Shown here: positions 1 through 64,000 of the stretch, piece by piece
How the letters are laid out: every line of letters begins with the position of its first letter
How positions within the stretch are numbered: position 1 is the first letter of the stretch
Assembly: GCA_042408215.1 (NCBI GenBank)
Contig: JAYFMW010000008.1
Coordinates: 96,001 to 160,000 of the forward strand
Origin: Microcoleus sp.
GTDB taxonomy: Bacteria > Cyanobacteriota > Cyanobacteriia > Cyanobacteriales > Microcoleaceae
DNA: 64,000 nucleotides
Reading direction: 5' to 3'
Notes under the pieces: generated by a model
Told to the model about the DNA's origin: nothing
The model's database searches: none
What the model saw: only the letters and a program-made list of their open reading frames with translations
Translations under genes and position numbers: made by a program

Positions 1-174
1 ATTGACAAACGGCGTCGCTACAACAACATATCCTTGATTTCCCAAAGCCTCTAATAGCCAGCGATAGGTCAAGTGTGGTGCTGTCGCCACAAATGCACCG
101 CCGAGAAAATGTACGATCGCGATCGGTCTAGAGGGAATTAATACCCAGTTACCAGAAATTTCTTGCCAGTCCAT
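1..174 (-). CDS. DUF1350-family protein, N-terminal part (runs off window)
   Basis: Manual translation from ATG at 174: MDWQEISGNWVLIPSRPIAIVHFLGGAFVATAPHLTYRWLLEALGNQGYVVVATPFVN, typical of the cyanobacterial DUF1350 alpha/beta-fold family. Confidence 0.8.
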   Translation of the reverse strand, partial: MDWQEISGNWVLIPSRPIAIVHFLGGAFVATAPHLTYRWLLEALGNQGYVVVATPFVN

Positions 175-207
175 GAATTCAATCAACTACGGAGTGTCAA
201 ACCTTAT

Positions 208-1756
208 AAGAAATACCCTGAAAACCCTGTGACTTTAGTCCAGGGATGAAAGGGCGTGGCAGGATTTATCCTGCCTGTTCGTAAGTTTCAATATAACATA
301 ATGTTTAACCGTCCCCGGACAAATACTTCTAGCAATTGAGATCAAGGTAAAGATTTGTTGAGGATTAATTAACTTGTTAATTCACGATATATACTAAACC
401 TAGTGTCACAACAACAAAAGCAAATTAATGTACGCAGTGCAAAAAGATGTTTGGCATTTAAAAGGACTCGACAAAACCATTGTCGAACAACTACTAAGAT
501 GGTCAAATAATCTGTTTAATGTCGGAACTTACGAAAGTCGGCAACGATACTTTAAGAACCAAATCGCAGTTAAATATCCAGATTTGTATAAAATAGCCAA
601 AACCAACGAAAATTATGGGTTACTATACTCTCAAGTTGCCCAACAATCTCTTAAATCTGTCGCAGAATCTTTTACTTCTTTCCGAGCCTTAGAGAAGTTG
701 GCAAATCAAGGAGAAATCCATCAAAAACCGAGACTACCAAGGTACAGAACAAAAGGGGGAATGTACCCCGTTTCATATCCCGGTCAAGCCTTAAAGGTGA
801 TTGGAAATAAAGTCAGATTACCCCTGGGGAAAAAAGGAAAAGAATACTTTGGGAAAGATGCGATTTGGGTTCCACTACCTGAACGTATCAAGAATTGCCA
901 GATCAAAGAACTCAGGTTAATCCCTAGAAATGGTGAGGTCTGGGTCGAATATGTCCACGAATCTCTGACTGAGCAAGCTCCTAGTTGTAGCCTGGAAGTA
1001 ACAGGGGTTTTGGGAATAGATCATGGCATCAATAACTGGTTAACTTGTGTCTCTAGCAATGGTAAACCTTTCATCATTGATGGACATAGACTCAAGTCTT
1101 GGAACCAATGGTTTAACAAAGAAAAAGCGAGAGTTCAATCAGAACACGCAATACATAAATTACCCAAAGGTTTTTCGTCAAAAAGATTACAACAGTTGTC
1201 GGAAATTCGCACTAGAAGGATGAGAGATGCTGTCAACAAAGCAGTTAGAACCATCGTAGATTATTGCGAAAATCACCAAATCAATGTCTTAGTCTTTGGC
1301 TGGAACAAGGCACAGAAGCAAGAGGTTAATATGGGGGTCGTAACTAATCAGAATTTTGTCCAAATACCCACAGCTAAAGTCAAAGATAGACTCCAGCAAG
1401 AATGCGACTTAAGAGGGTGGCGATTTGTTGAACAAGATGAATCTTACACATCAAAAGCAAGTTTTTTAGACCGAGACATTTTGCCAGTAAAAGTCGGTGA
1501 AAAACCTGACAATTGGCAACCATCGGGTAAAAGAATCAAAAGAGGATTGTACTGTTCTAGCGCTGGGTTGTTAATCAATGCAGACGTTAACGGTGCAGCT
1601 AATATCATTAGAAAGTCAAAAGTAGCCATAGACTCAATTCTTGAGCGAGTGGGTAGTGGGTTGCTGACTAATCCTTTAAGAATTAAACTTTGGGCGGATT
1701 CATCCCCCAAAGTTTGTCCTTAAGAATCCCCGTGTCTTTAGACCGGGGAGTGTCAA
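208..1756 (+). mobile_element. IS200/IS605-family element, IS1341-type (TnpB only, no TnpA)
   Basis: Related subterminal hairpins: left AAAA-CCCTGTGACTTTAGTCCAGGG (221-245), right GAAT-CCCCGTGTCTTTAGACCGGGG followed by terminal TCAA (1753-1756). TTAT at 204-207 is the inferred left cleavage site. The only cargo is tnpB. Confidence 0.8.
428..1723 (+). CDS. tnpB: RNA-guided endonuclease TnpB
   Basis: 431 aa; RuvC-I GIDHG, ESYTSKASFLD and NADVNGAANI motifs; lies between IS200/IS605 end hairpins. Confidence 0.93.
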   Translation: MYAVQKDVWHLKGLDKTIVEQLLRWSNNLFNVGTYESRQRYFKNQIAVKYPDLYKIAKTNENYGLLYSQVAQQSLKSVAESFTSFRALEKLANQGEIHQKPRLPRYRTKGGMYPVSYPGQALKVIGNKVRLPLGKKGKEYFGKDAIWVPLPERIKNCQIKELRLIPRNGEVWVEYVHESLTEQAPSCSLEVTGVLGIDHGINNWLTCVSSNGKPFIIDGHRLKSWNQWFNKEKARVQSEHAIHKLPKGFSSKRLQQLSEIRTRRMRDAVNKAVRTIVDYCENHQINVLVFGWNKAQKQEVNMGVVTNQNFVQIPTAKVKDRLQQECDLRGWRFVEQDESYTSKASFLDRDILPVKVGEKPDNWQPSGKRIKRGLYCSSAGLLINADVNGAANIIRKSKVAIDSILERVGSGLLTNPLRIKLWADSSPKVCP

Positions 1757-1775
1757 TACTGTAACTGTTTTAGCA
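1600..1775 (+). ncRNA. Putative TnpB omega/reRNA (right-end scaffold plus flanking guide TACTGTAACTGTTTTAGC); 5' boundary approximate
   Basis: Inferred from established TnpB biology: the RNA overlaps the tnpB 3' end and right end, and the guide is the DNA after the terminal TCAA. Confidence 0.5.
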
Positions 1776-1843
1776 ACAAATAGTACAACCAGCGCGCTCT
1801 GCTGTTTTGGTTTTCTAGAGTTGAAGGTGGAACGGTTTTCAAT

Positions 1844-2818
1844 TCAGCCTTCAGCCTTCGGATCACTCAACTGCTCATGATACTTGATCCATTTGAACTT
1901 ATTCAAAGTAGCTTGAGGATCGAGCACTGTAGTAGCAATCCCGTAAACAATAGTCGGCAAAAACTCCCGGTTTAACCAACTTTGTCCAACCTTTCTCATG
2001 TAGTGCTGTGACAAAACTTCTCGGAGTTTGTTAAGCCTTTTCAAAAGAGGCAAATTATTAAAGCATACCTGCTCGTACTCATTCAAAGATAACTCTGGTT
2101 CTCCCCGCAAGCGCCGCCGTTGATTTTCCTTGACACAATCGGAAGCTATGCGTTTTTTCAGCCAGTGCTGATCTGTGAGAGAGTTCCCCCTAATCCGATA
2201 ATTTCCCAAGGGCTGTGTCGCCGCCAGCAAACCGTACTTTTGAGCGATTCTGGTAAATAACTCTGTATCTTCCCCTACCAGCCAATCTTCAGCAAAGCCA
2301 CCTTCTTTGACGAGAATTGTGCGATCGACTACAACAGAAGACGGGAACACCCAAGGACTTTCCCCTGTCACCTTAATCGCCTGCATTTGGGCTTTAGTTG
2401 TAGGATATGTGGGAATATAACTCAACTTTTTCCCCTGCTTGTCCAAATAGCGCAAAGCGTGAGCAACAGCTTTGACTTCGGGATTTTCTGCGAGCATCTG
2501 CAAACAAAATTCCAGCTTGTTTGGTTCCCAAGTATCGTCACTGTCGAGAAACGCTACATACTCACCTGTTGCCCGATCGATCGTTAAATTTCTAGACTTA
2601 GAAACCCCATAATTTTGGGGATTTCTAAAGAATTGAATTCGCGGATCTGACTCGGCAAGTTTAGCAGCAACTTTGCTAGTATCATCAGTAGAGCAGTCAT
2701 CAACAATTAAGATTTCTAGATGCTGGTAGCTGCCATTGACTACGGAGGAAACTGCCTCAGCCAGGGTTTTGGCTGCATTGAATGCAGGAATGATGACACT
2801 GACTTTTTCGCTGTTCAT
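1844..2818 (-). CDS. Glycosyltransferase family 2
   Basis: VSVIIPAFN, IVDDCSTD, FLDSDD and GEDTEL motifs. Confidence 0.92.
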   Translation of the reverse strand: MNSEKVSVIIPAFNAAKTLAEAVSSVVNGSYQHLEILIVDDCSTDDTSKVAAKLAESDPRIQFFRNPQNYGVSKSRNLTIDRATGEYVAFLDSDDTWEPNKLEFCLQMLAENPEVKAVAHALRYLDKQGKKLSYIPTYPTTKAQMQAIKVTGESPWVFPSSVVVDRTILVKEGGFAEDWLVGEDTELFTRIAQKYGLLAATQPLGNYRIRGNSLTDQHWLKKRIASDCVKENQRRRLRGEPELSLNEYEQVCFNNLPLLKRLNKLREVLSQHYMRKVGQSWLNREFLPTIVYGIATTVLDPQATLNKFKWIKYHEQLSDPKAEG

Positions 2819-2982
2819 AAATTGACTCTAGGTAGGATTTGGTAATTGTTTACAGAAGTATGAGCTTCGACAAATAAGCTGTTGTGGCGATCGATATTTT
2901 TGGGAATCAAAATTATATTTCTATCTTTAGGAAGATGTCATTCAATTTATACTGTAACAATCCCTCGACTATTCTGTAAACA

Positions 2983-4736
2983 ATGTTTTCAAGATTATCT
3001 AAAAAAGTACCAATTTATACTTTATTTCTAACATTCATGCTATTTGGTTGCCAGCAGCGGCTACAGCTACAGCTACAGCAACAACCAAACTTGCAGCAAC
3101 AGCGCAGCAAACAGGGCATGGCAGTGTCCGCTCACCCGCTGGCGAGCGATGCGGGGCTAAGAGTGCTGCAACAGGGAGGTAATGCAGTGGATGCCGCTGT
3201 GGCTACGGCTTTGGCGATTTCGGTGGTGGAGCCTTTTTCGGCGGGTATTGGCGGTGGGGGTTTTTTGCTGTTGCGGCGGGCCCAAACGGGTACTGTGCAA
3301 GCGCTGGATTTCCGGGAACGGGCACCCAAACGGGCGACGCGGGATATGTATCTGGACAAGCAAGGTAAAGTGCGCCAGAGGGCAAGTCTAGACGGGCATT
3401 TGGCCGCTGGTATTCCGGGTACTGTGGCGGGACTTTATACGGTGCACCGGGAGTATGGCAAGTTGCCTTGGGCTACTGTGGTGGCTCCGGCGATCGCCCT
3501 GGCTGAATTGTTTTTTTTTGGGGCTTTCCGGTGAGTTCGCGGTTTACCAAGGCTGTTGAGGGGCGACTGGATGTGATTAAAAAGAATCCGGCGGCGCGGG
3601 CAGTTTTTACCCGCAGTGGCGTTTTGTACAAACCAGGGGAACTGCTGGTGCAGCGGGATTTGGGGCGGACTTTACGTAAGATTGCCGTTGACCCGCAAAG
3701 TTTTTATACCGGGGATCTTGCTAGGGCGATCGCCTCTGACATGGCTAAAAACGGCGGCCTGATTACTCTCGAAGACCTCAAACACTATACACCGATTTGG
3801 CGAAATCCGGTTTGCGACAACTTCCGCACTTACCAAATTTGCGCGATGTCGCCTCCTTCTTCCGGTGGCGTTCATTTGCTGCAAATCTTAAATCTGATTG
3901 GCGATACGGATTTAAAGATGTTGGGCCCTAAAAGTCCAGACACCTTGCATTTACTGGCAGAAAGTATGCGGATTGCTTATGCCGATCGATCTGAGCATTT
4001 GGGCGATCCAGATTTTGTCAATGTGCCCGTCAAAGCTCTGACTAGCCGTAGCTATGCCAAATTGAGGCGATCGCAAATCCAGATGTCGAAAGCCAAACCT
4101 TCCAGCGAGGTAAAGGCTGTTGACGCTCAAACTTTGAGTCGATTTGTGCACGAGTCGCCTGAAACTACGCATCTGACGGTAGTTGACAAAGAGCGCAATG
4201 TTGTGAGTTTGACGTTTACGGTGAATGGCGTTTTTGGGGCTGGGGCTGTGGCGGCGGGTACGGGAATTTTGCTCAACAATGAGATGGACGATTTCGCGGC
4301 GGCTGCGGGAGTGCCGAATTTGTTTGGTTTAGTGGGCGACGAAGCAAATTCGATCGCCCCTGGGAAGACTCCTTTATCCAGCATGACGCCGGTAATTGTG
4401 ACGGAAAATGGCAAATTTCGCCTCGCTGCGGGCTCTCCCGGAGGCAGTAGGATTATTACGACGGTGCTGCAAATTGTGTTGAATGTGTTGGTTGACGACA
4501 TGAATGTCGGTGAGGCTGTATCCGCACCCCGGATTCACCATCAGTGGCTGCCCGATCGCCTGATGGTGGAACGGGGAGGTTTTGAGGCTGCGACGCTTTC
4601 GGAGTTGCGGCGGCGGGGACACCAGATTCAGGAAGGCGAGGGTTGGGGAAATGCGAATGCGATCGTCCTCACCTCTGATGGTTGGTTGGAGGGGGCAGCC
4701 GATCGGCGCGGGGAAGGGGCGGCCAGGGGGTTTTAG
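2983..4736 (+). pseudogene. ggt: Gamma-glutamyltransferase split by a frameshift at a T9 tract (3511-3519)
   Basis: ORF 2983-3534 has GGNAVDAAVA/GIGGGGF. ORF 3531-4736 has the autocleavage motif ETTHLTVVD, LNNEMDDF and PLSSMTP. The frame changes at GAATTG-TTTTTTTTT-GGGGC. Confidence 0.85.
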
Positions 4737-4862
4737 GAAGAGGGAAGAAGGAAGAAGGAAGAGGGAAGAAGGAAGAGGGAATATTAACGCCCAAGGCCCA
4801 AGGCCCAAGGCCCAAGGCCCAAGGCCCAAGGCCCAATTACCAATTACCAATTACCAATTACT
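4736..4862. repeat. STRR-type heptamer tracts (GGAAGAR)n, (CCCAAGG)n, (CCAATTA)n
   Basis: Tandem 7-mers directly visible after the ggt stop. Confidence 0.85.
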
Positions 4863-4899
4863 AACTACCAAGAATTACTGAACACAAATTAATATTAAT

Positions 4900-4917
4900 C
4901 TCCGTATAAACACGGAG
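4900..4917. promoter_or_regulatory. Palindrome CTCCGT-ATAAAC-ACGGAG upstream of the PEP-CTERM gene
   Basis: Perfect 6-bp arms with a 6-nt spacer, ~60 nt before the ORF; function inferred. Confidence 0.4.
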
Positions 4918-4974
4918 TTATAAATTCTTGGTAAAGGACTATACTTTACCAGTATATAATGTAATCATAATAGT

Positions 4975-5886
4975 ATGGATTTAATTCAAAGCTATGATTT
5001 TAGCAATAAAAATATGCTCATACCTCATAGAATTGCTGCCTTAACTGCTACATTCACCGCTGCTGCTTTCAGCTTGTTGACCGCACCCGCAATGGCATTT
5101 TCTGTAGGTGCAACCAATAACACTGAGACTTTAAAAAACCAGTTGTTGGGAACTAATACAGTGGGATTGAGTAATTTTTCGGTTTCAGTTACTGGAAATA
5201 GTGCTGCTTTTGGTACTTTTACTAATGACCCCTTCGGTTTGCAGTCAGGTGTTGTTCTCAGCACTGGCAGAGTCACCGATATACCGGGCAGGAATCTCAA
5301 AGATAACTTAATGATCGACGGCACTGATTTAAACACTGACTTGGGGGCCAGGGGCGAAGCTGGCGATTTGACTCAGCTAGACCTCAGATTTTTTGTTGAC
5401 TCTAGGGCTGACAAGTTGTTCTTTGAATATGTATTTGGTTCCGAGGAGTTTCCTGAGTTCGGCGGTTCTGAATTTAATGACAGTTTTGAACTGTTGCTGA
5501 ATGGCAAGAATTTGGCCAAGTTGAGCGACGGCCAAGCAGTTACGATTAATAATCTTGTTCCCGATCCAAATAATCGCTCTACAGATAACCCGGACTATAT
5601 CAACAACCCAAGCCTGACTGGTCTTGCTGCTAATATTATTAAGCTGGACGGTTTTACTAAAGTTTTAGGTTTTGAGGGTTTGCTCAAGCAAAATCAGACG
5701 AATGTTCTCAGCATCCGCATTAAAGATGTGGGGGATGGCAATTTAGATTCTGCTGTGTTTATTAAAGGCGGTTCTCTGGGAACCAAAAAAGCCGAGGCGG
5801 TTCCCGAACCGATGACTTTGGGGGGTTTGATGGCGGGGGGTGCTATGCTGGCCGCAGCGCGAAAATTGCGAGGCGCAAGGAATTAA
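4975..5886 (+). CDS. PEP-CTERM sorting-domain surface protein (choice-of-anchor L-like domain)
   Basis: Signal peptide ending APAMA; FEYVFGSEEFPEF..FND motif; C-terminal VPEP-TM-RKLR. Confidence 0.85.
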   Translation: MDLIQSYDFSNKNMLIPHRIAALTATFTAAAFSLLTAPAMAFSVGATNNTETLKNQLLGTNTVGLSNFSVSVTGNSAAFGTFTNDPFGLQSGVVLSTGRVTDIPGRNLKDNLMIDGTDLNTDLGARGEAGDLTQLDLRFFVDSRADKLFFEYVFGSEEFPEFGGSEFNDSFELLLNGKNLAKLSDGQAVTINNLVPDPNNRSTDNPDYINNPSLTGLAANIIKLDGFTKVLGFEGLLKQNQTNVLSIRIKDVGDGNLDSAVFIKGGSLGTKKAEAVPEPMTLGGLMAGGAMLAAARKLRGARN

Positions 5887-6143
5887 AATAGGACTGACGC
5901 ATTAATCATATAATTCTGTCCTTTGATTGCAGCAAATGTTCTTGGTAAAACCCGCTCCTACAGCAACTGACTTATGACCGAAAGCAATTTAGTCTCTTGC
6001 CCCCGGAGGTCAGCCGTGGAGACACATAAAAGCTCCGCATCCTGACTACCAGCGAACGGATTCATCTTTGGGCTAAATCTAAAATCTAACATCTAACATC
6101 TAAAATTTAAAATTTAAAATTGAAAATCGGATGACTAAATCGT

Positions 6144-7175
6144 TTAGCTGTGAACAGTACCATCGGGTAAGATTGTTCCCGATAATCTAGCTCCCGTCAA
6201 TTTTACCATCACCCGATCGCCATAACCGATTTTCGCTCCTGTTAAATCCGCACCACTCAAGTCCGTGCCGCTCAAATCGGCTCCGATTAAGTTAGTTTCT
6301 CTCAAGTTGGCATTGATCAAACAAGCTCCTAACAGGTTAGCTCTGAATAAGTTTGCTTTGTGCAAATTCGCCCCTGTGAGGTTCACGTTGTGCAGAAAAG
6401 TATCACTTAAGTCAGCTTGACTCAGGTTCGCATTGCTCAAGTTTCTGCCAGAAAAATCCTTTTCTTTTAAGGAAGCTCCTTGGAAGTTGGAACCGCTCAA
6501 ATCGGGATTTTGTTGGGGGCCTGGGCGGTAAGATGAGGATGGCGTTGACGATTGGTAGCGGGACGCATCTGAATAGGGCCCCGCAGGATTAGCAGATTTT
6601 CCCCCATAATTTCCTGAATGGGGCTCAGAAGAGTAGCGCGGTTCTTTTGGGGTTGCCGGCGGCTGAGTATTTCTGTACTGAGTATTTCTGTACTGAGTGT
6701 TTTGGTGCTGAGTATTTTGGTGCTGAGTATTTTGATACTGAGTATTTTGGTGCTGAGTGTTTTGGTGCTGAGTGTTTTGATACTGAGTATTTTGGTGCTG
6801 AGTATTTTGATACTGAGTATTTTGATACTGAGTATTTTGATACTGAGTGTTTTGGTGCTGAGTATTTTGATACTGAGTATTTTGATACTGAGTGTTTTGG
6901 TGCTGGGTGTTTTGGTGCTGGGTGTTTTTGCGATCGGTGTTTTTGCGATCGGTGTTTTGGTGCTGAGCTCTCGGCTGAATCGATCGCAATTGTTCGCGGG
7001 CTTGATTAATTTCCTTAATCTTTTCTTCAGCTTTTTGGTGCAGTCTGGGCCTGTCTTTGGGGATGCGATCGGGGTGCCAAATGAACGCTAAATCTTTGTA
7101 GGCTTGGCTAATTTCTTCTGGGGAAGCTCCAGGCAGCAGTCCCAGCACCTTATAGTATTGGTCGAGGTCGTTCAT
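6144..7175 (-). CDS. DnaJ-domain protein with Q/N/Y-rich repeat linker and C-terminal pentapeptide repeats
   Basis: J-domain WHPD motif; A(D/N)LxX pentapeptides; ILPDG terminus. Confidence 0.9.
   Translation of the reverse strand: MNDLDQYYKVLGLLPGASPEEISQAYKDLAFIWHPDRIPKDRPRLHQKAEEKIKEINQAREQLRSIQPRAQHQNTDRKNTDRKNTQHQNTQHQNTQYQNTQYQNTQHQNTQYQNTQYQNTQYQNTQHQNTQYQNTQHQNTQHQNTQYQNTQHQNTQHQNTQYRNTQYRNTQPPATPKEPRYSSEPHSGNYGGKSANPAGPYSDASRYQSSTPSSSYRPGPQQNPDLSGSNFQGASLKEKDFSGRNLSNANLSQADLSDTFLHNVNLTGANLHKANLFRANLLGACLINANLRETNLIGADLSGTDLSGADLTGAKIGYGDRVMVKLTGARLSGTILPDGTVHS
6663..6965 (-). repeat. 15-bp coding tandem repeat, 20 units of Q(H/Y)QNT-like pentapeptides
   Basis: CTGAGT(A/G)TTTTG(A/G)T(A/G) repeated on the + strand. 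Confidence 0.92.
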
Positions 7176-7296
7176 ATTACCACCTTTCGCTTTCAGAAAT
7201 TAGGGATTAAAAATTAAGATCGGAGTGAAGGCAGCTCTAAAAGCTAGCTTCCCCGATCGTACATTGATTAAACAAAAAGATTGAACATTAACTCAG

Positions 7297-8145
7297 TTAT
7301 GCCGCTGCTGGCAAAAAATCCCGGATTCGCTGCAAATACGTTGCGGCATCCTCCAGCATCGGAAAATGAGATGTATTTGGGATTATAACAAATTCTACTT
7401 TGTTGCTGAGGGATGCCGCCTGTTTACCCATGATTGCGGGGATAATTTGATCGAATTCTCCGGCGACGAGCAGCGTGGGAACACTCAGTCGGGCAAATTC
7501 TTGGGGCATTTCCTCCGCAGCTTTTTTGCTGACTGCTGTCACCATTGTACCTATAGCCGCAGCCTCGTCTGCCATTAAGAAATCCTTTAGAAATGCCAAA
7601 CTGACCTCTGTGGGCAGAGATCGGTGCAAAAACCGTGCCATAAATATGCGATCGGCAAAAGGAATAGAAGCCAACCAAGGCGGCCGAAATTTGACCACAT
7701 AGCCGCCGAATTTGTGAAAAGTTGTAAAGGCTTTTTCATCATATTCAAAAATGCCGCTGCAAGTGAGAATTGCTTTTTCTACTTTTTCGGGATAAAGATT
7801 GAGAAATAAAGTAGCAATTGATGCACCTGTGGAGTGAGCATTAATGTAGACACGACTTAAATTCAAAGCTGCCAATAATTCCGCTAAGTCGTGGGCGTAG
7901 GTTTCGAGTTCGTAGCTTGACTCAGGAGGCTGTTTTGGCAGTGGAGAACGTCCAAAACCTCTCATGTCGTAAAGCAAGCAGTCAAAGTCACCAGCGATCG
8001 CCTGTGCGGTGCTTTCCCAGTAGCGGGCTGAGCCAGCCCATCCGTGCAGGAATACCATCACAGGTTTGCCGGTGGGTTGGGCGCTTGCGTCTGCTGTTAT
8101 CCACTCGTAATAATGTTCTACACCGTGAATTGAAATGAAAGACAT
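7297..8145 (-). CDS. Alpha/beta fold hydrolase
   Basis: FLHGW, DMRGFGRS, AHSTG nucleophile elbow, SHFPMLE. Confidence 0.9.
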   Translation of the reverse strand: MSFISIHGVEHYYEWITADASAQPTGKPVMVFLHGWAGSARYWESTAQAIAGDFDCLLYDMRGFGRSPLPKQPPESSYELETYAHDLAELLAALNLSRVYINAHSTGASIATLFLNLYPEKVEKAILTCSGIFEYDEKAFTTFHKFGGYVVKFRPPWLASIPFADRIFMARFLHRSLPTEVSLAFLKDFLMADEAAAIGTMVTAVSKKAAEEMPQEFARLSVPTLLVAGEFDQIIPAIMGKQAASLSNKVEFVIIPNTSHFPMLEDAATYLQRIRDFLPAAA

Positions 8146-8191
8146 AGTTAAGTAGTTTTGAGTTTTGAATTATGATTTTACATCATATGTT

Positions 8192-8562
8192 TCGGAATGA
8201 TTTAACCGCAGAGGGCGCAGAGGGCGCAGAGAAAGAGAAAAGAGAGATGAATACAGGACGATACCAACGGATTTGATATCATATGTAGTCCAGGACGCAT
8301 TAACATTGAAATTGAGGGACGTAGGACTACCGAGGATGCTCTGGTGACAGGTGATGAGGTATTAATTGGTCAGGTGGTTTTGGAGAAGTTAGATTTGCTT
8401 GTGGACTGTAGAAATCAGCGCTTAATCGGGAATCCCACTAATCCTAATTATCCTGTGACTTATATCAAGTAGGACTTATATCAAATCCGTTGACATCCGA
8501 ATTATTCATCTCTCTCTTCTCGAACTCTGCGTCCTCTGTGTCCTCTGTGGTTTAATCATTCC
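8192..8562. mobile_element. Inverted pair of ~85-bp dispersed elements enclosing a gene fragment
   Basis: Left arm CGGAATGATTTAACCGCAGAG...CAACGGATTTGATAT (8192-8279) is an imperfect reverse complement of the right arm ATATCAAATCCGTTG...GTTTAATCATTCCG (8478-8562). Another copy lies at ~23121-23205. Confidence 0.65.
8287..8472 (+). pseudogene. C-terminal fragment of a clan AA aspartyl protease-like protein
   Basis: Manual translation SPGRINIEIEGRRTTEDALVTGDEVLIGQVVLEKLDLLVDCRNQRLIGNP...; N-terminus with the DTG motif is absent. Confidence 0.65.
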
Positions 8563-8673
8563 GATCCAACCGGACTACAGAATAAAAACTATATCTATCA
8601 AAAAATCTGCGTTAATCTGCGTCAATCCACATCTGCGGTCAAAAATCACCAACATAGAAACCAACGAGAAACC

Positions 8674-9399
8674 TTAAGCAGCCGAAGCAGCTAGCCAAAA
8701 TAAACCATCTACTAAAAGCGTGCTCAAAACTGCTCCGCTGAAGGCCCGCCAGTGCAATTGCGTGCCGCGCAAACTCAGCAAACCTACCGTTAGCAGTACA
8801 GCGATTAAAACTAAAGCGCAGCCTATTCCCCAAGGTGTCTCGATTTGTCCGATCGCACTTTGAAAAATCGGCATTGCTAATTCCGGTTCCGCGTGCATCA
8901 CTTGGCGCCAGTAGGGCATCAAGCCTGTCAAGTAGAAATATAAGTCAGTAATAGCAGTGCCCAATAGGGAACCTAAATAAAAATAGCCGCCCACTTTTCC
9001 CCAAGATTTACCCAAGCACCAAATCGCAAATGGTAAGCCAATTGATTCGATCGGTAAATGCAAAATAGGTTCCCATCTAAACCAGCCCCAATAGATCGAA
9101 CCTGCCAGCCAACATCCGGCAAATCCTAATAATAAGTCTCCCCAAAGTTGGGTTTTCTGGCGAAAAATTAGGATTAAACTAAGTGCTATCCAGGCGATAG
9201 TTGAGAGCAAACTGATGGCTGGATATAAACGCACTAAAGGTGCTTGGACGAAAACTGGAATTGATACTAAAAAGGCTGAAGCGCTAAATATCAACCACTG
9301 CTGAATGCTATTGTTTCTGCCTGAAGATACAGGATTTTCGAGGCTGGTGAGAGTAAGAATAGGTGCGATCGCTGAGGATAATAAATTAAAATTAAACAA
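8674..9399 (-). CDS. DUF3120-family membrane protein
   Basis: VSIPVFVQAPLVR and WGWFRWEPILHLPIESIGLP motifs; multiple TM segments. Confidence 0.85.
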   Translation of the reverse strand: MFNFNLLSSAIAPILTLTSLENPVSSGRNNSIQQWLIFSASAFLVSIPVFVQAPLVRLYPAISLLSTIAWIALSLILIFRQKTQLWGDLLLGFAGCWLAGSIYWGWFRWEPILHLPIESIGLPFAIWCLGKSWGKVGGYFYLGSLLGTAITDLYFYLTGLMPYWRQVMHAEPELAMPIFQSAIGQIETPWGIGCALVLIAVLLTVGLLSLRGTQLHWRAFSGAVLSTLLVDGLFWLAASAA

Positions 9400-9976
9400 C
9401 TGATTGGACTCCGTAACGTTTCAATAAGTGGACTAAAAAGGTTGCTGCGGTGGCGGGTGTAGCCGTCTCTGTACCGTCGGCTGTTTGAGTGATTTGCCAA
9501 CCTTGGGCGGTTTGGGGTTTGCGCCACAAGTCTAAATGTGCGATCGAGGGCGAAGCATAAAAACTGTCTCCACCGCCACCGAGAATAGCCGAACTCCAGT
9601 GCGTAAAGCGATCGTGGCTGAGTCGGTGGATGGGAAAATTGCCCCCCAGGGGTACTCCCCAACCGTCTAGGGCAAAAAATGCCGCGACTTTGCCGCCGAT
9701 TTGCTCCCACATCCAAGCCGCCCCGATCGCCCCGGCTACCCCAGCCGAAAAGCTTGCAAATACTAGACTTTCTCCAGCCAACTCTTGACAGCACAAAAAG
9801 TGCAATATGTCAATAGCTGAAAAAGCTGGATATTTATGAGCGGGAAAAATCTTGACATGAGAGACTGTTTGGGTATTTTGCCGAGTTTCTGCGTCTCCCC
9901 AAACCTCTGAAAGTCCCGCCAGGAAACAATCGGTTAGTTTTGGGTCGTGGATTCCGGGGCAAATTACCAGTCTCAT
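9392..9976 (-). CDS. Conserved cyanobacterial hypothetical protein (alpha/beta-hydrolase-like)
   Basis: ICPGIH, FSAG, DGWGVPL and SHDRFTHWSS motifs. Confidence 0.75.
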   Translation of the reverse strand: MRLVICPGIHDPKLTDCFLAGLSEVWGDAETRQNTQTVSHVKIFPAHKYPAFSAIDILHFLCCQELAGESLVFASFSAGVAGAIGAAWMWEQIGGKVAAFFALDGWGVPLGGNFPIHRLSHDRFTHWSSAILGGGGDSFYASPSIAHLDLWRKPQTAQGWQITQTADGTETATPATAATFLVHLLKRYGVQSVV

Positions 9977-10247
9977 CGCTCTTCCATAAAATTAATTACG
10001 AGCTTAACATAACTTTACTTTATTGTACACCCTAATTAATTATATGCTATCCAGGGGGATAGGATGTTAAACTAATAACAGAGTCGTGTTTGAAGGGTAT
10101 CCCCCAGATAAAAGCCCTGGGAATGCTCCGAGACACCGCAACCAGAGGCAAGGTGAGGAAGTCTTAAGAAAACATAAAACTTAACGATCCTTCAGACCCT
10201 GCGGCGTATTCTATTGCCTTTCCCATCAGATTCAGATCCCCCCCTGC

Positions 10248-10390
10248 GGGCGGGCACGGGGGCACCGCCCCTACAAAGGCAGGGCTGTTTCATTCTTTGT
10301 AGGGGCAAACCCCCCGTGGTTGCCCTGATGGCCCAAACACGCATTCGATGGTTGGTGGTGGGGTAGGCACGGGGGCACTACCCCTACAAA
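10248..10390. repeat. Cluster of GTAG-type REP-like palindromes
   Basis: GGGCACGGGGGCACCGCCCCTAC / GTAGGGGCAAACCCCCCGTGGTTGCCC / GGCACGGGGGCACTACCCCTAC; related copies at ~18492-18519, ~41114-41188 and ~51174-51200. Confidence 0.75.
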
Positions 10391-10434
10391 ACCCTCGTTC
10401 GACTCTGAAAATCATTCTAATTGAGGAATACAAA

Positions 10435-11634
10435 GTGGTTGCTTCTCCCGAAAAAATTGAGTTTAAAACATCTGCGACACCGGCAAACAGCGATCGCGTA
10501 GCTGTCTTGTTGATGGGTTACGGCGAAGTTGAAAGCTACGATGATTTTGCCAACTACAACGAACAAGCTTTAAACTTACTGACGGCAAAGTTTGCGCCAG
10601 TACCAACTTGGATTTATCCGCCGCTGGCGAAGATTTTGGCAATTTTTGACTTGCATGAATGGAGTCACCAACACGGTCAATTTGTGTCGCCGCACAATGC
10701 TATTTTTGAACAGCAGCGCGCGGGAATTGAACATAATTTGCAGGAGAAATGGGGCGACAAAGTAAAAGTGTTCAAAGCTTTTAACTTTTGCGCGCCGTTT
10801 TTGCCGGAACAAGTAATCCCGCAAATTAAAGCTGAAGGATTTGACAAAATTCTGATTTATCCGCTGTTGGTTGTTGATTCTGTTTTCACCAGTGGGATTG
10901 CAGTAGAACAGGTGAATAAGGCTTTAGCACAAACCTTTGATGGTAAGGAACATTGGGTAAAAGGACAGCGCTACATTCCTTCTTTTTACGATGAACCTGC
11001 TTACATTGATTTGATGGCGCATTTGGTAGAAGAGGAAATTAAGCATGATTTAGCAGTAGCGCATTTGCCTTCTCAGATTGGGATTGTGCTGATGAATCAC
11101 GGTTGTCCGCACAAGGCGAAGGGCTTTACTTCGGGTATTGTGGAAAGTCAAGCTTTGTACGATCGCGTGCGGGAACGTTTGATGTATCGTTATCCTTTGA
11201 TTTCGGTGGGCTGGCTGAATCACGACACGCCGCTGATTGAATGGACTCAGCCGGATGCGACGTTGGCTGCGAAGAATTTGATTGATTTGGGTGCAACTGC
11301 GATCGTGTTTATGCCGATCGGATTTGCAACAGAAAATCACGAAACTTTGTTAGATGTAGATCATGTGATTGAGGGTTTGCAGAAGCAACGTCAGGGAGTT
11401 ACTTATCGCAAATTGCCTTGCGTGAATGACCATCCTGAGTTCCTGAAAATGGCGGCGGAGTGGGCTAATCCTCAAATTGAAGCGTTGTTGAGTGAAAGTG
11501 CTGTGGCGGTAAATCCGAATTTGGTTGTTCGGGATCACGTACATTCTCATGGGGATCATGGGCATAATCATGGGGATCATGGGCATTCTCACGGGGATCA
11601 TGGGCATTCTCACGGGCACGGGCACAGTCATTAA
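10435..11634 (+). CDS. hemH: Ferrochelatase-family chelatase with His-rich C-terminal tail
   Basis: AVLLMGYG, PIGFATENHETLLD and PCVNDHPEF motifs; (HSHGDHG)n tail. GTG start at 10435 preferred because the upstream ORF extension runs through REP DNA. Confidence 0.8.
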   Translation: MVASPEKIEFKTSATPANSDRVAVLLMGYGEVESYDDFANYNEQALNLLTAKFAPVPTWIYPPLAKILAIFDLHEWSHQHGQFVSPHNAIFEQQRAGIEHNLQEKWGDKVKVFKAFNFCAPFLPEQVIPQIKAEGFDKILIYPLLVVDSVFTSGIAVEQVNKALAQTFDGKEHWVKGQRYIPSFYDEPAYIDLMAHLVEEEIKHDLAVAHLPSQIGIVLMNHGCPHKAKGFTSGIVESQALYDRVRERLMYRYPLISVGWLNHDTPLIEWTQPDATLAAKNLIDLGATAIVFMPIGFATENHETLLDVDHVIEGLQKQRQGVTYRKLPCVNDHPEFLKMAAEWANPQIEALLSESAVAVNPNLVVRDHVHSHGDHGHNHGDHGHSHGDHGHSHGHGHSH

Positions 11635-12104
11635 TTAGGAGCTCAGAAACCGGGTTTTTGCGAAAATACTGCGTTACAGACGACAGATTAAGTAAAAACC
11701 CGGTTTCTTTGTGGGAGTGGGTAATACTTTCTGACTGGGCGGTTGAAACCGCGTCTACACGAACAATGACCATCCTGAGTTCCTGAAAATGGCGGCGGAG
11801 TGGGCTAATCCTCAAATTGAAGCGTTGTTGAGTGAAAGTGCGATCGCGGTGAATCCGAATTTGGTTGTTCGGGATCACGTACATTCTCATGGGGATCATG
11901 GGCATTCTCATGGGGATCATGGGCATTCTCACGGCGATCATGGGCATTCTCATGGGCACGGGCACAGTCATTAATTAGGAGCTCAGAAACCGGGTTTTTG
12001 CGAAAATACTGCGTTACAGACGACAGATTAAGTAAAAACCCGGTTTCTTTGTGGGAGTGGGTAATACTTTCTGACTGGGCGGTTGAAACCGCGTCTACAC
12101 GAAC
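11425..12104 (+). repeat. 340-bp tandem duplication (11425-11764 / 11765-12104) of the chelatase 3' end and downstream repeats
   Basis: Both copies begin AATGACCATCCTGAG and end CTACACGAAC; a few substitutions differ. Confidence 0.95.
11765..11974 (+). pseudogene. Duplicated 3' fragment of the chelatase gene (His-rich tail; 61-aa ORF from 11789)
   Basis: Near-identical to 11425-11634. Confidence 0.8.
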
Positions 12105-12203
12105 GAAGTCCGCCTACGCGGACTAAGAAATTTAACCAGGATTTGGTATAAGTTGAGATTGATTTAGGTGAAAAGGGCGATCGGCTTATCTGCCTGATAA
12201 TTG

Positions 12204-12656
12204 CTATCTGCAATTATTTCGGCTATGGGAGGGAGACGTAGTTACAATCTGACCCTCGCCAATCGAGATACTTTTCAGATTACGAGATTTCAGTGCTGCA
12301 ACCAGTCGATCTGCCTTTGAACGGTTATAGAATGAAGCAACTTGAATCAGGTTAAGCGAGGAATCGTAAAAAGCATTACAACAGAAAGACTGGTGAATTA
12401 TTTTTAATTTTTCTGCACTGTAAGCAATATAAACAGGATACCAAGTATTAGTGCCACCCGCAGTTTTATCTCCGCAATAAGTCAGAGAAGAATTCAAAGA
12501 ATTAGTTTGAGTAGTCTTTTTATGGCTAATACTCTGCTGAGGTGGCTGACCATAATACCAACCTAAATATAATATACAAGCTCCCCCTATTCCTGTCATC
12601 AACCAAAGGAATTGGGGGTAAGACATACCTGATATTGAATTTTTGTGCCTTTTCAT
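12204..12656 (-). CDS. Hypothetical single-TM protein with SPOR-like C-terminal motif
   Basis: N-terminal TM segment; IQVASFYNRSKA resembles SPOR; low GC. Confidence 0.65.
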   Translation of the reverse strand: MKRHKNSISGMSYPQFLWLMTGIGGACILYLGWYYGQPPQQSISHKKTTQTNSLNSSLTYCGDKTAGGTNTWYPVYIAYSAEKLKIIHQSFCCNAFYDSSLNLIQVASFYNRSKADRLVAALKSRNLKSISIGEGQIVTTSPSHSRNNCR

Positions 12657-12714
12657 ATCTATACTTGCTAAACCTAGCTTGATTCTTAGGGTAGGCTATA
12701 CCCCTGTATGCAAA

Positions 12715-12753
12715 AACCTAAGAGGATTGCAAGATATAGCAATCCTCTTAGGT
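12715..12753. terminator. Perfect hairpin, possible bidirectional terminator
   Basis: ACCTAAGAGGATTGC-AAGATATA-GCAATCCTCTTAGGT. Confidence 0.55.
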
Positions 12754-12820
12754 CTAGTTGAAAAGTCATTGAGGAATGCTATAAATAACTAAAAAAGATG
12801 CAAAAGAGTTGACTTGCAAC

Positions 12821-13039
12821 TTAACGTTGAGATCTGTCATATTCATCCCAAGCTTTAAAGTTAGCACTTATGATACGACTCTCAATCCTTTGATTGGTGA
12901 TGGCAGTTTTCAGAGACTCCTGTAATCCAACTATTTCACCTACAAGTCGAGTAGCAGGATTGCTAGAATTTGGGATTTCGCCTTTGTTATTTTTGGATAA
13001 ATCGCTGCTGGAATTGGGATCGTAGGAGTTGTGTGTCAT
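12821..13039 (-). CDS. Small hypothetical protein
   Basis: 72-aa ORF preceded by AGGA RBS. Confidence 0.6.
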   Translation of the reverse strand: MTHNSYDPNSSSDLSKNNKGEIPNSSNPATRLVGEIVGLQESLKTAITNQRIESRIISANFKAWDEYDRSQR

Positions 13040-13117
13040 GGTATTTTTCCTAATTTGGACTAAATTTTTGATTCGCGAATGTCGGAAAATTTAAGTTTAC
13101 AATATGTAAACTTAACA

Positions 13118-13303
13118 TTATTCAAACATTTTCTTCATATCGTCTAGTAGTTTTTGTTTTGCCTGTTGTTTAACTTCTTCGGGATAATTACTATTTACTA
13201 GCTTATCGATTTCCTCTCCAAATTTCTGATACACATATCGCATCCTTTCTGATTTTGCATCATCATCGCTATTAAAACTGGGATCGTAGGAGTTATGTGT
13301 CAT
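13118..13303 (-). CDS. Small chimeric hypothetical protein
   Basis: Same leader and start (MTHNSYDP) as 12821-13039; C-terminus paralogous to 13376-13831. Confidence 0.55.
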   Translation of the reverse strand: MTHNSYDPSFNSDDDAKSERMRYVYQKFGEEIDKLVNSNYPEEVKQQAKQKLLDDMKKMFE

Positions 13304-13375
13304 GGTATTTTTCCTAATTTGGACTAAATTTTTGATTCGCGAATGTCGGAAAATTTAAGTTTACAATATGTAAAC

Positions 13376-13831
13376 TTAACATTCTTTAAACGATTGCTTC
13401 ATGGCATCTAGTAGTTCTTGTTTGGCGGGTTGTTTAACTTCTTCTGGATAATTACTATTTACTAGCCGATCGATCTCACCTCCAAATTTCTGATACACAT
13501 CTCGAATCCTTTCTCTTTTTCCATCAGCACGACGGCTATTCACACCAGTTTTCATATCTTGTGCAAAGTCTGAATAAGCAAAGCGGATATCTCGCATTCC
13601 ACGCCCAATAACAATTACCAATCCTGTAACAGGAACGAATAGTGCGCTGCCAATAAAGCCAAGAGCTATGTCTCTTTCAACATTGCTAGGTATTATTGCC
13701 CTTCCACTGTCATTCTCATAGCGTACAGGAACAGATTTTCCATTTATCCAAACTTGCTCGTTTCCTTGATGATTCATATTGTATATTTCCTCGTATTTCC
13801 TCTGTAACTGCTTTTTAGTTTGAATCCACAA
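13376..13831 (-). CDS. Hypothetical protein with one TM segment
   Basis: 151-aa ORF; true start may be an internal Met. Confidence 0.6.
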   Translation of the reverse strand: MWIQTKKQLQRKYEEIYNMNHQGNEQVWINGKSVPVRYENDSGRAIIPSNVERDIALGFIGSALFVPVTGLVIVIGRGMRDIRFAYSDFAQDMKTGVNSRRADGKRERIRDVYQKFGGEIDRLVNSNYPEEVKQPAKQELLDAMKQSFKEC

Positions 13832-14135
13832 AACTTACTAAAAAAGAAATAGCAAGCACCCACACAATGACAGGAAGCAATAAACGAGGCAAAAAAACTG
13901 ATGTTATAATACCACAAATTATAACAGTCACTCTAACTGCGTGCCGAAGTTCCTGTGGAGTTGCATAGCCAAATTTACTCTTTATATAACCTTCAGATGG
14001 CTTAACAAAGAGCCAAGGTAAAAAGAACGAATCCTTCGTATTTTCGCTGATAAAACGTGCCAAAAATCGCATGAGTGCAATCGTCGGCCCCACTAAAATT
14101 AGAATGCAGATAAAAGCTATGCAAAAATCTAGCAT
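13815..14135 (-). CDS. Hypothetical membrane protein
   Basis: 106 aa with about 3 hydrophobic segments; tightly coupled to neighbours. Confidence 0.6.
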   Translation of the reverse strand: MLDFCIAFICILILVGPTIALMRFLARFISENTKDSFFLPWLFVKPSEGYIKSKFGYATPQELRHAVRVTVIICGIITSVFLPRLLLPVIVWVLAISFLVSFVDSN

Positions 14136-14136
14136 T

Positions 14137-14529
14137 TTAATTTTTCCTGTCTGAGTGTGTTTGTTCGGAATTTTTAGACCATTTTTTAGGCAGTTTTAAC
14201 AAGCCAAAGAAATCAGGTATTATCCATACATTTCGTTTCTCCGATTCTTTTCTTATTTCCGCTATCCTCTTTCCAACAGATTCTTGGTAATTTTCAAACA
14301 AAGCATAAACATAGATTTCCGTTACCTCTTCTACCTGACTCGCTGGCGATTTTAGAGCATTGATAACTTCTTCACCTGTCAGTTTTGCTTCTCTGATAAT
14401 TTCTTCTATCTGTGTACTAGAAATTAGACCTTGAGCCAAAAGTTGATCTAGTTTTTGTGCAAGTTGAGTTTGATACTCATTTAGCTCTTGTCTGATCCGA
14501 GCTGTTAGTTCTCCTAGATTAGTTTCCAT
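14137..14529 (-). CDS. Hypothetical helical protein, first gene of a low-GC operon
   Basis: 130-aa ORF with GGA RBS. Confidence 0.6.
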   Translation of the reverse strand: METNLGELTARIRQELNEYQTQLAQKLDQLLAQGLISSTQIEEIIREAKLTGEEVINALKSPASQVEEVTEIYVYALFENYQESVGKRIAEIRKESEKRNVWIIPDFFGLLKLPKKWSKNSEQTHSDRKN

Positions 14530-14807
14530 TGATTTTGTCCAAGCACTACTTTATAGGCTAACTGCTGATGTTAACTTGGGACTAATGCTATAACCGTAAG
14601 GGTGACGACCGCATCCAGGGTAAAATGTATTATTTGTTACAATTCAGCTAGCGTTTTACACCCACAGCGCTATTTGCCTGTACGATCGCACTCAGCTAAA
14701 CCACATTATAAGCCAGCCACAACCTAGCCGCAATCTAGTAACACCTATCCAAGACTACAAATTAAGCTATAATTCCACTAGGAAAATTTTTATAAAGAAT
14801 CACTGCA

Positions 14808-15296
14808 ATGCCCCCTACCAACGAACAGTTCACCCAAGCTGCAAACCACTGGGACTTGGAAACACTGTACACCGATATAGCCTCCGCTAAAGGAAAGCGT
14901 CTCACACCGGTCGAAAAGCTGCACCTGCGCGGCTTGCTTTCCGGTTACAGTCCCGCTGAAGTAGCAGATAAACTCCATAAAAGCGTCAAAGGCGTTGAAA
15001 GTGAAATGTGTACTACTTTATACCCACACATTAAAAGTCTTGTTGGCAAATCCAATGAAAAAGTAGAAAACTGGAGAAATATTACTGAGTGGCTTGAGGA
15101 AGCTGGATATAAAACTCAGTTATCGGCTGAATCTCAATTCAATAATTGCGTACCTGTTGACATTATGGGAAAGATAGCTCATATAAGTATTAAGAAAAAT
15201 AGAATAACAATTGAAATAGACCTGCAACTATCCGATCAACTACCTTCACAACCTCCAACAGAAGACTCAAATAACAACAATCACACTAATAACTAA
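14808..15296 (+). CDS. wHTH DNA-binding protein of the type found at the N-terminus of cyanobacterial STAND/vWA-MoxR-associated proteins
   Basis: KRLTPVEKLHLRGLLSGYSPAEVA...LYPHIKSL...VENW motif. Confidence 0.7.
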   Translation: MPPTNEQFTQAANHWDLETLYTDIASAKGKRLTPVEKLHLRGLLSGYSPAEVADKLHKSVKGVESEMCTTLYPHIKSLVGKSNEKVENWRNITEWLEEAGYKTQLSAESQFNNCVPVDIMGKIAHISIKKNRITIEIDLQLSDQLPSQPPTEDSNNNNHTNN

Positions 15297-15431
15297 GTTC
15301 TCATGAAAAATACGAAATTTGTGACCAAAAGTGCTATAGTATAGCCTTTATATAGTCTTGGGCGCGGGTTTCGTCCATTGTGGGGAGTAGTCAATAACAC
15401 CGATGTTTATTTTATCATGATTGGTGGGTGC

Positions 15432-15582
15432 CCAGAAACCGGGTTTTTGCGAGAATATTTGGTAACAGGCGAAGATTGGGGAAAAAACCCGGTTTCTTTG
15501 ATAGTGCGTGGCTGGCCAGAAACCGGGTTTTTGCGACAAACTTCGTTACAGTGCAAAGGTTTGGGGGAAAACCCGGTTTCTT
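15432..15582. repeat. Two AGAAACCGGGTTTTT...AAAAACCCGGTTTCT palindromic elements
   Basis: Same family at ~11645-11710, ~11985-12050, ~23273-23338 and ~45578-45642. Confidence 0.85.
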
Positions 15583-15642
15583 TGATTGTGCGCGAGTGGC
15601 CTGAATTTGACAATTGACTATGCAGTTTTTACAATGGACAGC

Positions 15643-15990
15643 TTATTCCCCATCTTCTGGTGGCACAATTATTTCCAGTTCCACAATTAAGGATGGTAAC
15701 TCATTCTGAACAACATCCCAAACAACCGCTAAATCAACCCGATCGTACTCGTGGATAATCCTATTACGCATCCCTATCATACGCCTCCAGGGAATCTGAG
15801 GTAGGGATAAACAAGTTTCTTCCGAAAGTCGTCTAGACGCTTCCCCAATTATCTCAACTCGCCGAATTACAGAATCTTGCAATTGGATATCTGCCAAAAA
15901 TTCTGTCTGAGTTTTGCCTGAAACATAGCTCAAAGCTAGTCTAGATGCAATTAGAATATCCAGCAAAGCATGAAGCTCACGAGGTTGCAT
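15643..15990 (-). CDS. hepT: HepT/DUF86 HEPN RNase toxin
   Basis: IIGEAS and GMRNRIIHEY (RX4H) motifs. Confidence 0.9.
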   Translation of the reverse strand: MQPRELHALLDILIASRLALSYVSGKTQTEFLADIQLQDSVIRRVEIIGEASRRLSEETCLSLPQIPWRRMIGMRNRIIHEYDRVDLAVVWDVVQNELPSLIVELEIIVPPEDGE

Positions 15991-16294
15991 AAATCACCTG
16001 AGCTGAATTAAGGATAGCTTGACGGCGGAGATAGTTTAAGCTGTGTTCAATAGCTCCTTTGCTGACGAAATCTACTTTCCGCTCAAAAATAGCTTCTAAT
16101 TCTTCTTCCATTTGCATCAACTTCAATAAAGTCCAATGAAAATCTGGCTCGAAACTTGCGAGAATATCTATGTCGCTGTCTGGACGAAAATCATCCCGCA
16201 GCACCGAACCAAATAAGGCAAATTCAGTGATTTTCCAGCGCTGGCAAAAATCAACTATTTGATCTTTCGGGATTTCGATATTATTGACTAACAT
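15977..16294 (-). CDS. mntA: MntA minimal nucleotidyltransferase antitoxin
   Basis: LFGSVLRDDFRPDSDIDIL; overlaps hepT. Confidence 0.9.
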   Translation of the reverse strand: MLVNNIEIPKDQIVDFCQRWKITEFALFGSVLRDDFRPDSDIDILASFEPDFHWTLLKLMQMEEELEAIFERKVDFVSKGAIEHSLNYLRRQAILNSAQVIYATS

Positions 16295-16320
16295 TTAAGT
16301 CGCCTCCAAAATCAACATCT

Positions 16321-16881
16321 CTACGCAAACAATGCGGCCACGGACGCGCTAAAACCCGGTAATAAAGCACTGGTTAAATTATCTTCTTTAAACAAAGTCA
16401 TCGCTAATTTCAAAACCCCATTTTCCCGCAAGTAAACCTCAACTTTTTGCTGTAGTCTGTCAAAAATCCAGTATTCCCGCACGCCCTGAACCGAATATAA
16501 TTTTAACTTAGATTGCCGATCGCGCCTTTCATTTTCCTCACCCGGAGACATTACCTCTACCACCAACTCCGGCGCACCAGCCAAATGTCCAGACTCATCT
16601 AATATTTGTGCTAAACGCTCATAGCTTACCCAAACCACATCAGGAATAACATTGTCACCATTCGTGAAGATCAAACCAGCAGTGGTTGCAGCCTTACCTA
16701 AACCCGTCTCTATCGACCAATTATTTAAGGTTCTGCAAACATTGTCAACAATATTTTGATGTTCCCAGTGGGGTGCTCTTGTCACGACTAATTCTCCTTC
16801 AATTATTTCATAACGGTTGCCATTATCGGGTAATAATTCTAAATCAGCGCTTGTCCAGCGAACTCTTTCTGTAGTTGACAT
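16321..16881 (-). CDS. Uma2-family (DUF820) endonuclease
   Basis: RYEIIEGEL, VIPDV, PELVVEVMSP and GVREYW motifs. Confidence 0.92.
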   Translation of the reverse strand: MSTTERVRWTSADLELLPDNGNRYEIIEGELVVTRAPHWEHQNIVDNVCRTLNNWSIETGLGKAATTAGLIFTNGDNVIPDVVWVSYERLAQILDESGHLAGAPELVVEVMSPGEENERRDRQSKLKLYSVQGVREYWIFDRLQQKVEVYLRENGVLKLAMTLFKEDNLTSALLPGFSASVAALFA

Positions 16882-16921
16882 AGCTTTGACTCCGCTCAGT
16901 TCTATTTTGATTATATCTGAT

Positions 16922-17100
16922 ATCTTGCACCATTCCCAATTAGCCCTTCATGGGCGGGCTGGATTCCCGCCCCACAATAACATTAATTAATTCTTTGTGG
17001 AACAGGCATCTTGCGGCGGGCTGGATTCCCGCCCCACAATAACATTAATTAATTCTTTGTGGAACAGGCATCTTGCCTGTTCTTAAGAAAGGCGCAAGAT
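16922..17100. mobile_element. MITE-like element with an internal 62-bp tandem duplication
   Basis: Ends ATCTTGCACC ... GGCGCAAGAT; duplicated unit at 16953 and 17015; related sequence at ~23453-23545. Confidence 0.6.
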
Positions 17101-17175
17101 GTGAGTTATAGTCTAATTTGGTGCGCCGCTGTGAGATTTTCCAGCTATTTGAAATAGCTCAAGGCGACCCGCACC

Positions 17176-18429
17176 CTACAGTATTGCGATCGCCCCAACC
17201 AACTTATCAATCTCCGCCTCAGTGGTAAAATAGTGAACGCAAGCCCGCACACAATCAGGATTCAGAATTGTCCGCACCATAATCCCCTGTTTCTCCAACA
17301 AATCGACAAGCTTTTTGTGCGGCATCCCATTAGTTACTCGAAAAGAAACTAAACCCGCTTCCGGTGCAGATGTCCGCAAACATTCTACATGACTAATTTC
17401 CGACAAACTCTCCCAGAGATACTTACTCAAACGGCAGATTTCTCCATACCTTTCCTCCATCGTACCCCATTCGTGTTGCAGGGCGATCGCCACCCGCAAA
17501 CCCACATACAAAGGATAAGCCGAAGTGGCTATTTCGTAACGTTGAGCTCCCGGCTTTAAGCCGATCGGTTTAGCATTTGCATCCGTCACAATTCCCCGCC
17601 AACCGATAAACACCGGATGCAAATCTGCCAAAGCTTCAGCACTCACATAAAGTCCGCCCAAACCCTCCGGGCCGCACCACCATTTATGACCAGTAAAAGC
17701 ATAAAAGTCAACCCCCGATTCAATCAAATTCAAAGGCAAAACCCCCACAGATTGAGCCGCATCAACTAACACTCTAACTTTGTGATTCTGCACAGGTAAT
17801 TCCTCTTGTCCCCCCCCTTCATAAGGGGGGGTTAGGGGGGGTTCATTCAATACTTGATCGAGGGGGGTTAGGGGGAGTTCATAACCTTCATGACACACCT
17901 TTACAATCTCAGCCAGAGGCAAAACTTGGCCAGTATTCCACAAAATATGACTGATTACCAACAAACGAGTATTCGGCTGCAAATAACTAGCAATTACCGC
18001 CACCGCATCTCCCTCATTCAAAGTAGCCGCCAACGGACAAACCGAAACCTCAATGTTGAAACGGCGCTGAAGTTCCATTACACTAGCTACAATGCCCGGA
18101 TGTTCGCAGTCAGAGAGCAATAAATGGTCGCCCGATCGCCAATCAATGCCCCACAGAGCAATATTGCAGCCGACGGTGACATCTTCAGTCAGGGCGATCG
18201 TTTCGGGGGGGACGCCTAACTCGTTTGCCATCGCACAGCGCGTCAGCATCGCCTCCTGAGCCACCCAAGCACCGATTTCCCCCGAAAACGGCCCCCCAAG
18301 CTGCACCCGTTTATAGGCCCCATAAATCGCCTCTAAAGCAGGCTCAGGCAACGGCCCTTGTCCGCCGTAGTTAAAATAAGCTTTATTGGCCAAAGCTGGA
18401 AATTGTTGCCGATGTTTGTCCTTTGTCAT
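17176..18429 (-). CDS. Class V PLP-dependent aminotransferase / cysteine(cystine) lyase-like, with an in-frame repeat insertion
   Basis: YFNYGGQGP, DAAQS and TGHKW (PLP lysine) motifs. Confidence 0.88.
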   Translation of the reverse strand: MTKDKHRQQFPALANKAYFNYGGQGPLPEPALEAIYGAYKRVQLGGPFSGEIGAWVAQEAMLTRCAMANELGVPPETIALTEDVTVGCNIALWGIDWRSGDHLLLSDCEHPGIVASVMELQRRFNIEVSVCPLAATLNEGDAVAVIASYLQPNTRLLVISHILWNTGQVLPLAEIVKVCHEGYELPLTPLDQVLNEPPLTPPYEGGGQEELPVQNHKVRVLVDAAQSVGVLPLNLIESGVDFYAFTGHKWWCGPEGLGGLYVSAEALADLHPVFIGWRGIVTDANAKPIGLKPGAQRYEIATSAYPLYVGLRVAIALQHEWGTMEERYGEICRLSKYLWESLSEISHVECLRTSAPEAGLVSFRVTNGMPHKKLVDLLEKQGIMVRTILNPDCVRACVHYFTTEAEIDKLVGAIAIL

Positions 18430-18657
18430 TTTTTTGGGTAATTAATTGATAGCGTTAATATTGATAGGACTTACACAATAATCCTAGAGATGGGCAACCA
18501 CGGGGGGATTGCCCCTACAAAACACTATATATGGACTATGCGCGCCCATGACCGATCGAATAAATATCAATCTCAAAAACATCTCTCAAAAAGCCTGACT
18601 GACATCCGTTACATCCGTTACAAAATCCGTTGCCGAACTTCCTTCTGCGAACACTAA

Positions 18658-20457
18658 ATGTTAATAACTGACAAACTGCTACTTTCCTATCAGCGATGTA
18701 ATCTCCGAGCATTTTTAGACACATGGGGAGATTGGAAACAACAAGATCCACCAAGCGACTTTCTGCTAAAATTGATGCGCGACAGCGCCACATATCAGCA
18801 GCAAGCTTTAGAAAACGAGACTTACCAACAACCATATTATCCTAGAGGGGATTGGGCGGCTGGGGCGGCGGCTACTTTGAGTTTAATGCAGCAAGGAGTC
18901 GATCGCATTTATCGAGGAGTGATTTGTCAAGGTGAATTAGGAAAAACCAATGATAAAACAGCTTCTATCTTAGGAATTGACGGTCAATATTTGCCAGACA
19001 TCGGCGAAATTCCCGAAACTCCAGTCTATCTTTCATCCTCCATTCTACACTCTTCCGAAATCACCCTCGTCAGCCGCCCCCATTTATTAATTAAACAGCC
19101 GGGAGATTCCAAATTTGGCGATTGGAGTTATGCGACTGCCGATATTTGGCTGAGTAAGCGACCAAAACTAGATTATCAAATTATCGCAGCTTTTCACGCG
19201 CAAGTGTTAGCTTCCGTGCAGGGAATAATGCCCGAAACAGCGTGGTTGATGCTGCGAAAAAAAGGACTTTGGGCGGTGAATCTGTACCAGCGAATGCCTC
19301 AGATGTTCGAGATTTTGGATGAGTGCATTGAGATGTTAGAAAATCGGAATAAACCGGAGGTTTTCATTTCCAGGCAAAAGTGCACTCTTTGCGGTTGGTA
19401 TACCGTTTGTCACGCAGAAGCTGAATCTATTAAACACCTGTCGCTGTTACCGGGAGTTACGGCTAAGCGATATGCTATACTAAAAGTTCTAGGATTGACC
19501 GATTTAGCATCTTTGGCTAATGCTAATTCCGATTTATTGGCGAGTTATCCTGAGTTTGTCGCAGGAGTGGCCGTCGATGTGGTGCAGCAAGCGCGATCGA
19601 CTTTGTTGAATCAGCCGTTTGTGCGAGAGGAAGGAAGTTCGGCAGCGGATTTTGTAGCGGATTTAACGGATGTCACGGATAGAGGTTCGGCAGCGGATTT
19701 AATGGATGTCACGGATAGAGGTTCGGCAGAGACAGCGGTTAATCAGTTTATCAGAATACCAGAAGTTGCAGGAAATAGTTTAGTAATAGCTAAAATTGAG
19801 TCTGTAAAGACTACAGAAAATAAATCTGCTAAACTTTCTATACCTGCGCCAATTCTCCGCCCGAAACCAATTCCGTATTCCCAATCAGTGTTTTTGCCGA
19901 TCGCACCCATCGAACTTTACTTTGACATTGAAGCCGAACCAGAATTAAACCTAGATTACCTCCACGGAGTCTTAGTCGTTGATAGGTACAATAAAACGGA
20001 AAAATTCCACGGATTTCTAGCAGAAAGTGCCGCAGAAGAAGGAGCGGCTTGGGAACAATTTTTAGAATTAATGTGGACTTATCCCATTGCTCCTATTTTC
20101 CACTTTTGCGACTACGAAGTCAAGACTTTTAAGCGATTGGCAAAACTTTACAACACTCCAGCATATCTGTGGAAACCTGTGCTCAAACGCTTTGTAGATA
20201 TCCACAAATATGTTACCCAAAAAGCGATTATGCCGGTAGAAAGTTATGCACTTAAACCGATCGCCCGCTGGCTGGGTTTTGAGTGGCGAGATGCTAAGGC
20301 TAATGGTGCTCAGTGTGTCTGCTGGTATGACGATTGGCTCAAAACGGGCGATCGATCGATCTTGGAGGCGATCGTCCGATACAATGAGGATGACTGTCGT
20401 GCTACTTATGTGGTTAAGGATTGGTTGACGAATTTTTTGCTGGATCATCAATCTTGA
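18658..20457 (+). CDS. TM0106-family RecB-like putative nuclease with RNase H-like C-terminal domain
   Basis: LLLSYQRC N-terminus, CTLCGWYTVC, LYFDIE, YALKPIA and YNEDDC motifs. Confidence 0.88.
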   Translation: MLITDKLLLSYQRCNLRAFLDTWGDWKQQDPPSDFLLKLMRDSATYQQQALENETYQQPYYPRGDWAAGAAATLSLMQQGVDRIYRGVICQGELGKTNDKTASILGIDGQYLPDIGEIPETPVYLSSSILHSSEITLVSRPHLLIKQPGDSKFGDWSYATADIWLSKRPKLDYQIIAAFHAQVLASVQGIMPETAWLMLRKKGLWAVNLYQRMPQMFEILDECIEMLENRNKPEVFISRQKCTLCGWYTVCHAEAESIKHLSLLPGVTAKRYAILKVLGLTDLASLANANSDLLASYPEFVAGVAVDVVQQARSTLLNQPFVREEGSSAADFVADLTDVTDRGSAADLMDVTDRGSAETAVNQFIRIPEVAGNSLVIAKIESVKTTENKSAKLSIPAPILRPKPIPYSQSVFLPIAPIELYFDIEAEPELNLDYLHGVLVVDRYNKTEKFHGFLAESAAEEGAAWEQFLELMWTYPIAPIFHFCDYEVKTFKRLAKLYNTPAYLWKPVLKRFVDIHKYVTQKAIMPVESYALKPIARWLGFEWRDAKANGAQCVCWYDDWLKTGDRSILEAIVRYNEDDCRATYVVKDWLTNFLLDHQS

Positions 20458-20480
20458 ATTTATGATTTAAGAAAAAGACT

Positions 20481-20530
20481 CGGCGGTTGAAACCGCGTCT
20501 ACACAAACGAAGTCCGCCTGCGCGGACTGA
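20481..20530. repeat. GGCGGTTGAAACCGCG...GAAGTCCGCCT-CGCGGACT dispersed repeat
   Basis: Copies at ~12077-12124 and ~26241-26290; truncated copy at ~11737-11764. Confidence 0.8.
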
Positions 20531-20566
20531 AGAGAGTTTTAGGATCATAATTTAGTTATTGGTAAA

Positions 20567-21694
20567 ATGCGAAAGTCAGCCAAATTAATTCTATTTGTTT
20601 TCGGCATTTTGATAGCAGCCACTGTTGCTATTTTTGTCGGTATGTCAGCCAAATCTTTCGCTGTTACTCAAATAGATTTTATCGGTAGGGCGATATTTCC
20701 GACTGGTTCTCCGTTTGGGGGGACGGAAATTGGCGGACTTTCTGGCATTACTTATGATGCTGACAAACAAGTTTATTATGCTATATCAGACGATCGCAGC
20801 AGCCAGGCTCCGGCGCGTTTCTATTCTCTCAAAATTAACTGGCAATCTGGTAAGCTGGAACAAGATAAAATTGTTTTTACTGGTGTTACTACTTTATTAG
20901 ATGAGAACGGCAAAAGTTTTCCAGAATTAAGTTTAGATCCTGAAGGGATAGCTTTTAGCGGAAACAGTGTGTTTGTTTCTTCTGAGGGTGATGTCGATCG
21001 CCGAATCAATCCCTTCATCAAAGAATTCTCCCTAGATGGTAAGCTGCTCAAAACTCTGCTAATTCCTGACCTATTTTTGCCGGATGACAAAGGCACTAAA
21101 GGCATTCGTAACAATCTAGCTTTTGAAAGTTTGACTTTGACGCCAGACAAAAAATATCTATTTACAGCCACAGAAAATGCCTTGGTTCAAGATGGCGCAG
21201 TACCTTTGTTGCAAAGTGGCAGTCCGTGCCGGATTTTGCGATATGATGCGGTTAGTGGCAATCCAGGGCGATCGTTTCTGTACATCACCGAACCGCTACC
21301 AGTGGGCGCAAATCCTGCGGGAAAGTTAACTACCAACGGTTTAGTGGATTTATTGGCGATCGACGAAAATCGCTTGTTGAGTTTAGAGCGTGGTTTCTCT
21401 CTGGAAACTGGAACTACTATTAAGCTTTTTGAGATTTCTCTGGAAAAGAGCGATCGCATCGAAGGACTCGAAAGCCTCAAAAGCCGTCTCAGCGAGCTTT
21501 CTCCCGCTCAAAAACGGCTGCTGCTGGATTTTGACACCCTGAAAATTCCCTTAGACAATATTGAGGGCTTGACATTGGGCCCGGTTTTAGGCGACGGTAG
21601 CAGAGGTCTGATTTTGGTGAGTGACAACAACTTCAGCCCGTTGCAGGAGACTCAGATTTTGGGCTTCAAAATAAAAGTTCAAAAAACCTCTTGA
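20567..21694 (+). CDS. Esterase-like activity of phytase family protein
   Basis: GGLSGITY, ISDDR, DPEGI, NNLAFESL, DNIEGL and VSDNNF motifs; signal peptide. Confidence 0.9.
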   Translation: MRKSAKLILFVFGILIAATVAIFVGMSAKSFAVTQIDFIGRAIFPTGSPFGGTEIGGLSGITYDADKQVYYAISDDRSSQAPARFYSLKINWQSGKLEQDKIVFTGVTTLLDENGKSFPELSLDPEGIAFSGNSVFVSSEGDVDRRINPFIKEFSLDGKLLKTLLIPDLFLPDDKGTKGIRNNLAFESLTLTPDKKYLFTATENALVQDGAVPLLQSGSPCRILRYDAVSGNPGRSFLYITEPLPVGANPAGKLTTNGLVDLLAIDENRLLSLERGFSLETGTTIKLFEISLEKSDRIEGLESLKSRLSELSPAQKRLLLDFDTLKIPLDNIEGLTLGPVLGDGSRGLILVSDNNFSPLQETQILGFKIKVQKTS

Positions 21695-21719
21695 CAAATG
21701 GTGCGGTCATAGGCATAAT
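21691..21719 (+). promoter_or_regulatory. Sigma70-type promoter of tRNA-Asp
   Basis: TTGACA-N17-CATAAT. Confidence 0.65.
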
Positions 21720-21751
21720 AGAAATTGTGCCTGAAAAAAAGGCAAAAACGA

Positions 21752-21825
21752 GGGACAGTAGTTCAATTGGTTAGAGCACCGCCCTGTCACGGCGGAAGTT
21801 GCGGGTTCGAGCCCCGTCTGTCCCG
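21752..21825 (+). tRNA. trnD: tRNA-Asp (GTC)
   Basis: GGGACAG...CTGTCCCG acceptor stem, anticodon loop CTGTCAC, T-loop GGTTCGA. Confidence 0.97.
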
Positions 21826-21889
21826 TTCTCTCGTAGTAAAGTTTCTACGGTTTTGATAAGTTGTTTTCTGGGTTAAGCAGGACGGAAAT

Positions 21890-22555
21890 ATGACTATTAC
21901 GATCATTCATCCCTCCCCAGAAAAAATTACACAACGGGTGGTATTATCCAATATCAGTTGGCAGACTTACGAAAGCTTATTAGCAGAATCTGGAGACAAG
22001 AGATCCTCGCGATTTTCCTATTCTCAAGGAGTCCTAGAAATTATCATGCCATCAGATCTGCACGAAACTGTTAATTGTTTACTCAGACAGTTTGTAACTA
22101 CTTTAAGCGATGAATTAAAGTTGAAACGTAAGGGATTTGGTTCGACAACTCTCAACCGTGAAGATTTAAAACAAGGTGCAGAACCTGATTCCTGTTTTTA
22201 TATTCAAAATGTCGATCGCATTCTAGGGAAAAGACTTGACATCTCAACAGATCCCCCCCCAGACTTGGTGATTGAAGTTGATATTACCAGTCCCTCTTCT
22301 AATCGATTTGTAGTTTATACACAGCTAGGAATTCCTGAAGTTTGGCGGTATCGATCGCAAACTGTACAAATTTATCAATTGCAAAACCGGGAATATATTA
22401 CCTGCGATCGCAGTCCGACATTTCCGATTCTTTCTGTAGCAATGCTCAATCAACTTTTGCAGATGGCAGAAACTCAAGATGATAATGCCATAATTCGCTC
22501 TTTGCGTCAATGGGTGAGGGCACAGTTGCGATCGCCCGAAAATCAGCAAGAGTAG
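21890..22555 (+). CDS. Uma2-family endonuclease
   Basis: ISWQTYE, AEPDSCFY, PPPDLVIEVD and GIPEVW motifs. Confidence 0.92.
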   Translation: MTITIIHPSPEKITQRVVLSNISWQTYESLLAESGDKRSSRFSYSQGVLEIIMPSDLHETVNCLLRQFVTTLSDELKLKRKGFGSTTLNREDLKQGAEPDSCFYIQNVDRILGKRLDISTDPPPDLVIEVDITSPSSNRFVVYTQLGIPEVWRYRSQTVQIYQLQNREYITCDRSPTFPILSVAMLNQLLQMAETQDDNAIIRSLRQWVRAQLRSPENQQE

Positions 22556-22560
22556 TTAAT

Positions 22561-23052
22561 TTAAACCTCATCATTCACCCGACAACGACTCGGATTTTCG
22601 CACTCAATGCGTTTAGCCCGATCGCCCATAACGGTTGCTAAATCCGGCCTTCCTGTCAAAGGTAGTCGCCAATGGGCCCAAATTCCGTACAGCCAATTGG
22701 CGATCGCCCCAACAATCGGTAACTTAGTCACAGCATAGATCCAACCCATCCCTAAAATCTCATAGATGCGCCGGAAAACCTCTACATTTTTAATGGTTGT
22801 ACCGTCGGGTAATACCGCGTGAATCCGCCCCATTGCTGTTTCATAGTCTATTCCGCCGTGGGCTTCGGGGTTGTAGCGATCGTCCGCAATATCCACAAAT
22901 GCCACCAAACCTCGGCCCGCATCCCGTTTCTTCAAAAAATTGACTTCTCGCACGCACAGGGGGCATTGACCGTCGTACAGGAGCTCAATTTGCCAGGATG
23001 GTACAGGCTTAATCTCGACAGATTCGGGAAATTCAGTTTGAGAAGTAGACAT
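22561..23052 (-). CDS. DCC-family thiol-disulfide oxidoreductase (DUF393)
   Basis: LLYDGQCPLC motif. Confidence 0.9.
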   Translation of the reverse strand: MSTSQTEFPESVEIKPVPSWQIELLYDGQCPLCVREVNFLKKRDAGRGLVAFVDIADDRYNPEAHGGIDYETAMGRIHAVLPDGTTIKNVEVFRRIYEILGMGWIYAVTKLPIVGAIANWLYGIWAHWRLPLTGRPDLATVMGDRAKRIECENPSRCRVNDEV

Positions 23053-23645
23053 AGGTAAAATGCGATCGCTGGGAGTAGAAACAGACGTGCATAAGTATTT
23101 TACAATAATTAACAGTTATGAATGATTAAACCGCAGAGGACGCAGAGAACGCGGAGGAAGAGAAGAGAGAGATCGATAATTCGGATGCCGATGGATTTAA
23201 TATCATAAGGCGCTCATTGTCGGACTTGCATGGCAGTTGTTTCTGTAGTTATGGACGCACAAACACCTTCATAACCGGGTTTTTCATTCTTAGTTAAAGG
23301 TCGGGATGTAGTATTTTTATCAAAAAAACCAGGTTTCTGTCTACAGGACTATTTAGGATCGATCGCCCTTAATGCTAGTATCATCAGGATGTCGCCTGCT
23401 GCGTTGCCGAAAACTGTAGCTCGATCGCTCGATGCCCTATACTCAAACTCATATCTTGCACCATTCTTGCTTAACAGGCTGTCCGGCCTGTTCCACAACC
23501 TGCACCATTCTTGCTTAACAGGCTCTCCGGCTTGTTCCACAAAGAGTGAATTTGATTAGCGACAAAATATACTAAAATTTGTAGTCTGAGCAACAGCCAA
23601 GTCAAGCGCCAGCAAATTACCCCAAATCTCAAAGCAAAAATCTAC

Positions 23646-26144
23646 ATGAACGTCAGAGTCCGTCTAGCCCCCAGCCCCACCGGAAACCTACACATCGGTA
23701 CAGCCAGAACCGCCGTATTCAACTGGCTATTTGCTCGCAATCAAGGCGGCCAATTCATCCTGCGGGTAGAAGACACAGACTTAGAACGTTCCAAGAGCGA
23801 ATACACTGACAATATCCTCGAAGGACTAACTTGGTTGGGGATGAAGTGGGATGAAGGCCCAATTTTCCAGTCCCAGCGTTTGGAAGCATACCGCCAAACC
23901 GTCCAAACTCTCCTAGACAAAGGACTCGCCTACCGCTGCTACACCACGTCAGCCGAACTTGACGAAATGCGGGAAGCACAAAAAGCCAATAAACAAGCTC
24001 CCCGCTATGATAACCGCCACCGCAATCTGACTCCCGAACAGCGCGAAGCTTTTGAAGCCGAAGGGCGGCAAGCTGTGATTCGGTTTATCATTGAGGACGA
24101 TCGCACTATATCTTGGCACGACATGGTACGCGATACTGTTACCTGGAAAGGTAGCGACCTCGGCGGCGATATGGTAATTGCTAGGGCTTCCATCGGCGGC
24201 GACATTGGCCAGCCTCTCTACAACCTCGCTGTAGTCGTTGATGATATCGACATGGCCATTACCCACGTCATCCGTGGCGAAGATCATATCGGTAATACTC
24301 CCAAACAAATCTTGCTTTACGAAGCTTTGGGGGCGACAATCCCAGAATTTGCTCACACGCCATTGATTTTAAATTCCCAAGGACAAAAACTTTCTAAACG
24401 GGATGGGGTTACCTCGATTTCTGACTTTAAAGATATGGGCTATCTCCCCGAAGCTTTGGTCAATTACATGACTTTGCTGGGTTGGACTCCGCCGGATTCA
24501 ACGCAAGAAATATTTACACTCTCCGAAGCTGCGGCTGTATTTAGTTGCGATCGAGTTAACAAAGCTGGTGCAAAATTTGATTGGGATAAACTTAACTGGC
24601 TAAATAGTCAATACCTGCACAAAATGCCGGTGCCGCAATTGACTGATTTACTGATACCTTATTGGCAGAAAGCCGGTTATGAATTTGACGCTGCGGTCGA
24701 TCGCCCTTGGCTCGAACAAATAGCTGCTTTAATCAGCCAAAGTCTGGTGCGCTTAACCGATGCTGTCGATATGTGCAAGTTGTTCTTCTCTACTACGGTG
24801 GAATACGAAGAAGATGCGATCGCACAATTGCAGCAGCCAAAGGTAGCAGAGGCTTTGCTTGCTGTTCTAGAAGTTGTGGAAAGTCATGCAACGCTGACAT
24901 CAGCCGAAGCTCAGAAAATCACTAAAAAGCTCAGTAAAGAGAAAAATCTTAACAAAGGGCTAATTATGCGATCGCTCCGAGCGGCTTTGACCGGCGCAAT
25001 GCACGGCCCCGACCTGATAGAATCTTGGGTAATCCTTCACCAGCGGGGAACGGCTCAAACCCGCTTACAAGAGGCTATTAGCAACTTGAATTTGCCGCTT
25101 GTTGCTGTCGTGGCCCCAACTTCAACCCCAGAACAAGCAAACGCGGAAACAGCCGCTGAAACTCTGGCCCCTGAACAGCCAGCAGCAGAGGTAACAGCAG
25201 TCGAAAAACAGTCTGTTGAAACCGACCCAGTAGCGGTGACAGCAGTCGAGATCTCGGCTGTTGAAACAGTCGAAAAATCGACTCCAGAAGCCGCAGAAGC
25301 GGAGGTTTCAACAGTCGAAATACCGGCATTTGAAGCAGTCGGAGCCGAGGTTTCAACTGTCGAAATACCGCAGGTTGAAGCAGCAGAAGCTGAGGTTTCA
25401 ACAGTCGAAATACCGCAGGTTGAAGCAGTCGGAGCCGAGGTTTCAACAGTCGAAATACCGCAGGTTGAAGCAGCAGAAGCTGAGGTTTCAACAGTCGAAA
25501 TACCGGCTGTTGAAGCCACAGAAGCTGAGGTTTCAACAGTCGAAATACCGCAAGTTGAAGCTGTCGTAGCTGAGGTTTCAACTGTCGAAATACCGCAAGT
25601 TGAAGCTGTCGTAGCTGAGGTTTCAACTGTCGAAATACCGCAAGTTGAAGCAGCAGAAGCAGTTGAAATAGCTGTCGCCCACCAACCAGAAACTATTGCG
25701 AGTGGAGAAATGACTTCATCAAACGAACCAGAAACAACTGTTACTATCACCGAAGTTTCTTCGGGGACTGATCCAGAAAGTGCGATCGGTACAACAAAAG
25801 TTACCGTCACCGAAGAACCGCCAAGTCAGACTCAGCAGATAAAAGAACAAATTATCTCAATTTTGTCTGAACTTCCCGCTTATATCGGCGGCTTTTACGA
25901 ACAATACAAAAGTCCCTTGACAGTTGTAGGCTTAATTATCGTCTCAATTATCTCTTTGAAAGTGCTTTTGGGCGTAGTAGATGAACTCAACGATATTCCG
26001 CTGCTAGCACCTACATTCGAGCTAATTGGTATCGGATATACTGCGTGGTTTGTCTATCGGTATTTGCTGCGCTCTTCTAACCGTCAACAATTAGGTCAAG
26101 AAATTCAAGCCATAAAAGAACAAATTTTCGGCAAAAATTCCTAG
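23646..26144 (+). CDS. gltX: Glutamate--tRNA ligase with acidic repeat linker and C-terminal CAAD membrane-anchoring domain
   Basis: [12 protein letters not shown] and KLSKR motifs; C-terminal two-TM CAAD/CURT1-like [25 protein letters not shown]. Confidence 0.95.
25298..25660 (+). repeat. 45-bp coding repeat, 8 units of [15 protein letters not shown]
   Basis: GAGGTTTCAAC(A/T)GTCGAAATACCG recurring every 45 nt. Confidence 0.9.
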
Positions 26145-26440
26145 ATTTTTGCTAGAAATTGCTGAATTTGTGCCCGATACTGACAATTTTAAATGAGTTG
26201 TCAGTGTCGGTTTTTTTAGGGATTTTTTTAATAGATGATTCGGCGATTGAAATCGCTACTACACAAACGAAGTCCGAGCAGAGAGGGACTAAGAAATAAC
26301 CCATAATATCAAGTCCGCTTGAGTAGTTGTCATTCTGAGAGAAGCGAAGCATCTCCGAGATGGTTCGCTACACTGCGTTGCGATTGACTTATGACAAGTA
26401 ATATCAAATCCTCTCTTCATCGGAATAGTAAATTTGAGTT

Positions 26441-26616
26441 ATACCAATTTAATAGGTCGTTGCATATATTTCTATCCCCCTAAATCCCCCTTAATAAGGG
26501 AGTAGGGTGTGAGTAGGGGGTGACGAAAGACCACCCTCTTGTCCCACCCCCTACTCCCCTTATTAAGGGGGGTTAGGGGGGATCAGATTCTATGCAGCCT
26601 CATAAAAAATTGGTAT
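26441..26616. mobile_element. MITE-like element with ATACCAATTT/AAATTGGTAT terminal inverted repeats
   Basis: TIRs plus internal CCCCCTAAATCCCCCTTAATAAGGG palindromes; inverted copy at 30610-30765. Confidence 0.7.
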
Positions 26617-26726
26617 TAACCGTCAACTGTCAACTGTCAACCGTCAACCGTCAACCGTCAACAATCATCTCTGAGTGCCACCGGAATTGATATAACAACT
26701 AATAACAACTAACAACTAACTAATGA

Positions 26727-29700
26727 CTAAACTCCAGTAGCAGTAAAAGCAGCCCAGTAATAAGGATTAGCAAAAGGATGAGGTTTGCGGTTGCGAATTA
26801 GTTGCAAAGAAGCTTCAGCACTCAGGCGAGAACTTTGAGGAAGCCGATCGAACATTTGGGAAATTTGAGGTTGAAAATCCGCCAAAAGCAGCTCCAATTC
26901 GTCGCCTGTCAAATCCCGCAACCACCTCTGAGCATCATTGAGAGCGTGAGCCACATCTCCCACCTGCAACCTCGAAAACCGTCCCAGATTTTCATAAAAC
27001 TTGCCGATCAGCAACAGGGTTGAAACATCATTCAGCTTCCAAAGACTGCTGACAACACTAGATGTGCCAGCATACAGCAAACCCGCCGACAAACCAACAA
27101 AATCTCCACCAACTGCGAAAGATCCCGCAGTAATTTCGCAAGCAGATAAAGTTACTAAAAAGTATTGCCTAAAATCCAGATTAAATATTTCCTCTAAGCT
27201 CAAAAAATCCTCTGTCAAACCTAGTCCAGATTTCAGTGGAATCGCCAAATTTAGCAAACTAAAACAAGCAAAGTGAGCGCACTTTCTCTGCGGTAACTCC
27301 CAGGCTTTCCCGGTCAAATTTCCCGGATGATTAGCAGCAATTGCACTGCTAACATTTTGTTTAGTCGCCTGCTTCTGGCGCACAACTTCCGCACCAGGAA
27401 AATACTGGCAAATATTGGCGACTTCAATATTGCTGTAGAGCGAATCTTTAGTAAAATTGGGAACAGCCAAAAGTTGCTGCAACCGTGGTCTTGATTGGTC
27501 TATTGCCCCCCTGCGGGCGATTTGTTTCAACCGCAATAGCTGACAGCTAGGAGCATAGCGAATGCCTCCTGTAAATCGATCGATCAAATAAGCAGCAGGC
27601 GGTTGAATGTCGCCAAAAGACCAACCTTGAAATAAATCTGAACTGCTTGAGGTTGACAAATCCCAACCGCTACGATCGCCCCAAGGAGCTCTAAAACTTC
27701 CTGAACCCCGATCGAACCTCTTTCTGTCCCCTAAAGGCAAAGCATGAAGTGGCAAAGCGTGCAAAGATCGGTGAGGGACAAAAATCAGTCGATCGCAAGA
27801 GTCAGGAATCAGCGAGACTACTCGGTCTATTTCCAGCAGCGAAGCTAAGCGGGTGAGTCGATCGGGGAGATGATTGATCCAGCGACCTTTTTGTTCAGAA
27901 TAAGCGCTGAGATACTCCTGAACCCAACCTTCCAAAGCCAAAGCATTTTTGGGCGAACACAGGTGTACAGCGGGATACTCGGCACCAGCAGTCACCACAA
28001 AAGCGACCAGCAGCTCGCCCAAACTAGCCCACACCACCGCAGCACTATTGCGATCTAACAATTCCCGAATTTGCTGAAATTCGATCGGTTCAACTTTGCG
28101 AGTTAGGCTGAAGAAAGGGTCGATCGGCTCCACCTCACTCTCGATCAAGGCGTCAAACTGCCGCCACAATTGATTCAGGTGCGTCAAGTCTGAGCAAGGA
28201 AGCAGAGAACCGCTGTTGAAACCCTGGCTGTCATCCCCGGAGGAAATCACAACTCTTGGAAAACACCCCGGCCCATCGGGAGTCGAGTGTTGTTGCTGCT
28301 GACGTTCGGCTGCGATTTGCAGTTGCAGGTACTCGAACTCGCCTCGAACGGCTGCGGACATTTCAACTCTAGGAGTCAGGTGGCATTTAATCAGCAATTC
28401 TACCCAATTCAGAGCTTTGTAGCGCTCTGCGTATTCCAGAGCCCTAGCATAATATTGGGGTTCGGTGGCACCTTGTTTCAGACAAACTTGCAGCAAGCAT
28501 TTGTAAAGTTCAGTCCAGGTTTGAGCTCTGTTGAGTTTCCCGATACTTGGTCGATCGCCCAAATTGAGCGAATCGCCGACTGCTTCGCAGCGCAAAAATT
28601 CAACTGTATCGACAGCAGCAGCAAAAACATGGTAAGCCCGGAGTAATTCGCCTTGAGTTTGGTAAACCTGACCCAAATAAAATGAAGTAAGAGCCCAGCG
28701 GTGCGGAGCAGTTTCGCGAGTGTAGACAAGACCTGCACTTTCATAGCAGGCGATCGCGCTTTCCTGGTGAGGGGAGTTGTCGCGCTCCGTCAATGCCGCA
28801 AAAGCTCGACCGAGATAGGTTTGCAGCATCGCCCAGCGTTCGGGAACAATGGAGCGGGTGTAGACTTGCAAGGCATTTTGATAACAGGCGATCGCGCTTT
28901 TGAGGTTACGGTTTCTTTCCCCTTTCAGATGTTCGCTCAAAGCGTGGCCGAGGTAGGCACACAGCATGGCCCAGCGATCGGGAGACTTTTGGCGGTTGTA
29001 AAACAGCAAAGCATTTTGGTAGCAGGCGATCGCCATTTCCAGATTTTCGGCCCGCTCCCCTTTGAGCCTCCGATTGTAAACCCTGCCGAGGGAAGTTTGG
29101 AGCGAAGCCCAGCGTTCGGGAAACCTGATCCGAGTGTACACTTGCAAAGCATTTTGATAGCAGGCCATCGCGCTTTCCAAATTTTCTACGGGATCGCCTT
29201 TAAGGCGATCGATCAACACCCGGCCCAAATTGCCGTGAGTCGTCGCCCACTGCAACGGAAAAGCTTCTGGAGTGCGTATTTGCAAAGCTCTGTGATAACA
29301 GTATATGGCGTATTCCAGATTTTCGGCTCGGTTGCCCAGCAGGCGATCGCAGTAAGCATTTGCCAAATTATTTTCAGTGGTTGCCCAGCGCCGGGGAAAC
29401 GACTGGCGGTTGTAGACTTGCAGGGCATTTTGATAGCAGGCGATCGCCAGTTCCAGATTTTCGGCCCTGTCGCCTCGCAGGCGACGACTGTAAGCACGGC
29501 CGAGATTATTTTGAGTGCTGGCCCACTCTTCCCCGAAAATCTCGCGGGTGCGAACTCGCAACGCATTTTGATAGCAGGCGATTGCCTTTTCCAGGTTTTC
29601 TACTGGCTCTCCTCTCTGGCGATCGCTGTAAGCGCTGCCGAGATTATTTTGTAGCATCGCCCACTGTTCCGGGTACTGTTGGGGAGTACGGAAGGCGAGA

Positions 29701-30368
29701 GCATTTTCAAAGCAAGCGATCGCCTGTTCGATATTTTGAGCCCGATCGCCTTTGGGGCGATCGCTATAAGCATTTCCCAAATTGTTTTGCAACGCCGCCC
29801 ATTCCTGGGGAAAATCTTTGCGGGTAAACACCTGAGCAACAGCTTCGTAACCTGCAATGGCGATTTCTAAATTATTTGCCTTGCTACCGAGAGGAAACCG
29901 CCCAATATTGTGGCTCAAATTGCCGATTTGGGCTGCAATGCGCCGACGCTCGGTCAGATCTGCTGTCGGCAGTACCGTCCTTGCCCACCCACGCAGCAGT
30001 TGCGCGAAGTTCTGGTCTAATTTGTCTACATTCGCGCCCAGGAGCGAATACACCTGTGGCGAATCAGCCGACAGCGCCGCCGCCTGCAATACTTCTGCTA
30101 AAAAAATCAGATATGCTGGCGGGGTTGCTGGTAATTTAGAATTACCCCGAGTGACTTGTAAGGGAGCAATCACTTGACGGAAAAATTTCGCCACCTTGAC
30201 TAAACTTTCTGGTGTCAGTGTCGGCACTTCCAAGTACAGCGTTTGCACCAATTCAGAGTCGATCGACTTTGAGTCTGCACTCAAAATCACATCTGTTCCT
30301 AAGTCCTCTGGATTTTCCAGTAGTGCTCGGAGCATATTAAAATCCATTTCGCGACGCTGTTCGTCCAT
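26727..30368 (-). CDS. TPR-repeat CHAT-domain protein
   Basis: ~40-aa TPR repeats WAxLQNNLGNAY...AIACYQNAL; CHAT motifs FVPHRSLHALP, LSACE, SSLW and PYYWAAF. Confidence 0.92.
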   Translation of the reverse strand: MDEQRREMDFNMLRALLENPEDLGTDVILSADSKSIDSELVQTLYLEVPTLTPESLVKVAKFFRQVIAPLQVTRGNSKLPATPPAYLIFLAEVLQAAALSADSPQVYSLLGANVDKLDQNFAQLLRGWARTVLPTADLTERRRIAAQIGNLSHNIGRFPLGSKANNLEIAIAGYEAVAQVFTRKDFPQEWAALQNNLGNAYSDRPKGDRAQNIEQAIACFENALAFRTPQQYPEQWAMLQNNLGSAYSDRQRGEPVENLEKAIACYQNALRVRTREIFGEEWASTQNNLGRAYSRRLRGDRAENLELAIACYQNALQVYNRQSFPRRWATTENNLANAYCDRLLGNRAENLEYAIYCYHRALQIRTPEAFPLQWATTHGNLGRVLIDRLKGDPVENLESAMACYQNALQVYTRIRFPERWASLQTSLGRVYNRRLKGERAENLEMAIACYQNALLFYNRQKSPDRWAMLCAYLGHALSEHLKGERNRNLKSAIACYQNALQVYTRSIVPERWAMLQTYLGRAFAALTERDNSPHQESAIACYESAGLVYTRETAPHRWALTSFYLGQVYQTQGELLRAYHVFAAAVDTVEFLRCEAVGDSLNLGDRPSIGKLNRAQTWTELYKCLLQVCLKQGATEPQYYARALEYAERYKALNWVELLIKCHLTPRVEMSAAVRGEFEYLQLQIAAERQQQQHSTPDGPGCFPRVVISSGDDSQGFNSGSLLPCSDLTHLNQLWRQFDALIESEVEPIDPFFSLTRKVEPIEFQQIRELLDRNSAAVVWASLGELLVAFVVTAGAEYPAVHLCSPKNALALEGWVQEYLSAYSEQKGRWINHLPDRLTRLASLLEIDRVVSLIPDSCDRLIFVPHRSLHALPLHALPLGDRKRFDRGSGSFRAPWGDRSGWDLSTSSSSDLFQGWSFGDIQPPAAYLIDRFTGGIRYAPSCQLLRLKQIARRGAIDQSRPRLQQLLAVPNFTKDSLYSNIEVANICQYFPGAEVVRQKQATKQNVSSAIAANHPGNLTGKAWELPQRKCAHFACFSLLNLAIPLKSGLGLTEDFLSLEEIFNLDFRQYFLVTLSACEITAGSFAVGGDFVGLSAGLLYAGTSSVVSSLWKLNDVSTLLLIGKFYENLGRFSRLQVGDVAHALNDAQRWLRDLTGDELELLLADFQPQISQMFDRLPQSSRLSAEASLQLIRNRKPHPFANPYYWAAFTATGV

Positions 30369-30609
30369 CGTGATTCCGTTGAACTATTAACCATAGGATT
30401 AGTGCCCCCGTGCAGCCAATTCAATCAATAAATCGGGAAATTTCCATCCCTAATTCTATTTACGCTGCTTTTCGGCCTAAAATCAATGGTAGTTCTGTGT
30501 TGATTTGCGTCCCTCGGCGGTTGAAAATCTACAATAAAGTCGCGATCGAATGACTCAAGTCTGACATTCGATCGCGACTTTTCACAGTGAAGCCAACAAA
30601 AATCCACTG

Positions 30610-30765
30610 ATACCAGTTTTTTATGAGGCCCCGTAGAATCTGATCCCCCCTAACCCCCCTTAATAAGGGGGGAACAAGATTCTGCTCTTTCGTCACACCC
30701 TACTCCCTTATTAAGGGGGATGCGAGGGGGATCGAGATATATGCAACGACCCATTAAATTGGTAT
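30610..30765. mobile_element. MITE-like element, inverted copy of 26441-26616
   Basis: ATACCAGTTTTTTATGAGGC...GCAACGACCCATTAAATTGGTAT. Confidence 0.7.
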
Positions 30766-30773
30766 GAGTAGAA

Positions 30774-32045
30774 TTACTGGACTGTTTGGGAACGCAGAGC
30801 TTTTTCTACTGCTTCTAAAGCTCGATCTACTTCAGCAGCCGTCACAATCAGGGGCGGAACAAACCTCAGCACTTTCGGCCCGGCGGGGACTAACAGCACT
30901 CCGGCTGCGATCGCCGATTTGACGATATCAGCAGATGTGAGTTCAATGTCAGCTTGCAATTCCAAACCGACAATTAAACCCCAGCCCCGCACATCAGCGA
31001 TTAAATTGGGATATTGTGCCGCCAGCTTATGGAGTCCATCTCTCAACTGTTCGCCACGTTGCTGTACATTTTCTAGAATATTTTCCCGTTCCAAAGTTTG
31101 ACAGACACACAAAGCTACAGCACAAGCAAAGGGATTGCCGCCAAAGGTGCTGGCGTGACTTCCGGGTTCAAAGACATCACAGAAAGACTTGCACAGCATA
31201 GCGCCGATCGGGATTCCGCCACCCAATCCCTTAGCAGAAGTAAAGATATCCGGTTCAATGCCGAGGTTTTCGTAGCCCCAATATTTGCCACTGCGTCCCA
31301 TCCCGACTTGCACTTCATCGAGAATTAACAGGATGCCTTTTTCGTCACAAATTTCACGAATTCGTTGGAAGTAAGCGACATCACCGGGGCGAACTCCGCC
31401 TTCCCCTTGCAGCGCTTCCATCATAATTGCAGCTACTTGGCGATCGTCTTTGTCCAGTTCTGCGATCGCAGATTCTAGGGCAGCAATGTCATTGTAAGGC
31501 ACGTAATGAAATCCCGGCACCAACGGGCTAAAACCCTTTTGGTACTTGGGCTGTCCCGTCGCCGTAATTGTGGCCAGAGTCCGCCCGTGGAAACTAGCGT
31601 GGGCCGTGATGATGGTCGGATTAGCGATCTTTAATTTTTCGTGAGCATACTTGCGGGCGAGTTTAATCGCAGCTTCATTGGCTTCCGCGCCGGAGTTGCA
31701 AAAGAAGACGCGATCGGCACAAGAATGGTCTACAAGCCACTTCGCCAGCTCTCCCTGTACGGGTATATAGTAAAGGTTAGAAACGTGGTGTAGCGTCTGA
31801 ATTTGCTGGGTTACAGCCTCAATTAGAGCCGGATGAGCGTGTCCCAGAGTGCAAGTAGCAATGCCAGCGACAAAATCCAAATATTCGCGGCCTTCCGTAT
31901 CCCAAACGCGGCAGCCTTCCCCACGCTCTAGGGCTATATTAAAGCGCCCGTAGGTTGTCATTACATAGTTGTCGAAGCTTTCGGAACTAAACGGGCTGGC
32001 TTCGGCTTGCACTAAGGGTTCTTTTAGTAAGGTTTCTGGACTCAC
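30774..32045 (-). CDS. argD: Acetylornithine aminotransferase
   Basis: FCNSGAEANEAA, FHGRT, DEVQVG, AKGLGGG and HASTFGGNP motifs. Confidence 0.93.
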   Translation of the reverse strand: MSPETLLKEPLVQAEASPFSSESFDNYVMTTYGRFNIALERGEGCRVWDTEGREYLDFVAGIATCTLGHAHPALIEAVTQQIQTLHHVSNLYYIPVQGELAKWLVDHSCADRVFFCNSGAEANEAAIKLARKYAHEKLKIANPTIITAHASFHGRTLATITATGQPKYQKGFSPLVPGFHYVPYNDIAALESAIAELDKDDRQVAAIMMEALQGEGGVRPGDVAYFQRIREICDEKGILLILDEVQVGMGRSGKYWGYENLGIEPDIFTSAKGLGGGIPIGAMLCKSFCDVFEPGSHASTFGGNPFACAVALCVCQTLERENILENVQQRGEQLRDGLHKLAAQYPNLIADVRGWGLIVGLELQADIELTSADIVKSAIAAGVLLVPAGPKVLRFVPPLIVTAAEVDRALEAVEKALRSQTVQ

Positions 32046-32174
32046 GAATTGCTCCTTAACAGATTATATGTAGACCTAGATTGTACGGCAAAAATCCAGT
32101 TTAACGATGCAGGCTGTTCCTTTTGTCATAGAATCGTAACAGTAAAAGCAATTAATCCCCAAACAAATCTACCG

Positions 32175-33452
32175 ATGAGTTATTACATTTCTCCTAACTT
32201 CCTCGATAAAGTTGCGGTGCACGTCACTAAGAACTTTTTAAATTTACCAGGGGTCAGAGTTCCCCTAATTTTAGGAATTCACGGCCGCAAAGGAGAAGGC
32301 AAAACTTTCCAATGCGAACTCGTTTTCCGGCGGATGGGTTTTGAACCCGTGATGATATCTGGCGGCGAATTAGAAAGTCCCGATGCGGGAGATCCTTCGC
32401 GTTTAATTCGCTTGCGCTATCGAGAAGCTGCGGAGCAAATTCGGGTGCGGGGCGAGATGTGCGCGATTTTTATTAACGATTTAGATGCTGGTGCTGGCAG
32501 ATTCGATTCTACCACTCAGTATACCGTTAATACTCAGATGGTGAATGCTACTCTGATGAATATTGCTGACAATCCACATAACGTGCAGTTACCCGGAAGT
32601 TATGACGCTACTCCCTTGCACCGAGTGCCGATTATTGTGACTGGAAATGACTTTGCTACGCTGTACGCGCCTCTGATTCGGGACGGACGGATGGAGAAGT
32701 TTTATTGGGAACCGAGTCGAGATGATAAAATTGGGATTGTCGGCGGAATTTTTGAATCTGACAAATTGTCTAAAGCCGATATTGTGGCCTTAGTCGATCA
32801 TTTTTCAGTCCAGGCGATCGACTTTTTCAGTGCTTTGCGATCGCGCATTTATGACGAACAGATTCGCGAGTTTATTCACAAAATAGGAATCGAGCGAGTT
32901 TCCAAGCGTTTGGTAAATACTCTGGAAGCGCCGCCAGAATTTCAAAACCCGAATTTCAGTCTCGCTCATTTAGTAGAAATGGGCAGTTTGATGGTTGGCC
33001 AACAAAACCGAATTCAAGAAATGCGCTTAGTAGATGAATACAATCAATCGCGGTTGTTTAATGTGAAAAATCCTGCCAATGTTCCGGCTGATATTCCCAC
33101 ACAAAGTCAAGTCAACGACCAGTCCTCGAAATATTATAAAGCTTACGTCGCACCGGTTGCTGAAGTTAGTAAAAGTCAGAGTTCGCGGCTGAATTCCGAG
33201 GTGTTGGAACAAGTGCAGCAACTTTTAGCCCGTGGCTGTAAAATAGGCATGGAATATGCAGATAATCGCAGGTTTAAAACAGGTTCGTGGCAAAGTTGCG
33301 CGACAATTCAAACTGCACAAGAAAAAGAAGTAGTTGCATCTTTGGAAACTTGTTTAGCGGAACACAGCGGCGAATACGTGCGGCTAATTGGCATCGATCC
33401 AAAAGCCAAGCGCAGAATAGTTGAAACCATCATTCAGCGGCCGAATAGTTAA
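32175..33452 (+). CDS. alc: Rubisco activase-like AAA+ protein with C-terminal RbcS-like (SSUL) domain
   Basis: GRKGEGKT, INDLDAG, IRDGRMEKFYW and EYVRLIGIDPKAKRR motifs; ATG at 32175 preferred. Confidence 0.9.
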   Translation: MSYYISPNFLDKVAVHVTKNFLNLPGVRVPLILGIHGRKGEGKTFQCELVFRRMGFEPVMISGGELESPDAGDPSRLIRLRYREAAEQIRVRGEMCAIFINDLDAGAGRFDSTTQYTVNTQMVNATLMNIADNPHNVQLPGSYDATPLHRVPIIVTGNDFATLYAPLIRDGRMEKFYWEPSRDDKIGIVGGIFESDKLSKADIVALVDHFSVQAIDFFSALRSRIYDEQIREFIHKIGIERVSKRLVNTLEAPPEFQNPNFSLAHLVEMGSLMVGQQNRIQEMRLVDEYNQSRLFNVKNPANVPADIPTQSQVNDQSSKYYKAYVAPVAEVSKSQSSRLNSEVLEQVQQLLARGCKIGMEYADNRRFKTGSWQSCATIQTAQEKEVVASLETCLAEHSGEYVRLIGIDPKAKRRIVETIIQRPNS

Positions 33453-33551
33453 TTGTAGTCGTAGTCGATCGATTCTCCTAGGGACAAGGCAATAGCCATT
33501 AGTGTCACCTTAAGACTAAAACCCATAATAACTGTCGCTTTTAGGCGAAGT

Positions 33552-33650
33552 CTAGATCCCCCTAAATCCCCCTTAAGAAGGGGAGTAGGGGGTGACTTTG
33601 AGAAGAATCTTATCCCCCCCTTTTTAAGGGGGGCTAGGGGGGATCTAGAC
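33552..33650. repeat. CCCCCTAAATCCCCCTTAAGAAGGGG palindromic repeat family
   Basis: TCTAGATCCCCC...GGGGGATCTAGA inverted ends. Confidence 0.75.
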
Positions 33651-33756
33651 TTTGATATAAGCAAGAGAGACAGTCAGTTCGTTAAATCAAAAAAATTCCC
33701 CTCTCTCATCTCCTCCTCTGTGCTCTCTGCGCCCTCTGTGGTAAAAAAAATCCGGG

Positions 33757-35130
33757 TTATATAGACATAGAAATAACATACTCTTTCAACACAGAATTCA
33801 AACTAAACAAAGTTATCTTTTCCTGTTCAATTGTATCCAATAAAAACCGACTTCCAAGATATCGCACTGCATTAACTATTTCAGACGGCGAAAACGGTAT
33901 TTTGTTGAAACATTGCGACATAGCAACGGGTTCAGGTTGATTAGCCAGGTGAACCATCACCGCCAACTCTGCCGCAGTCAAACGCCCAAAAGGTTGAGAT
34001 AATTGAAATTGCAACCCTTCATCTAAAATCGGCATTTCGCACTGCAAAAACTCCGAAACTCTGCCCCCAAATAACTCTCGAATCAGGGTTGCAGTCAACT
34101 CCAACCACAGAGGATTTCCTTGATAAATGTCAATCAAAGTTGACCATGTTTCCTCATCGGCTAACCTTTGTTCTCTCAAAATCTCTTTAGCCGCTACTCC
34201 CAAACTTCCCAATACAAAACATCGCACGGGACGATACTCTTTTGATAAGAGAGCAATTTCTCTGGGTTTTTCCCAACTATTCAATATCAAACAACTTTGA
34301 TGACAAACTTCGGCAATTAGTTTAAAAAATAGCTGATAATCTTCATATCCAGTTTTATATTGTCCTGCGAGTTGTCGGCTGCTAAAAAGCATTTGCACGT
34401 CATCGAGGACAATCAGACATCGGTATTTTCGCAGGTAATCGAGGATTTGGGAAATTTTGGTTTCGATGTTTTGGGGAGTTTCTGATGGTTGGGAAAAGAT
34501 TTGCAGCAGGTTGGTGAGGGTTGCGTCTAGGGTTGGGGAAAAGCGGAGGCTGCGATAGATGACGTAATCGAATTGGGTTTTGATTTGGTCAATTAGGCGG
34601 AGGGAGAGGGTTGTTTTGCCGATTCCGCTGATTCCGAGGAGTGCGATGAGGCGTGTGCGATTATCGCGCGTTATCCAGTTTTCGAGGGTGGAGAGTTCGG
34701 AAGTGCGATCGAAAAAGGTGAATATTTCGGGTGCGTCGCCTAAGTCTATGTGGAGTTGTTTAGGACTTTGTTGGGGGTTTTGGGGTTCTGTTGGACTTCT
34801 CGCCCTTTCTTGACAAATATTGACGTTATTAATTTCTACAAAATTCTTGCCTATAGGTGATGAAATATTGTAAATTTTACCACTATCTAATATCGCTCGA
34901 AAGTTTCTTTTAGTAATATCTTCTCCGAATCCCTCAGAGAGTATTTTCCATAATTCCGAACCGATATCCCTGAGATGACCTTCACTTGAGTGAGTTTCTT
35001 CGGCAATTTTTGGATATTTGTGGTTTTGTAATGTCCCTCGCAGTATAGCGTCTTGCAGATAGTCTATATGTTCTCCCGTCTTGGCGAAGATTAGTTCGTC
35101 GGCAAGTTTTAAGACTTCTGCGATTTCCAT
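33757..35130 (-). CDS. wHTH + NB-ARC (STAND) ATPase lacking C-terminal sensor repeats
   Basis: N-terminal HTH (LQDAILRG...GSELWKILS), Walker A GISGIGKTT, Walker B LIVLDD, GNPLWL. Confidence 0.88.
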   Translation of the reverse strand: MEIAEVLKLADELIFAKTGEHIDYLQDAILRGTLQNHKYPKIAEETHSSEGHLRDIGSELWKILSEGFGEDITKRNFRAILDSGKIYNISSPIGKNFVEINNVNICQERARSPTEPQNPQQSPKQLHIDLGDAPEIFTFFDRTSELSTLENWITRDNRTRLIALLGISGIGKTTLSLRLIDQIKTQFDYVIYRSLRFSPTLDATLTNLLQIFSQPSETPQNIETKISQILDYLRKYRCLIVLDDVQMLFSSRQLAGQYKTGYEDYQLFFKLIAEVCHQSCLILNSWEKPREIALLSKEYRPVRCFVLGSLGVAAKEILREQRLADEETWSTLIDIYQGNPLWLELTATLIRELFGGRVSEFLQCEMPILDEGLQFQLSQPFGRLTAAELAVMVHLANQPEPVAMSQCFNKIPFSPSEIVNAVRYLGSRFLLDTIEQEKITLFSLNSVLKEYVISMSI

Positions 35131-35164
35131 AGGTCAGTCGTGTGCTGCGATTTGTCGTATTATA

Positions 35165-35251
35165 TCCGATCTTTCCGACATTTCCGACAAGATTCCGACA
35201 TTTCCGACATTTGCGATCGGGCTACCTGGGAAAAGTCCCGACATTTCCGAT
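35165..35251 (+). promoter_or_regulatory. Phased direct repeats TTTCCGACA in the divergent intergenic region
   Basis: TCCGA cores at 35165, 35174, 35183, 35194, 35203 and 35246; variants at 35212 and 35237. Confidence 0.6.
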
Positions 35252-35327
35252 ATACAAGAGTTACCTTTTGCTAGACAATATATACAAATACTTAATAATT
35301 CTTCATTATTCCTCTAATCGGTCAAGT

Positions 35328-36506
35328 ATGAATACTTATACAGTCATCATGCTAGGGCCACGCGGCTCAGGCAAAACAGTATTTTTAGCCAGTATGTACA
35401 ATCAGTTATGTACGCAGAGAGAAGGAGGCTTTTTTCTGGAGGTTGATAGTGCAGAGAAAAGCAAACAATTACACGATCTTTATACACAAATAGCTTTTGA
35501 AGAAAAGTGGCCGCTTGGAACACGACGCAGCGAAGTCTCAGAATGGACTTTCACTTGTCGCGTACAAACGAAGGATCTGCCTATTTATTCGGCTTGCAAG
35601 TTCACCTATTTAGATTATGCAGGTGGTTTGCTAACTGACCAGACAGACGAAGACGATCCTAAATTCAATGAGCAAGTCAACAAAGCAGATGCTTTACTTG
35701 GCTTGCTGGATGGTCAAAGACTTTGTGCGTTGATGCAAAATGAAAGACTAGGGCAAAAGTGGGCAGTCAACGAGCTACCTAGAATTCTCAGCATCATGCA
35801 AAAGACTGGCAAACCGATCCATTTTATAATCAGCAAGTGGGATATTGTAGAAAAGAAATACACCCTCGAACAGATACGGGATTGTTTGCTGAACGAAATT
35901 CCACATTTTAAAAATTTAGTCTCTACTTATAACAGGGCTGGAAAACCAGTTCGATTAATTCCTGTTAGCGCAGTGGGTAAAGACTTTGTTACTCTGAAAC
36001 CAGATGGTAGTATGGCAAAAAATCTGAGCGTATTGCCCCAACCCTTTCAAGTAGAAATTCCTTTAGCTTGCATCCTGCCCGATTTAATTCAAGCTGATTG
36101 CAAAGAGGCCATAGACAAAATGAGAGAACAAGCTAACCGTCCAATAGAAGTTAAGGCAAATCTACAATGGTGGGAGCAAGTAGGTCAAGTTGTTGGCGGA
36201 GTGCTGAAAGCATCGCAAGACATCCTACCTATCCTAGGGGACTTATTCCTACCTAGAAAATATACAGCCTTCCAAGATGTCGTCTTAAAGATGGTTGAAT
36301 TTGCTAGTGAATATGCGGAAGCACCAGCCAAGCAAAAGCAAGAAGCAGCAGATAAAAGATCCGAAGAGTTAAGCAAGGAACGAGAAGAATTATTTAAGAA
36401 AGTAGAAGATGAAGAAACTGCCTTCAAATATGCTCTTAATTGTTTTCTATCAGTTCAAAATGACCTTATTCGTAACTTCCCCAAATCAGATTTAAGATTA
36501 CCATGA
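35328..36506 (+). CDS. TRAFAC-class GTPase domain protein with helical C-terminus
   Basis: G1 GPRGSGKT, G3 DYAG, G4 SKWD; ATG at 35328 preferred over the extension through the repeats. Confidence 0.8.
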   Translation: MNTYTVIMLGPRGSGKTVFLASMYNQLCTQREGGFFLEVDSAEKSKQLHDLYTQIAFEEKWPLGTRRSEVSEWTFTCRVQTKDLPIYSACKFTYLDYAGGLLTDQTDEDDPKFNEQVNKADALLGLLDGQRLCALMQNERLGQKWAVNELPRILSIMQKTGKPIHFIISKWDIVEKKYTLEQIRDCLLNEIPHFKNLVSTYNRAGKPVRLIPVSAVGKDFVTLKPDGSMAKNLSVLPQPFQVEIPLACILPDLIQADCKEAIDKMREQANRPIEVKANLQWWEQVGQVVGGVLKASQDILPILGDLFLPRKYTAFQDVVLKMVEFASEYAEAPAKQKQEAADKRSEELSKEREELFKKVEDEETAFKYALNCFLSVQNDLIRNFPKSDLRLP

Positions 36507-37942
36507 AAGATATTACAGCTTGGAGTTTTTTAGTTAGTTGTAATCAGTCTCTTGACTACCGAACAGTCGTCGCCCCAAATTTTATGTGTGAGGCTGGTAT
36601 AGCTGGTTTACTTGCTAGAGTAACAGAAGGAGACTTGACCGAAAAAGAAACAGCATTCTACCGAGAAATTCATAACTCTAAAGTCGGAGATATAACTTTA
36701 ATTTTCCGAGTAATAGAGGCCATAGCAGAAGATACTGGCATCTCAGGTAACGGCGTTCTCAAAGACCTTTTCGGTAGAGAAATTTATTTAATAGAAGGCA
36801 TCGCTCTAAAAGGAAAACTGCCAAATATTGTGACGAATGTGAACAATATTGAAGAAGCTCACAAGCGGGTTTTAGGAGATTATCGTAAGTTCTGGGAGGC
36901 TGAGGATTCGGTTTCTGCTGTTGCTTCAAACTCTTTTACATTGCAGAGCCAAGGAGAAGAAACTGGTTTAAAATATATCACACTTAAGCCTTACGTCGCA
37001 GGTAATAAGGTTGCAGCTACTAAGTGGCAGCGCCTGTATCCAGAACCACAACGTTTTGAAGGTGCAATTCACTCTATTGCAATTTTTCCAGATGGAAAAA
37101 ATATTGCTATCCGATATGGCGATCGCAAGATTGTTGTTTGGAATGTGCAGGACAAACAAGAACTCTATTCCTTGTCAAATGTAAGGGGGCTGATAGGAGG
37201 CTATCCCACTCCGATCGCGATCGACCCCACAGGGCATTTCCTTACAACTGCTATGATTGAGGGCATACATCAAAATCAAGTCAAAGTGTGGCACTTGGAT
37301 GCAAAGGAACCTAAAAATATAGGAAGCTTAGGAACGGGTAATACTCATAGAGTTACATCAGTAGCCTTTACCCCCGATAGTAAAACAGTGATTATTGGGA
37401 GTGCTGATGGTAGGATTAAGTTGTTAGATGCCCGATCGGAAGGGCTAGAAATTGGCACACTGTCAAGCCATGCTGGGGAGGTAAAATGTCTGGCGGTTGA
37501 TTTGAATAATTGGCTTCTTGCTAGTGGGAACAGTAAGGGAGAAGTTAGGCTCTGGGATTTAGCAACTCACAAACAAGTTAGACTTATTCAAGAACATTCG
37601 CTGCCTGTTAATTCATTAGCTTTTAGTCCAGACGGTCAAACGCTTTTTAGTGGAAGTGATGACCACAAAATCAAGTTTTGGAATGTAAAAACAGGCGATC
37701 AATCTAATGTTTTGGAATTCGATTATGAAATTACATCAGTAGTTTTTAGCTCAGATGGCAATTTATTTGCAACTGGAGACTACGGCGGTAATATTCAACT
37801 TTGGGATTTCCCAAGTAATAAAGATATTTTTAAGGAGCGCGTACATTCCGCAGCAGTTACTTCAGTAGTTTTCAGTCCCGACGGGCGTACTCTGATTAGT
37901 GGCAGTAAGGATAGTACAATTGCAGTGTGGCAGCAAATATAG
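36503..37942 (+). CDS. Unknown N-terminal domain fused to a WD40 beta-propeller
   Basis: About 7 WD40 repeats (VNSLAFSPDGQTLFSGSDDHKIKFW); ATGA overlap with the GTPase gene. Confidence 0.88.
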   Translation: MKDITAWSFLVSCNQSLDYRTVVAPNFMCEAGIAGLLARVTEGDLTEKETAFYREIHNSKVGDITLIFRVIEAIAEDTGISGNGVLKDLFGREIYLIEGIALKGKLPNIVTNVNNIEEAHKRVLGDYRKFWEAEDSVSAVASNSFTLQSQGEETGLKYITLKPYVAGNKVAATKWQRLYPEPQRFEGAIHSIAIFPDGKNIAIRYGDRKIVVWNVQDKQELYSLSNVRGLIGGYPTPIAIDPTGHFLTTAMIEGIHQNQVKVWHLDAKEPKNIGSLGTGNTHRVTSVAFTPDSKTVIIGSADGRIKLLDARSEGLEIGTLSSHAGEVKCLAVDLNNWLLASGNSKGEVRLWDLATHKQVRLIQEHSLPVNSLAFSPDGQTLFSGSDDHKIKFWNVKTGDQSNVLEFDYEITSVVFSSDGNLFATGDYGGNIQLWDFPSNKDIFKERVHSAAVTSVVFSPDGRTLISGSKDSTIAVWQQI

Positions 37943-37949
37943 ACTGCAC

Positions 37950-38092
37950 TTCATCCTAAAATCACCGCGATCGAACGATCTAAAGAAAAGCAGCATCATC
38001 TCTAGATATTTTGGATTTTGCTCGATGAAGTAAATCAGAGGCGCAGTATCCAATCCCACAACTTGTCCCTGTAACTGATTTATCCATTCCAT
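37950..38092 (-). pseudogene. Truncated PIN/VapC toxin (N-terminal third only)
   Basis: VVGLDTAPLIYFIE motif; homology stops near the WD40 gene end. Confidence 0.75.
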
Positions 38093-38295
38093 GAATCTCT
38101 TTCCCGATCGACATATTCTTGAGCATCAATCCCATGCCAAATTTCCTTACCCAACCCTTCTAATTCTAAAATACTGCGCTTGGGCTTGGGAATCACTCGT
38201 TGACGAATATGTGCAAACAATTCAGAGATGAGTCGCATTTGCTCATCTGGTGCAAGTTTTAAAACCTGAGTCAGTACCGTGCTGTAAGTAGACAT
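38080..38295 (-). CDS. Antitoxin-like small protein paired with the PIN fragment
   Basis: SILELEGLGKEIWHGIDAQEYVDRERDSW motif; overlaps the PIN start. Confidence 0.8.
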   Translation of the reverse strand: MSTYSTVLTQVLKLAPDEQMRLISELFAHIRQRVIPKPKRSILELEGLGKEIWHGIDAQEYVDRERDSWNG

Positions 38296-38412
38296 AGACT
38301 CTGCATTAAGATTTTTGGGCTGATTGTCATTATAGCAATTTAGGAGCTAGGGAAGTGCGCGCCTGCGAAGCTATCCCGTAGGAAATCGCCCTTTTCTTTC
38401 CTAAAGTGCGCC

Positions 38413-38709
38413 CTAATACACTTCACGACGATGAGCGATAATAGTCACAACCACCCGTTTTTGCTCCTCATCAATCTCATAAACAACCCGATAATCTCCA
38501 ACGCGATAGCGATAGTATCCAGCTAAGTCGCCTTTGAGTTGCTTAATATTTGGATGACTGCGAGGGTCAGTTTTCAACATTTCAAAACATCGATCTAGCT
38601 TGCGTTGTAAAGAAGCTGATGCTTCTTCAAAAAACTCCTGAGCATCAAAGCTAAGAACGATTGAATAAAAATTCAGATTTTCATCAGTATTTTCGTTTGA
38701 GTTGCTCAA
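38413..38709 (-). CDS. RelE/ParE-family toxin
   Basis: IKQLKG...YRYRVGDYRVVYEID...IAHRREVY. Confidence 0.9.
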   Translation of the reverse strand: MSNSNENTDENLNFYSIVLSFDAQEFFEEASASLQRKLDRCFEMLKTDPRSHPNIKQLKGDLAGYYRYRVGDYRVVYEIDEEQKRVVVTIIAHRREVY

Positions 38710-38914
38710 CGGTCGTTACCTTACTTGCTGCTACATCAGTTCGGGCTTTATTAAAAGCTTCCAGAAAACCGGGAATTTTCAATAATTCGTTCGTAGCTTC
38801 ATTGCTTTCACGTTCTGCTAAATAAGCTAAAAAATCAGCCACAACGAGCAGCCGTTCAGGAGATAAGCTATCTATCGATTGCTTAAGGTTCTGGCGAAGT
38901 TCTTGAGTTTTCAT
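38684..38914 (-). CDS. Antitoxin of the RelE pair
   Basis: FLAYL..E..EATNELLKIPG motif; overlaps the toxin. Confidence 0.8.
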   Translation of the reverse strand: MKTQELRQNLKQSIDSLSPERLLVVADFLAYLAERESNEATNELLKIPGFLEAFNKARTDVAASKVTTVEQLKRKY

Positions 38915-39071
38915 AGTTCATAGCTATTGAAAATTATTAGAGCTACCGCTTGATTATACCAGATAGTCTGAAATTTCGCTCGTGCGATCGCCTTTTTTCC
39001 CAAAGTACATGAAGCACAGCTATCCGAAAGTGCGACGGAATCGTTTTTAATGCCATCGATCAGCGTTTCGA

Positions 39072-39308
39072 CTACGGATAAATCGGATAAATCTGTATTG
39101 CAGTCAATAAATAGGCGATCGCATAACGCAAGCACGCCCGAATATCATCCATTTCCAAATCGGGATAGTAATCTTGGATAATCTCTGCAAAAGAAAGCCC
39201 TTCATTTAGTAATTCGAGAACGCTCTGTACAGTAATGCGCGTACCCACTATGCAAGGCTTACCGAAGTGAATTTGAGGGTTGACGGAGATTCTGTCCATT
39301 TTGACCAC
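39072..39308 (-). CDS. DUF433 antitoxin-like protein, copy 1
   Basis: PQIHFGKPCIVGTRITV...DYYPDL motif. Confidence 0.85.
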   Translation of the reverse strand: MVKMDRISVNPQIHFGKPCIVGTRITVQSVLELLNEGLSFAEIIQDYYPDLEMDDIRACLRYAIAYLLTAIQIYPIYP

Positions 39309-39447
39309 GCAGCTCTATGTCTCTTCTATTTTAAGTCATCAGTTAGGCGATCGCAACTTGTCTTTTTTCAGCAGTGAGCCTATCGCCCTTTTATTTCCCA
39401 AAAGTGCGATCGCCCTTATCTTCCCAAAGTGCGATCGCCCATCTTTC

Positions 39448-39813
39448 TTAAGTCTCAAACGGGTTAATCAGTGTGAGTTCAGCAATCCACCGAAAATCCC
39501 CTATATTTCTTGTAACTAAAGTTTTGCCATATACCAAAGCTGTTGCCGCAATCATAGCATCCCCTAGTGTCATTCTCCTCATCTGTCTCAACAGCACTGC
39601 GCGATCGAGTACAGCGTTAGAAATTGGTAAAACCTCCACCACACCAAAGAATTCCTCAAAGTACAATCTATACTCTTCCGTTAGCTGATGATAACCCAAG
39701 ACTTCAACGTAACTTATTGCCGATACAACTATGTCATGTTCACCAATAAACTGCCTAATCTGCGCGTGTTCTGGTTGAGAAGCGTAGATAATAATATTAC
39801 TGTCAAGCAGCAT
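39448..39813 (-). CDS. vapC: PIN/VapC toxin
   Basis: LLDSNIIIY, DAMIAATAL and LVTRNIGDF motifs. Confidence 0.92.
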   Translation of the reverse strand: MLLDSNIIIYASQPEHAQIRQFIGEHDIVVSAISYVEVLGYHQLTEEYRLYFEEFFGVVEVLPISNAVLDRAVLLRQMRRMTLGDAMIAATALVYGKTLVTRNIGDFRWIAELTLINPFET

Positions 39814-40088
39814 TATTCATCCCTACCTGGAAGTGGACGATCTTGACGCAATTCTCGCTGCCATTCCACCGGATCGATAATATCAGCAAAGACATTATTT
39901 GCTGCAATTTTTTCCAATATTTCAACTATTCTCTGACGGCGAAGCTCAGCACTTAAAGTCGATCGCTCTTCTTGTAAAGTAACGTAAACTCTGATAGGGA
40001 CATCGCCCTGTCTTGGAACCTCATTAGCCCATTCTAAAAGGTTTCCCTTCAATATAGCCTCAAATACTCGCTGCATAGCTAATATCAA
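39813..40088 (-). CDS. Antitoxin of the VapC pair
   Basis: DPVEWQRELRQDRPLPGR motif; TAATG coupling to vapC. Confidence 0.8.
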   Translation of the reverse strand: MILAMQRVFEAILKGNLLEWANEVPRQGDVPIRVYVTLQEERSTLSAELRRQRIVEILEKIAANNVFADIIDPVEWQRELRQDRPLPGRDE

Positions 40089-40135
40089 CTATTCTCTATT
40101 TTTATTATTATAGCTCTTTGATGACTGGCTCGCCC

Positions 40136-40372
40136 TTATTTTCCCAAAGTACGATCGCCCTTTTCTTCCAACACCAGTGCGATCGCATAACGCAAGCAAG
40201 CCCGAATATCATCCATTTCCAAATCGGGATAATAGTCTTGGATAATCTCTCCAAAAGAAAGCCCTTCATTTAGTAATTCGAGAACGCTCTGTACAGTAAT
40301 GCGCGTACCCACTATGCAAGGCTTACCGAAGTGAATTTGAGGGTTGACGGAGATTCTGTCCATTTTGACCAC
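40136..40372 (-). CDS. DUF433 antitoxin-like protein, copy 2
   Basis: Nearly identical to 39072-39308 up to a HIP1 site. Confidence 0.85.
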   Translation of the reverse strand: MVKMDRISVNPQIHFGKPCIVGTRITVQSVLELLNEGLSFGEIIQDYYPDLEMDDIRACLRYAIALVLEEKGDRTLGK

Positions 40373-40507
40373 GCAGCTCTATGTCTCTTCTATTTTAAGT
40401 CATCAGTTAGGCGATCGCAACTTGTCTTTTTCAGCAGTGAGCCGATCGCCCTTTTATTTCCCAAAGTACGCGCGTGCGAAGCTATCCCGTAGGGAATCGC
40501 ACTTCGG

Positions 40508-40768
40508 TTAATCATAAATTTCTCTCCGGTGTCCAATCTGGTGAATAGTAATCAGCTTTAAATCATCATCAAAAGAATAAATTACCCGATAATCACCCAC
40601 TCTTAACTTAAAGAAACCAGCCAGATTAGCCGACAAAGGCATAGGAGTAATTTGTGCAAAATTTTCAGCCAACCAATTGATTTTATTACCTATACGCTCC
40701 TGCACAGCCTGAGTCAATCTGTCTTGGTTAACCAGAGCTTCTGCTGTCAACTCAACCGAATAGCTCAT
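40508..40768 (-). CDS. RelE/ParE-family toxin
   Basis: FKLRVGDYRVIY...IGHRREIY. Confidence 0.9.
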   Translation of the reverse strand: MSYSVELTAEALVNQDRLTQAVQERIGNKINWLAENFAQITPMPLSANLAGFFKLRVGDYRVIYSFDDDLKLITIHQIGHRREIYD

Positions 40769-40983
40769 TACGCTTTCATGCCGATTTTTTGATAAACTTC
40801 CCCAGCTTCGATGCTGCTTTCTCCTGCTTGCTTGCGCTTCATTGACTCTAACAATTTCTGCTTAACTTCTTCCTTAACTTCTAAACCTGCATCAGGATCG
40901 CCCAAATATTCTTCTAAGCACTGTTCCACGGTATGCCGAATCAAGTCCCGCAGTTGCTCAACTGTCATATCTTTGACTTGCAT
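40768..40983 (-). CDS. Antitoxin of the RelE pair
   Basis: MQVKDMTVEQL...GDPDAGLE motif; TAATG coupling. Confidence 0.82.
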   Translation of the reverse strand: MQVKDMTVEQLRDLIRHTVEQCLEEYLGDPDAGLEVKEEVKQKLLESMKRKQAGESSIEAGEVYQKIGMKA

Positions 40984-41240
40984 CTTAATCTCCTAGTCTG
41001 TGGGATTATCAATAAATAATAGCAACTTTTTAAAATTATGGGAAATACGATCGCCCTGATCTTCCCAAAGTACCTGAAGCACAGCGGGTGCATCTGTGTT
41101 TTGCAAATATACTCGTAGGGGCGAAGCATGACCGCTGTAAATCTCTGTCTCTCGCTAATAAATTGTCTGCGGTCATGCTTCGCCTATGCAAAATCGGGAT
41201 GCTCCCAGCACAGCTATCCCAAAGTGCGATCGACCTAAAT

Positions 41241-41798
41241 CTAACTCCCAGGAAATAAAAACTCAGTAGCAACATTCCACCGACTACCATCATGAATCAA
41301 TAAAATCAACTCCGAAGCAGTAAACTCAAAAAAGATCGATCGCCCTTTGAACTCCAACCAAGCAGCATCAAAATTTTGCTTGCTCAAATCGCGAAACCCC
41401 ACAGTCATGTGCGGCACAAAAGGCCTAGTCTGAGAAACTCGATCGCCAATTCCCAAATTTTCCCCTACATAACTCATCAAATCTTTTTGAACATCCAGCA
41501 ATGCCGGCGACTTGACAACATCAACATAAATAACGCGGGGCGCAAAAGCCGCAAAACCGGACAGAGTAACGGGAATGGGGAACCGGTTAGCAGCAAACAC
41601 CTTCAAACATTCCTCTAACTTGGGAACATCTTCTGCTAACCACTCAAAAGGAGATTGCAGCGTGACATGGGGCGGCGACTTCAATGCACCGCGACTGTTG
41701 TAGTGTTCCGCAACATACAGTTTAATCTCAGTAATGTGCTGTTGAATATCAAGAGGCGGCATCAGAGCAATAAAAAATCGCTGTTTTGATGGATTCAT
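41241..41798 (-). CDS. 2'-5' RNA ligase / 2H phosphoesterase family protein
   Basis: Two HxT motifs (PHVTL, PHMTV). Confidence 0.9.
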   Translation of the reverse strand: MNPSKQRFFIALMPPLDIQQHITEIKLYVAEHYNSRGALKSPPHVTLQSPFEWLAEDVPKLEECLKVFAANRFPIPVTLSGFAAFAPRVIYVDVVKSPALLDVQKDLMSYVGENLGIGDRVSQTRPFVPHMTVGFRDLSKQNFDAAWLEFKGRSIFFEFTASELILLIHDGSRWNVATEFLFPGS

Positions 41799-41922
41799 AA
41801 GATAGTATCGCTTTAAAGAAAGGATGCTGGAACATGGAACATAGAGCATTTGCCTTATGGCCCACTTGCCCGCTGACTCATTCCCAATCTAAGATCGAAA
41901 ATAAAAAATCCCCAATAAAAAA

Positions 41923-42189
41923 ATGCCTTGGTTTGTCAAAATAGAGCAAGGAATTGTCGAAAAGCCCGTCTTTGACCAGTACGTGCCCGCTCACAGAGCT
42001 TATGTCCGAGACCTGATTTCAAAAGGACACCGAGCCAAAACGGGCTACTGGGCAAGGAGAGGTGGCGGTATGTTGATGTTTGAGGCGGGTTCGATGGATG
42101 AAGCAAGGGCGATCGTCGCTGAAGACCCGCTGGTGAAGCACGGTTGCGTTATCTATGAAATTTATCACTGGTGTGTGGTTGAAGAATAG
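41923..42189 (+). CDS. YciI-family protein
   Basis: VPAHRAY...GGGMLMF...DPL motif. Confidence 0.88.
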   Translation: MPWFVKIEQGIVEKPVFDQYVPAHRAYVRDLISKGHRAKTGYWARRGGGMLMFEAGSMDEARAIVAEDPLVKHGCVIYEIYHWCVVEE

Positions 42190-42212
42190 AATAACTGTGT
42201 TATACTCATAAA

Positions 42213-42308
42213 TGAACTGGACCCACGCGATTACAACGCCCAAATCTTGTCAGGACCGGAAGGTAGCAGCAACACGGGATGCTTGTGATAGGCGTGGTAT
42301 CCGGTTCA
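42213..42308 (+). ncRNA. ffs: Signal recognition particle RNA (4.5S)
   Basis: Conserved TCAGGACCGGAAGGTAGCAGC core inside a long hairpin TGAACTGG...CCGGTTCA. Confidence 0.93.
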
Positions 42309-42333
42309 CCCAGTTTTTTGAGGTGTAGCTTCT

Positions 42334-42717
42334 ATGGCTGGTTTTGGAGATATTTTACAGAAAGCAGTTTACCTGGGCGTTGGGCTAGCTTCCTACGCTG
42401 GCGAAAAAGCAGGTAGCAAGCTAAATGAGTTGCGAGCTGAAGCCCAAAAGCTGGCGGATGAATTGGTGAAGCGGGGCGAGATGTCAACGGAAGAAGCTCG
42501 TCGCTTTGTTGATGATATGGTGCAACAGGCTCAGCAGCAACAGTCGCCAGTAGCACCGGCTGCGGAGCAAAAACCTACGGAACCGCGCCGGATTGAAATT
42601 GTTTCTGAGGAAGAAGATGCTTCAGGAAAAGATGCTAAAGATGCTGGGGGCGTAGACAAGCTCCGCGAGCAGGTGCAGAATTTACAAGATGAATTGCGAC
42701 GGCTGAAGCGAGATTAA
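42334..42717 (+). CDS. Phasin-like / conserved cyanobacterial protein
   Basis: KAVYLGVGLAS...DELVKRGEMSTEEAR motif. Confidence 0.8.
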   Translation: MAGFGDILQKAVYLGVGLASYAGEKAGSKLNELRAEAQKLADELVKRGEMSTEEARRFVDDMVQQAQQQQSPVAPAAEQKPTEPRRIEIVSEEEDASGKDAKDAGGVDKLREQVQNLQDELRRLKRD

Positions 42718-42744
42718 TCTGCAAAAAGTGCGATCGCCAACCAT

Positions 42745-42782
42745 AAAGGGAACTCGGAGTCAAGCTCTTGAGTTCCCTTTTT
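42745..42782 (+). terminator. Rho-independent terminator
   Basis: AAAGGGAACTC...GAGTTCCCTTT followed by T tract. Confidence 0.75.
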
Positions 42783-42960
42783 GAATATCTCCCCCACAAT
42801 CTCAAATCAGATGTGGACGGATCTGAGGCAATAGGTAATAGAATTGAGATTGGGGTACTTGCACTTTGCTTGAGGCTGGCTATACATCCCTGTTAGATCC
42901 TGTCGGCTTAATTACCCGCAATCAACATTAAAGTCTTTTCAACAGTAAGTTTACAAATCA

Positions 42961-43416
42961 ATGGAAGATTGGTCAAAAGATTTCTTTGAAGTAATGGAAA
43001 ATGCTGTTTCTGAAGTAGAGCATTTTTTCAGCGATGTGAACGATGAGTTTGCAGAAATGCTGGATGTTCTGGCCAAGCTTTCCGAAGAGTTTACAGAACA
43101 AGTACAAAATAATCTGATTAACGAGATTGACGGTTGTTTCAATGAGTTTGACGGCTATTTCAATGAATTAATAGAACCGATAATTGAGCTTTACCGCGAA
43201 TTAGATCCTGATTTTGACGAGATAGATTCGTCTTTTGTGACTCATGTAAACCCTTCGCCGATGCAGCATCCGGTTTGTCGCGGTTGTCGCAACTATCACG
43301 GTCAAGTTTATGGCGGAAATTTGTTGGTTTGTGCGATGCACCCCAGCGGTGTGGAATCTGAAAGTTGTCCTGATTGGGAATCTGATAGCGATGCAGATTT
43401 TTCAGGCGGAAGTTGA
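42961..43416 (+). CDS. Conserved acidic hypothetical protein with C-terminal Cys/His motif
   Basis: CRGCRNYHGQVYGGNLLVCAMHP...CPDW. Confidence 0.8.
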   Translation: MEDWSKDFFEVMENAVSEVEHFFSDVNDEFAEMLDVLAKLSEEFTEQVQNNLINEIDGCFNEFDGYFNELIEPIIELYRELDPDFDEIDSSFVTHVNPSPMQHPVCRGCRNYHGQVYGGNLLVCAMHPSGVESESCPDWESDSDADFSGGS

Positions 43417-43438
43417 GTTGTTGAGGGGTTAATGGCTT

Positions 43439-44008
43439 ATGATAACGTCAATTCAGTCTCCGTCAAAGATTTCTCTGGAAGACTTTTTGCTGCTTCCAGA
43501 AACTAAGCCGGCTAGCGAGTATGTTGATGGTGAAATTTATCAAAAAGATATGGCACAAGGAAAACATAGTACATTACAATTCGAGTTTCCATCTGTGATT
43601 AACCGAGTTGGTAAACCGCAGAAATTAGCTTATGCGTTTCCTGAATTGCGCTGCACTTTTGATGGACGTTCTATTGTTCCAGATATCGCAGTATTCGAGT
43701 GGCCGCGCATTCCTCTGAATGCTAAGGGAGAAATTGAAAATAGGTTGGAAATTCCGCCGGATTGGATAATTGAGATTTTATCGCCGGATCAAAGTTCAAC
43801 TCGCGTGATTAATCAGATTCTGTTTTGCCTCAAAAATAACACTAAATTAGGTTGGCTGGTTGACCCGGAAGAAAAATTAGTCATTGTATTTCAACCGCAG
43901 CAGCAACTTGAAATTAAAGAAAATGAAGATGTTTTACCTGTACTCGATGTGCTGTCTGGTTTGCAACTGTCGGCGGCAAATTTGTTTGAGCTGTTAAGTT
44001 TTAATTAG
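43439..44008 (+). CDS. Uma2-family endonuclease
   Basis: PETKPASEY, FPELRCTF..SIVPD and PDWIIEILSP motifs. Confidence 0.92.
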   Translation: MITSIQSPSKISLEDFLLLPETKPASEYVDGEIYQKDMAQGKHSTLQFEFPSVINRVGKPQKLAYAFPELRCTFDGRSIVPDIAVFEWPRIPLNAKGEIENRLEIPPDWIIEILSPDQSSTRVINQILFCLKNNTKLGWLVDPEEKLVIVFQPQQQLEIKENEDVLPVLDVLSGLQLSAANLFELLSFN

Positions 44009-44059
44009 AAATGAGTTACAGTTGAATTTAGGGAATGTTGCATCTAACTGTATTTAAAA

Positions 44060-45496
44060 GTGAATATATCGATCGCACATAATGCCCAATTTGGGTTTCC
44101 GAGAATGCCAGCAACACTGCAATTGCGGCATTATCAGCGAGTTGCGGTTGCTAATTGGTTTGCCAATAATGGACGCGGTACGCTGAAGATGGCGACGGGT
44201 AGCGGTAAGACGATTACTGCACTGGCGATCGCCACTGAATTATACCAAAAAATTAGCCTGGAAGTTCTCCTCGTAATTTGCCCCTATTGCCACCTGGTGA
44301 ATCAGTGGGCGCGTGAATCGGAGAAATTTGGTTTAAAACCTATTTTGGCTTTTGAAGACGCTTGCAGTTGGCAAAATAAACTAGCTGCGAGTTTGTATGA
44401 AGTGCGATCCTCTTCGAGGGCTTCGCTAACGGGCGATTCCCTACGGGATAGCTGCGCTTCACGGGCATTTCTCACAATCATCACCACTAACGCCACATTA
44501 ATGTCAGATAGCTTGCAATCGCAACTGCGCTATTTCCCAGAAAAAACCCTAATTATTGGAGACGAAGTTCACAACTTAGGCGCGCCCCGTTTAGGACAAA
44601 GTTTACCCCGCAATATTGGGCTGCGCCTCGCCCTTTCCGCCACCCCAGAAAGGCATTATGACGAACAGGGAACCGAAGCTATTTTAGATTATTTCGGCCC
44701 AGTTTTGCAGCCGGAACTCACCTTAGCCGATGCCATCCGCCAGAAAGCATTAGTACATTATTTATACTACCCCATTTTAGTAGAATTAACCGAAACCGAA
44801 ACTCGCAAATATTCCTACTTAACTAAAAAAATTGGCTGGGCGCTTTGGGGCGATGAAAACCTAGAAAATAATGATGCTTTAACGCCTTTATTAATGCAGC
44901 GGGCTAGGTTAATTGGGGCGGCGGCCAATAAATTAACAGCTTTGCGGGAATTAATGATTAACCGTCTCGATACAGCACACACTTTATTTTACTGCGGCGA
45001 CGGTTCCATCGAAGGAGCAACGCGCAAAAATAACAACCGCCAACTAACAGAAACCACGAAGTTACTCGGTTCAGAATTGGGCTACCGAGTTAACACTTAT
45101 ACTGCGGCAACACCTTTAGCAGAAAGAGAACGATTGCGCCAACAATTTGAGAGTGGAGAATTGCAAGGTTTGGTAGCGATTCGGTGTTTGGATGAGGGCG
45201 TTGACATTCCAGCAATTCGCAATGCCGTAATTTTAGCAAGCAGCAGCAATCCGCGTCAATTTATTCAGCGTCGCGGGCGGATTTTGCGGCCACATCCAGG
45301 GAAAGAAAGAGCCACTTTATTTGACATGATAGTTTTGCCGCCAGATTTGGGAAGGGAGACAATAGAAGTCGAGCGCAATTTACTGCGAAAGGAGTTGAAG
45401 CGGTTCTTAGAATTTGCCGATTTGGCTGACAACGCTGGGGAAGCTAGAGTAAAATTACTGCAACTTCAGAGACGGTACGGGCTATTAGACATTTGA
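44060..45496 (+). CDS. DNA phosphorothioation-associated SF2 helicase/restriction protein (PbeA-like, no N-terminal PLD domain seen)
   Basis: MATGSGKT, DEVH, LSATP, LDEGVDIP and QRRGRILR motifs; dnd context. Confidence 0.88.
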   Translation: MNISIAHNAQFGFPRMPATLQLRHYQRVAVANWFANNGRGTLKMATGSGKTITALAIATELYQKISLEVLLVICPYCHLVNQWARESEKFGLKPILAFEDACSWQNKLAASLYEVRSSSRASLTGDSLRDSCASRAFLTIITTNATLMSDSLQSQLRYFPEKTLIIGDEVHNLGAPRLGQSLPRNIGLRLALSATPERHYDEQGTEAILDYFGPVLQPELTLADAIRQKALVHYLYYPILVELTETETRKYSYLTKKIGWALWGDENLENNDALTPLLMQRARLIGAAANKLTALRELMINRLDTAHTLFYCGDGSIEGATRKNNNRQLTETTKLLGSELGYRVNTYTAATPLAERERLRQQFESGELQGLVAIRCLDEGVDIPAIRNAVILASSSNPRQFIQRRGRILRPHPGKERATLFDMIVLPPDLGRETIEVERNLLRKELKRFLEFADLADNAGEARVKLLQLQRRYGLLDI

Positions 45497-45700
45497 CATT
45501 TATTCGGCTTTGGTTTATGTTTAAGAATATAGAATTATTCGATCGCTCTTGAGAATTCCTAGGTTTGGATTTGCGCGGAAACCGGGTTTTTTTCCGAAAC
45601 TACCGCATCTCAGCCTTAAATCCTGTAAAAACCCGGTTTCTTTGGTGTAATGCGCCAGTCCCGTAAGTAAGTCTTAATACTAAAAAATGCGAGGTAAAGT

Positions 45701-45988
45701 TTGATGGAAAATCTGCTGGAAAATCTGCTGGAAAATCCGATAAATACATATAAATATGGCAACATCACAACTCCGAAAAAATCAACAGAAATTTTAGCAG
45801 AAAAGCGTTCCTCCTATCAGACTGACAAGGATTTGAGCGATGTGCAAGAACCAATTACTAGCGCGCCGCCGGAAGTACGGCAAATTATTGAGCGGGTATT
45901 AGAAATTGAGAAAGATAAACTCTACATGAAATCTCCCCGCTATATCAGCGATGACATTTTGAAAATTATTAAGGAAGCGATTATATGA
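45701..45988 (+). CDS. Small dnd-associated protein (PbeB position)
   Basis: ATGA overlap with the ATPase; PEVRQIIERVLEIEKDKL. Confidence 0.7.
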   Translation: MMENLLENLLENPINTYKYGNITTPKKSTEILAEKRSSYQTDKDLSDVQEPITSAPPEVRQIIERVLEIEKDKLYMKSPRYISDDILKIIKEAII

Positions 45989-48051
45989 AGTTAATTTCAA
46001 TTATTCTGTGCAACTTTCGGCAATTTTACGGCAAAAGTCCCGAAATTAAGCTGGCGTGCGGCGAGCAAAATACTACAGTGATTCACGGAAATAACGGTGC
46101 TGGAAAAACTGCTTTGATGAATGCCTTTACGTGGGTACTTTACGGACAATTTAGCGCTGCTTTTGCTGCGACAGAGCAATTAGTAAACAAGCGCGCTCTG
46201 GCTGAGGCAGAAATGGGAAAAGCAGTAGCTTGTTGGGCTGAAATTGTGTTTGAACACGACAGCACTCGCTACAAAGCATATCGTGCTTGTCGCGCTTACA
46301 AAAATGAAAATACTGTAGAATATGGCGACAGCGAATTGTCACTGACTGTAGCCAAAGATGACGGCCGCTGGATGCCGACGGCGCAGCATCCTGATGATAT
46401 TATCGGACGGATTTTGCCGGAAAGTTTGCATAAATATTTCTTTTTTGATGGGGAACGAATCGAGCAAATTGTCCGCTATGACAAGAAGGCAGAAATTGCG
46501 GAAGCTACTAAGGAATTGCTGGGCGTAGAAGTATTGAACCGCTCGATCCGGCATTTATTAGATGCAAAAAAGTCTTTAGAAACCGATTTAAAAATAGTCG
46601 GAAATGCGGAAAGTAAGAAATTATTGACGGAACAAAATAAATGCGAACTAGAAATTGAAAAACTTTCCCTGCGGCAAGTCGAAATCGAGGGGGAGTTGGC
46701 AAGTCAAGGCGAGTTAAAAAGAGCAATTAGTGGTAGTTTGCTGGAACTTAGCGGTGCTGGGGATTTACAAAAGTTGCGAGACGAATTGGACAAGCAGAAA
46801 AGTTTATTTAAGCAACAAATTGTACAGGCTACAGATGCTCTGAAACGAGCAATTTCTATGCGGGGTTATGGGGTGTTTCTGTTGGATGCGGTGGCGGAAT
46901 TTCAAGTAATTTTTGAAGATTTGCGGGGAAAAGGCGAGTTGCTTTCGGGGATTAAAAGGCCGTTTCTCTCAGAGTTATTAGCGAGGGAAATGTGTATTTG
47001 CGGTGCGGAATTAGTGGAGGGTTCTGAAGCTCACGAAAATGTTAGCGGTTGGATGGATAAAGCGGGAGTTGGTGATGTGGAGGAAACGACTATTCGGATT
47101 AGCGATCGCGTGAATGAAATAGACAGGCAAATCGCTGATTTTTGGGAGGAAATTGACAGTCAGCAAGCTAATATTAAAAGCGGCAGAATCGAACTTTCTA
47201 GGGTGGAAAACCAGTTAGATGATATTCACAACAAGCTGCGAAATTTTCCAGACGGCGATGTCAGCGGCTTGCAAAAGCGCTTGGATGAAATTGAGGTAAC
47301 AATTGGCGATTTGCAACGGGAAACTGGTTCTAACCAGCAGCAAATTGAGAGTTTGAGCGCGCAGGTTGCGGGTTTAAATAAGCAAATTGACAAGCAGCAC
47401 ATGAATGAGGAAAGGCAAATATTGGTTCAGCGACGGATTGCTGCGACTCAGGATGCGATCGATCGCCTAATTGAAGTGCGATCGCGCTTGGAGAAACAGT
47501 TTTGTTCTCAGCTAGAAAGGCGAGTGCAGGATATTTTTAGTCAAATTTCTTTTACTCCTTATATTCCCAAGTTGAGCGATAAATACGAACTGACATTAGT
47601 AGAAAATACCTCGGGAAAAGAATCTTTGGTTGCTGCTTCTACGGGGGAAAATCAAATTCTCAGTTTGTCGTTTATTGGGGGAATTATTGAGGGCGTGCGG
47701 GAGTGGAGTCAAAAGAATACTTTGATGGGCCCCGATAGCAGTACGTTTCCCATAGTTATGGATTCTCCTTTTGGCAGTTTGGATGAAGTTTATCGCAAGC
47801 AAATTGCGAAAAAATTGCCGAAATTGGCGAATCAATTGGTGATTTTGGTAACAAAAACTCAGTGGCGGGGAGAAGTCGCGCAAGAGATGGAAAATTGCAC
47901 TGGGAGAGAATATGTACTTGTCTACAATTCTCCTAAACCAGATTGCGAAGAAGATGCGATCGAATTGGGCGGGATGCGCTATCCTTTAGTTAAGCACAGT
48001 CCGAATGAGTTTGAATATACAGAAATTGTAGAGGTGGATTATGGCTTCTAG
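45985..48051 (+). CDS. SMC/Rad50-like ABC ATPase (PbeC/DndD-like paralog)
   Basis: GNNGAGKT, FFFDGE, CICG hook, ASTGENQ and DSPFGSLD motifs. Confidence 0.88.
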   Translation: MKLISIILCNFRQFYGKSPEIKLACGEQNTTVIHGNNGAGKTALMNAFTWVLYGQFSAAFAATEQLVNKRALAEAEMGKAVACWAEIVFEHDSTRYKAYRACRAYKNENTVEYGDSELSLTVAKDDGRWMPTAQHPDDIIGRILPESLHKYFFFDGERIEQIVRYDKKAEIAEATKELLGVEVLNRSIRHLLDAKKSLETDLKIVGNAESKKLLTEQNKCELEIEKLSLRQVEIEGELASQGELKRAISGSLLELSGAGDLQKLRDELDKQKSLFKQQIVQATDALKRAISMRGYGVFLLDAVAEFQVIFEDLRGKGELLSGIKRPFLSELLAREMCICGAELVEGSEAHENVSGWMDKAGVGDVEETTIRISDRVNEIDRQIADFWEEIDSQQANIKSGRIELSRVENQLDDIHNKLRNFPDGDVSGLQKRLDEIEVTIGDLQRETGSNQQQIESLSAQVAGLNKQIDKQHMNEERQILVQRRIAATQDAIDRLIEVRSRLEKQFCSQLERRVQDIFSQISFTPYIPKLSDKYELTLVENTSGKESLVAASTGENQILSLSFIGGIIEGVREWSQKNTLMGPDSSTFPIVMDSPFGSLDEVYRKQIAKKLPKLANQLVILVTKTQWRGEVAQEMENCTGREYVLVYNSPKPDCEEDAIELGGMRYPLVKHSPNEFEYTEIVEVDYGF

Positions 48052-48697
48052 TTCGGTAATTACGCAGGTTTTGGAAACGGATATTTGGGTGAAAGCAACG
48101 TGGGAAGAATTTCTGGCATTTGCTGAGGATTCAACTTGGGAAAAGGGCAAGTTTTATTATTATGAACAACACATGAGGGTAGAAATGTCACCAGTAGGGC
48201 CATTACACGGACGTCAAAATTCGATTATTCCCTATGTAATCATTCTTTTTGCGACTTTCAGAAATATCCGAGTAGTTCAGTTTACTAATACCAGTTTTCG
48301 CAAAGCTGGTATTGGTGAGTTTCAGCCGGATTTAGCTTACTACATTGGTGCTGATTTGAGAGTTCCTCCTGATGATAGCAATTCTGTTGTTGATTTAAAT
48401 ATATACGATCCACCTAGTTTGGTAGTAGAAATTGGTGCATCTTCTTTTAATGATGATTTAGGTGGAAAACGGTTACTTTATGAAAGTGCAGGAATTCGCG
48501 AATATTGGGTAGATCGTGCGAATACGCGGGAGATTTTTGCCTTTGCGATTAATGGCAAAAGTAGCGGCAGAATTGAAAATTCTCTGGTTTTACCTGGGCT
48601 GGAAATAGCGTTAATTGAGGAGGCTTTGAATCGGAGTCTGACGGAAGATGATGGGGAAATTAATCGCTGGTTGATTCAAACTTTTAGTCAAGGTTAA
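48041..48697 (+). CDS. Uma2-family endonuclease
   Basis: ATWEEF, QPDLAYY, PPSLVVEI and GIREYW motifs. Confidence 0.9.
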   Translation: MASSSVITQVLETDIWVKATWEEFLAFAEDSTWEKGKFYYYEQHMRVEMSPVGPLHGRQNSIIPYVIILFATFRNIRVVQFTNTSFRKAGIGEFQPDLAYYIGADLRVPPDDSNSVVDLNIYDPPSLVVEIGASSFNDDLGGKRLLYESAGIREYWVDRANTREIFAFAINGKSSGRIENSLVLPGLEIALIEEALNRSLTEDDGEINRWLIQTFSQG

Positions 48698-48701
48698 AGG
48701 A

Positions 48702-49046
48702 GTGTTTGAGGTGGGGAAAGAGTATCATAAGTTGGTGCGCGATCGCATTCCTGAAATTATTCGTAAAAGTGGGAATGAATGCGAGGTGGTAATTTTGTCA
48801 GATGCAGAATACTGTCAAGCTTTGCGATTGAAATTGATGGAAGAAGCTGGGGAAGCTGCGGAGGCTAAGGGGGAAGATTTGGTGGCTGAATTGGCTGATT
48901 TGTATGAGGTGATAGATGCGCTGATGGCTAGTTATGGCATTTCGGGCGATCGCATTTTGAAAGCACAAGTCAAGCGCCGGGAAGAAAGAGGGGGTTTTGC
49001 ACAAAAAATTATGCTGTTGCGGACGGGAAGTAAAGGTGAAAGCTAG
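48702..49046 (+). CDS. MazG-like nucleoside triphosphate pyrophosphohydrolase
   Basis: KLVRDRIPEII, KLMEEAGE, ELADLYEV and ERGGF motifs. Confidence 0.88.
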   Translation: MFEVGKEYHKLVRDRIPEIIRKSGNECEVVILSDAEYCQALRLKLMEEAGEAAEAKGEDLVAELADLYEVIDALMASYGISGDRILKAQVKRREERGGFAQKIMLLRTGSKGES

Positions 49047-49097
49047 ATCCCCGATATTAACCAGTGTATAATAGTTATCAACTACATATTAATTGCA

Positions 49098-49568
49098 ATG
49101 GGTGCTAACAAAATTAGAATTGCTAAAGATAAAGCCGATTTAGTTAAATCATTAACTTTATCGGATAACAACACCGGCCCTTTCCAGACTTACGCCGATG
49201 TCATCGCCTTCGCCGCATCTTTGGGAAATAAGCGGAAAAAACGCTTACCTTTGGGGGAAGTTTCTAAACGAGAACCAGGGGCGATCGATGTTGACATTTT
49301 TGTGTCGAGGGGTTACGATATGGCGATTAAATTAATTGCGATCGCCGAAACTAAAAATCCTCACATTCTCTCCCATCTTGATGAAAAATTAGAATCTCAA
49401 CGCCTCCTGATTTTTGAAGAATATGCTAATGGCGGACTGGAAATTTTGCGAGAAGAATTGCGCGGAACAGCAGATTATACCGATCGACTTTTGTTATTTT
49501 TAATTACAGAAAGAGACAATCAACATCGGTCAAATGAAGAATTCGATTTAAGCAAGTTCTTATTCTGA
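49098..49568 (+). CDS. DNA phosphorothioation-associated protein 4 (PbeD-like)
   Basis: IRIAKDKADLV, FQTYADVIAFAASLG and FEEYANGGL motifs. Confidence 0.88.
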   Translation: MGANKIRIAKDKADLVKSLTLSDNNTGPFQTYADVIAFAASLGNKRKKRLPLGEVSKREPGAIDVDIFVSRGYDMAIKLIAIAETKNPHILSHLDEKLESQRLLIFEEYANGGLEILREELRGTADYTDRLLLFLITERDNQHRSNEEFDLSKFLF

Positions 49569-49581
49569 GTTAACTGGAATT

Positions 49582-50607
49582 ATGATTCACCGATACTTAA
49601 AACAAACTGTAATTGTTTTCGCTTACAGCTACTCAGCCTTCATTATCTGCTATTTAATTCTCCGACTGATATTTTGGGATCGGTTCTGGATTGTTGGCTT
49701 GATCGGCACTTTCACACCCTTAATTTTCTTGCCAATTTTACTGTTACCCATCCTAGCAATTTCAATTATTAAAAACCGCTGGTTCTCTATTATTTCATCA
49801 ATTGCTTGTATTTTGCTATTGAGTTGGCTGCACATCAAATACTTTTCTACCGAACCAACAAGCATCACAGGTTCGCAACCTAGCCTCAAAATTTTATCGC
49901 ATAACGTCGGTTGGTATACAACCCAGTCGCCAACTTTAGTTAAACTGATAAACCAACAACAACCAGACATTATATTTTTACAAGAAATCGTTCAGAAACA
50001 TACGAAAAGAGTTTTCACTTGCTTAAAAGCAGACTACCCCTATCAAATTGGTACTCCACCTGTAGGAATTCTGAGTAAATATCCAATTTTATCCAGCGAG
50101 ATATTGCACTTAGCCAATCATCGAGAAACGCAGCAGCGAGCAATTATTAAATTTAACCAGCAAGCAATAGTCATTTATAATATGCAAGCCACCGGGCCGT
50201 GGTTTAAAAAATATAAAATATTGCCTTTTATCAAAATTCCAGTTTACAAATATGCCAAACGCGCTCCCGAAATTAAAGATTTAGTAGAGCGAGTGCAGCA
50301 AGAAACTTGGCCAGTAATTGTCGCGGGCGATTTTAATATGACAGACGAAACTCAAGACTACTACAATGTGCAAAAAGTCATGCAAGATTCTTTCCGAAAA
50401 TCGGGATTTGGGTTTGGTTTTACCTGGCCTCACGGTTGGGAACTTAAGTTATTGTTGAAAAGATTAAACTGGAGATTGAACTATCCCGTTTGCCGAATTG
50501 ATTATATTTGGTATTCAAAGCATTGGGGTGCTAAATCGAGTTCGGTTTTACAAGCAACGGAGTCCGATCATTTGCCTGTAGCAGCAGAACTGATTTTGTT
50601 AAAATGA
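49582..50607 (+). CDS. Membrane-anchored endonuclease/exonuclease/phosphatase family protein
   Basis: N-terminal TMs; LQE, GDFN, RIDYI and SDHLPV motifs. Confidence 0.9.
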   Translation: MIHRYLKQTVIVFAYSYSAFIICYLILRLIFWDRFWIVGLIGTFTPLIFLPILLLPILAISIIKNRWFSIISSIACILLLSWLHIKYFSTEPTSITGSQPSLKILSHNVGWYTTQSPTLVKLINQQQPDIIFLQEIVQKHTKRVFTCLKADYPYQIGTPPVGILSKYPILSSEILHLANHRETQQRAIIKFNQQAIVIYNMQATGPWFKKYKILPFIKIPVYKYAKRAPEIKDLVERVQQETWPVIVAGDFNMTDETQDYYNVQKVMQDSFRKSGFGFGFTWPHGWELKLLLKRLNWRLNYPVCRIDYIWYSKHWGAKSSSVLQATESDHLPVAAELILLK

Positions 50608-50755
50608 AGCGGTATAATGTATCTAAATTGAGAGGTGAACTTTGGTGCGATCGCGATCTGTAGTAGTGTTCGATCGACAAAAATTGCTAAAGGCGATCGT
50701 ATAAATATGCAGTTTGCCTTGAGTTATATGTTAAGATAAGTATTAGGTGGAGTGA

Positions 50756-50953
50756 TTGACCCGAATCCCTACGGCTGCCCAGCTAGAGAGTTTATATCGC
50801 ATCTGTTATCAACTGACGTACACGATGCTTCAGCCTATACATCTTATTTGTGTTGACGATCGAACTCGTAACGTATACATATTGGCTGGGTATGATGAAG
50901 AGCTTGAGTTCCAAATTTTACCCAATGGGGAGTTTGCTGATGAGCCAAGTTAA
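50756..50953 (+). CDS. DUF6888-like small protein
   Basis: PTAAQL...PIHLICVDDRTRNVYILAG motif. Confidence 0.7.
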   Translation: MTRIPTAAQLESLYRICYQLTYTMLQPIHLICVDDRTRNVYILAGYDEELEFQILPNGEFADEPS

Positions 50954-51155
50954 CTATAACGCAATGTCGAATACTGAATTGAAACAGTATTTTCTTAAAC
51001 ATCGTGGAAATCGAGCCGCTTTTCAGGCGTACTTAGACAGAATCAATCAGCATCCGCTGAGGATTATTGCAAGTCCCGGCGATCCAGATTTTGATCGGAA
51101 AGTTCAAGCCGCAATTCGCCGCAAGTTAGAAGCGGCAAGAAATAGCAGCAGTTGA
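50940..51155 (+). CDS. DUF6887-like small protein (putative partner of the upstream gene)
   Basis: NYNAMSNTELKQYFLKHR...AFQAYLDR; ATG at 50940. Confidence 0.7.
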   Translation: MSQVNYNAMSNTELKQYFLKHRGNRAAFQAYLDRINQHPLRIIASPGDPDFDRKVQAAIRRKLEAARNSSS

Positions 51156-51331
51156 GTGAAGTATAGATATAGGGTAGGGACACGGCACTGCCGTGTCCTG
51201 TATTTCATCTGCTATATTCAATTATACAAAACCAATTTTTTCTTGCTTTATCAGTCTTCCTCGCTGGGGACTGTAGCCTTAAATCCCCGCAGATTTTAAT
51301 TCCTGAGTGATGCCACCACCAGCATGAAAAC

Positions 51332-52924
51332 TTAGCTAAGCATAGGCGGCAATCCTACTTCTTTCGGATCGACCAACTTGCCGCTAAAACTAATAGCTTG
51401 ATCCTCAAAAGTTCTCGCTTGGGCCACAGCTTGCCGCAAATGAGCTCGATCCATATCGTCCTGAATTCCCGCGACTAAATATACAATTAACTTCGTCGCC
51501 AAATCCTTTCCAGAAACTAGCATTCGCTTTTTGTTCGGATCGTACAAAATCCCGTACCACGCCGACTGAGGATTGTCCATATGGCTGAATCCTTCATCCA
51601 CATCGTATCTGCGAAGTTTATCGAAAGTTGATTTCAGCGAAACTTTCTTTCTAAATGTTAGAATGCCTAAAGCATTAGCTAAAGCAATTTGACCGACTGG
51701 ACGAAACAAAATATTGCCCTCGCCCCCTGGTTTCTCAAAACTAAATCGGCGTAATTCTGCTGTTTCTTCGCCGCTTTCAATTCTTTGATAGCTGGGCAAA
51801 GTTGCTAAATAATCGAACAATTTCTTAAACTCTTCAATGCCCTCTTTCAGTTCCTCATCTTCGGGACGCATGGGAATCAAACCTTTTTTTTCCGGCTTCC
51901 AATGGGGGAATTTGTATTCTAAATACCGTTCCGACATATCTTGCAGGGCTTGCAATGTTGTGAGAACAGTTGATTTGGCTGCGACTGTGGCGCTGTCCCA
52001 ATTGACGCGGGGATTTCTGTGATCTTGCTCTTTTAATAAGGGATGGGTGACGGCAATTTTTCGGGCGCAGATCGCAAATCCGTTATCCTCATTTAATAAT
52101 GCTAATTGGCCCTGACTCAGCGTCACGGCCATTAAGTTAACGTGCACAAAGATCGATCGCACCCGCCGTTGTGCTTGCTGCCGCGTTTCCCCAGCCACCA
52201 CCGCCGGAATAAACTCAATTCCGATTTTTTCGTGAGCTAAATTGTGTACTTCGTTGGGGTTAATTTGATACTCTTCGGCTAAATCGTCGAGGGTAATTGC
52301 AGCGCCGACAGCTTTTTTATTTTTGTTATATCTTTGCAGGATTCCGTTTTTAATTAAACTCATCAAACCTTGAACTCCCATCAGCCGGTGCTGGCCGTCT
52401 AAAGCAAAAATTGAAATTTTTTGAGAAACATTCAAAAGTCCTAAATTTTCGTTTTTATCAAAGGATGTGAATTCAGTGGCTGATTTAGTTGCTACTCCAT
52501 TTTTATCCCATTCATCGGCTAGAGGATTGTCTACCCACGGGGGACTGACTACTACTAAAACTGCGGGGAATTTGTGCGATTTTCGGGCTGCGAGATATTG
52601 AGTAAGGGCTGCTTGACGTGACCAATCTAAGGGGCGCTGGATGATTTCGTCGATGGTTGCGTCGTCCCGGACGATGTTGTTAGTTTGGAGGTCAAATTTT
52701 TGCCGGAAAAGTGGCATTTGTGAGGCGAAACGCACGCGGGAATCTAACCATTCTAGGGTGACTGAACCGATGTAGGCTTCGCTGTTTCCCATTTGGGTTT
52801 TTTGGACGAAAATGCGATCGTCCTTTCCTAAGTAATTATCTAATAACAGTGCGATTTCTTGGCGATCGCTATTTTCTTTTTCTAAAAGTTTGATAGCGAG
52901 GTCATCCGCTGGGTTGGTATTCAT
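51332..52924 (-). CDS. DGQHR-domain protein (DndB/ParB-like family)
   Basis: QRPLDW and ALDGQHR motifs; divergent from dndB. Confidence 0.9.
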   Translation of the reverse strand: MNTNPADDLAIKLLEKENSDRQEIALLLDNYLGKDDRIFVQKTQMGNSEAYIGSVTLEWLDSRVRFASQMPLFRQKFDLQTNNIVRDDATIDEIIQRPLDWSRQAALTQYLAARKSHKFPAVLVVVSPPWVDNPLADEWDKNGVATKSATEFTSFDKNENLGLLNVSQKISIFALDGQHRLMGVQGLMSLIKNGILQRYNKNKKAVGAAITLDDLAEEYQINPNEVHNLAHEKIGIEFIPAVVAGETRQQAQRRVRSIFVHVNLMAVTLSQGQLALLNEDNGFAICARKIAVTHPLLKEQDHRNPRVNWDSATVAAKSTVLTTLQALQDMSERYLEYKFPHWKPEKKGLIPMRPEDEELKEGIEEFKKLFDYLATLPSYQRIESGEETAELRRFSFEKPGGEGNILFRPVGQIALANALGILTFRKKVSLKSTFDKLRRYDVDEGFSHMDNPQSAWYGILYDPNKKRMLVSGKDLATKLIVYLVAGIQDDMDRAHLRQAVAQARTFEDQAISFSGKLVDPKEVGLPPMLS

Positions 52925-53084
52925 CGGCGGTTTTTATATATTTAGGGTATTTTTTCAAAAAATATCATGTATTAAACTTTATGTCAAGGGTTGTTTTTTA
53001 AAAAATATTGTGAAATACTTGATTTATCTCGTTGCAGCCAAAAAACATATCATAAACAATATAAAAAGTCAATAGTTTTTAATA

Positions 53085-53155
53085 CCTAATTCCCATGCCC
53101 AATTCCCCATCCCCAATTCCCAATTCCCAATTCCCAATTCCCAATTCCCCCAATT
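53085..53155. repeat. STRR heptamer tract (TTCCCAA)n
   Basis: Directly visible. Confidence 0.85.
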
Positions 53156-53162
53156 CTAAATT

Positions 53163-54274
53163 ATGTCTACTCCTTCTTTTGAATACATTTTGCCGGTCAT
53201 CCGGGGAATTCAAGCGGGCCGCGAATATTACGTTTCGATGTGCCCGGTGCGTTTTTTGCCGAAATTGTTCCCCTTAGAATCAGAAGATTTGCCGCCGGAA
53301 ATGCGGGCTATTCGCACTCTGAATCAAACTCGGATTCCTGAAATTGCTGACTATTTTGTGAGGAATCCTACAAGTTATACTTGTGGGGCGATCGCCGCTT
53401 CTATTGATGCGGATATTACGTTTGAAGCGGTGGGAAATGAGGCCCAGGAACGGAAAATTGGCCGCTTGCGGGTGCCGATGGATGCTAAGTTTACGATTAA
53501 TGATGGACAGCATCGCAGGGCGGCTTTTGAAATGGCTTTGAGGGAAAATCCGCAGTTGGGATATGAGACGGTGGCGCTGATTTTGTTTCTCGATATTGGG
53601 TTGGAGAAGTCGCAGCAAAAGTTTGCTGATTTGAATAGTTTTCAGGTGTCCTTTGGAAGCGTCGCTGAGTTTACTTTACAACCACCGGGACGATCGCGCC
53701 CGGTTGGTGAAGGCGGTGGTTAAGCAGGTTGAGGTTTTCCGCTGTTTGACTGAGATGGAGAGGGGGAGTTTGAATGGGCGATCGCACAAATTGTTTACGC
53801 TGAGTGCGATCGATCGTGCTATCATGGCTTTGCTATCGAATTTTCCGGGCGATGAAATGACAAACCGCCCTCATTCCCATCTCAAAAAAGGGAAAAAAGA
53901 GGAAGAACTTGCTCAAAAAATACAAGTTGCGGCTGCTTATTGGACTGCGGTTAGTAGTTTTCTGCTGGATTGGCAATTAGTTCTGCACAAGCAAGTTGCG
54001 GCGAGGGAAATACGGCTGGATTTTGTGCATTGTCGTAGTGTTGTGCTGGAGAGTTTGGGGGAAGTTGGGGCGGTTTTGCTGTCGGTTTTTCCTGAGAGTT
54101 GGGAGGAACGTTTGGTCTTTTTGCGGGAGGTTGATTGGTCGATTTCTAATCCTGATTGGGAAGGTGGGATTTTGTTGAGAGGGGATTTCTAAGTCGAGGG
54201 CTAGTGTTGGTTGGATGAGTGATTATTTGAAAGTTAGGTTGGGTTTGGTACTTGGCGAACTATGGAGCAAGTAA
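53163..54274 (+). pseudogene. dndB: DndB with two frameshifts (~53650 and ~54185)
   Basis: IRGIQAGREYY, INDGQHR and FADLN in frame 1; SLSLLYNHRD...VDWS in frame 2; ISKSRASV...LKVRLGL in frame 3. Confidence 0.88.
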
Positions 54275-54500
54275 CTCATCAATTCCCGGAGCTAGATCGG
54301 ACTGAGGAGGGTTATTGTCAGACATATAAGTTAATTAAATTTGTGTAGACACACAATTTTAGATCGCCAACCATATAAATGTACACTAATCAGGGATACT
54401 ATTTTGCGGTATGGGCAAACAACAAAAGAAAAAAATCAGGTTTGATCGAGCCTGACATTATATCGTAAAATATTAATATTGACAATAGGAGCTTTCAGAT

Positions 54501-56180
54501 ATGATACAAACTCAACAGATCTCATTATTCCCAAGTCGCACCGTTACCGAATTAATAGAAGATATAGAATTGCTAACTGAAGAAATTCAAGATTTATATT
54601 GTCTTGACGAAATTCCTTGGGTAATTGGATATAGCGGGGGAAAAGATTCAACGGCAGTATTACAGCTAATTTGGAATGCGATTGCTAAGATTCCACAGGA
54701 AAAACGGATCAAGAAAATTGATGTCATCACCACAGACACTCTAGTAGAAAATCCGATCGTATCTGCATGGGTTCGTAAGTCTATTAAGCAAATGAATGTT
54801 GCAGCCATAGAACAAGAAATGCCCATAAATACTCATGTGTTACAACCAGAGTGGACAGATACTTTTTGGGTAGGTTTGATTGGTAAAGGATACCCAGCAC
54901 CCAGAGGTAAGTTTCGCTGGTGTACCGATCGCCTAAAAATTTCTCCATCTAACCGTTTTATTCGTAATGTTATCCGAACTAGCGGGGAAACAATACTTGT
55001 ATTAGGGACTCGTAAAGCTGAAAGCACAAAGCGCGCTCATAGGATGAAAAAAATGGAAGCCCGACGGGTACGCGATCGCCTAAGCCCTAATATGAACTTA
55101 CCAAATTCTCTGGTTTATAGCCCTATTGAAGACTGGCGTGATGATGAAGTTTGGCTTTATCTAATGCAGTGGGACAATCCTTGGGGATACAGCAACAAAG
55201 ATTTGTTCGCTATGTACCGGGGTGCTAGTGCTGATAATGAATGTCCCCTAGTTGTCGATACTTCTACCCCTAGCTGTGGTAGTTCTCGTTTTGGATGTTG
55301 GGTTTGTACGATGGTAAGTCAGGACAAATCACTAACAGCGATGATTCAAAATGATGAAGAAAAAGAATGGTTGCAACCTCTCTTAGATTTTCGTGTAGAA
55401 TTGGATGTTGAAGATAGTCGCGATCGACGTGACTTTCGGCGACGCAATGGAAATGTTCAACTGTATGAGCGTAATTTAGAGGGTGAAATAGCTATTGAGC
55501 CTATTCCCGGCCCTTATAGTAAAGAAGCACGGGATTATTTACTGACTCGACTTCTTTCTGTTCAAACTGAAATTCGTTCTAAAGCACCTGAAGATATGCG
55601 CGACATCACTTTGATAAGCAACGAAGAACTTAGTGAAATCCGCCGAATTTGGCTGGAAGAAAGACACGAATTCGACGACAGTTTACCCCGCATTTACGAA
55701 GCTGTCACCGGTCAACCTTTTGCAGACAGCCGCCCCGCCGCCGAAAGAAAACTTCTCGGTAGCGACGAATGGACTGTGCTCGAAGAAATGTGCGACGACA
55801 AAATGCACCTGGAATTAATGGCAAAACTCCTAGACACAGAACGCCAATATTACACCAAACCCCGCCGTACTGGCATTTACGCCGATTTGGACAAATGCTT
55901 TGAAACCAGTTCGCGATCGAGAACTGAAGCAATTGGTAACGCCCACTATCAACGCAACTTAAAAACAGCGGTGGAAGCTGTTAAAGCAAATCCGACTGAG
56001 AATATTCAGCAAGTCAAAGAGGCGATCGGCAAAAGCAACAGTTCTGCAAAAGACGATACCGTTGATCTTGCCAAACTGAGAGAAGAACTTGAAAGTAGCA
56101 GCAACCAAAGCAGACAGCTATCTTGGGCTGACATCAAATATTCACCTCCCAATACAGGAGGGTCAAATAACAAAGATTAG
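54501..56180 (+). CDS. dndC: DNA phosphorothioation sulfurtransferase DndC
   Basis: GYSGGKDS, DTLVENP, RWCTDRLK and ECP...CGSSRFGCWVCT motifs. Confidence 0.96.
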   Translation: MIQTQQISLFPSRTVTELIEDIELLTEEIQDLYCLDEIPWVIGYSGGKDSTAVLQLIWNAIAKIPQEKRIKKIDVITTDTLVENPIVSAWVRKSIKQMNVAAIEQEMPINTHVLQPEWTDTFWVGLIGKGYPAPRGKFRWCTDRLKISPSNRFIRNVIRTSGETILVLGTRKAESTKRAHRMKKMEARRVRDRLSPNMNLPNSLVYSPIEDWRDDEVWLYLMQWDNPWGYSNKDLFAMYRGASADNECPLVVDTSTPSCGSSRFGCWVCTMVSQDKSLTAMIQNDEEKEWLQPLLDFRVELDVEDSRDRRDFRRRNGNVQLYERNLEGEIAIEPIPGPYSKEARDYLLTRLLSVQTEIRSKAPEDMRDITLISNEELSEIRRIWLEERHEFDDSLPRIYEAVTGQPFADSRPAAERKLLGSDEWTVLEEMCDDKMHLELMAKLLDTERQYYTKPRRTGIYADLDKCFETSSRSRTEAIGNAHYQRNLKTAVEAVKANPTENIQQVKEAIGKSNSSAKDDTVDLAKLREELESSSNQSRQLSWADIKYSPPNTGGSNNKD

Positions 56181-56308
56181 CACGCGCTAGCCTGCGGTTC
56201 AACCCGAAATTTGTTGACAACCACCCCAATCGATCGGATATAATGGGTTGTCAACTAACCGCAGCATTGCCCAACCCTCATCGTTTAAATTCCGAAATTT
56301 TTACGACC

Positions 56309-56872
56309 ATGATTAATCCTAATATTCCCCATCAGGATCTTACATACAGCATCATCGGCTGTGCAATGAGAGTACACCGGAGGACACAAAAAGGTTTAAG
56401 GGAAAAACATTACCAAAGAGACTTTGATGCAGAAATGATTGAATCCGGTTTAACAACAGAAATGGAGTATCCCAGACAAATCTATGACGGTCAAGTTTGG
56501 ATGGGAATCCTCTATCTAGACCATTGGGTGAATGAATGTATTGTAGTAGAGGATAAAGCCGTGAATTATCCAATGACCGATAAAGATAAAGCTCAAATAA
56601 TAGCTTACTTAGCAGCTACAGGAGCACAAGTAGGTTTATTTATAAACTTTGGACGCAGCAAATTAGAATATCACCGCATCCTCCCACCAAAATCTGTACA
56701 AGGTTGGCAGAAACACATTCAACAATACTTGTGGAGGCCGAAAACAAGTGGCAGGGGTTGGACAAGAGGAAGTGCAGGAACATACGAAGAAACAGATGCC
56801 GAACTCCCCTTACCTCCCAGCATTCGACCCCCGAACCAGGAGGAAGATTCAACCGATGTGATTGATTGGTAG
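56309..56872 (+). CDS. GxxExxY-family protein (PD-(D/E)XK nuclease fold)
   Basis: LTYSIIGCAMRVH...GLREKHY, LD..V..CIVVEDKA, AQIIAYL and GLFINFG motifs; ATG at 56309 preferred. Confidence 0.9.
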   Translation: MINPNIPHQDLTYSIIGCAMRVHRRTQKGLREKHYQRDFDAEMIESGLTTEMEYPRQIYDGQVWMGILYLDHWVNECIVVEDKAVNYPMTDKDKAQIIAYLAATGAQVGLFINFGRSKLEYHRILPPKSVQGWQKHIQQYLWRPKTSGRGWTRGSAGTYEETDAELPLPPSIRPPNQEEDSTDVIDW

Positions 56873-56875
56873 CAA

Positions 56876-57943
56876 GGGGGGGCGGTTAGCAACGGATTTT
56901 GTAACGGATGTAACGGATGATTAGTCGCTGATTACAAAATCCGCTGCTAACCGCCGCCCCCACCAACCACCCATCCGTTAAATCCGCTACCAAATCCGTT
57001 GCTAACCGCCGCCCCCACCAACCACCCATCCGTTAAATCCGCTACCAAATCCGTTGCTAACCGCCGCCCCCACCAACCACCCATCCGTTAAATCCGTTAC
57101 AAAATCCGCTGCTAACCACCCCCCCCACCAACCACCCATCCGTTAAATCCGCTACCAAATCCGTTGCTAACCGCCCCCACCAACCACCCATCCGTTAAAT
57201 CCGCTACCAAATCCGTTGCTAACCACCCCCCCCACCAACCACCCATCCGTTAAATCCGCTACCAAATCCGTTGCTAACCACCCCCCCCACCAACCACCCA
57301 TCCGTTAAATCCGCTACCAAATCCGTTGCTAACCGCCCCCCACCAACCACCCATCCGTTAAATCCGCTACCAAATCCGTTGCTAACCACCCCCCCCACCA
57401 ACCACCCATCCGTTAAATCCGCTACCAAATCCGTTGCTAACCGCCGCCCCCACCAACCACCCATCCGTTAAATCCGCTACCAAATCCGCTGCTAACCGCC
57501 GCCCCCACCAACCACCCATCCGTTAAATCCGCTACCAAATCCGTTGCTAACCGCCGCCCCCACCAACCACCCATCCGTTAAATCCGCTACCAAATCCGCT
57601 GCTAACCACCCCCCACCAACCACCCATCCGTTAAATCCGCTACCAAATCCGTTGCTAACCACCCCCCCCACCAACCACCCATCCGTTAAATCCGCTACCA
57701 AATCCGTTGCTAACCGCCCCCCCACCAACCACCCATCCGTTAAATCCGCTACCAAATCCGTTGCTAACCGCCCCCCCACCAACCACCCATCCGTTAAATC
57801 CGCTACCAAATCCGTTGCTAACCACCCCCCACCAACCACCCATCCGTTAAATCCGCTACCAAATCCGTTGCTAACCGCCCCCCACCAACCACCCATCCGT
57901 TAAATCCGCTACCAAATCCGTTGCTAACCGCCCCCCACCAACC
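56876..57943. repeat. Inverted repeat plus tandem array of 18 full 52-55-bp units
   Basis: Unit GCTAACC(G/A)CC-(G/C)n-CACCAACCACCCATCCGTTAAATCCGCTACCAAATCCG(T/C)T; GCTAACC at 19 positions from 56946 to 57923; inverted copy at 56876-56920. Confidence 0.97.
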
Positions 57944-57956
57944 AACAACATCTACA

Positions 57957-59954
57957 ATGCAATTTCTCGAACTCGTCCTCCAAAACTTCGGCCCCTATGC
58001 AGGCACACAAACCATCAATCTCCGCCCCGAAAAAGACGGCAATTCCTGCCCGATCATCCTATTTGGCGGCATGAATGGTGGCGGCAAAACCACCCTCATG
58101 GATGCCATTCGCCTCGCCCTCTACGGTGGCAGAGCTCAATGTTCCACCAGAGGCAATTTAAGCTACAGCGACTTCCTCAATCAATCAGTCAACCGCCACA
58201 CTCCACCCTTAGACGATACCCGCGTCGAATTAATATTTGAACAAGTCCAAGACGACAAATTAACCAAATTTAAAATAGTTAGATACTGGAAAAAAAACGA
58301 TATCAAAGACACCTTAAGCATTCTCATATACAGCGAAGTTGTCACCGATTGGTGGGCGGACAAAGCCATTAGCAACACCTGGGACGAATACATCGAAACC
58401 CTGCTACCAGTAGGCATATCCAACCTATTTCTATTTGACGGCGAACAAGTAAAAGAACTAGCCGAACTTGAAACCCCGCCAGAATTTGTAGTCGGGGCGA
58501 TTAAATCCCTTTTAGGCTTAGAATTAGCCGAACGCCTCGCCGTTGACTTAGAAATATTAGCCGGTCGCAAACGCAAAGAAATTGCCGGGAAAAAAGACTT
58601 AGCAGCCTTAGAAAAAATTGAAGAAACCTTCAAGGAAGTTACTGCTAAAAAAGACTTACAAATAGAAAAGAAAGGCAGTTGTCAAAACAAGTTAGACAAA
58701 GCTCAAAAAAATCAGCAACAAGCATCAGAAAAATTTATTTATGAAGGCGGGAAAATAGCAGCCGATCGCAGTTTACTAGACAAACAGTTAAACGACTACA
58801 AAACCGCTGCTGACAAATCCCGTGAAGCCATGATTCAACTAGCCTCAAACACACTACCGCTAGCCCTAATTTCCCCCCTACTAACCCAAGCCAAAACCCA
58901 AGCAGAAACAGAAGCCAGCCAGCAGCAAGCAAAAATCGCCCAAAATATTATCAAACAAAAAAGCGATCGCCTCCTCAACTACATCGCCGAAATCTCATTA
59001 AACCCCGAACAATTAGACAAAATACAAGACTTCATCCGCCAAGAAAATCAAGAACTAGAACAGCAAGCAGCCCTAGACACCCCGCCCTGGTTAGGCGCCG
59101 ACAATAACAGCATCCAGCAACTAGAAAACATCCTCAGCTACCAAATCAAAGCCCAGCAAACCACAGCCGCCGAACAAATAGAAAAACTCCAAAACATAGA
59201 AGCCGAAATCGACTTTACTGACAGACAGCTAGCCGCCGCCGCTTCCCCCGAAGCCTACGAGAAACTAGAATCAGAGGTTAAAAATGCCCAAAAAGCAGTC
59301 GCCAACGCAGCCGCAGACTTAGAATCAACCAACCGCCGCATCGAGGAATTAGACAGAGAATTAGCAAAAACCCAAAAAGAACTAGAAACCTACAGCAGCG
59401 AATACATCACTATCAGAAACAGCCAACACATCATCACCTCCATCGCCAAAGCCCAAGGCACCCTGAAACAGTTCAAAGAAAAACTCACCCTCAAAAAACT
59501 CAACAAACTCGAAATAGAAATCACCGATTGTTTCCGCTACCTTTTGCACAAAACCGACTTAGTGCACAGAGTAGCCATAGATACCCAAACCTTCAGCCTT
59601 TCCATCTACGATTCCGAAGGGAAACAAGTACCCAAACACCGACTTTCCGCAGGGGAAAAACAACTGCTGGCGATCGCATTTTTGTGGGGATTAGCCCGAG
59701 TATCCGGGAGACAACTACCAGTCGCGATCGACACTCCCCTGGGGCGCCTCGACTCATCCCACAGAAACAACCTAGTCGAACGCTATTTCCCCTCAGCCAG
59801 CCACCAAGTCATCCTGCTGTCAACAGATACCGAAATTGCCAAGACAGAATATGATAAGCTGCAAGAATTAGAGGCGATCGCCCACAGCTACATCCTCAAA
59901 TACGACTCCGCCAAACGCCAAACCACCGTCGAAACCGGTTATTTTTGGGAATAA
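57957..59954 (+). CDS. dndD: DNA sulfur modification ATPase DndD
   Basis: MQFLELVLQNFGPY start; GMNGGGKT, FLFDGE, LSAGEKQ, DTPLGRLD and LSTDTE motifs. Confidence 0.95.
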   Translation: MQFLELVLQNFGPYAGTQTINLRPEKDGNSCPIILFGGMNGGGKTTLMDAIRLALYGGRAQCSTRGNLSYSDFLNQSVNRHTPPLDDTRVELIFEQVQDDKLTKFKIVRYWKKNDIKDTLSILIYSEVVTDWWADKAISNTWDEYIETLLPVGISNLFLFDGEQVKELAELETPPEFVVGAIKSLLGLELAERLAVDLEILAGRKRKEIAGKKDLAALEKIEETFKEVTAKKDLQIEKKGSCQNKLDKAQKNQQQASEKFIYEGGKIAADRSLLDKQLNDYKTAADKSREAMIQLASNTLPLALISPLLTQAKTQAETEASQQQAKIAQNIIKQKSDRLLNYIAEISLNPEQLDKIQDFIRQENQELEQQAALDTPPWLGADNNSIQQLENILSYQIKAQQTTAAEQIEKLQNIEAEIDFTDRQLAAAASPEAYEKLESEVKNAQKAVANAAADLESTNRRIEELDRELAKTQKELETYSSEYITIRNSQHIITSIAKAQGTLKQFKEKLTLKKLNKLEIEITDCFRYLLHKTDLVHRVAIDTQTFSLSIYDSEGKQVPKHRLSAGEKQLLAIAFLWGLARVSGRQLPVAIDTPLGRLDSSHRNNLVERYFPSASHQVILLSTDTEIAKTEYDKLQELEAIAHSYILKYDSAKRQTTVETGYFWE

Positions 59955-59975
59955 AAATTCGCCCTAAAAAATAGG

Positions 59976-60119
59976 CGCAACCCCTTGACTTTTTCCTGGG
60001 GTTGCGGTAGTATATATAGAATAATGGGATGGTTGCGAAAATTTTATTTTTGCCACCATCCCATTATATAGGATAAATCCTCATATAATCACAATACCAG
60101 AAACCCCCGTACATATCAA
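59976..60119. promoter_or_regulatory. Convergent promoter pair flanking a hairpin between dndD and dndE
   Basis: + strand TTGACT-N17-TAGTAT (59985-60013); hairpin 60021-60068; - strand TTGATA-N17-TATTGT (60119-60091). Confidence 0.45.
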
Positions 60120-60239
60120 GCCCCCGCCGTGTAAAAAAATGTGAATTTTCGTCTCTTAACTTAGCCAGGAAACGCCGATCTAGAGGCTTTGCCTTCCAAA
60201 TATTAACAATAATAAAACATCTCAAAGAATTATAAACTC

Positions 60240-60641
60240 ATGGAACCACCAGTCGATCGCATCCGCCTCTCCCAAACAGGTAAAGACCAACTATCAAAAC
60301 TGAAACGATCGACCAAAATTGACCAGTGGAATATCCTCTGCCGCTGGGGTTTTTGTCGCTCGCTCGCCGAACCCAGCATCCCCTCTCCTGTACCGATTCC
60401 TAGCGACAGCAACGTCGAATTAAGTTGGGATGTTTTTGGCGGCGACATGGCCGATATCTTGATAATTGCTCTTAAGCAACGCTGCGATCAAGATAATTTA
60501 GGAACAGAAAAAGATACTCTGGCTAAACAGTTTCGCCTCCACTTGCACCGTGGTATCGGTTATTTAGCTGGCGATCCGAATCTTAAAAAAATAGAAAATT
60601 TAATTGCGATCGCCCTATCGCCGGAAAAATTAAGAAATTAA
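60240..60641 (+). CDS. dndE: DNA sulfur modification protein DndE
   Basis: IRLSQ..KDQL..LKR.T.I..WNILCRW and FRLHLHRGI motifs. Confidence 0.95.
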   Translation: MEPPVDRIRLSQTGKDQLSKLKRSTKIDQWNILCRWGFCRSLAEPSIPSPVPIPSDSNVELSWDVFGGDMADILIIALKQRCDQDNLGTEKDTLAKQFRLHLHRGIGYLAGDPNLKKIENLIAIALSPEKLRN

Positions 60642-60745
60642 ACGAACCGCTTTCATCCGCCCTCATCCGCCCTCATCTGCGGTTAAAATTCCCAAACCAA
60701 ATTAGCTATGATTAAACCAATTGTAAAGAATTATTTCAAACAGCC

Positions 60746-61510
60746 GTGAAACTCACCCGCATCGACCTCAACTCTTGGATCTTCCAAATTGGTGGCCAAA
60801 CTATCCTCGTCGATCCCTGGCTAGTCGATCCCCTCGTATTTTACGGTCAACCCTGGCTGTTCACCGCCTACCACAACACCCCTGTTGCTTTCACTCCAAC
60901 CACATTACCGCCGATCGACCTTTTGCTCATTTCCCAAGGATTAGACGATCACTGCCACAAACCCACACTCGAACGGCTCGATCGCACAATTCCTGCGATC
61001 GCCTCCCCCACCGCCGCCAAAGTCCTCAGCAGTTTAGGCTACTCCAATATCACATCTTTGGCAAATTGGCAAGAGTTTAATTATCAAGAAAAGTTACAAA
61101 TAACCGCCGTACCTGGAGCCGAAATCCAGCCCGGACAGGAAGAAAACGGCTATTTGCTTAAAGACTTAACCAGCGGCGAAACACTTTACTACGAACCGCA
61201 CTTGCCGCCATTAGAAAAAGTGAAACAGAAAATAGATACAGTAGACGTCGCGATCGCCCCCGTCATCGGTCAAATCTTCCCCTTCCTCGGACAAATCATC
61301 ATGGGCCCATCTCAAGCCCTCAGCCTCGCCCAAACCCTAAAACCTCGGTTTTTTGTACCTACAACCACGGGAGACATCCGAGCCACCGGCATTTTACCAA
61401 TGTTTGTGCGATCGATCGGCAGCATCCCCGAATTTCGCGATTTACTCGCCAAATCGGGACTTGACACCCAACTTCTCGAACCCGAACCCGGACAAACCCT
61501 CGATATTTGA
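60746..61510 (+). CDS. MBL-fold metallo-hydrolase
   Basis: ILVDPWL, SQGLDDHCH and YYEPH motifs. Confidence 0.88.
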   Translation: MKLTRIDLNSWIFQIGGQTILVDPWLVDPLVFYGQPWLFTAYHNTPVAFTPTTLPPIDLLLISQGLDDHCHKPTLERLDRTIPAIASPTAAKVLSSLGYSNITSLANWQEFNYQEKLQITAVPGAEIQPGQEENGYLLKDLTSGETLYYEPHLPPLEKVKQKIDTVDVAIAPVIGQIFPFLGQIIMGPSQALSLAQTLKPRFFVPTTTGDIRATGILPMFVRSIGSIPEFRDLLAKSGLDTQLLEPEPGQTLDI

Positions 61511-61672
61511 GATTTGAGATTTGAGATTTGAGATTTTTTAGATTGAAAATTTTCGATTTTCTAGATTGAAAATTTTCGATTTTCTAGATTGGAGATTTTA
61601 GATTTTCTAGATTGGAGATTGGAGATTCAATCCCAAATCCCAAATCCCAAATCTCAAATCCCAAATCCCAAA
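61506..61672. repeat. STRR tracts (TTTGAGA)n and (AAATCCC)n in opposed orientation between convergent genes
   Basis: Directly visible; can fold as a long imperfect hairpin. Confidence 0.85.
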
Positions 61673-62947
61673 TTATCTGGGCGGGCGTCGGTTCCGCAGA
61701 AAATCAGGAATATCCAAGCCCAAATCCTGTTTCGGCTTAACTTCCTGGCTCGGCGACGGAGAAGCTGGCGGCTGCGGCACTGTTGCAGCCCGCCAAGGAG
61801 CGTTAGCATTTTGCGTGCGCGATGCAGCCGGAGGCGACGGAATTTCCCCCGAAAAACCAGTAGCGATTACAGTGATCTTAATTTCGCCCTGAAGCCGCTC
61901 GTCAATCACTGCTCCAAAAATAATATTGGCATTCGGATCGACCACCTCGTAAATCGTCTCAGCCGCCGCATTCACCTCGTGCAGCGTCATGTCAGTACCG
62001 CCAGTAATGTTAAACACCACACCTCTAGCGCCCTCGATCGACGAAGCTTCCAGCAGAGGCGAAGAAATCGCCTGCATCGCCGCTTCCCTAGCCCGCGACT
62101 TCCCAGAACCCACGCCAATCCCCATCAAAGCCGAACCCGCATCCGCCATGATCGCCCGCACGTCAGCAAAGTCAACATTCACCAAACCGGGAATCGTAAT
62201 AATGTCAGAAATACCCTGAACCCCTTGGCGCAGGATATCGTCAGCAACTCGGAAAGCTTCTTGCACTGGCATTTGTTCGGAAATCACCGACAACAGCTTG
62301 TCGTTCGGAATCACGATCAGCGTATCCACCCGACTTTGCAAAGCCGCGATCCCTTCTTCAGCTTGACTGGTGCGCCGCCGCCCTTCAAAAGTAAAAGGCC
62401 GCGTCACGATGCCCACCGTCAAAGCGCCCATTTCCTTCGCCACCTCAGCCACAATCGGAGCCGCACCCGTGCCGGTGCCGCCGCCCATGCCGGCCGTGAT
62501 AAACACCAAATCCGCGTGATTCAAAGCATTCGCAATTTCATCGCGAGATTCCTCAGCAGCCTTTTGACCGATCGCCGGATTGCCTCCTGCGCCCAAACCC
62601 CTTGTCAACTTCTGTCCGACTTGCAAGCGTTTAGGTGCATTTGACAGAACTAGAGCTTGGGAATCTGTATTCACGCACCAAAACTCTACGCCAGAAACCT
62701 CGCTAGCGATCATGCGGTTAACGGCGTTGCCCCCACCCCCGCCGACGCCAATTACTTTGATTTTGGCTGCACTACTGGGCATGATGTCTTTGGGATTCAC
62801 CATAGGATCGATATCTATACTATCTACATTTACATAACCAGACTTGCGTCTAAAGGGATTGGCGGAATCGAGTGCCAGCGGAAATTTTCTTGGTTCTTCC
62901 GAATGGGGACTGTCTTGGCCAGACCCCTGTCTATTATTAAGCGTCAT
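61673..62947 (-). CDS. ftsZ: Cell division protein FtsZ
   Basis: [24 protein letters not shown] and DIPDFL motifs. Confidence 0.98.
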
Positions 62948-63105
62948 TAGAGTCGGGGATGGTAGATTACAGTTTGTTAACGTATCGCCAATTCACACTC
63001 AACTATAGGCTAAGTTGCGCGAAAAACTCACAGAAGCGAGGCTCAATGTTAGCAATCTTGGATCTTGCCTAGCAACTAGGAGGAAGCGATCGCTCTCTCA
63101 CAGGA

Positions 63106-64000
63106 TCAATTCTCCGCAGGAGTTGGTGCGGGATTTGAATTCTCGGAACTACCGGGGAGTTCCGGCAGGTGGACGATCGGGGAAGCAGGATTTTTCAAGT
63201 CAATGTATGCAATTTTGCTTGAATCTAGCTGTTTTGGCAATTGTCGCATTCGGTCTAAAACCTTAAGTTGCGAGGCTGTCCTTGAACTGTACGGCCCTAG
63301 GTGTACAGTACCGAGCTCTGTTTTCAGGATCAAGTTGTTCGGGTCTTGCCAATCTATCTCAAACACTTTCACCGCCAAACCCCTGAGTCCTTGGTAAAAT
63401 TCTGGCCAAGAGGCGCGATAAAGTTCCAAAGATCCTATGACTTTTAAAGTTGGCAAAGCACGAAAGGGCCCAGAACCCTGACTGCTGTTGGCCCCGATCG
63501 AGGTATTTGACGATCGCACAGCAGCAGTATAGCTCTCTGACGGCATCCAACCTCCCCGATCGTCCAGCCAACCCACTTTTTGCTTGTCACTATTCCGACC
63601 AGGCACTGAAGAGGGCTGCGCCACCGCTACCGGCCGCCGTTCTGTCACTTCTACCGTCAAACTCGGCGGAAATAGGTTGCGAGTCACCTTCGCTTTGGCT
63701 ATAGGGCCGATCGACTCCAGCTTTTTAGCGAGCACTTGCGGTTGAATCCCCCACAGCGACTGCGGGTAAGATAGTGGCACCAAAGACCGCACCGCCTTGT
63801 CTGACAGCCACTGATTGCCCTCCACCTTCACTTGTTCCGATCGGGCTATCAACCAAGCCGGCTGGGCAATCCACCACAGCAAACCCCCAGCCATTGCACT
63901 CACTGCCACCATCTGCCACACAACTGTCGCTAATCTCAAGCGCCTCTGCCGCCGCAACTGTTGGCGTCTGCGCCCTAACTCTGTTTGAGAAACCGCTCCA
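63106..64000 (-). CDS. ftsQ: Cell division protein FtsQ/DivIB (start lies beyond the window)
   Basis: TM plus POTRA (VEGNQWLS...VTERRPVA); upstream of ftsZ; frame stays open to the window edge (GAVSQTELGRRRQQLRR). Confidence 0.9.
   Translation of the reverse strand, partial: GAVSQTELGRRRQQLRRQRRLRLATVVWQMVAVSAMAGGLLWWIAQPAWLIARSEQVKVEGNQWLSDKAVRSLVPLSYPQSLWGIQPQVLAKKLESIGPIAKAKVTRNLFPPSLTVEVTERRPVAVAQPSSVPGRNSDKQKVGWLDDRGGWMPSESYTAAVRSSNTSIGANSSQGSGPFRALPTLKVIGSLELYRASWPEFYQGLRGLAVKVFEIDWQDPNNLILKTELGTVHLGPYSSRTASQLKVLDRMRQLPKQLDSSKIAYIDLKNPASPIVHLPELPGSSENSNPAPTPAEN

Follow-up and report, generated by a model that had tools for sequence, protein, structure and literature searches.

A GxxExxY nuclease gene with putative cognate ATCCGYT repeat arms at the dndC-dndD junction of Microcoleus

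In the stretch of Microcoleus sp. DNA analysed here (64,000 nucleotides, referred to as the window), a block of 1776 bp lies between the end of dndC (56180) and the start of dndD (57957), and this block carries a small nuclease gene followed by a long repeat array. The question that the locus raises is what such a gene and such an array are doing inside a dnd operon. A preliminary description had proposed a selfish module analogous to RAYT/REP(IN) or, alternatively, an RNA or decoy array that tunes expression of dndDE. The basic layout that it gave was confirmed: a block of about 1.77 kb with a GxxExxY gene, and one reversed unit facing 18 direct ones, which measure 52-55 bp and contain three ATCCG cores apiece.

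The nuclease gene and its repeats

Table 1. Features of the dndC-dndD junction and one dispersed repeat copy in the window
Feature	Position	Strand	Evidence or remark
dndC, left neighbour	54501..56180	+	TIGR03183, 693.6 bits, above cut-off
Imperfect inverted repeat	56192..56264		Sequence; conserved among relatives
GxxExxY / PDDEXK_3 nuclease gene, clade B, 187 aa	56309..56872	+	HMM matches, fold model
Reversed repeat arm, immediately 3' of the stop codon	56876..56930	-	DNA hairpin -45.7 kcal/mol, z -9.5
Partial direct unit: last core, tail, C-rich linker	56933..56969	+	Sequence
18 tandem direct units, 52-55 bp	56970..57946	+	Core spacing, TRF
dndD, right neighbour	57957..59954	+	TIGR03185, 645.5 bits, above cut-off
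Dispersed copy, genome-wide tail type	19637..19729	-	In frame within a TM0106-family RecB-like gene (18658-20457)

The nuclease open reading frame scores 85.7 bits against TIGR04256 (GxxExxY; cut-off 35) and 75.9 bits against PF13366 (cut-off 22); its matches are limited to these two models, and it does not have the features of a Y1 HUH tyrosine transposase. The start shown in Table 1 is the likely one since homologues begin at that point, and an ATG at 56243 lacks conservation in relatives. The gene is intact and under purifying selection (dN/dS 0.16-0.20), with E32, D71, E81, K83 and Q96 invariant and Y100 nearly so among 51 sequences. The structure model (pLDDT 86.5) matches the PD-(D/E)XK fold, the best matches being Cas4 (SSO0001, 4ic1), lambda exonuclease and the Hjc resolvase (top matches: E 1e-4; a middling Z of 8.2, rmsd 4.1 over 115 aligned residues, 12-20% identity). 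These proteins have their catalytic core in common with the model, a likeness of fold that does not itself give activity; the gene product is predicted to be a small RecB/Cas4-like PD-(D/E)XK nuclease, and HMM score, fold and catalytic residues place it in the GxxExxY/PDDEXK_3 family. In the available text of Steczkiewicz et al. (2012, PMC3424549) the function of this family is listed as 'Unknown', with multiple transfers. No link between GxxExxY proteins and repeats was found in the literature searched, which comprised the main texts of openly accessible papers. The genome encodes a second GxxExxY protein; a weak third PF13366 match is ParA-like (labelled by eye) with an N-terminal nuclease-like part, and is not a GxxExxY protein.

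Upstream of the gene, the imperfect inverted repeat encloses TTGACA (56214) and TATAAT (56239), 19 nt apart, and is possibly the promoter/operator of the nuclease gene. The promoter scan did not report these hexamers, whose spacing is over-long for it, and the 3 promoter and 1 terminator sites that the scans did give are at the level of shuffled sequence. A conserved RNA structure was also considered here and rejected, the covariation term being about zero (21 rows, of which one, L027, is misoriented). The inverted repeat occupies the place of an upstream repeat arm found in distant relatives.

Downstream, the reversed unit ends at 56930 rather than at 56920 as previously given, and it is followed not directly by the array but by the partial unit. 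The 18 units start at positions from 56970 to 57892 (TRF: 18.7 copies, 95% matches), with cores spaced 9 and 12 bp apart. Each consists of a triple ATCCGYT arm, a locus-specific tail and a C-rich linker, and any of them can pair with the reversed arm; reversed and direct units together are predicted to fold, ahead of dndD, into a strong RNA hairpin (-77.5 kcal/mol). The earlier statement that units vary only in the linker and at one T/C site holds in that there are no unique spacers and that the differences are confined to C-run length and a few substitutions, but two additional sites are variant in unit 3. At least 9 unit variants are present in non-periodic order; homopolymer errors could account for part of the C6-C8 length differences. 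An Rfam search of 54000-61000 gave no match near gathering score. RNA-library contigs cover the nuclease gene and one piece of the array, although these contigs show neither level, strand nor ends and could derive from DNA.

The motif follows the nuclease clade

The ATCCGYT motif was defined from the window before the flanks of homologues were inspected. The expected enrichment exists beside GxxExxY genes of this clade: for 100 of 112 homologues (47-84% identity) the adjacent 300/350 bp contain the motif at least three times, at a density of 15.6 per kb compared with 0.5 per kb farther off, a 30-fold difference. At the 91 motif loci with full flanks, reversed units lie upstream in 77 and forward units downstream in 76. 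The homologous loci are spread over many surroundings (113 loci in 68 neighbour contexts, the 33 cyanobacterial loci in 18), and the sets contain a few duplicates of one record. Outside the Microcoleus group only 7 of 139 are located in a dnd operon, all of one clade.

Repeat type also follows the protein phylogeny, as had been asked of it: 119 rows with the B motif fall within one clade of 133 rows, the 13 C-motif rows all fall in another, and the D, E and F motifs, which like C were read off the loci post hoc, form clades of their own. In one subclade the motif has become ATTCGTT. The phylogeny is a rapid SH-aLRT tree (146 columns), in which the dnd-resident clade has a support of 80 and includes one non-dnd row. 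A simple code of one residue per motif base was rejected: at position 21, R/K predominates where the motif is ATCCGYT and D/E where it is of ATTCG type, with exceptions. That the motif tracks the protein clade across phyla would require lasting selection for recognition.

Relatives, dispersed arms and gene-less genomes

An orthologue of the nuclease gene is present, in single copy, in 34 of 72 Microcoleus congeners. All 30 orthologues examined lie after dndC and all 30 loci have the reversed arm. The direct units number 1-5 at the 24 closed loci, giving a range of 1-18 across strains, and in two relatives it is the opposite arm that is amplified. In 5 of 29 relatives the contig stops within the repeats, in one case with 8 reversed units already passed; closed loci therefore favour short arrays. 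Among 30 gene-less relatives examined, 27 have dndC followed by dndD or by a TnpA module, and in 13 the junction is filled by an IS200-type Y1 TnpA with its own repeats; short hairpins are another state of this junction. Since the junctions of relatives hold 1-5 units, a TnpA module or short hairpins, the 18-unit array is a strain-level tandem expansion of one arm plus its linker. Arrays of the family at other places in this genome reach 10 and 6 units.

The predicted empty site was not forthcoming, no clean one being found at dndC-dndD among the relatives examined. The nuclease module occupies the same junction in Limnoraphis, Lyngbya and Crinalium, and for this reason, and because the gene is under purifying selection, it does not appear to be a recent selfish insertion. 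The dndD-dndE junction carries a second GxxExxY clade, with a motif of its own on both sides. Junction alleles are shuffled among species: on a dndC tree, a single gene with unequal segments, the junction state changes 23 times over 59 rows as compared with 26.4 after shuffling (13 of 300 shuffles as low). Nuclease and dndC distances were comparable in 3 rows.

Over the whole of this genome, which has one gene of clade B, the repeat core occurs 165 times at 110 loci (0.07 expected from an order-3 Markov model), intergenic calls resting on a crude map of ORFs of 100 aa or more. The clusters are of single orientation in 129 of 131 cases, which rules out REPIN-like doublets genome-wide (2 of 131); doublets are present beside the nuclease gene and in the distant genomes G146 and G245. 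The dispersed arms are mostly singles nested in CTTCCTT-type heptamer tracts, with same-strand heptamer tandems adjoining 24 of 108 arms (2.9 expected). Tail positions are identical in 106-107 of 108 copies, and the arms are better conserved than their surroundings. A CTTCC-like pentamer stands on both sides of 28 of the 108, and may be a duplication or just the host tract. The tail-outward bias of the B arm is weak in A arms (37 vs 26 of 252) and D arms (13 vs 8 of 40). Arms are polymorphic at four orthologous sites, and the in-frame copy in Table 1 is absent at 4 of 30. The slot occupied by an arm can also contain E-type arms or nothing but heptamers, a pattern for which general recombination might suffice without the nuclease.

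The repeat core is found in all 72 sampled congeners. All 38 without the gene carry it (1-103 copies), at a median of 27 copies compared with 76 in genomes with the gene (n=35); the ranges overlap and kin are not independent. Outside the genus, 297 genomes were covered; two of them contain 77 copies, often in facing doublets, and no PF13366 gene was found in these two. Three gene carriers outside the genus also differ, one having an abundant dispersed local variant (148 vs 15 in the control), the second 17 copies, which is not above gene-less congeners, and the third no dispersed copies. Strict co-occurrence of gene and repeat was looked for across cyanobacteria and not found. Given these gene-less genomes with the repeat and a carrier without dispersed copies, spreading of the repeat by the nuclease itself is no more than a candidate role.

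A nuclease working like RAYT/REP, and its rivals

We consider it somewhat better than even (a probability of roughly 55%) that the locus is a GxxExxY nuclease with cognate ATCCGYT repeat arms, in a RAYT/REP-like relationship in which binding and cutting are putative. The best reading by analogy is of a domesticated nuclease that works like RAYT/REP without being a member. As far as the available texts on RAYTs with REP/REPINs (Bertels and Rainey 2011, PMC3116915; Bertels et al. 2017, PMC5581495) and on REPtrons/TIRtrons (Di Nocera et al. 2013, PMC3733652) describe them, both kinds of system have a small, single-copy, long-resident gene whose flanking repeat is abundant in the genome. In both, the type of repeat goes with the clade of the gene, and tandem clusters and occasional in-frame insertion into genes occur. 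They differ in that those genes encode a Y1 HUH transposase and here a PD-(D/E)XK nuclease, in that the unit here is three copies of a 7-mer and not palindromic, and in that the clusters of this genome are nearly all of one orientation, not inverted doublets. The nuclease gene is single, selected, long resident at one site and unduplicated beside its abundant repeat, as RAYT genes are. The analogy is strengthened by the IS200-type TnpA that, with its own repeats, takes the same junction. The first proposal is thus supported in part, by the genome-wide repeat, the motif that goes with the clade and the transposase at the same junction, but not as regards recent selfish insertion or REPIN doublets. 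For comparison with an insertion sequence or MITE with terminal inverted repeats, whose marks are several recent gene copies and a target-site duplication, there is one gene copy per genome, no clean empty site at dndC-dndD, and the pentamer pair described above, either a duplication or part of the host tract. Cyanobacterial small dispersed repeats (SDR1-8, attributed to Elhai and co-workers, 2008) are reportedly 21-27 nt long, often inside tandem repeats and present or absent at orthologous sites; their spread is said to have been ascribed to recombination, with the mobilising protein unknown. In these respects the dispersed arm behaves alike, being very short, in tandem repeats and polymorphic; the difference is that flanking association here identifies a candidate partner protein.

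The cognate DNA element would be a polar arm of three ATCCGYT units. Comparison of loci suggests that a cassette of reversed arm, gene and forward arm moved among many short intergenic gaps over a long time. One copy may then have settled at dndC-dndD in an ancestor of Microcoleus, Limnoraphis, Lyngbya and Crinalium, a step for which tree support is weak; in Microcoleus the upstream arm would have been lost while the single selected gene persists. On this reading the dnd operon is probably a landing site and not a partner. Arms without the gene are gained and lost at over 100 further sites, where most are singles in CTTCCTT-type tracts; the nuclease most likely binds the arm and cuts beside it, and host recombination would copy the arm into a similar tract. 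The 18-unit array is a strain-level tandem amplification of one arm with its linker, such as slippage or unequal exchange would yield, and without spacers it needs no function of its own.

Alternatively, the arms may be real recognition sites or cassette ends that spread and grow in tandem by host recombination and slippage among heptamer tracts, with the nuclease retained in some other capacity, such as the trimming of branched or hairpin DNA where repeats occur. This is possible, if rather doubtful. The repeat in every gene-less congener and in two distant gene-less genomes, the excess of heptamer tandems, the swapping of arms of different families within one slot and the resolvases and exonucleases among the fold neighbours are all as it would predict; the conservation of arms above their surroundings, the higher copy number with the gene and the agreement of motif and clade across phyla are not. 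It is unlikely that the array, while real, owes its length of 18 units to assembly. The count does come from short-read contigs, no record spans the array, and the 1084 bp found in the window correspond to 157-373 bp in closed relatives; against this stand the non-periodic order of the variants, the other long arrays of the family and the bias of closed loci towards short arrays. Pieces of the array are found at roughly 2-5x flank depth (two DNA runs, close strains).

Roles for the array in dnd regulation or as guide RNA are unlikely. The nuclease could serve the phosphorothioate (Dnd) system as a restriction or suicide effector, with the array tuning dndDE or acting as a decoy, given its stable place inside dndBCDE in several genera, the predicted RNA hairpin, and Dnd neighbourhoods that, in the available text of PMC10853773, contain varied nucleases including standalone REase domains. 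We regard this as improbable: the linkage to dnd is not family-wide, most gene-less relatives keep the junction without the nuclease, the unit number varies widely and PADLOC gave no match; the proposal of a tuning array found no support in relatives with 1-5 units or none. It is very improbable that the array, in the manner of CRISPR or TIGR systems, is transcribed and processed to small RNAs by which the nuclease is guided or activated. Regular units beside a Cas4-like fold and the RNA-library contigs speak for this reading, and they are outweighed by the absence of unique spacers and of an Rfam match near gathering score, the few units of closed relatives, amplification of the opposite arm, and units scattered singly, even in frame within a gene.

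The locus is a warning not to take arrays of this kind for guide-RNA arrays, or for components of the defence operon around them. For the widespread orphan nuclease family PF13366 it supplies a specific candidate substrate that differs from clade to clade and is open to checking on short oligonucleotides. It also puts forward a candidate for what drives the very short mobile repeats so common in cyanobacterial spacers. Microcoleus offers a natural experiment here, with carriers and non-carriers, several nuclease clades and motifs, and an IS200-type module at the same junction. More tentatively, and with rather less than even odds, GxxExxY proteins might be the missing mobilisers of very short, dispersed non-palindromic repeats: the proteins of each clade would recognise their own triple-motif arm and cut next to it, after which recombination would copy the arm into heptamer tracts in a transposase-free, homing-like manner. 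If so, filamentous cyanobacteria would contain several pairings of nuclease and repeat, in competition with HUH-transposase pairs for the same operon junctions, and these pairings would keep rewriting the spacers between genes and the linkers within proteins.

The gene and repeats between dndC and dndD

Gene models and repeat positions match the layout proposed in the preliminary description, in which a GxxExxY gene, one reversed unit and 18 direct units lie between dndC and dndD (see table); a partial unit is also present in the 1776-bp interval. The start of the GxxExxY gene is most likely the one listed, since homologues begin at that position. Each direct unit (52-55 bp) carries three ATCCG cores at 9- and 12-bp spacing, and variation between units is confined to the length of the C run and a small number of substituted positions. 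It is unlikely that the array length of 18 is somewhat off; contigs from close strains do show a multi-unit array at this junction, though without power to count units. The nearest named relatives are Microcoleus and Tychonema.

Features of the dnd region and of related repeat loci (window positions unless a contig or locus is named)
Feature	Position	Remarks
TM0106-family RecB-like gene	18658-20457	
Dispersed repeat copy	19637-19729	in frame within the TM0106-family gene
Upstream dnd-associated genes	45985-52924	DndD-like ATPase, Uma2 nuclease, dnd-associated protein 4, DGQHR-domain protein
dndB	53163-54192	two ORFs; a single additional base at about 53648, compared with the closest relative, splits the frame
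dndC	54501-56180	above NCBIfam cut-off
GxxExxY gene	likely start 56309	187 aa; TIGR04256 85.7 bits; PF13366
Reversed unit	56876-56930	
dndD	57957-59954	above NCBIfam cut-off
dndD-dndE spacer	59955-60239	two inverted repeats overlap a TTGAC...TATA-like element; conserved in several relatives
Second GxxExxY gene (L001)	G000:C7:181920-185264	source-genome contig C7
Reversed and forward arm around an 89-aa membrane-protein ORF	L274:540-1040	source-genome contig C17

Among 51 aligned homologues of the GxxExxY protein, E32, D71, E81, K83 and Q96 never vary and Y100 hardly does, giving the E / D / ExK / QxxxY pattern seen in RecB- and Cas4-like nucleases. The structure model (pLDDT 86.5) gave middling scores against Cas4 SSO0001, lambda exonuclease and Hjc resolvases, and the protein is a predicted nuclease. 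Its gene has a dN/dS of 0.20 against 29 orthologues and 0.16 across 435 pairs. None of the PADLOC defence models matches, and the function of PF13366 is given as unknown in the available part of PMC3424549.

The dnd junctions in relatives

The GxxExxY orthologue is present in 34 of 72 sampled Microcoleus-type genomes (congeners), and all 30 loci examined lie downstream of dndC with a reversed unit, or arm, after the stop codon. In the 24 closed relatives the stretch ahead of dndD measures 157-373 bp and contains 1-5 forward units; in two relatives the reversed arm, not the forward one, is amplified, and the contigs of five end inside the repeats. Outside the Microcoleus group the gene occupies this junction in Crinalium, Limnoraphis and Lyngbya (7/139 loci), and these seven loci all fall within one 15-row clade (support 80, quick tree).

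The preliminary description proposed looking for an empty site in sister strains; no clean one was seen among the 30 gene-less junctions read (dndC was found in 34 of the 38 gene-less congeners). Thirteen held an IS200-family Y1 TnpA accompanied by repeats of its own; a 120-bp hairpin was seen in 11 and a short spacer in three, and another three were without dndD. One further genome retains a broken remnant of the GxxExxY gene. The TnpA scores 87.7 bits with NF033573 and 24.6 with the RAYT model, below its cut-off of 80. This 150-aa protein (L034-L038, L040, L044, L046, L047, L052, L053, L055, L060) is 97-99% identical among strains and has tandemly arranged long hairpin repeats on its flanks, a RAYT-like behaviour despite its score. 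The junction states are dispersed over the dndC tree (23 changes vs 26.4 in shuffles), as expected if homologous recombination swaps junction alleles.

At the dndD-dndE junction, a second GxxExxY clade is framed by its own inverted motif in 9 of 12 fetched loci, which were chosen partly for that feature; its members (L224-L231, L235) have a frame of about 131 aa and inverted ATCTGCG-type triple repeats, and are absent from the window. The dndB gene is undivided (362-379 aa) in 5/5 relatives checked, and its split in the window means either that the regulator of the operon is truly inactivated or that the sequence contains an error.

Motif type and nuclease clade

For 160 fetched loci (80 from genomes and 80 from metagenomes, with a few duplicates), the motif ATCCGYT was fixed before testing, and at least 3 occurrences within 300/350 bp of the nuclease gene were scored as presence. 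The motif was present at 20/21 loci at ≥85% identity. Of the 27 loci with less than 47% identity, 12 had it and a further 12 had ATTCGWG in its place, a motif read off afterwards. Between these, at 47-84% identity, it was found at 100/112 loci (15.6 per kb near vs 0.5 far), bearing out the suggested enrichment next to GxxExxY genes. In 91 loci with full flanks, reversed units usually lie upstream (77/91) and forward units downstream (76/91), and facing doublets are common (50 upstream, 26 downstream); in Microcoleus the upstream arm is missing.

On a quick tree of 159 proteins repeat type follows the protein phylogeny, as had been anticipated: all 119 rows with this motif (B) lie inside one 133-row clade, the 13 C-motif rows lie in a separate clade, and the D, E and F motifs are each in their own clades. 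A subclade of six unlabelled rows has ATTCGTT instead. Furthermore, the second GxxExxY gene of the source genome, 31% identical to that at dndC-dndD, is bracketed by inverted CTCTGCG repeats with a 9-bp period, and several 172-bp doublet units in tandem come after it; its motif type has 423 matches genome-wide. More clades with their own motifs (L236-L243) include ATCCGTGT (178-aa frame, Microcoleus) and ATCATAG (other families). The 113 loci with scored neighbours show 68 contexts; therefore the cassette has moved often over the long run.

The dispersed repeat and its spread

The core TCCGYT-N4-AATCCGYTG occurs in 165 copies at 110 loci of the source genome (expected 0.07), 88 of them single units and the rest arrays of up to 10. 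It was found in 72/72 congeners and in 2/48 other genomes of the order, with 1-2 copies only. The 19 copies at dndC-dndD share a private tail and all others end GCCGAAC, a strongly conserved tail; since GCCGAAC also occurs at dndC-dndD in four relatives, sequence is exchanged between the locus and the dispersed copies. Dispersed copies are polar, with the tail ≤40 nt from a gene start or stop in 53/76 intergenic loci and the head in 6/76 (crude ORF map). As 129/131 clusters run one way, they are not REPIN doublets. One of the two exceptions encloses the 89-aa ORF on C17, in what by eye is presumably a kdp operon.

On the head side a same-strand heptamer (CTTCCTT-type) tandem adjoins 24/108 arms (2.9 expected). 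At three other sites the arm is present in 2/24, 7/25 and 2/23 orthologous spacers, source genome included, and the slots without it contain either heptamer tracts alone, a variant arm or one from another family. Microcoleus spacers (L282-L356) are mosaics of inverted heptamer arms from several families, with one arm taking the place of another between close relatives. Within the TM0106-family gene the arm is missing from 4/30 orthologues, an E-type arm stands at this place in 5, and the frame is preserved in 29/30; depending on the relative, the linker of this gene has received in-frame insertions of heptamer tracts or of B-type or E-type arms.

Host recombination alone could account for the spread of the arms and fits their swapping, but does not easily fit the tracking of motif by clade; we regard it as a tentative, minority reading. 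An effector or regulator role in Dnd is quite unlikely: Dnd neighbourhoods contain varied nucleases (available text of PMC10853773, where no mention of PDDEXK or cyanobacteria was found) and a strong hairpin precedes dndD, but the family is mostly located elsewhere and the content of the dndC-dndD junction is interchangeable. A guide-RNA array is scarcely credible, given the absence of spacers, the unconserved unit number and the lack of an Rfam match.

Spread driven by the nuclease is favoured by the clade-wide motif tracking, the conserved arm tail and the higher copy number with the gene (median 76 vs 27 per genome; p 2.4e-5, kin not being independent). It is disfavoured by the repeat's presence in every gene-less congener and by mismatches outside the genus. 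There, G146 and G245, two distant genomes in which no PF13366 gene was found, have 77 copies each, many as facing doublets of ATCCGYT triple arms (L360-L371); a gene lost recently, or one missing from the assembly, could account for this. The clade-B nuclease is in only 5/301 genomes of the class, and its three outside carriers differ widely: in one a local variant is present 148 times (control 15), the second has 17 copies, against 26-28 in gene-less congeners, and the third has 1. Recent arrival could explain the low counts. On balance we lean slightly towards the nuclease as driver of dispersal.

The dispersed B arms behave as do the cyanobacterial SDRs reportedly described by Elhai in 2008, and the arm may therefore have kin among repeat families already described. 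A link of GxxExxY, PDDEXK_3, TIGR04256 or PF13366 to repeats is without prior description in the literature searched, subscription journals and supplements lying outside it. In the available parts of the sources, RAYT genes are single copy and vertically inherited with abundant flanking 16-mers (PMC5581495), REP doublets are the replicating unit (PMC3116915), and REPtrons, TIRtrons and insertions within genes are described (PMC3733652). The pair at dndC-dndD works like RAYT/REP but does not belong to that group, since its enzyme is of another type and its dispersed copies are not doublets. We consider it probable (about 0.8) that the two are partners, the arms being the sites of the GxxExxY protein.
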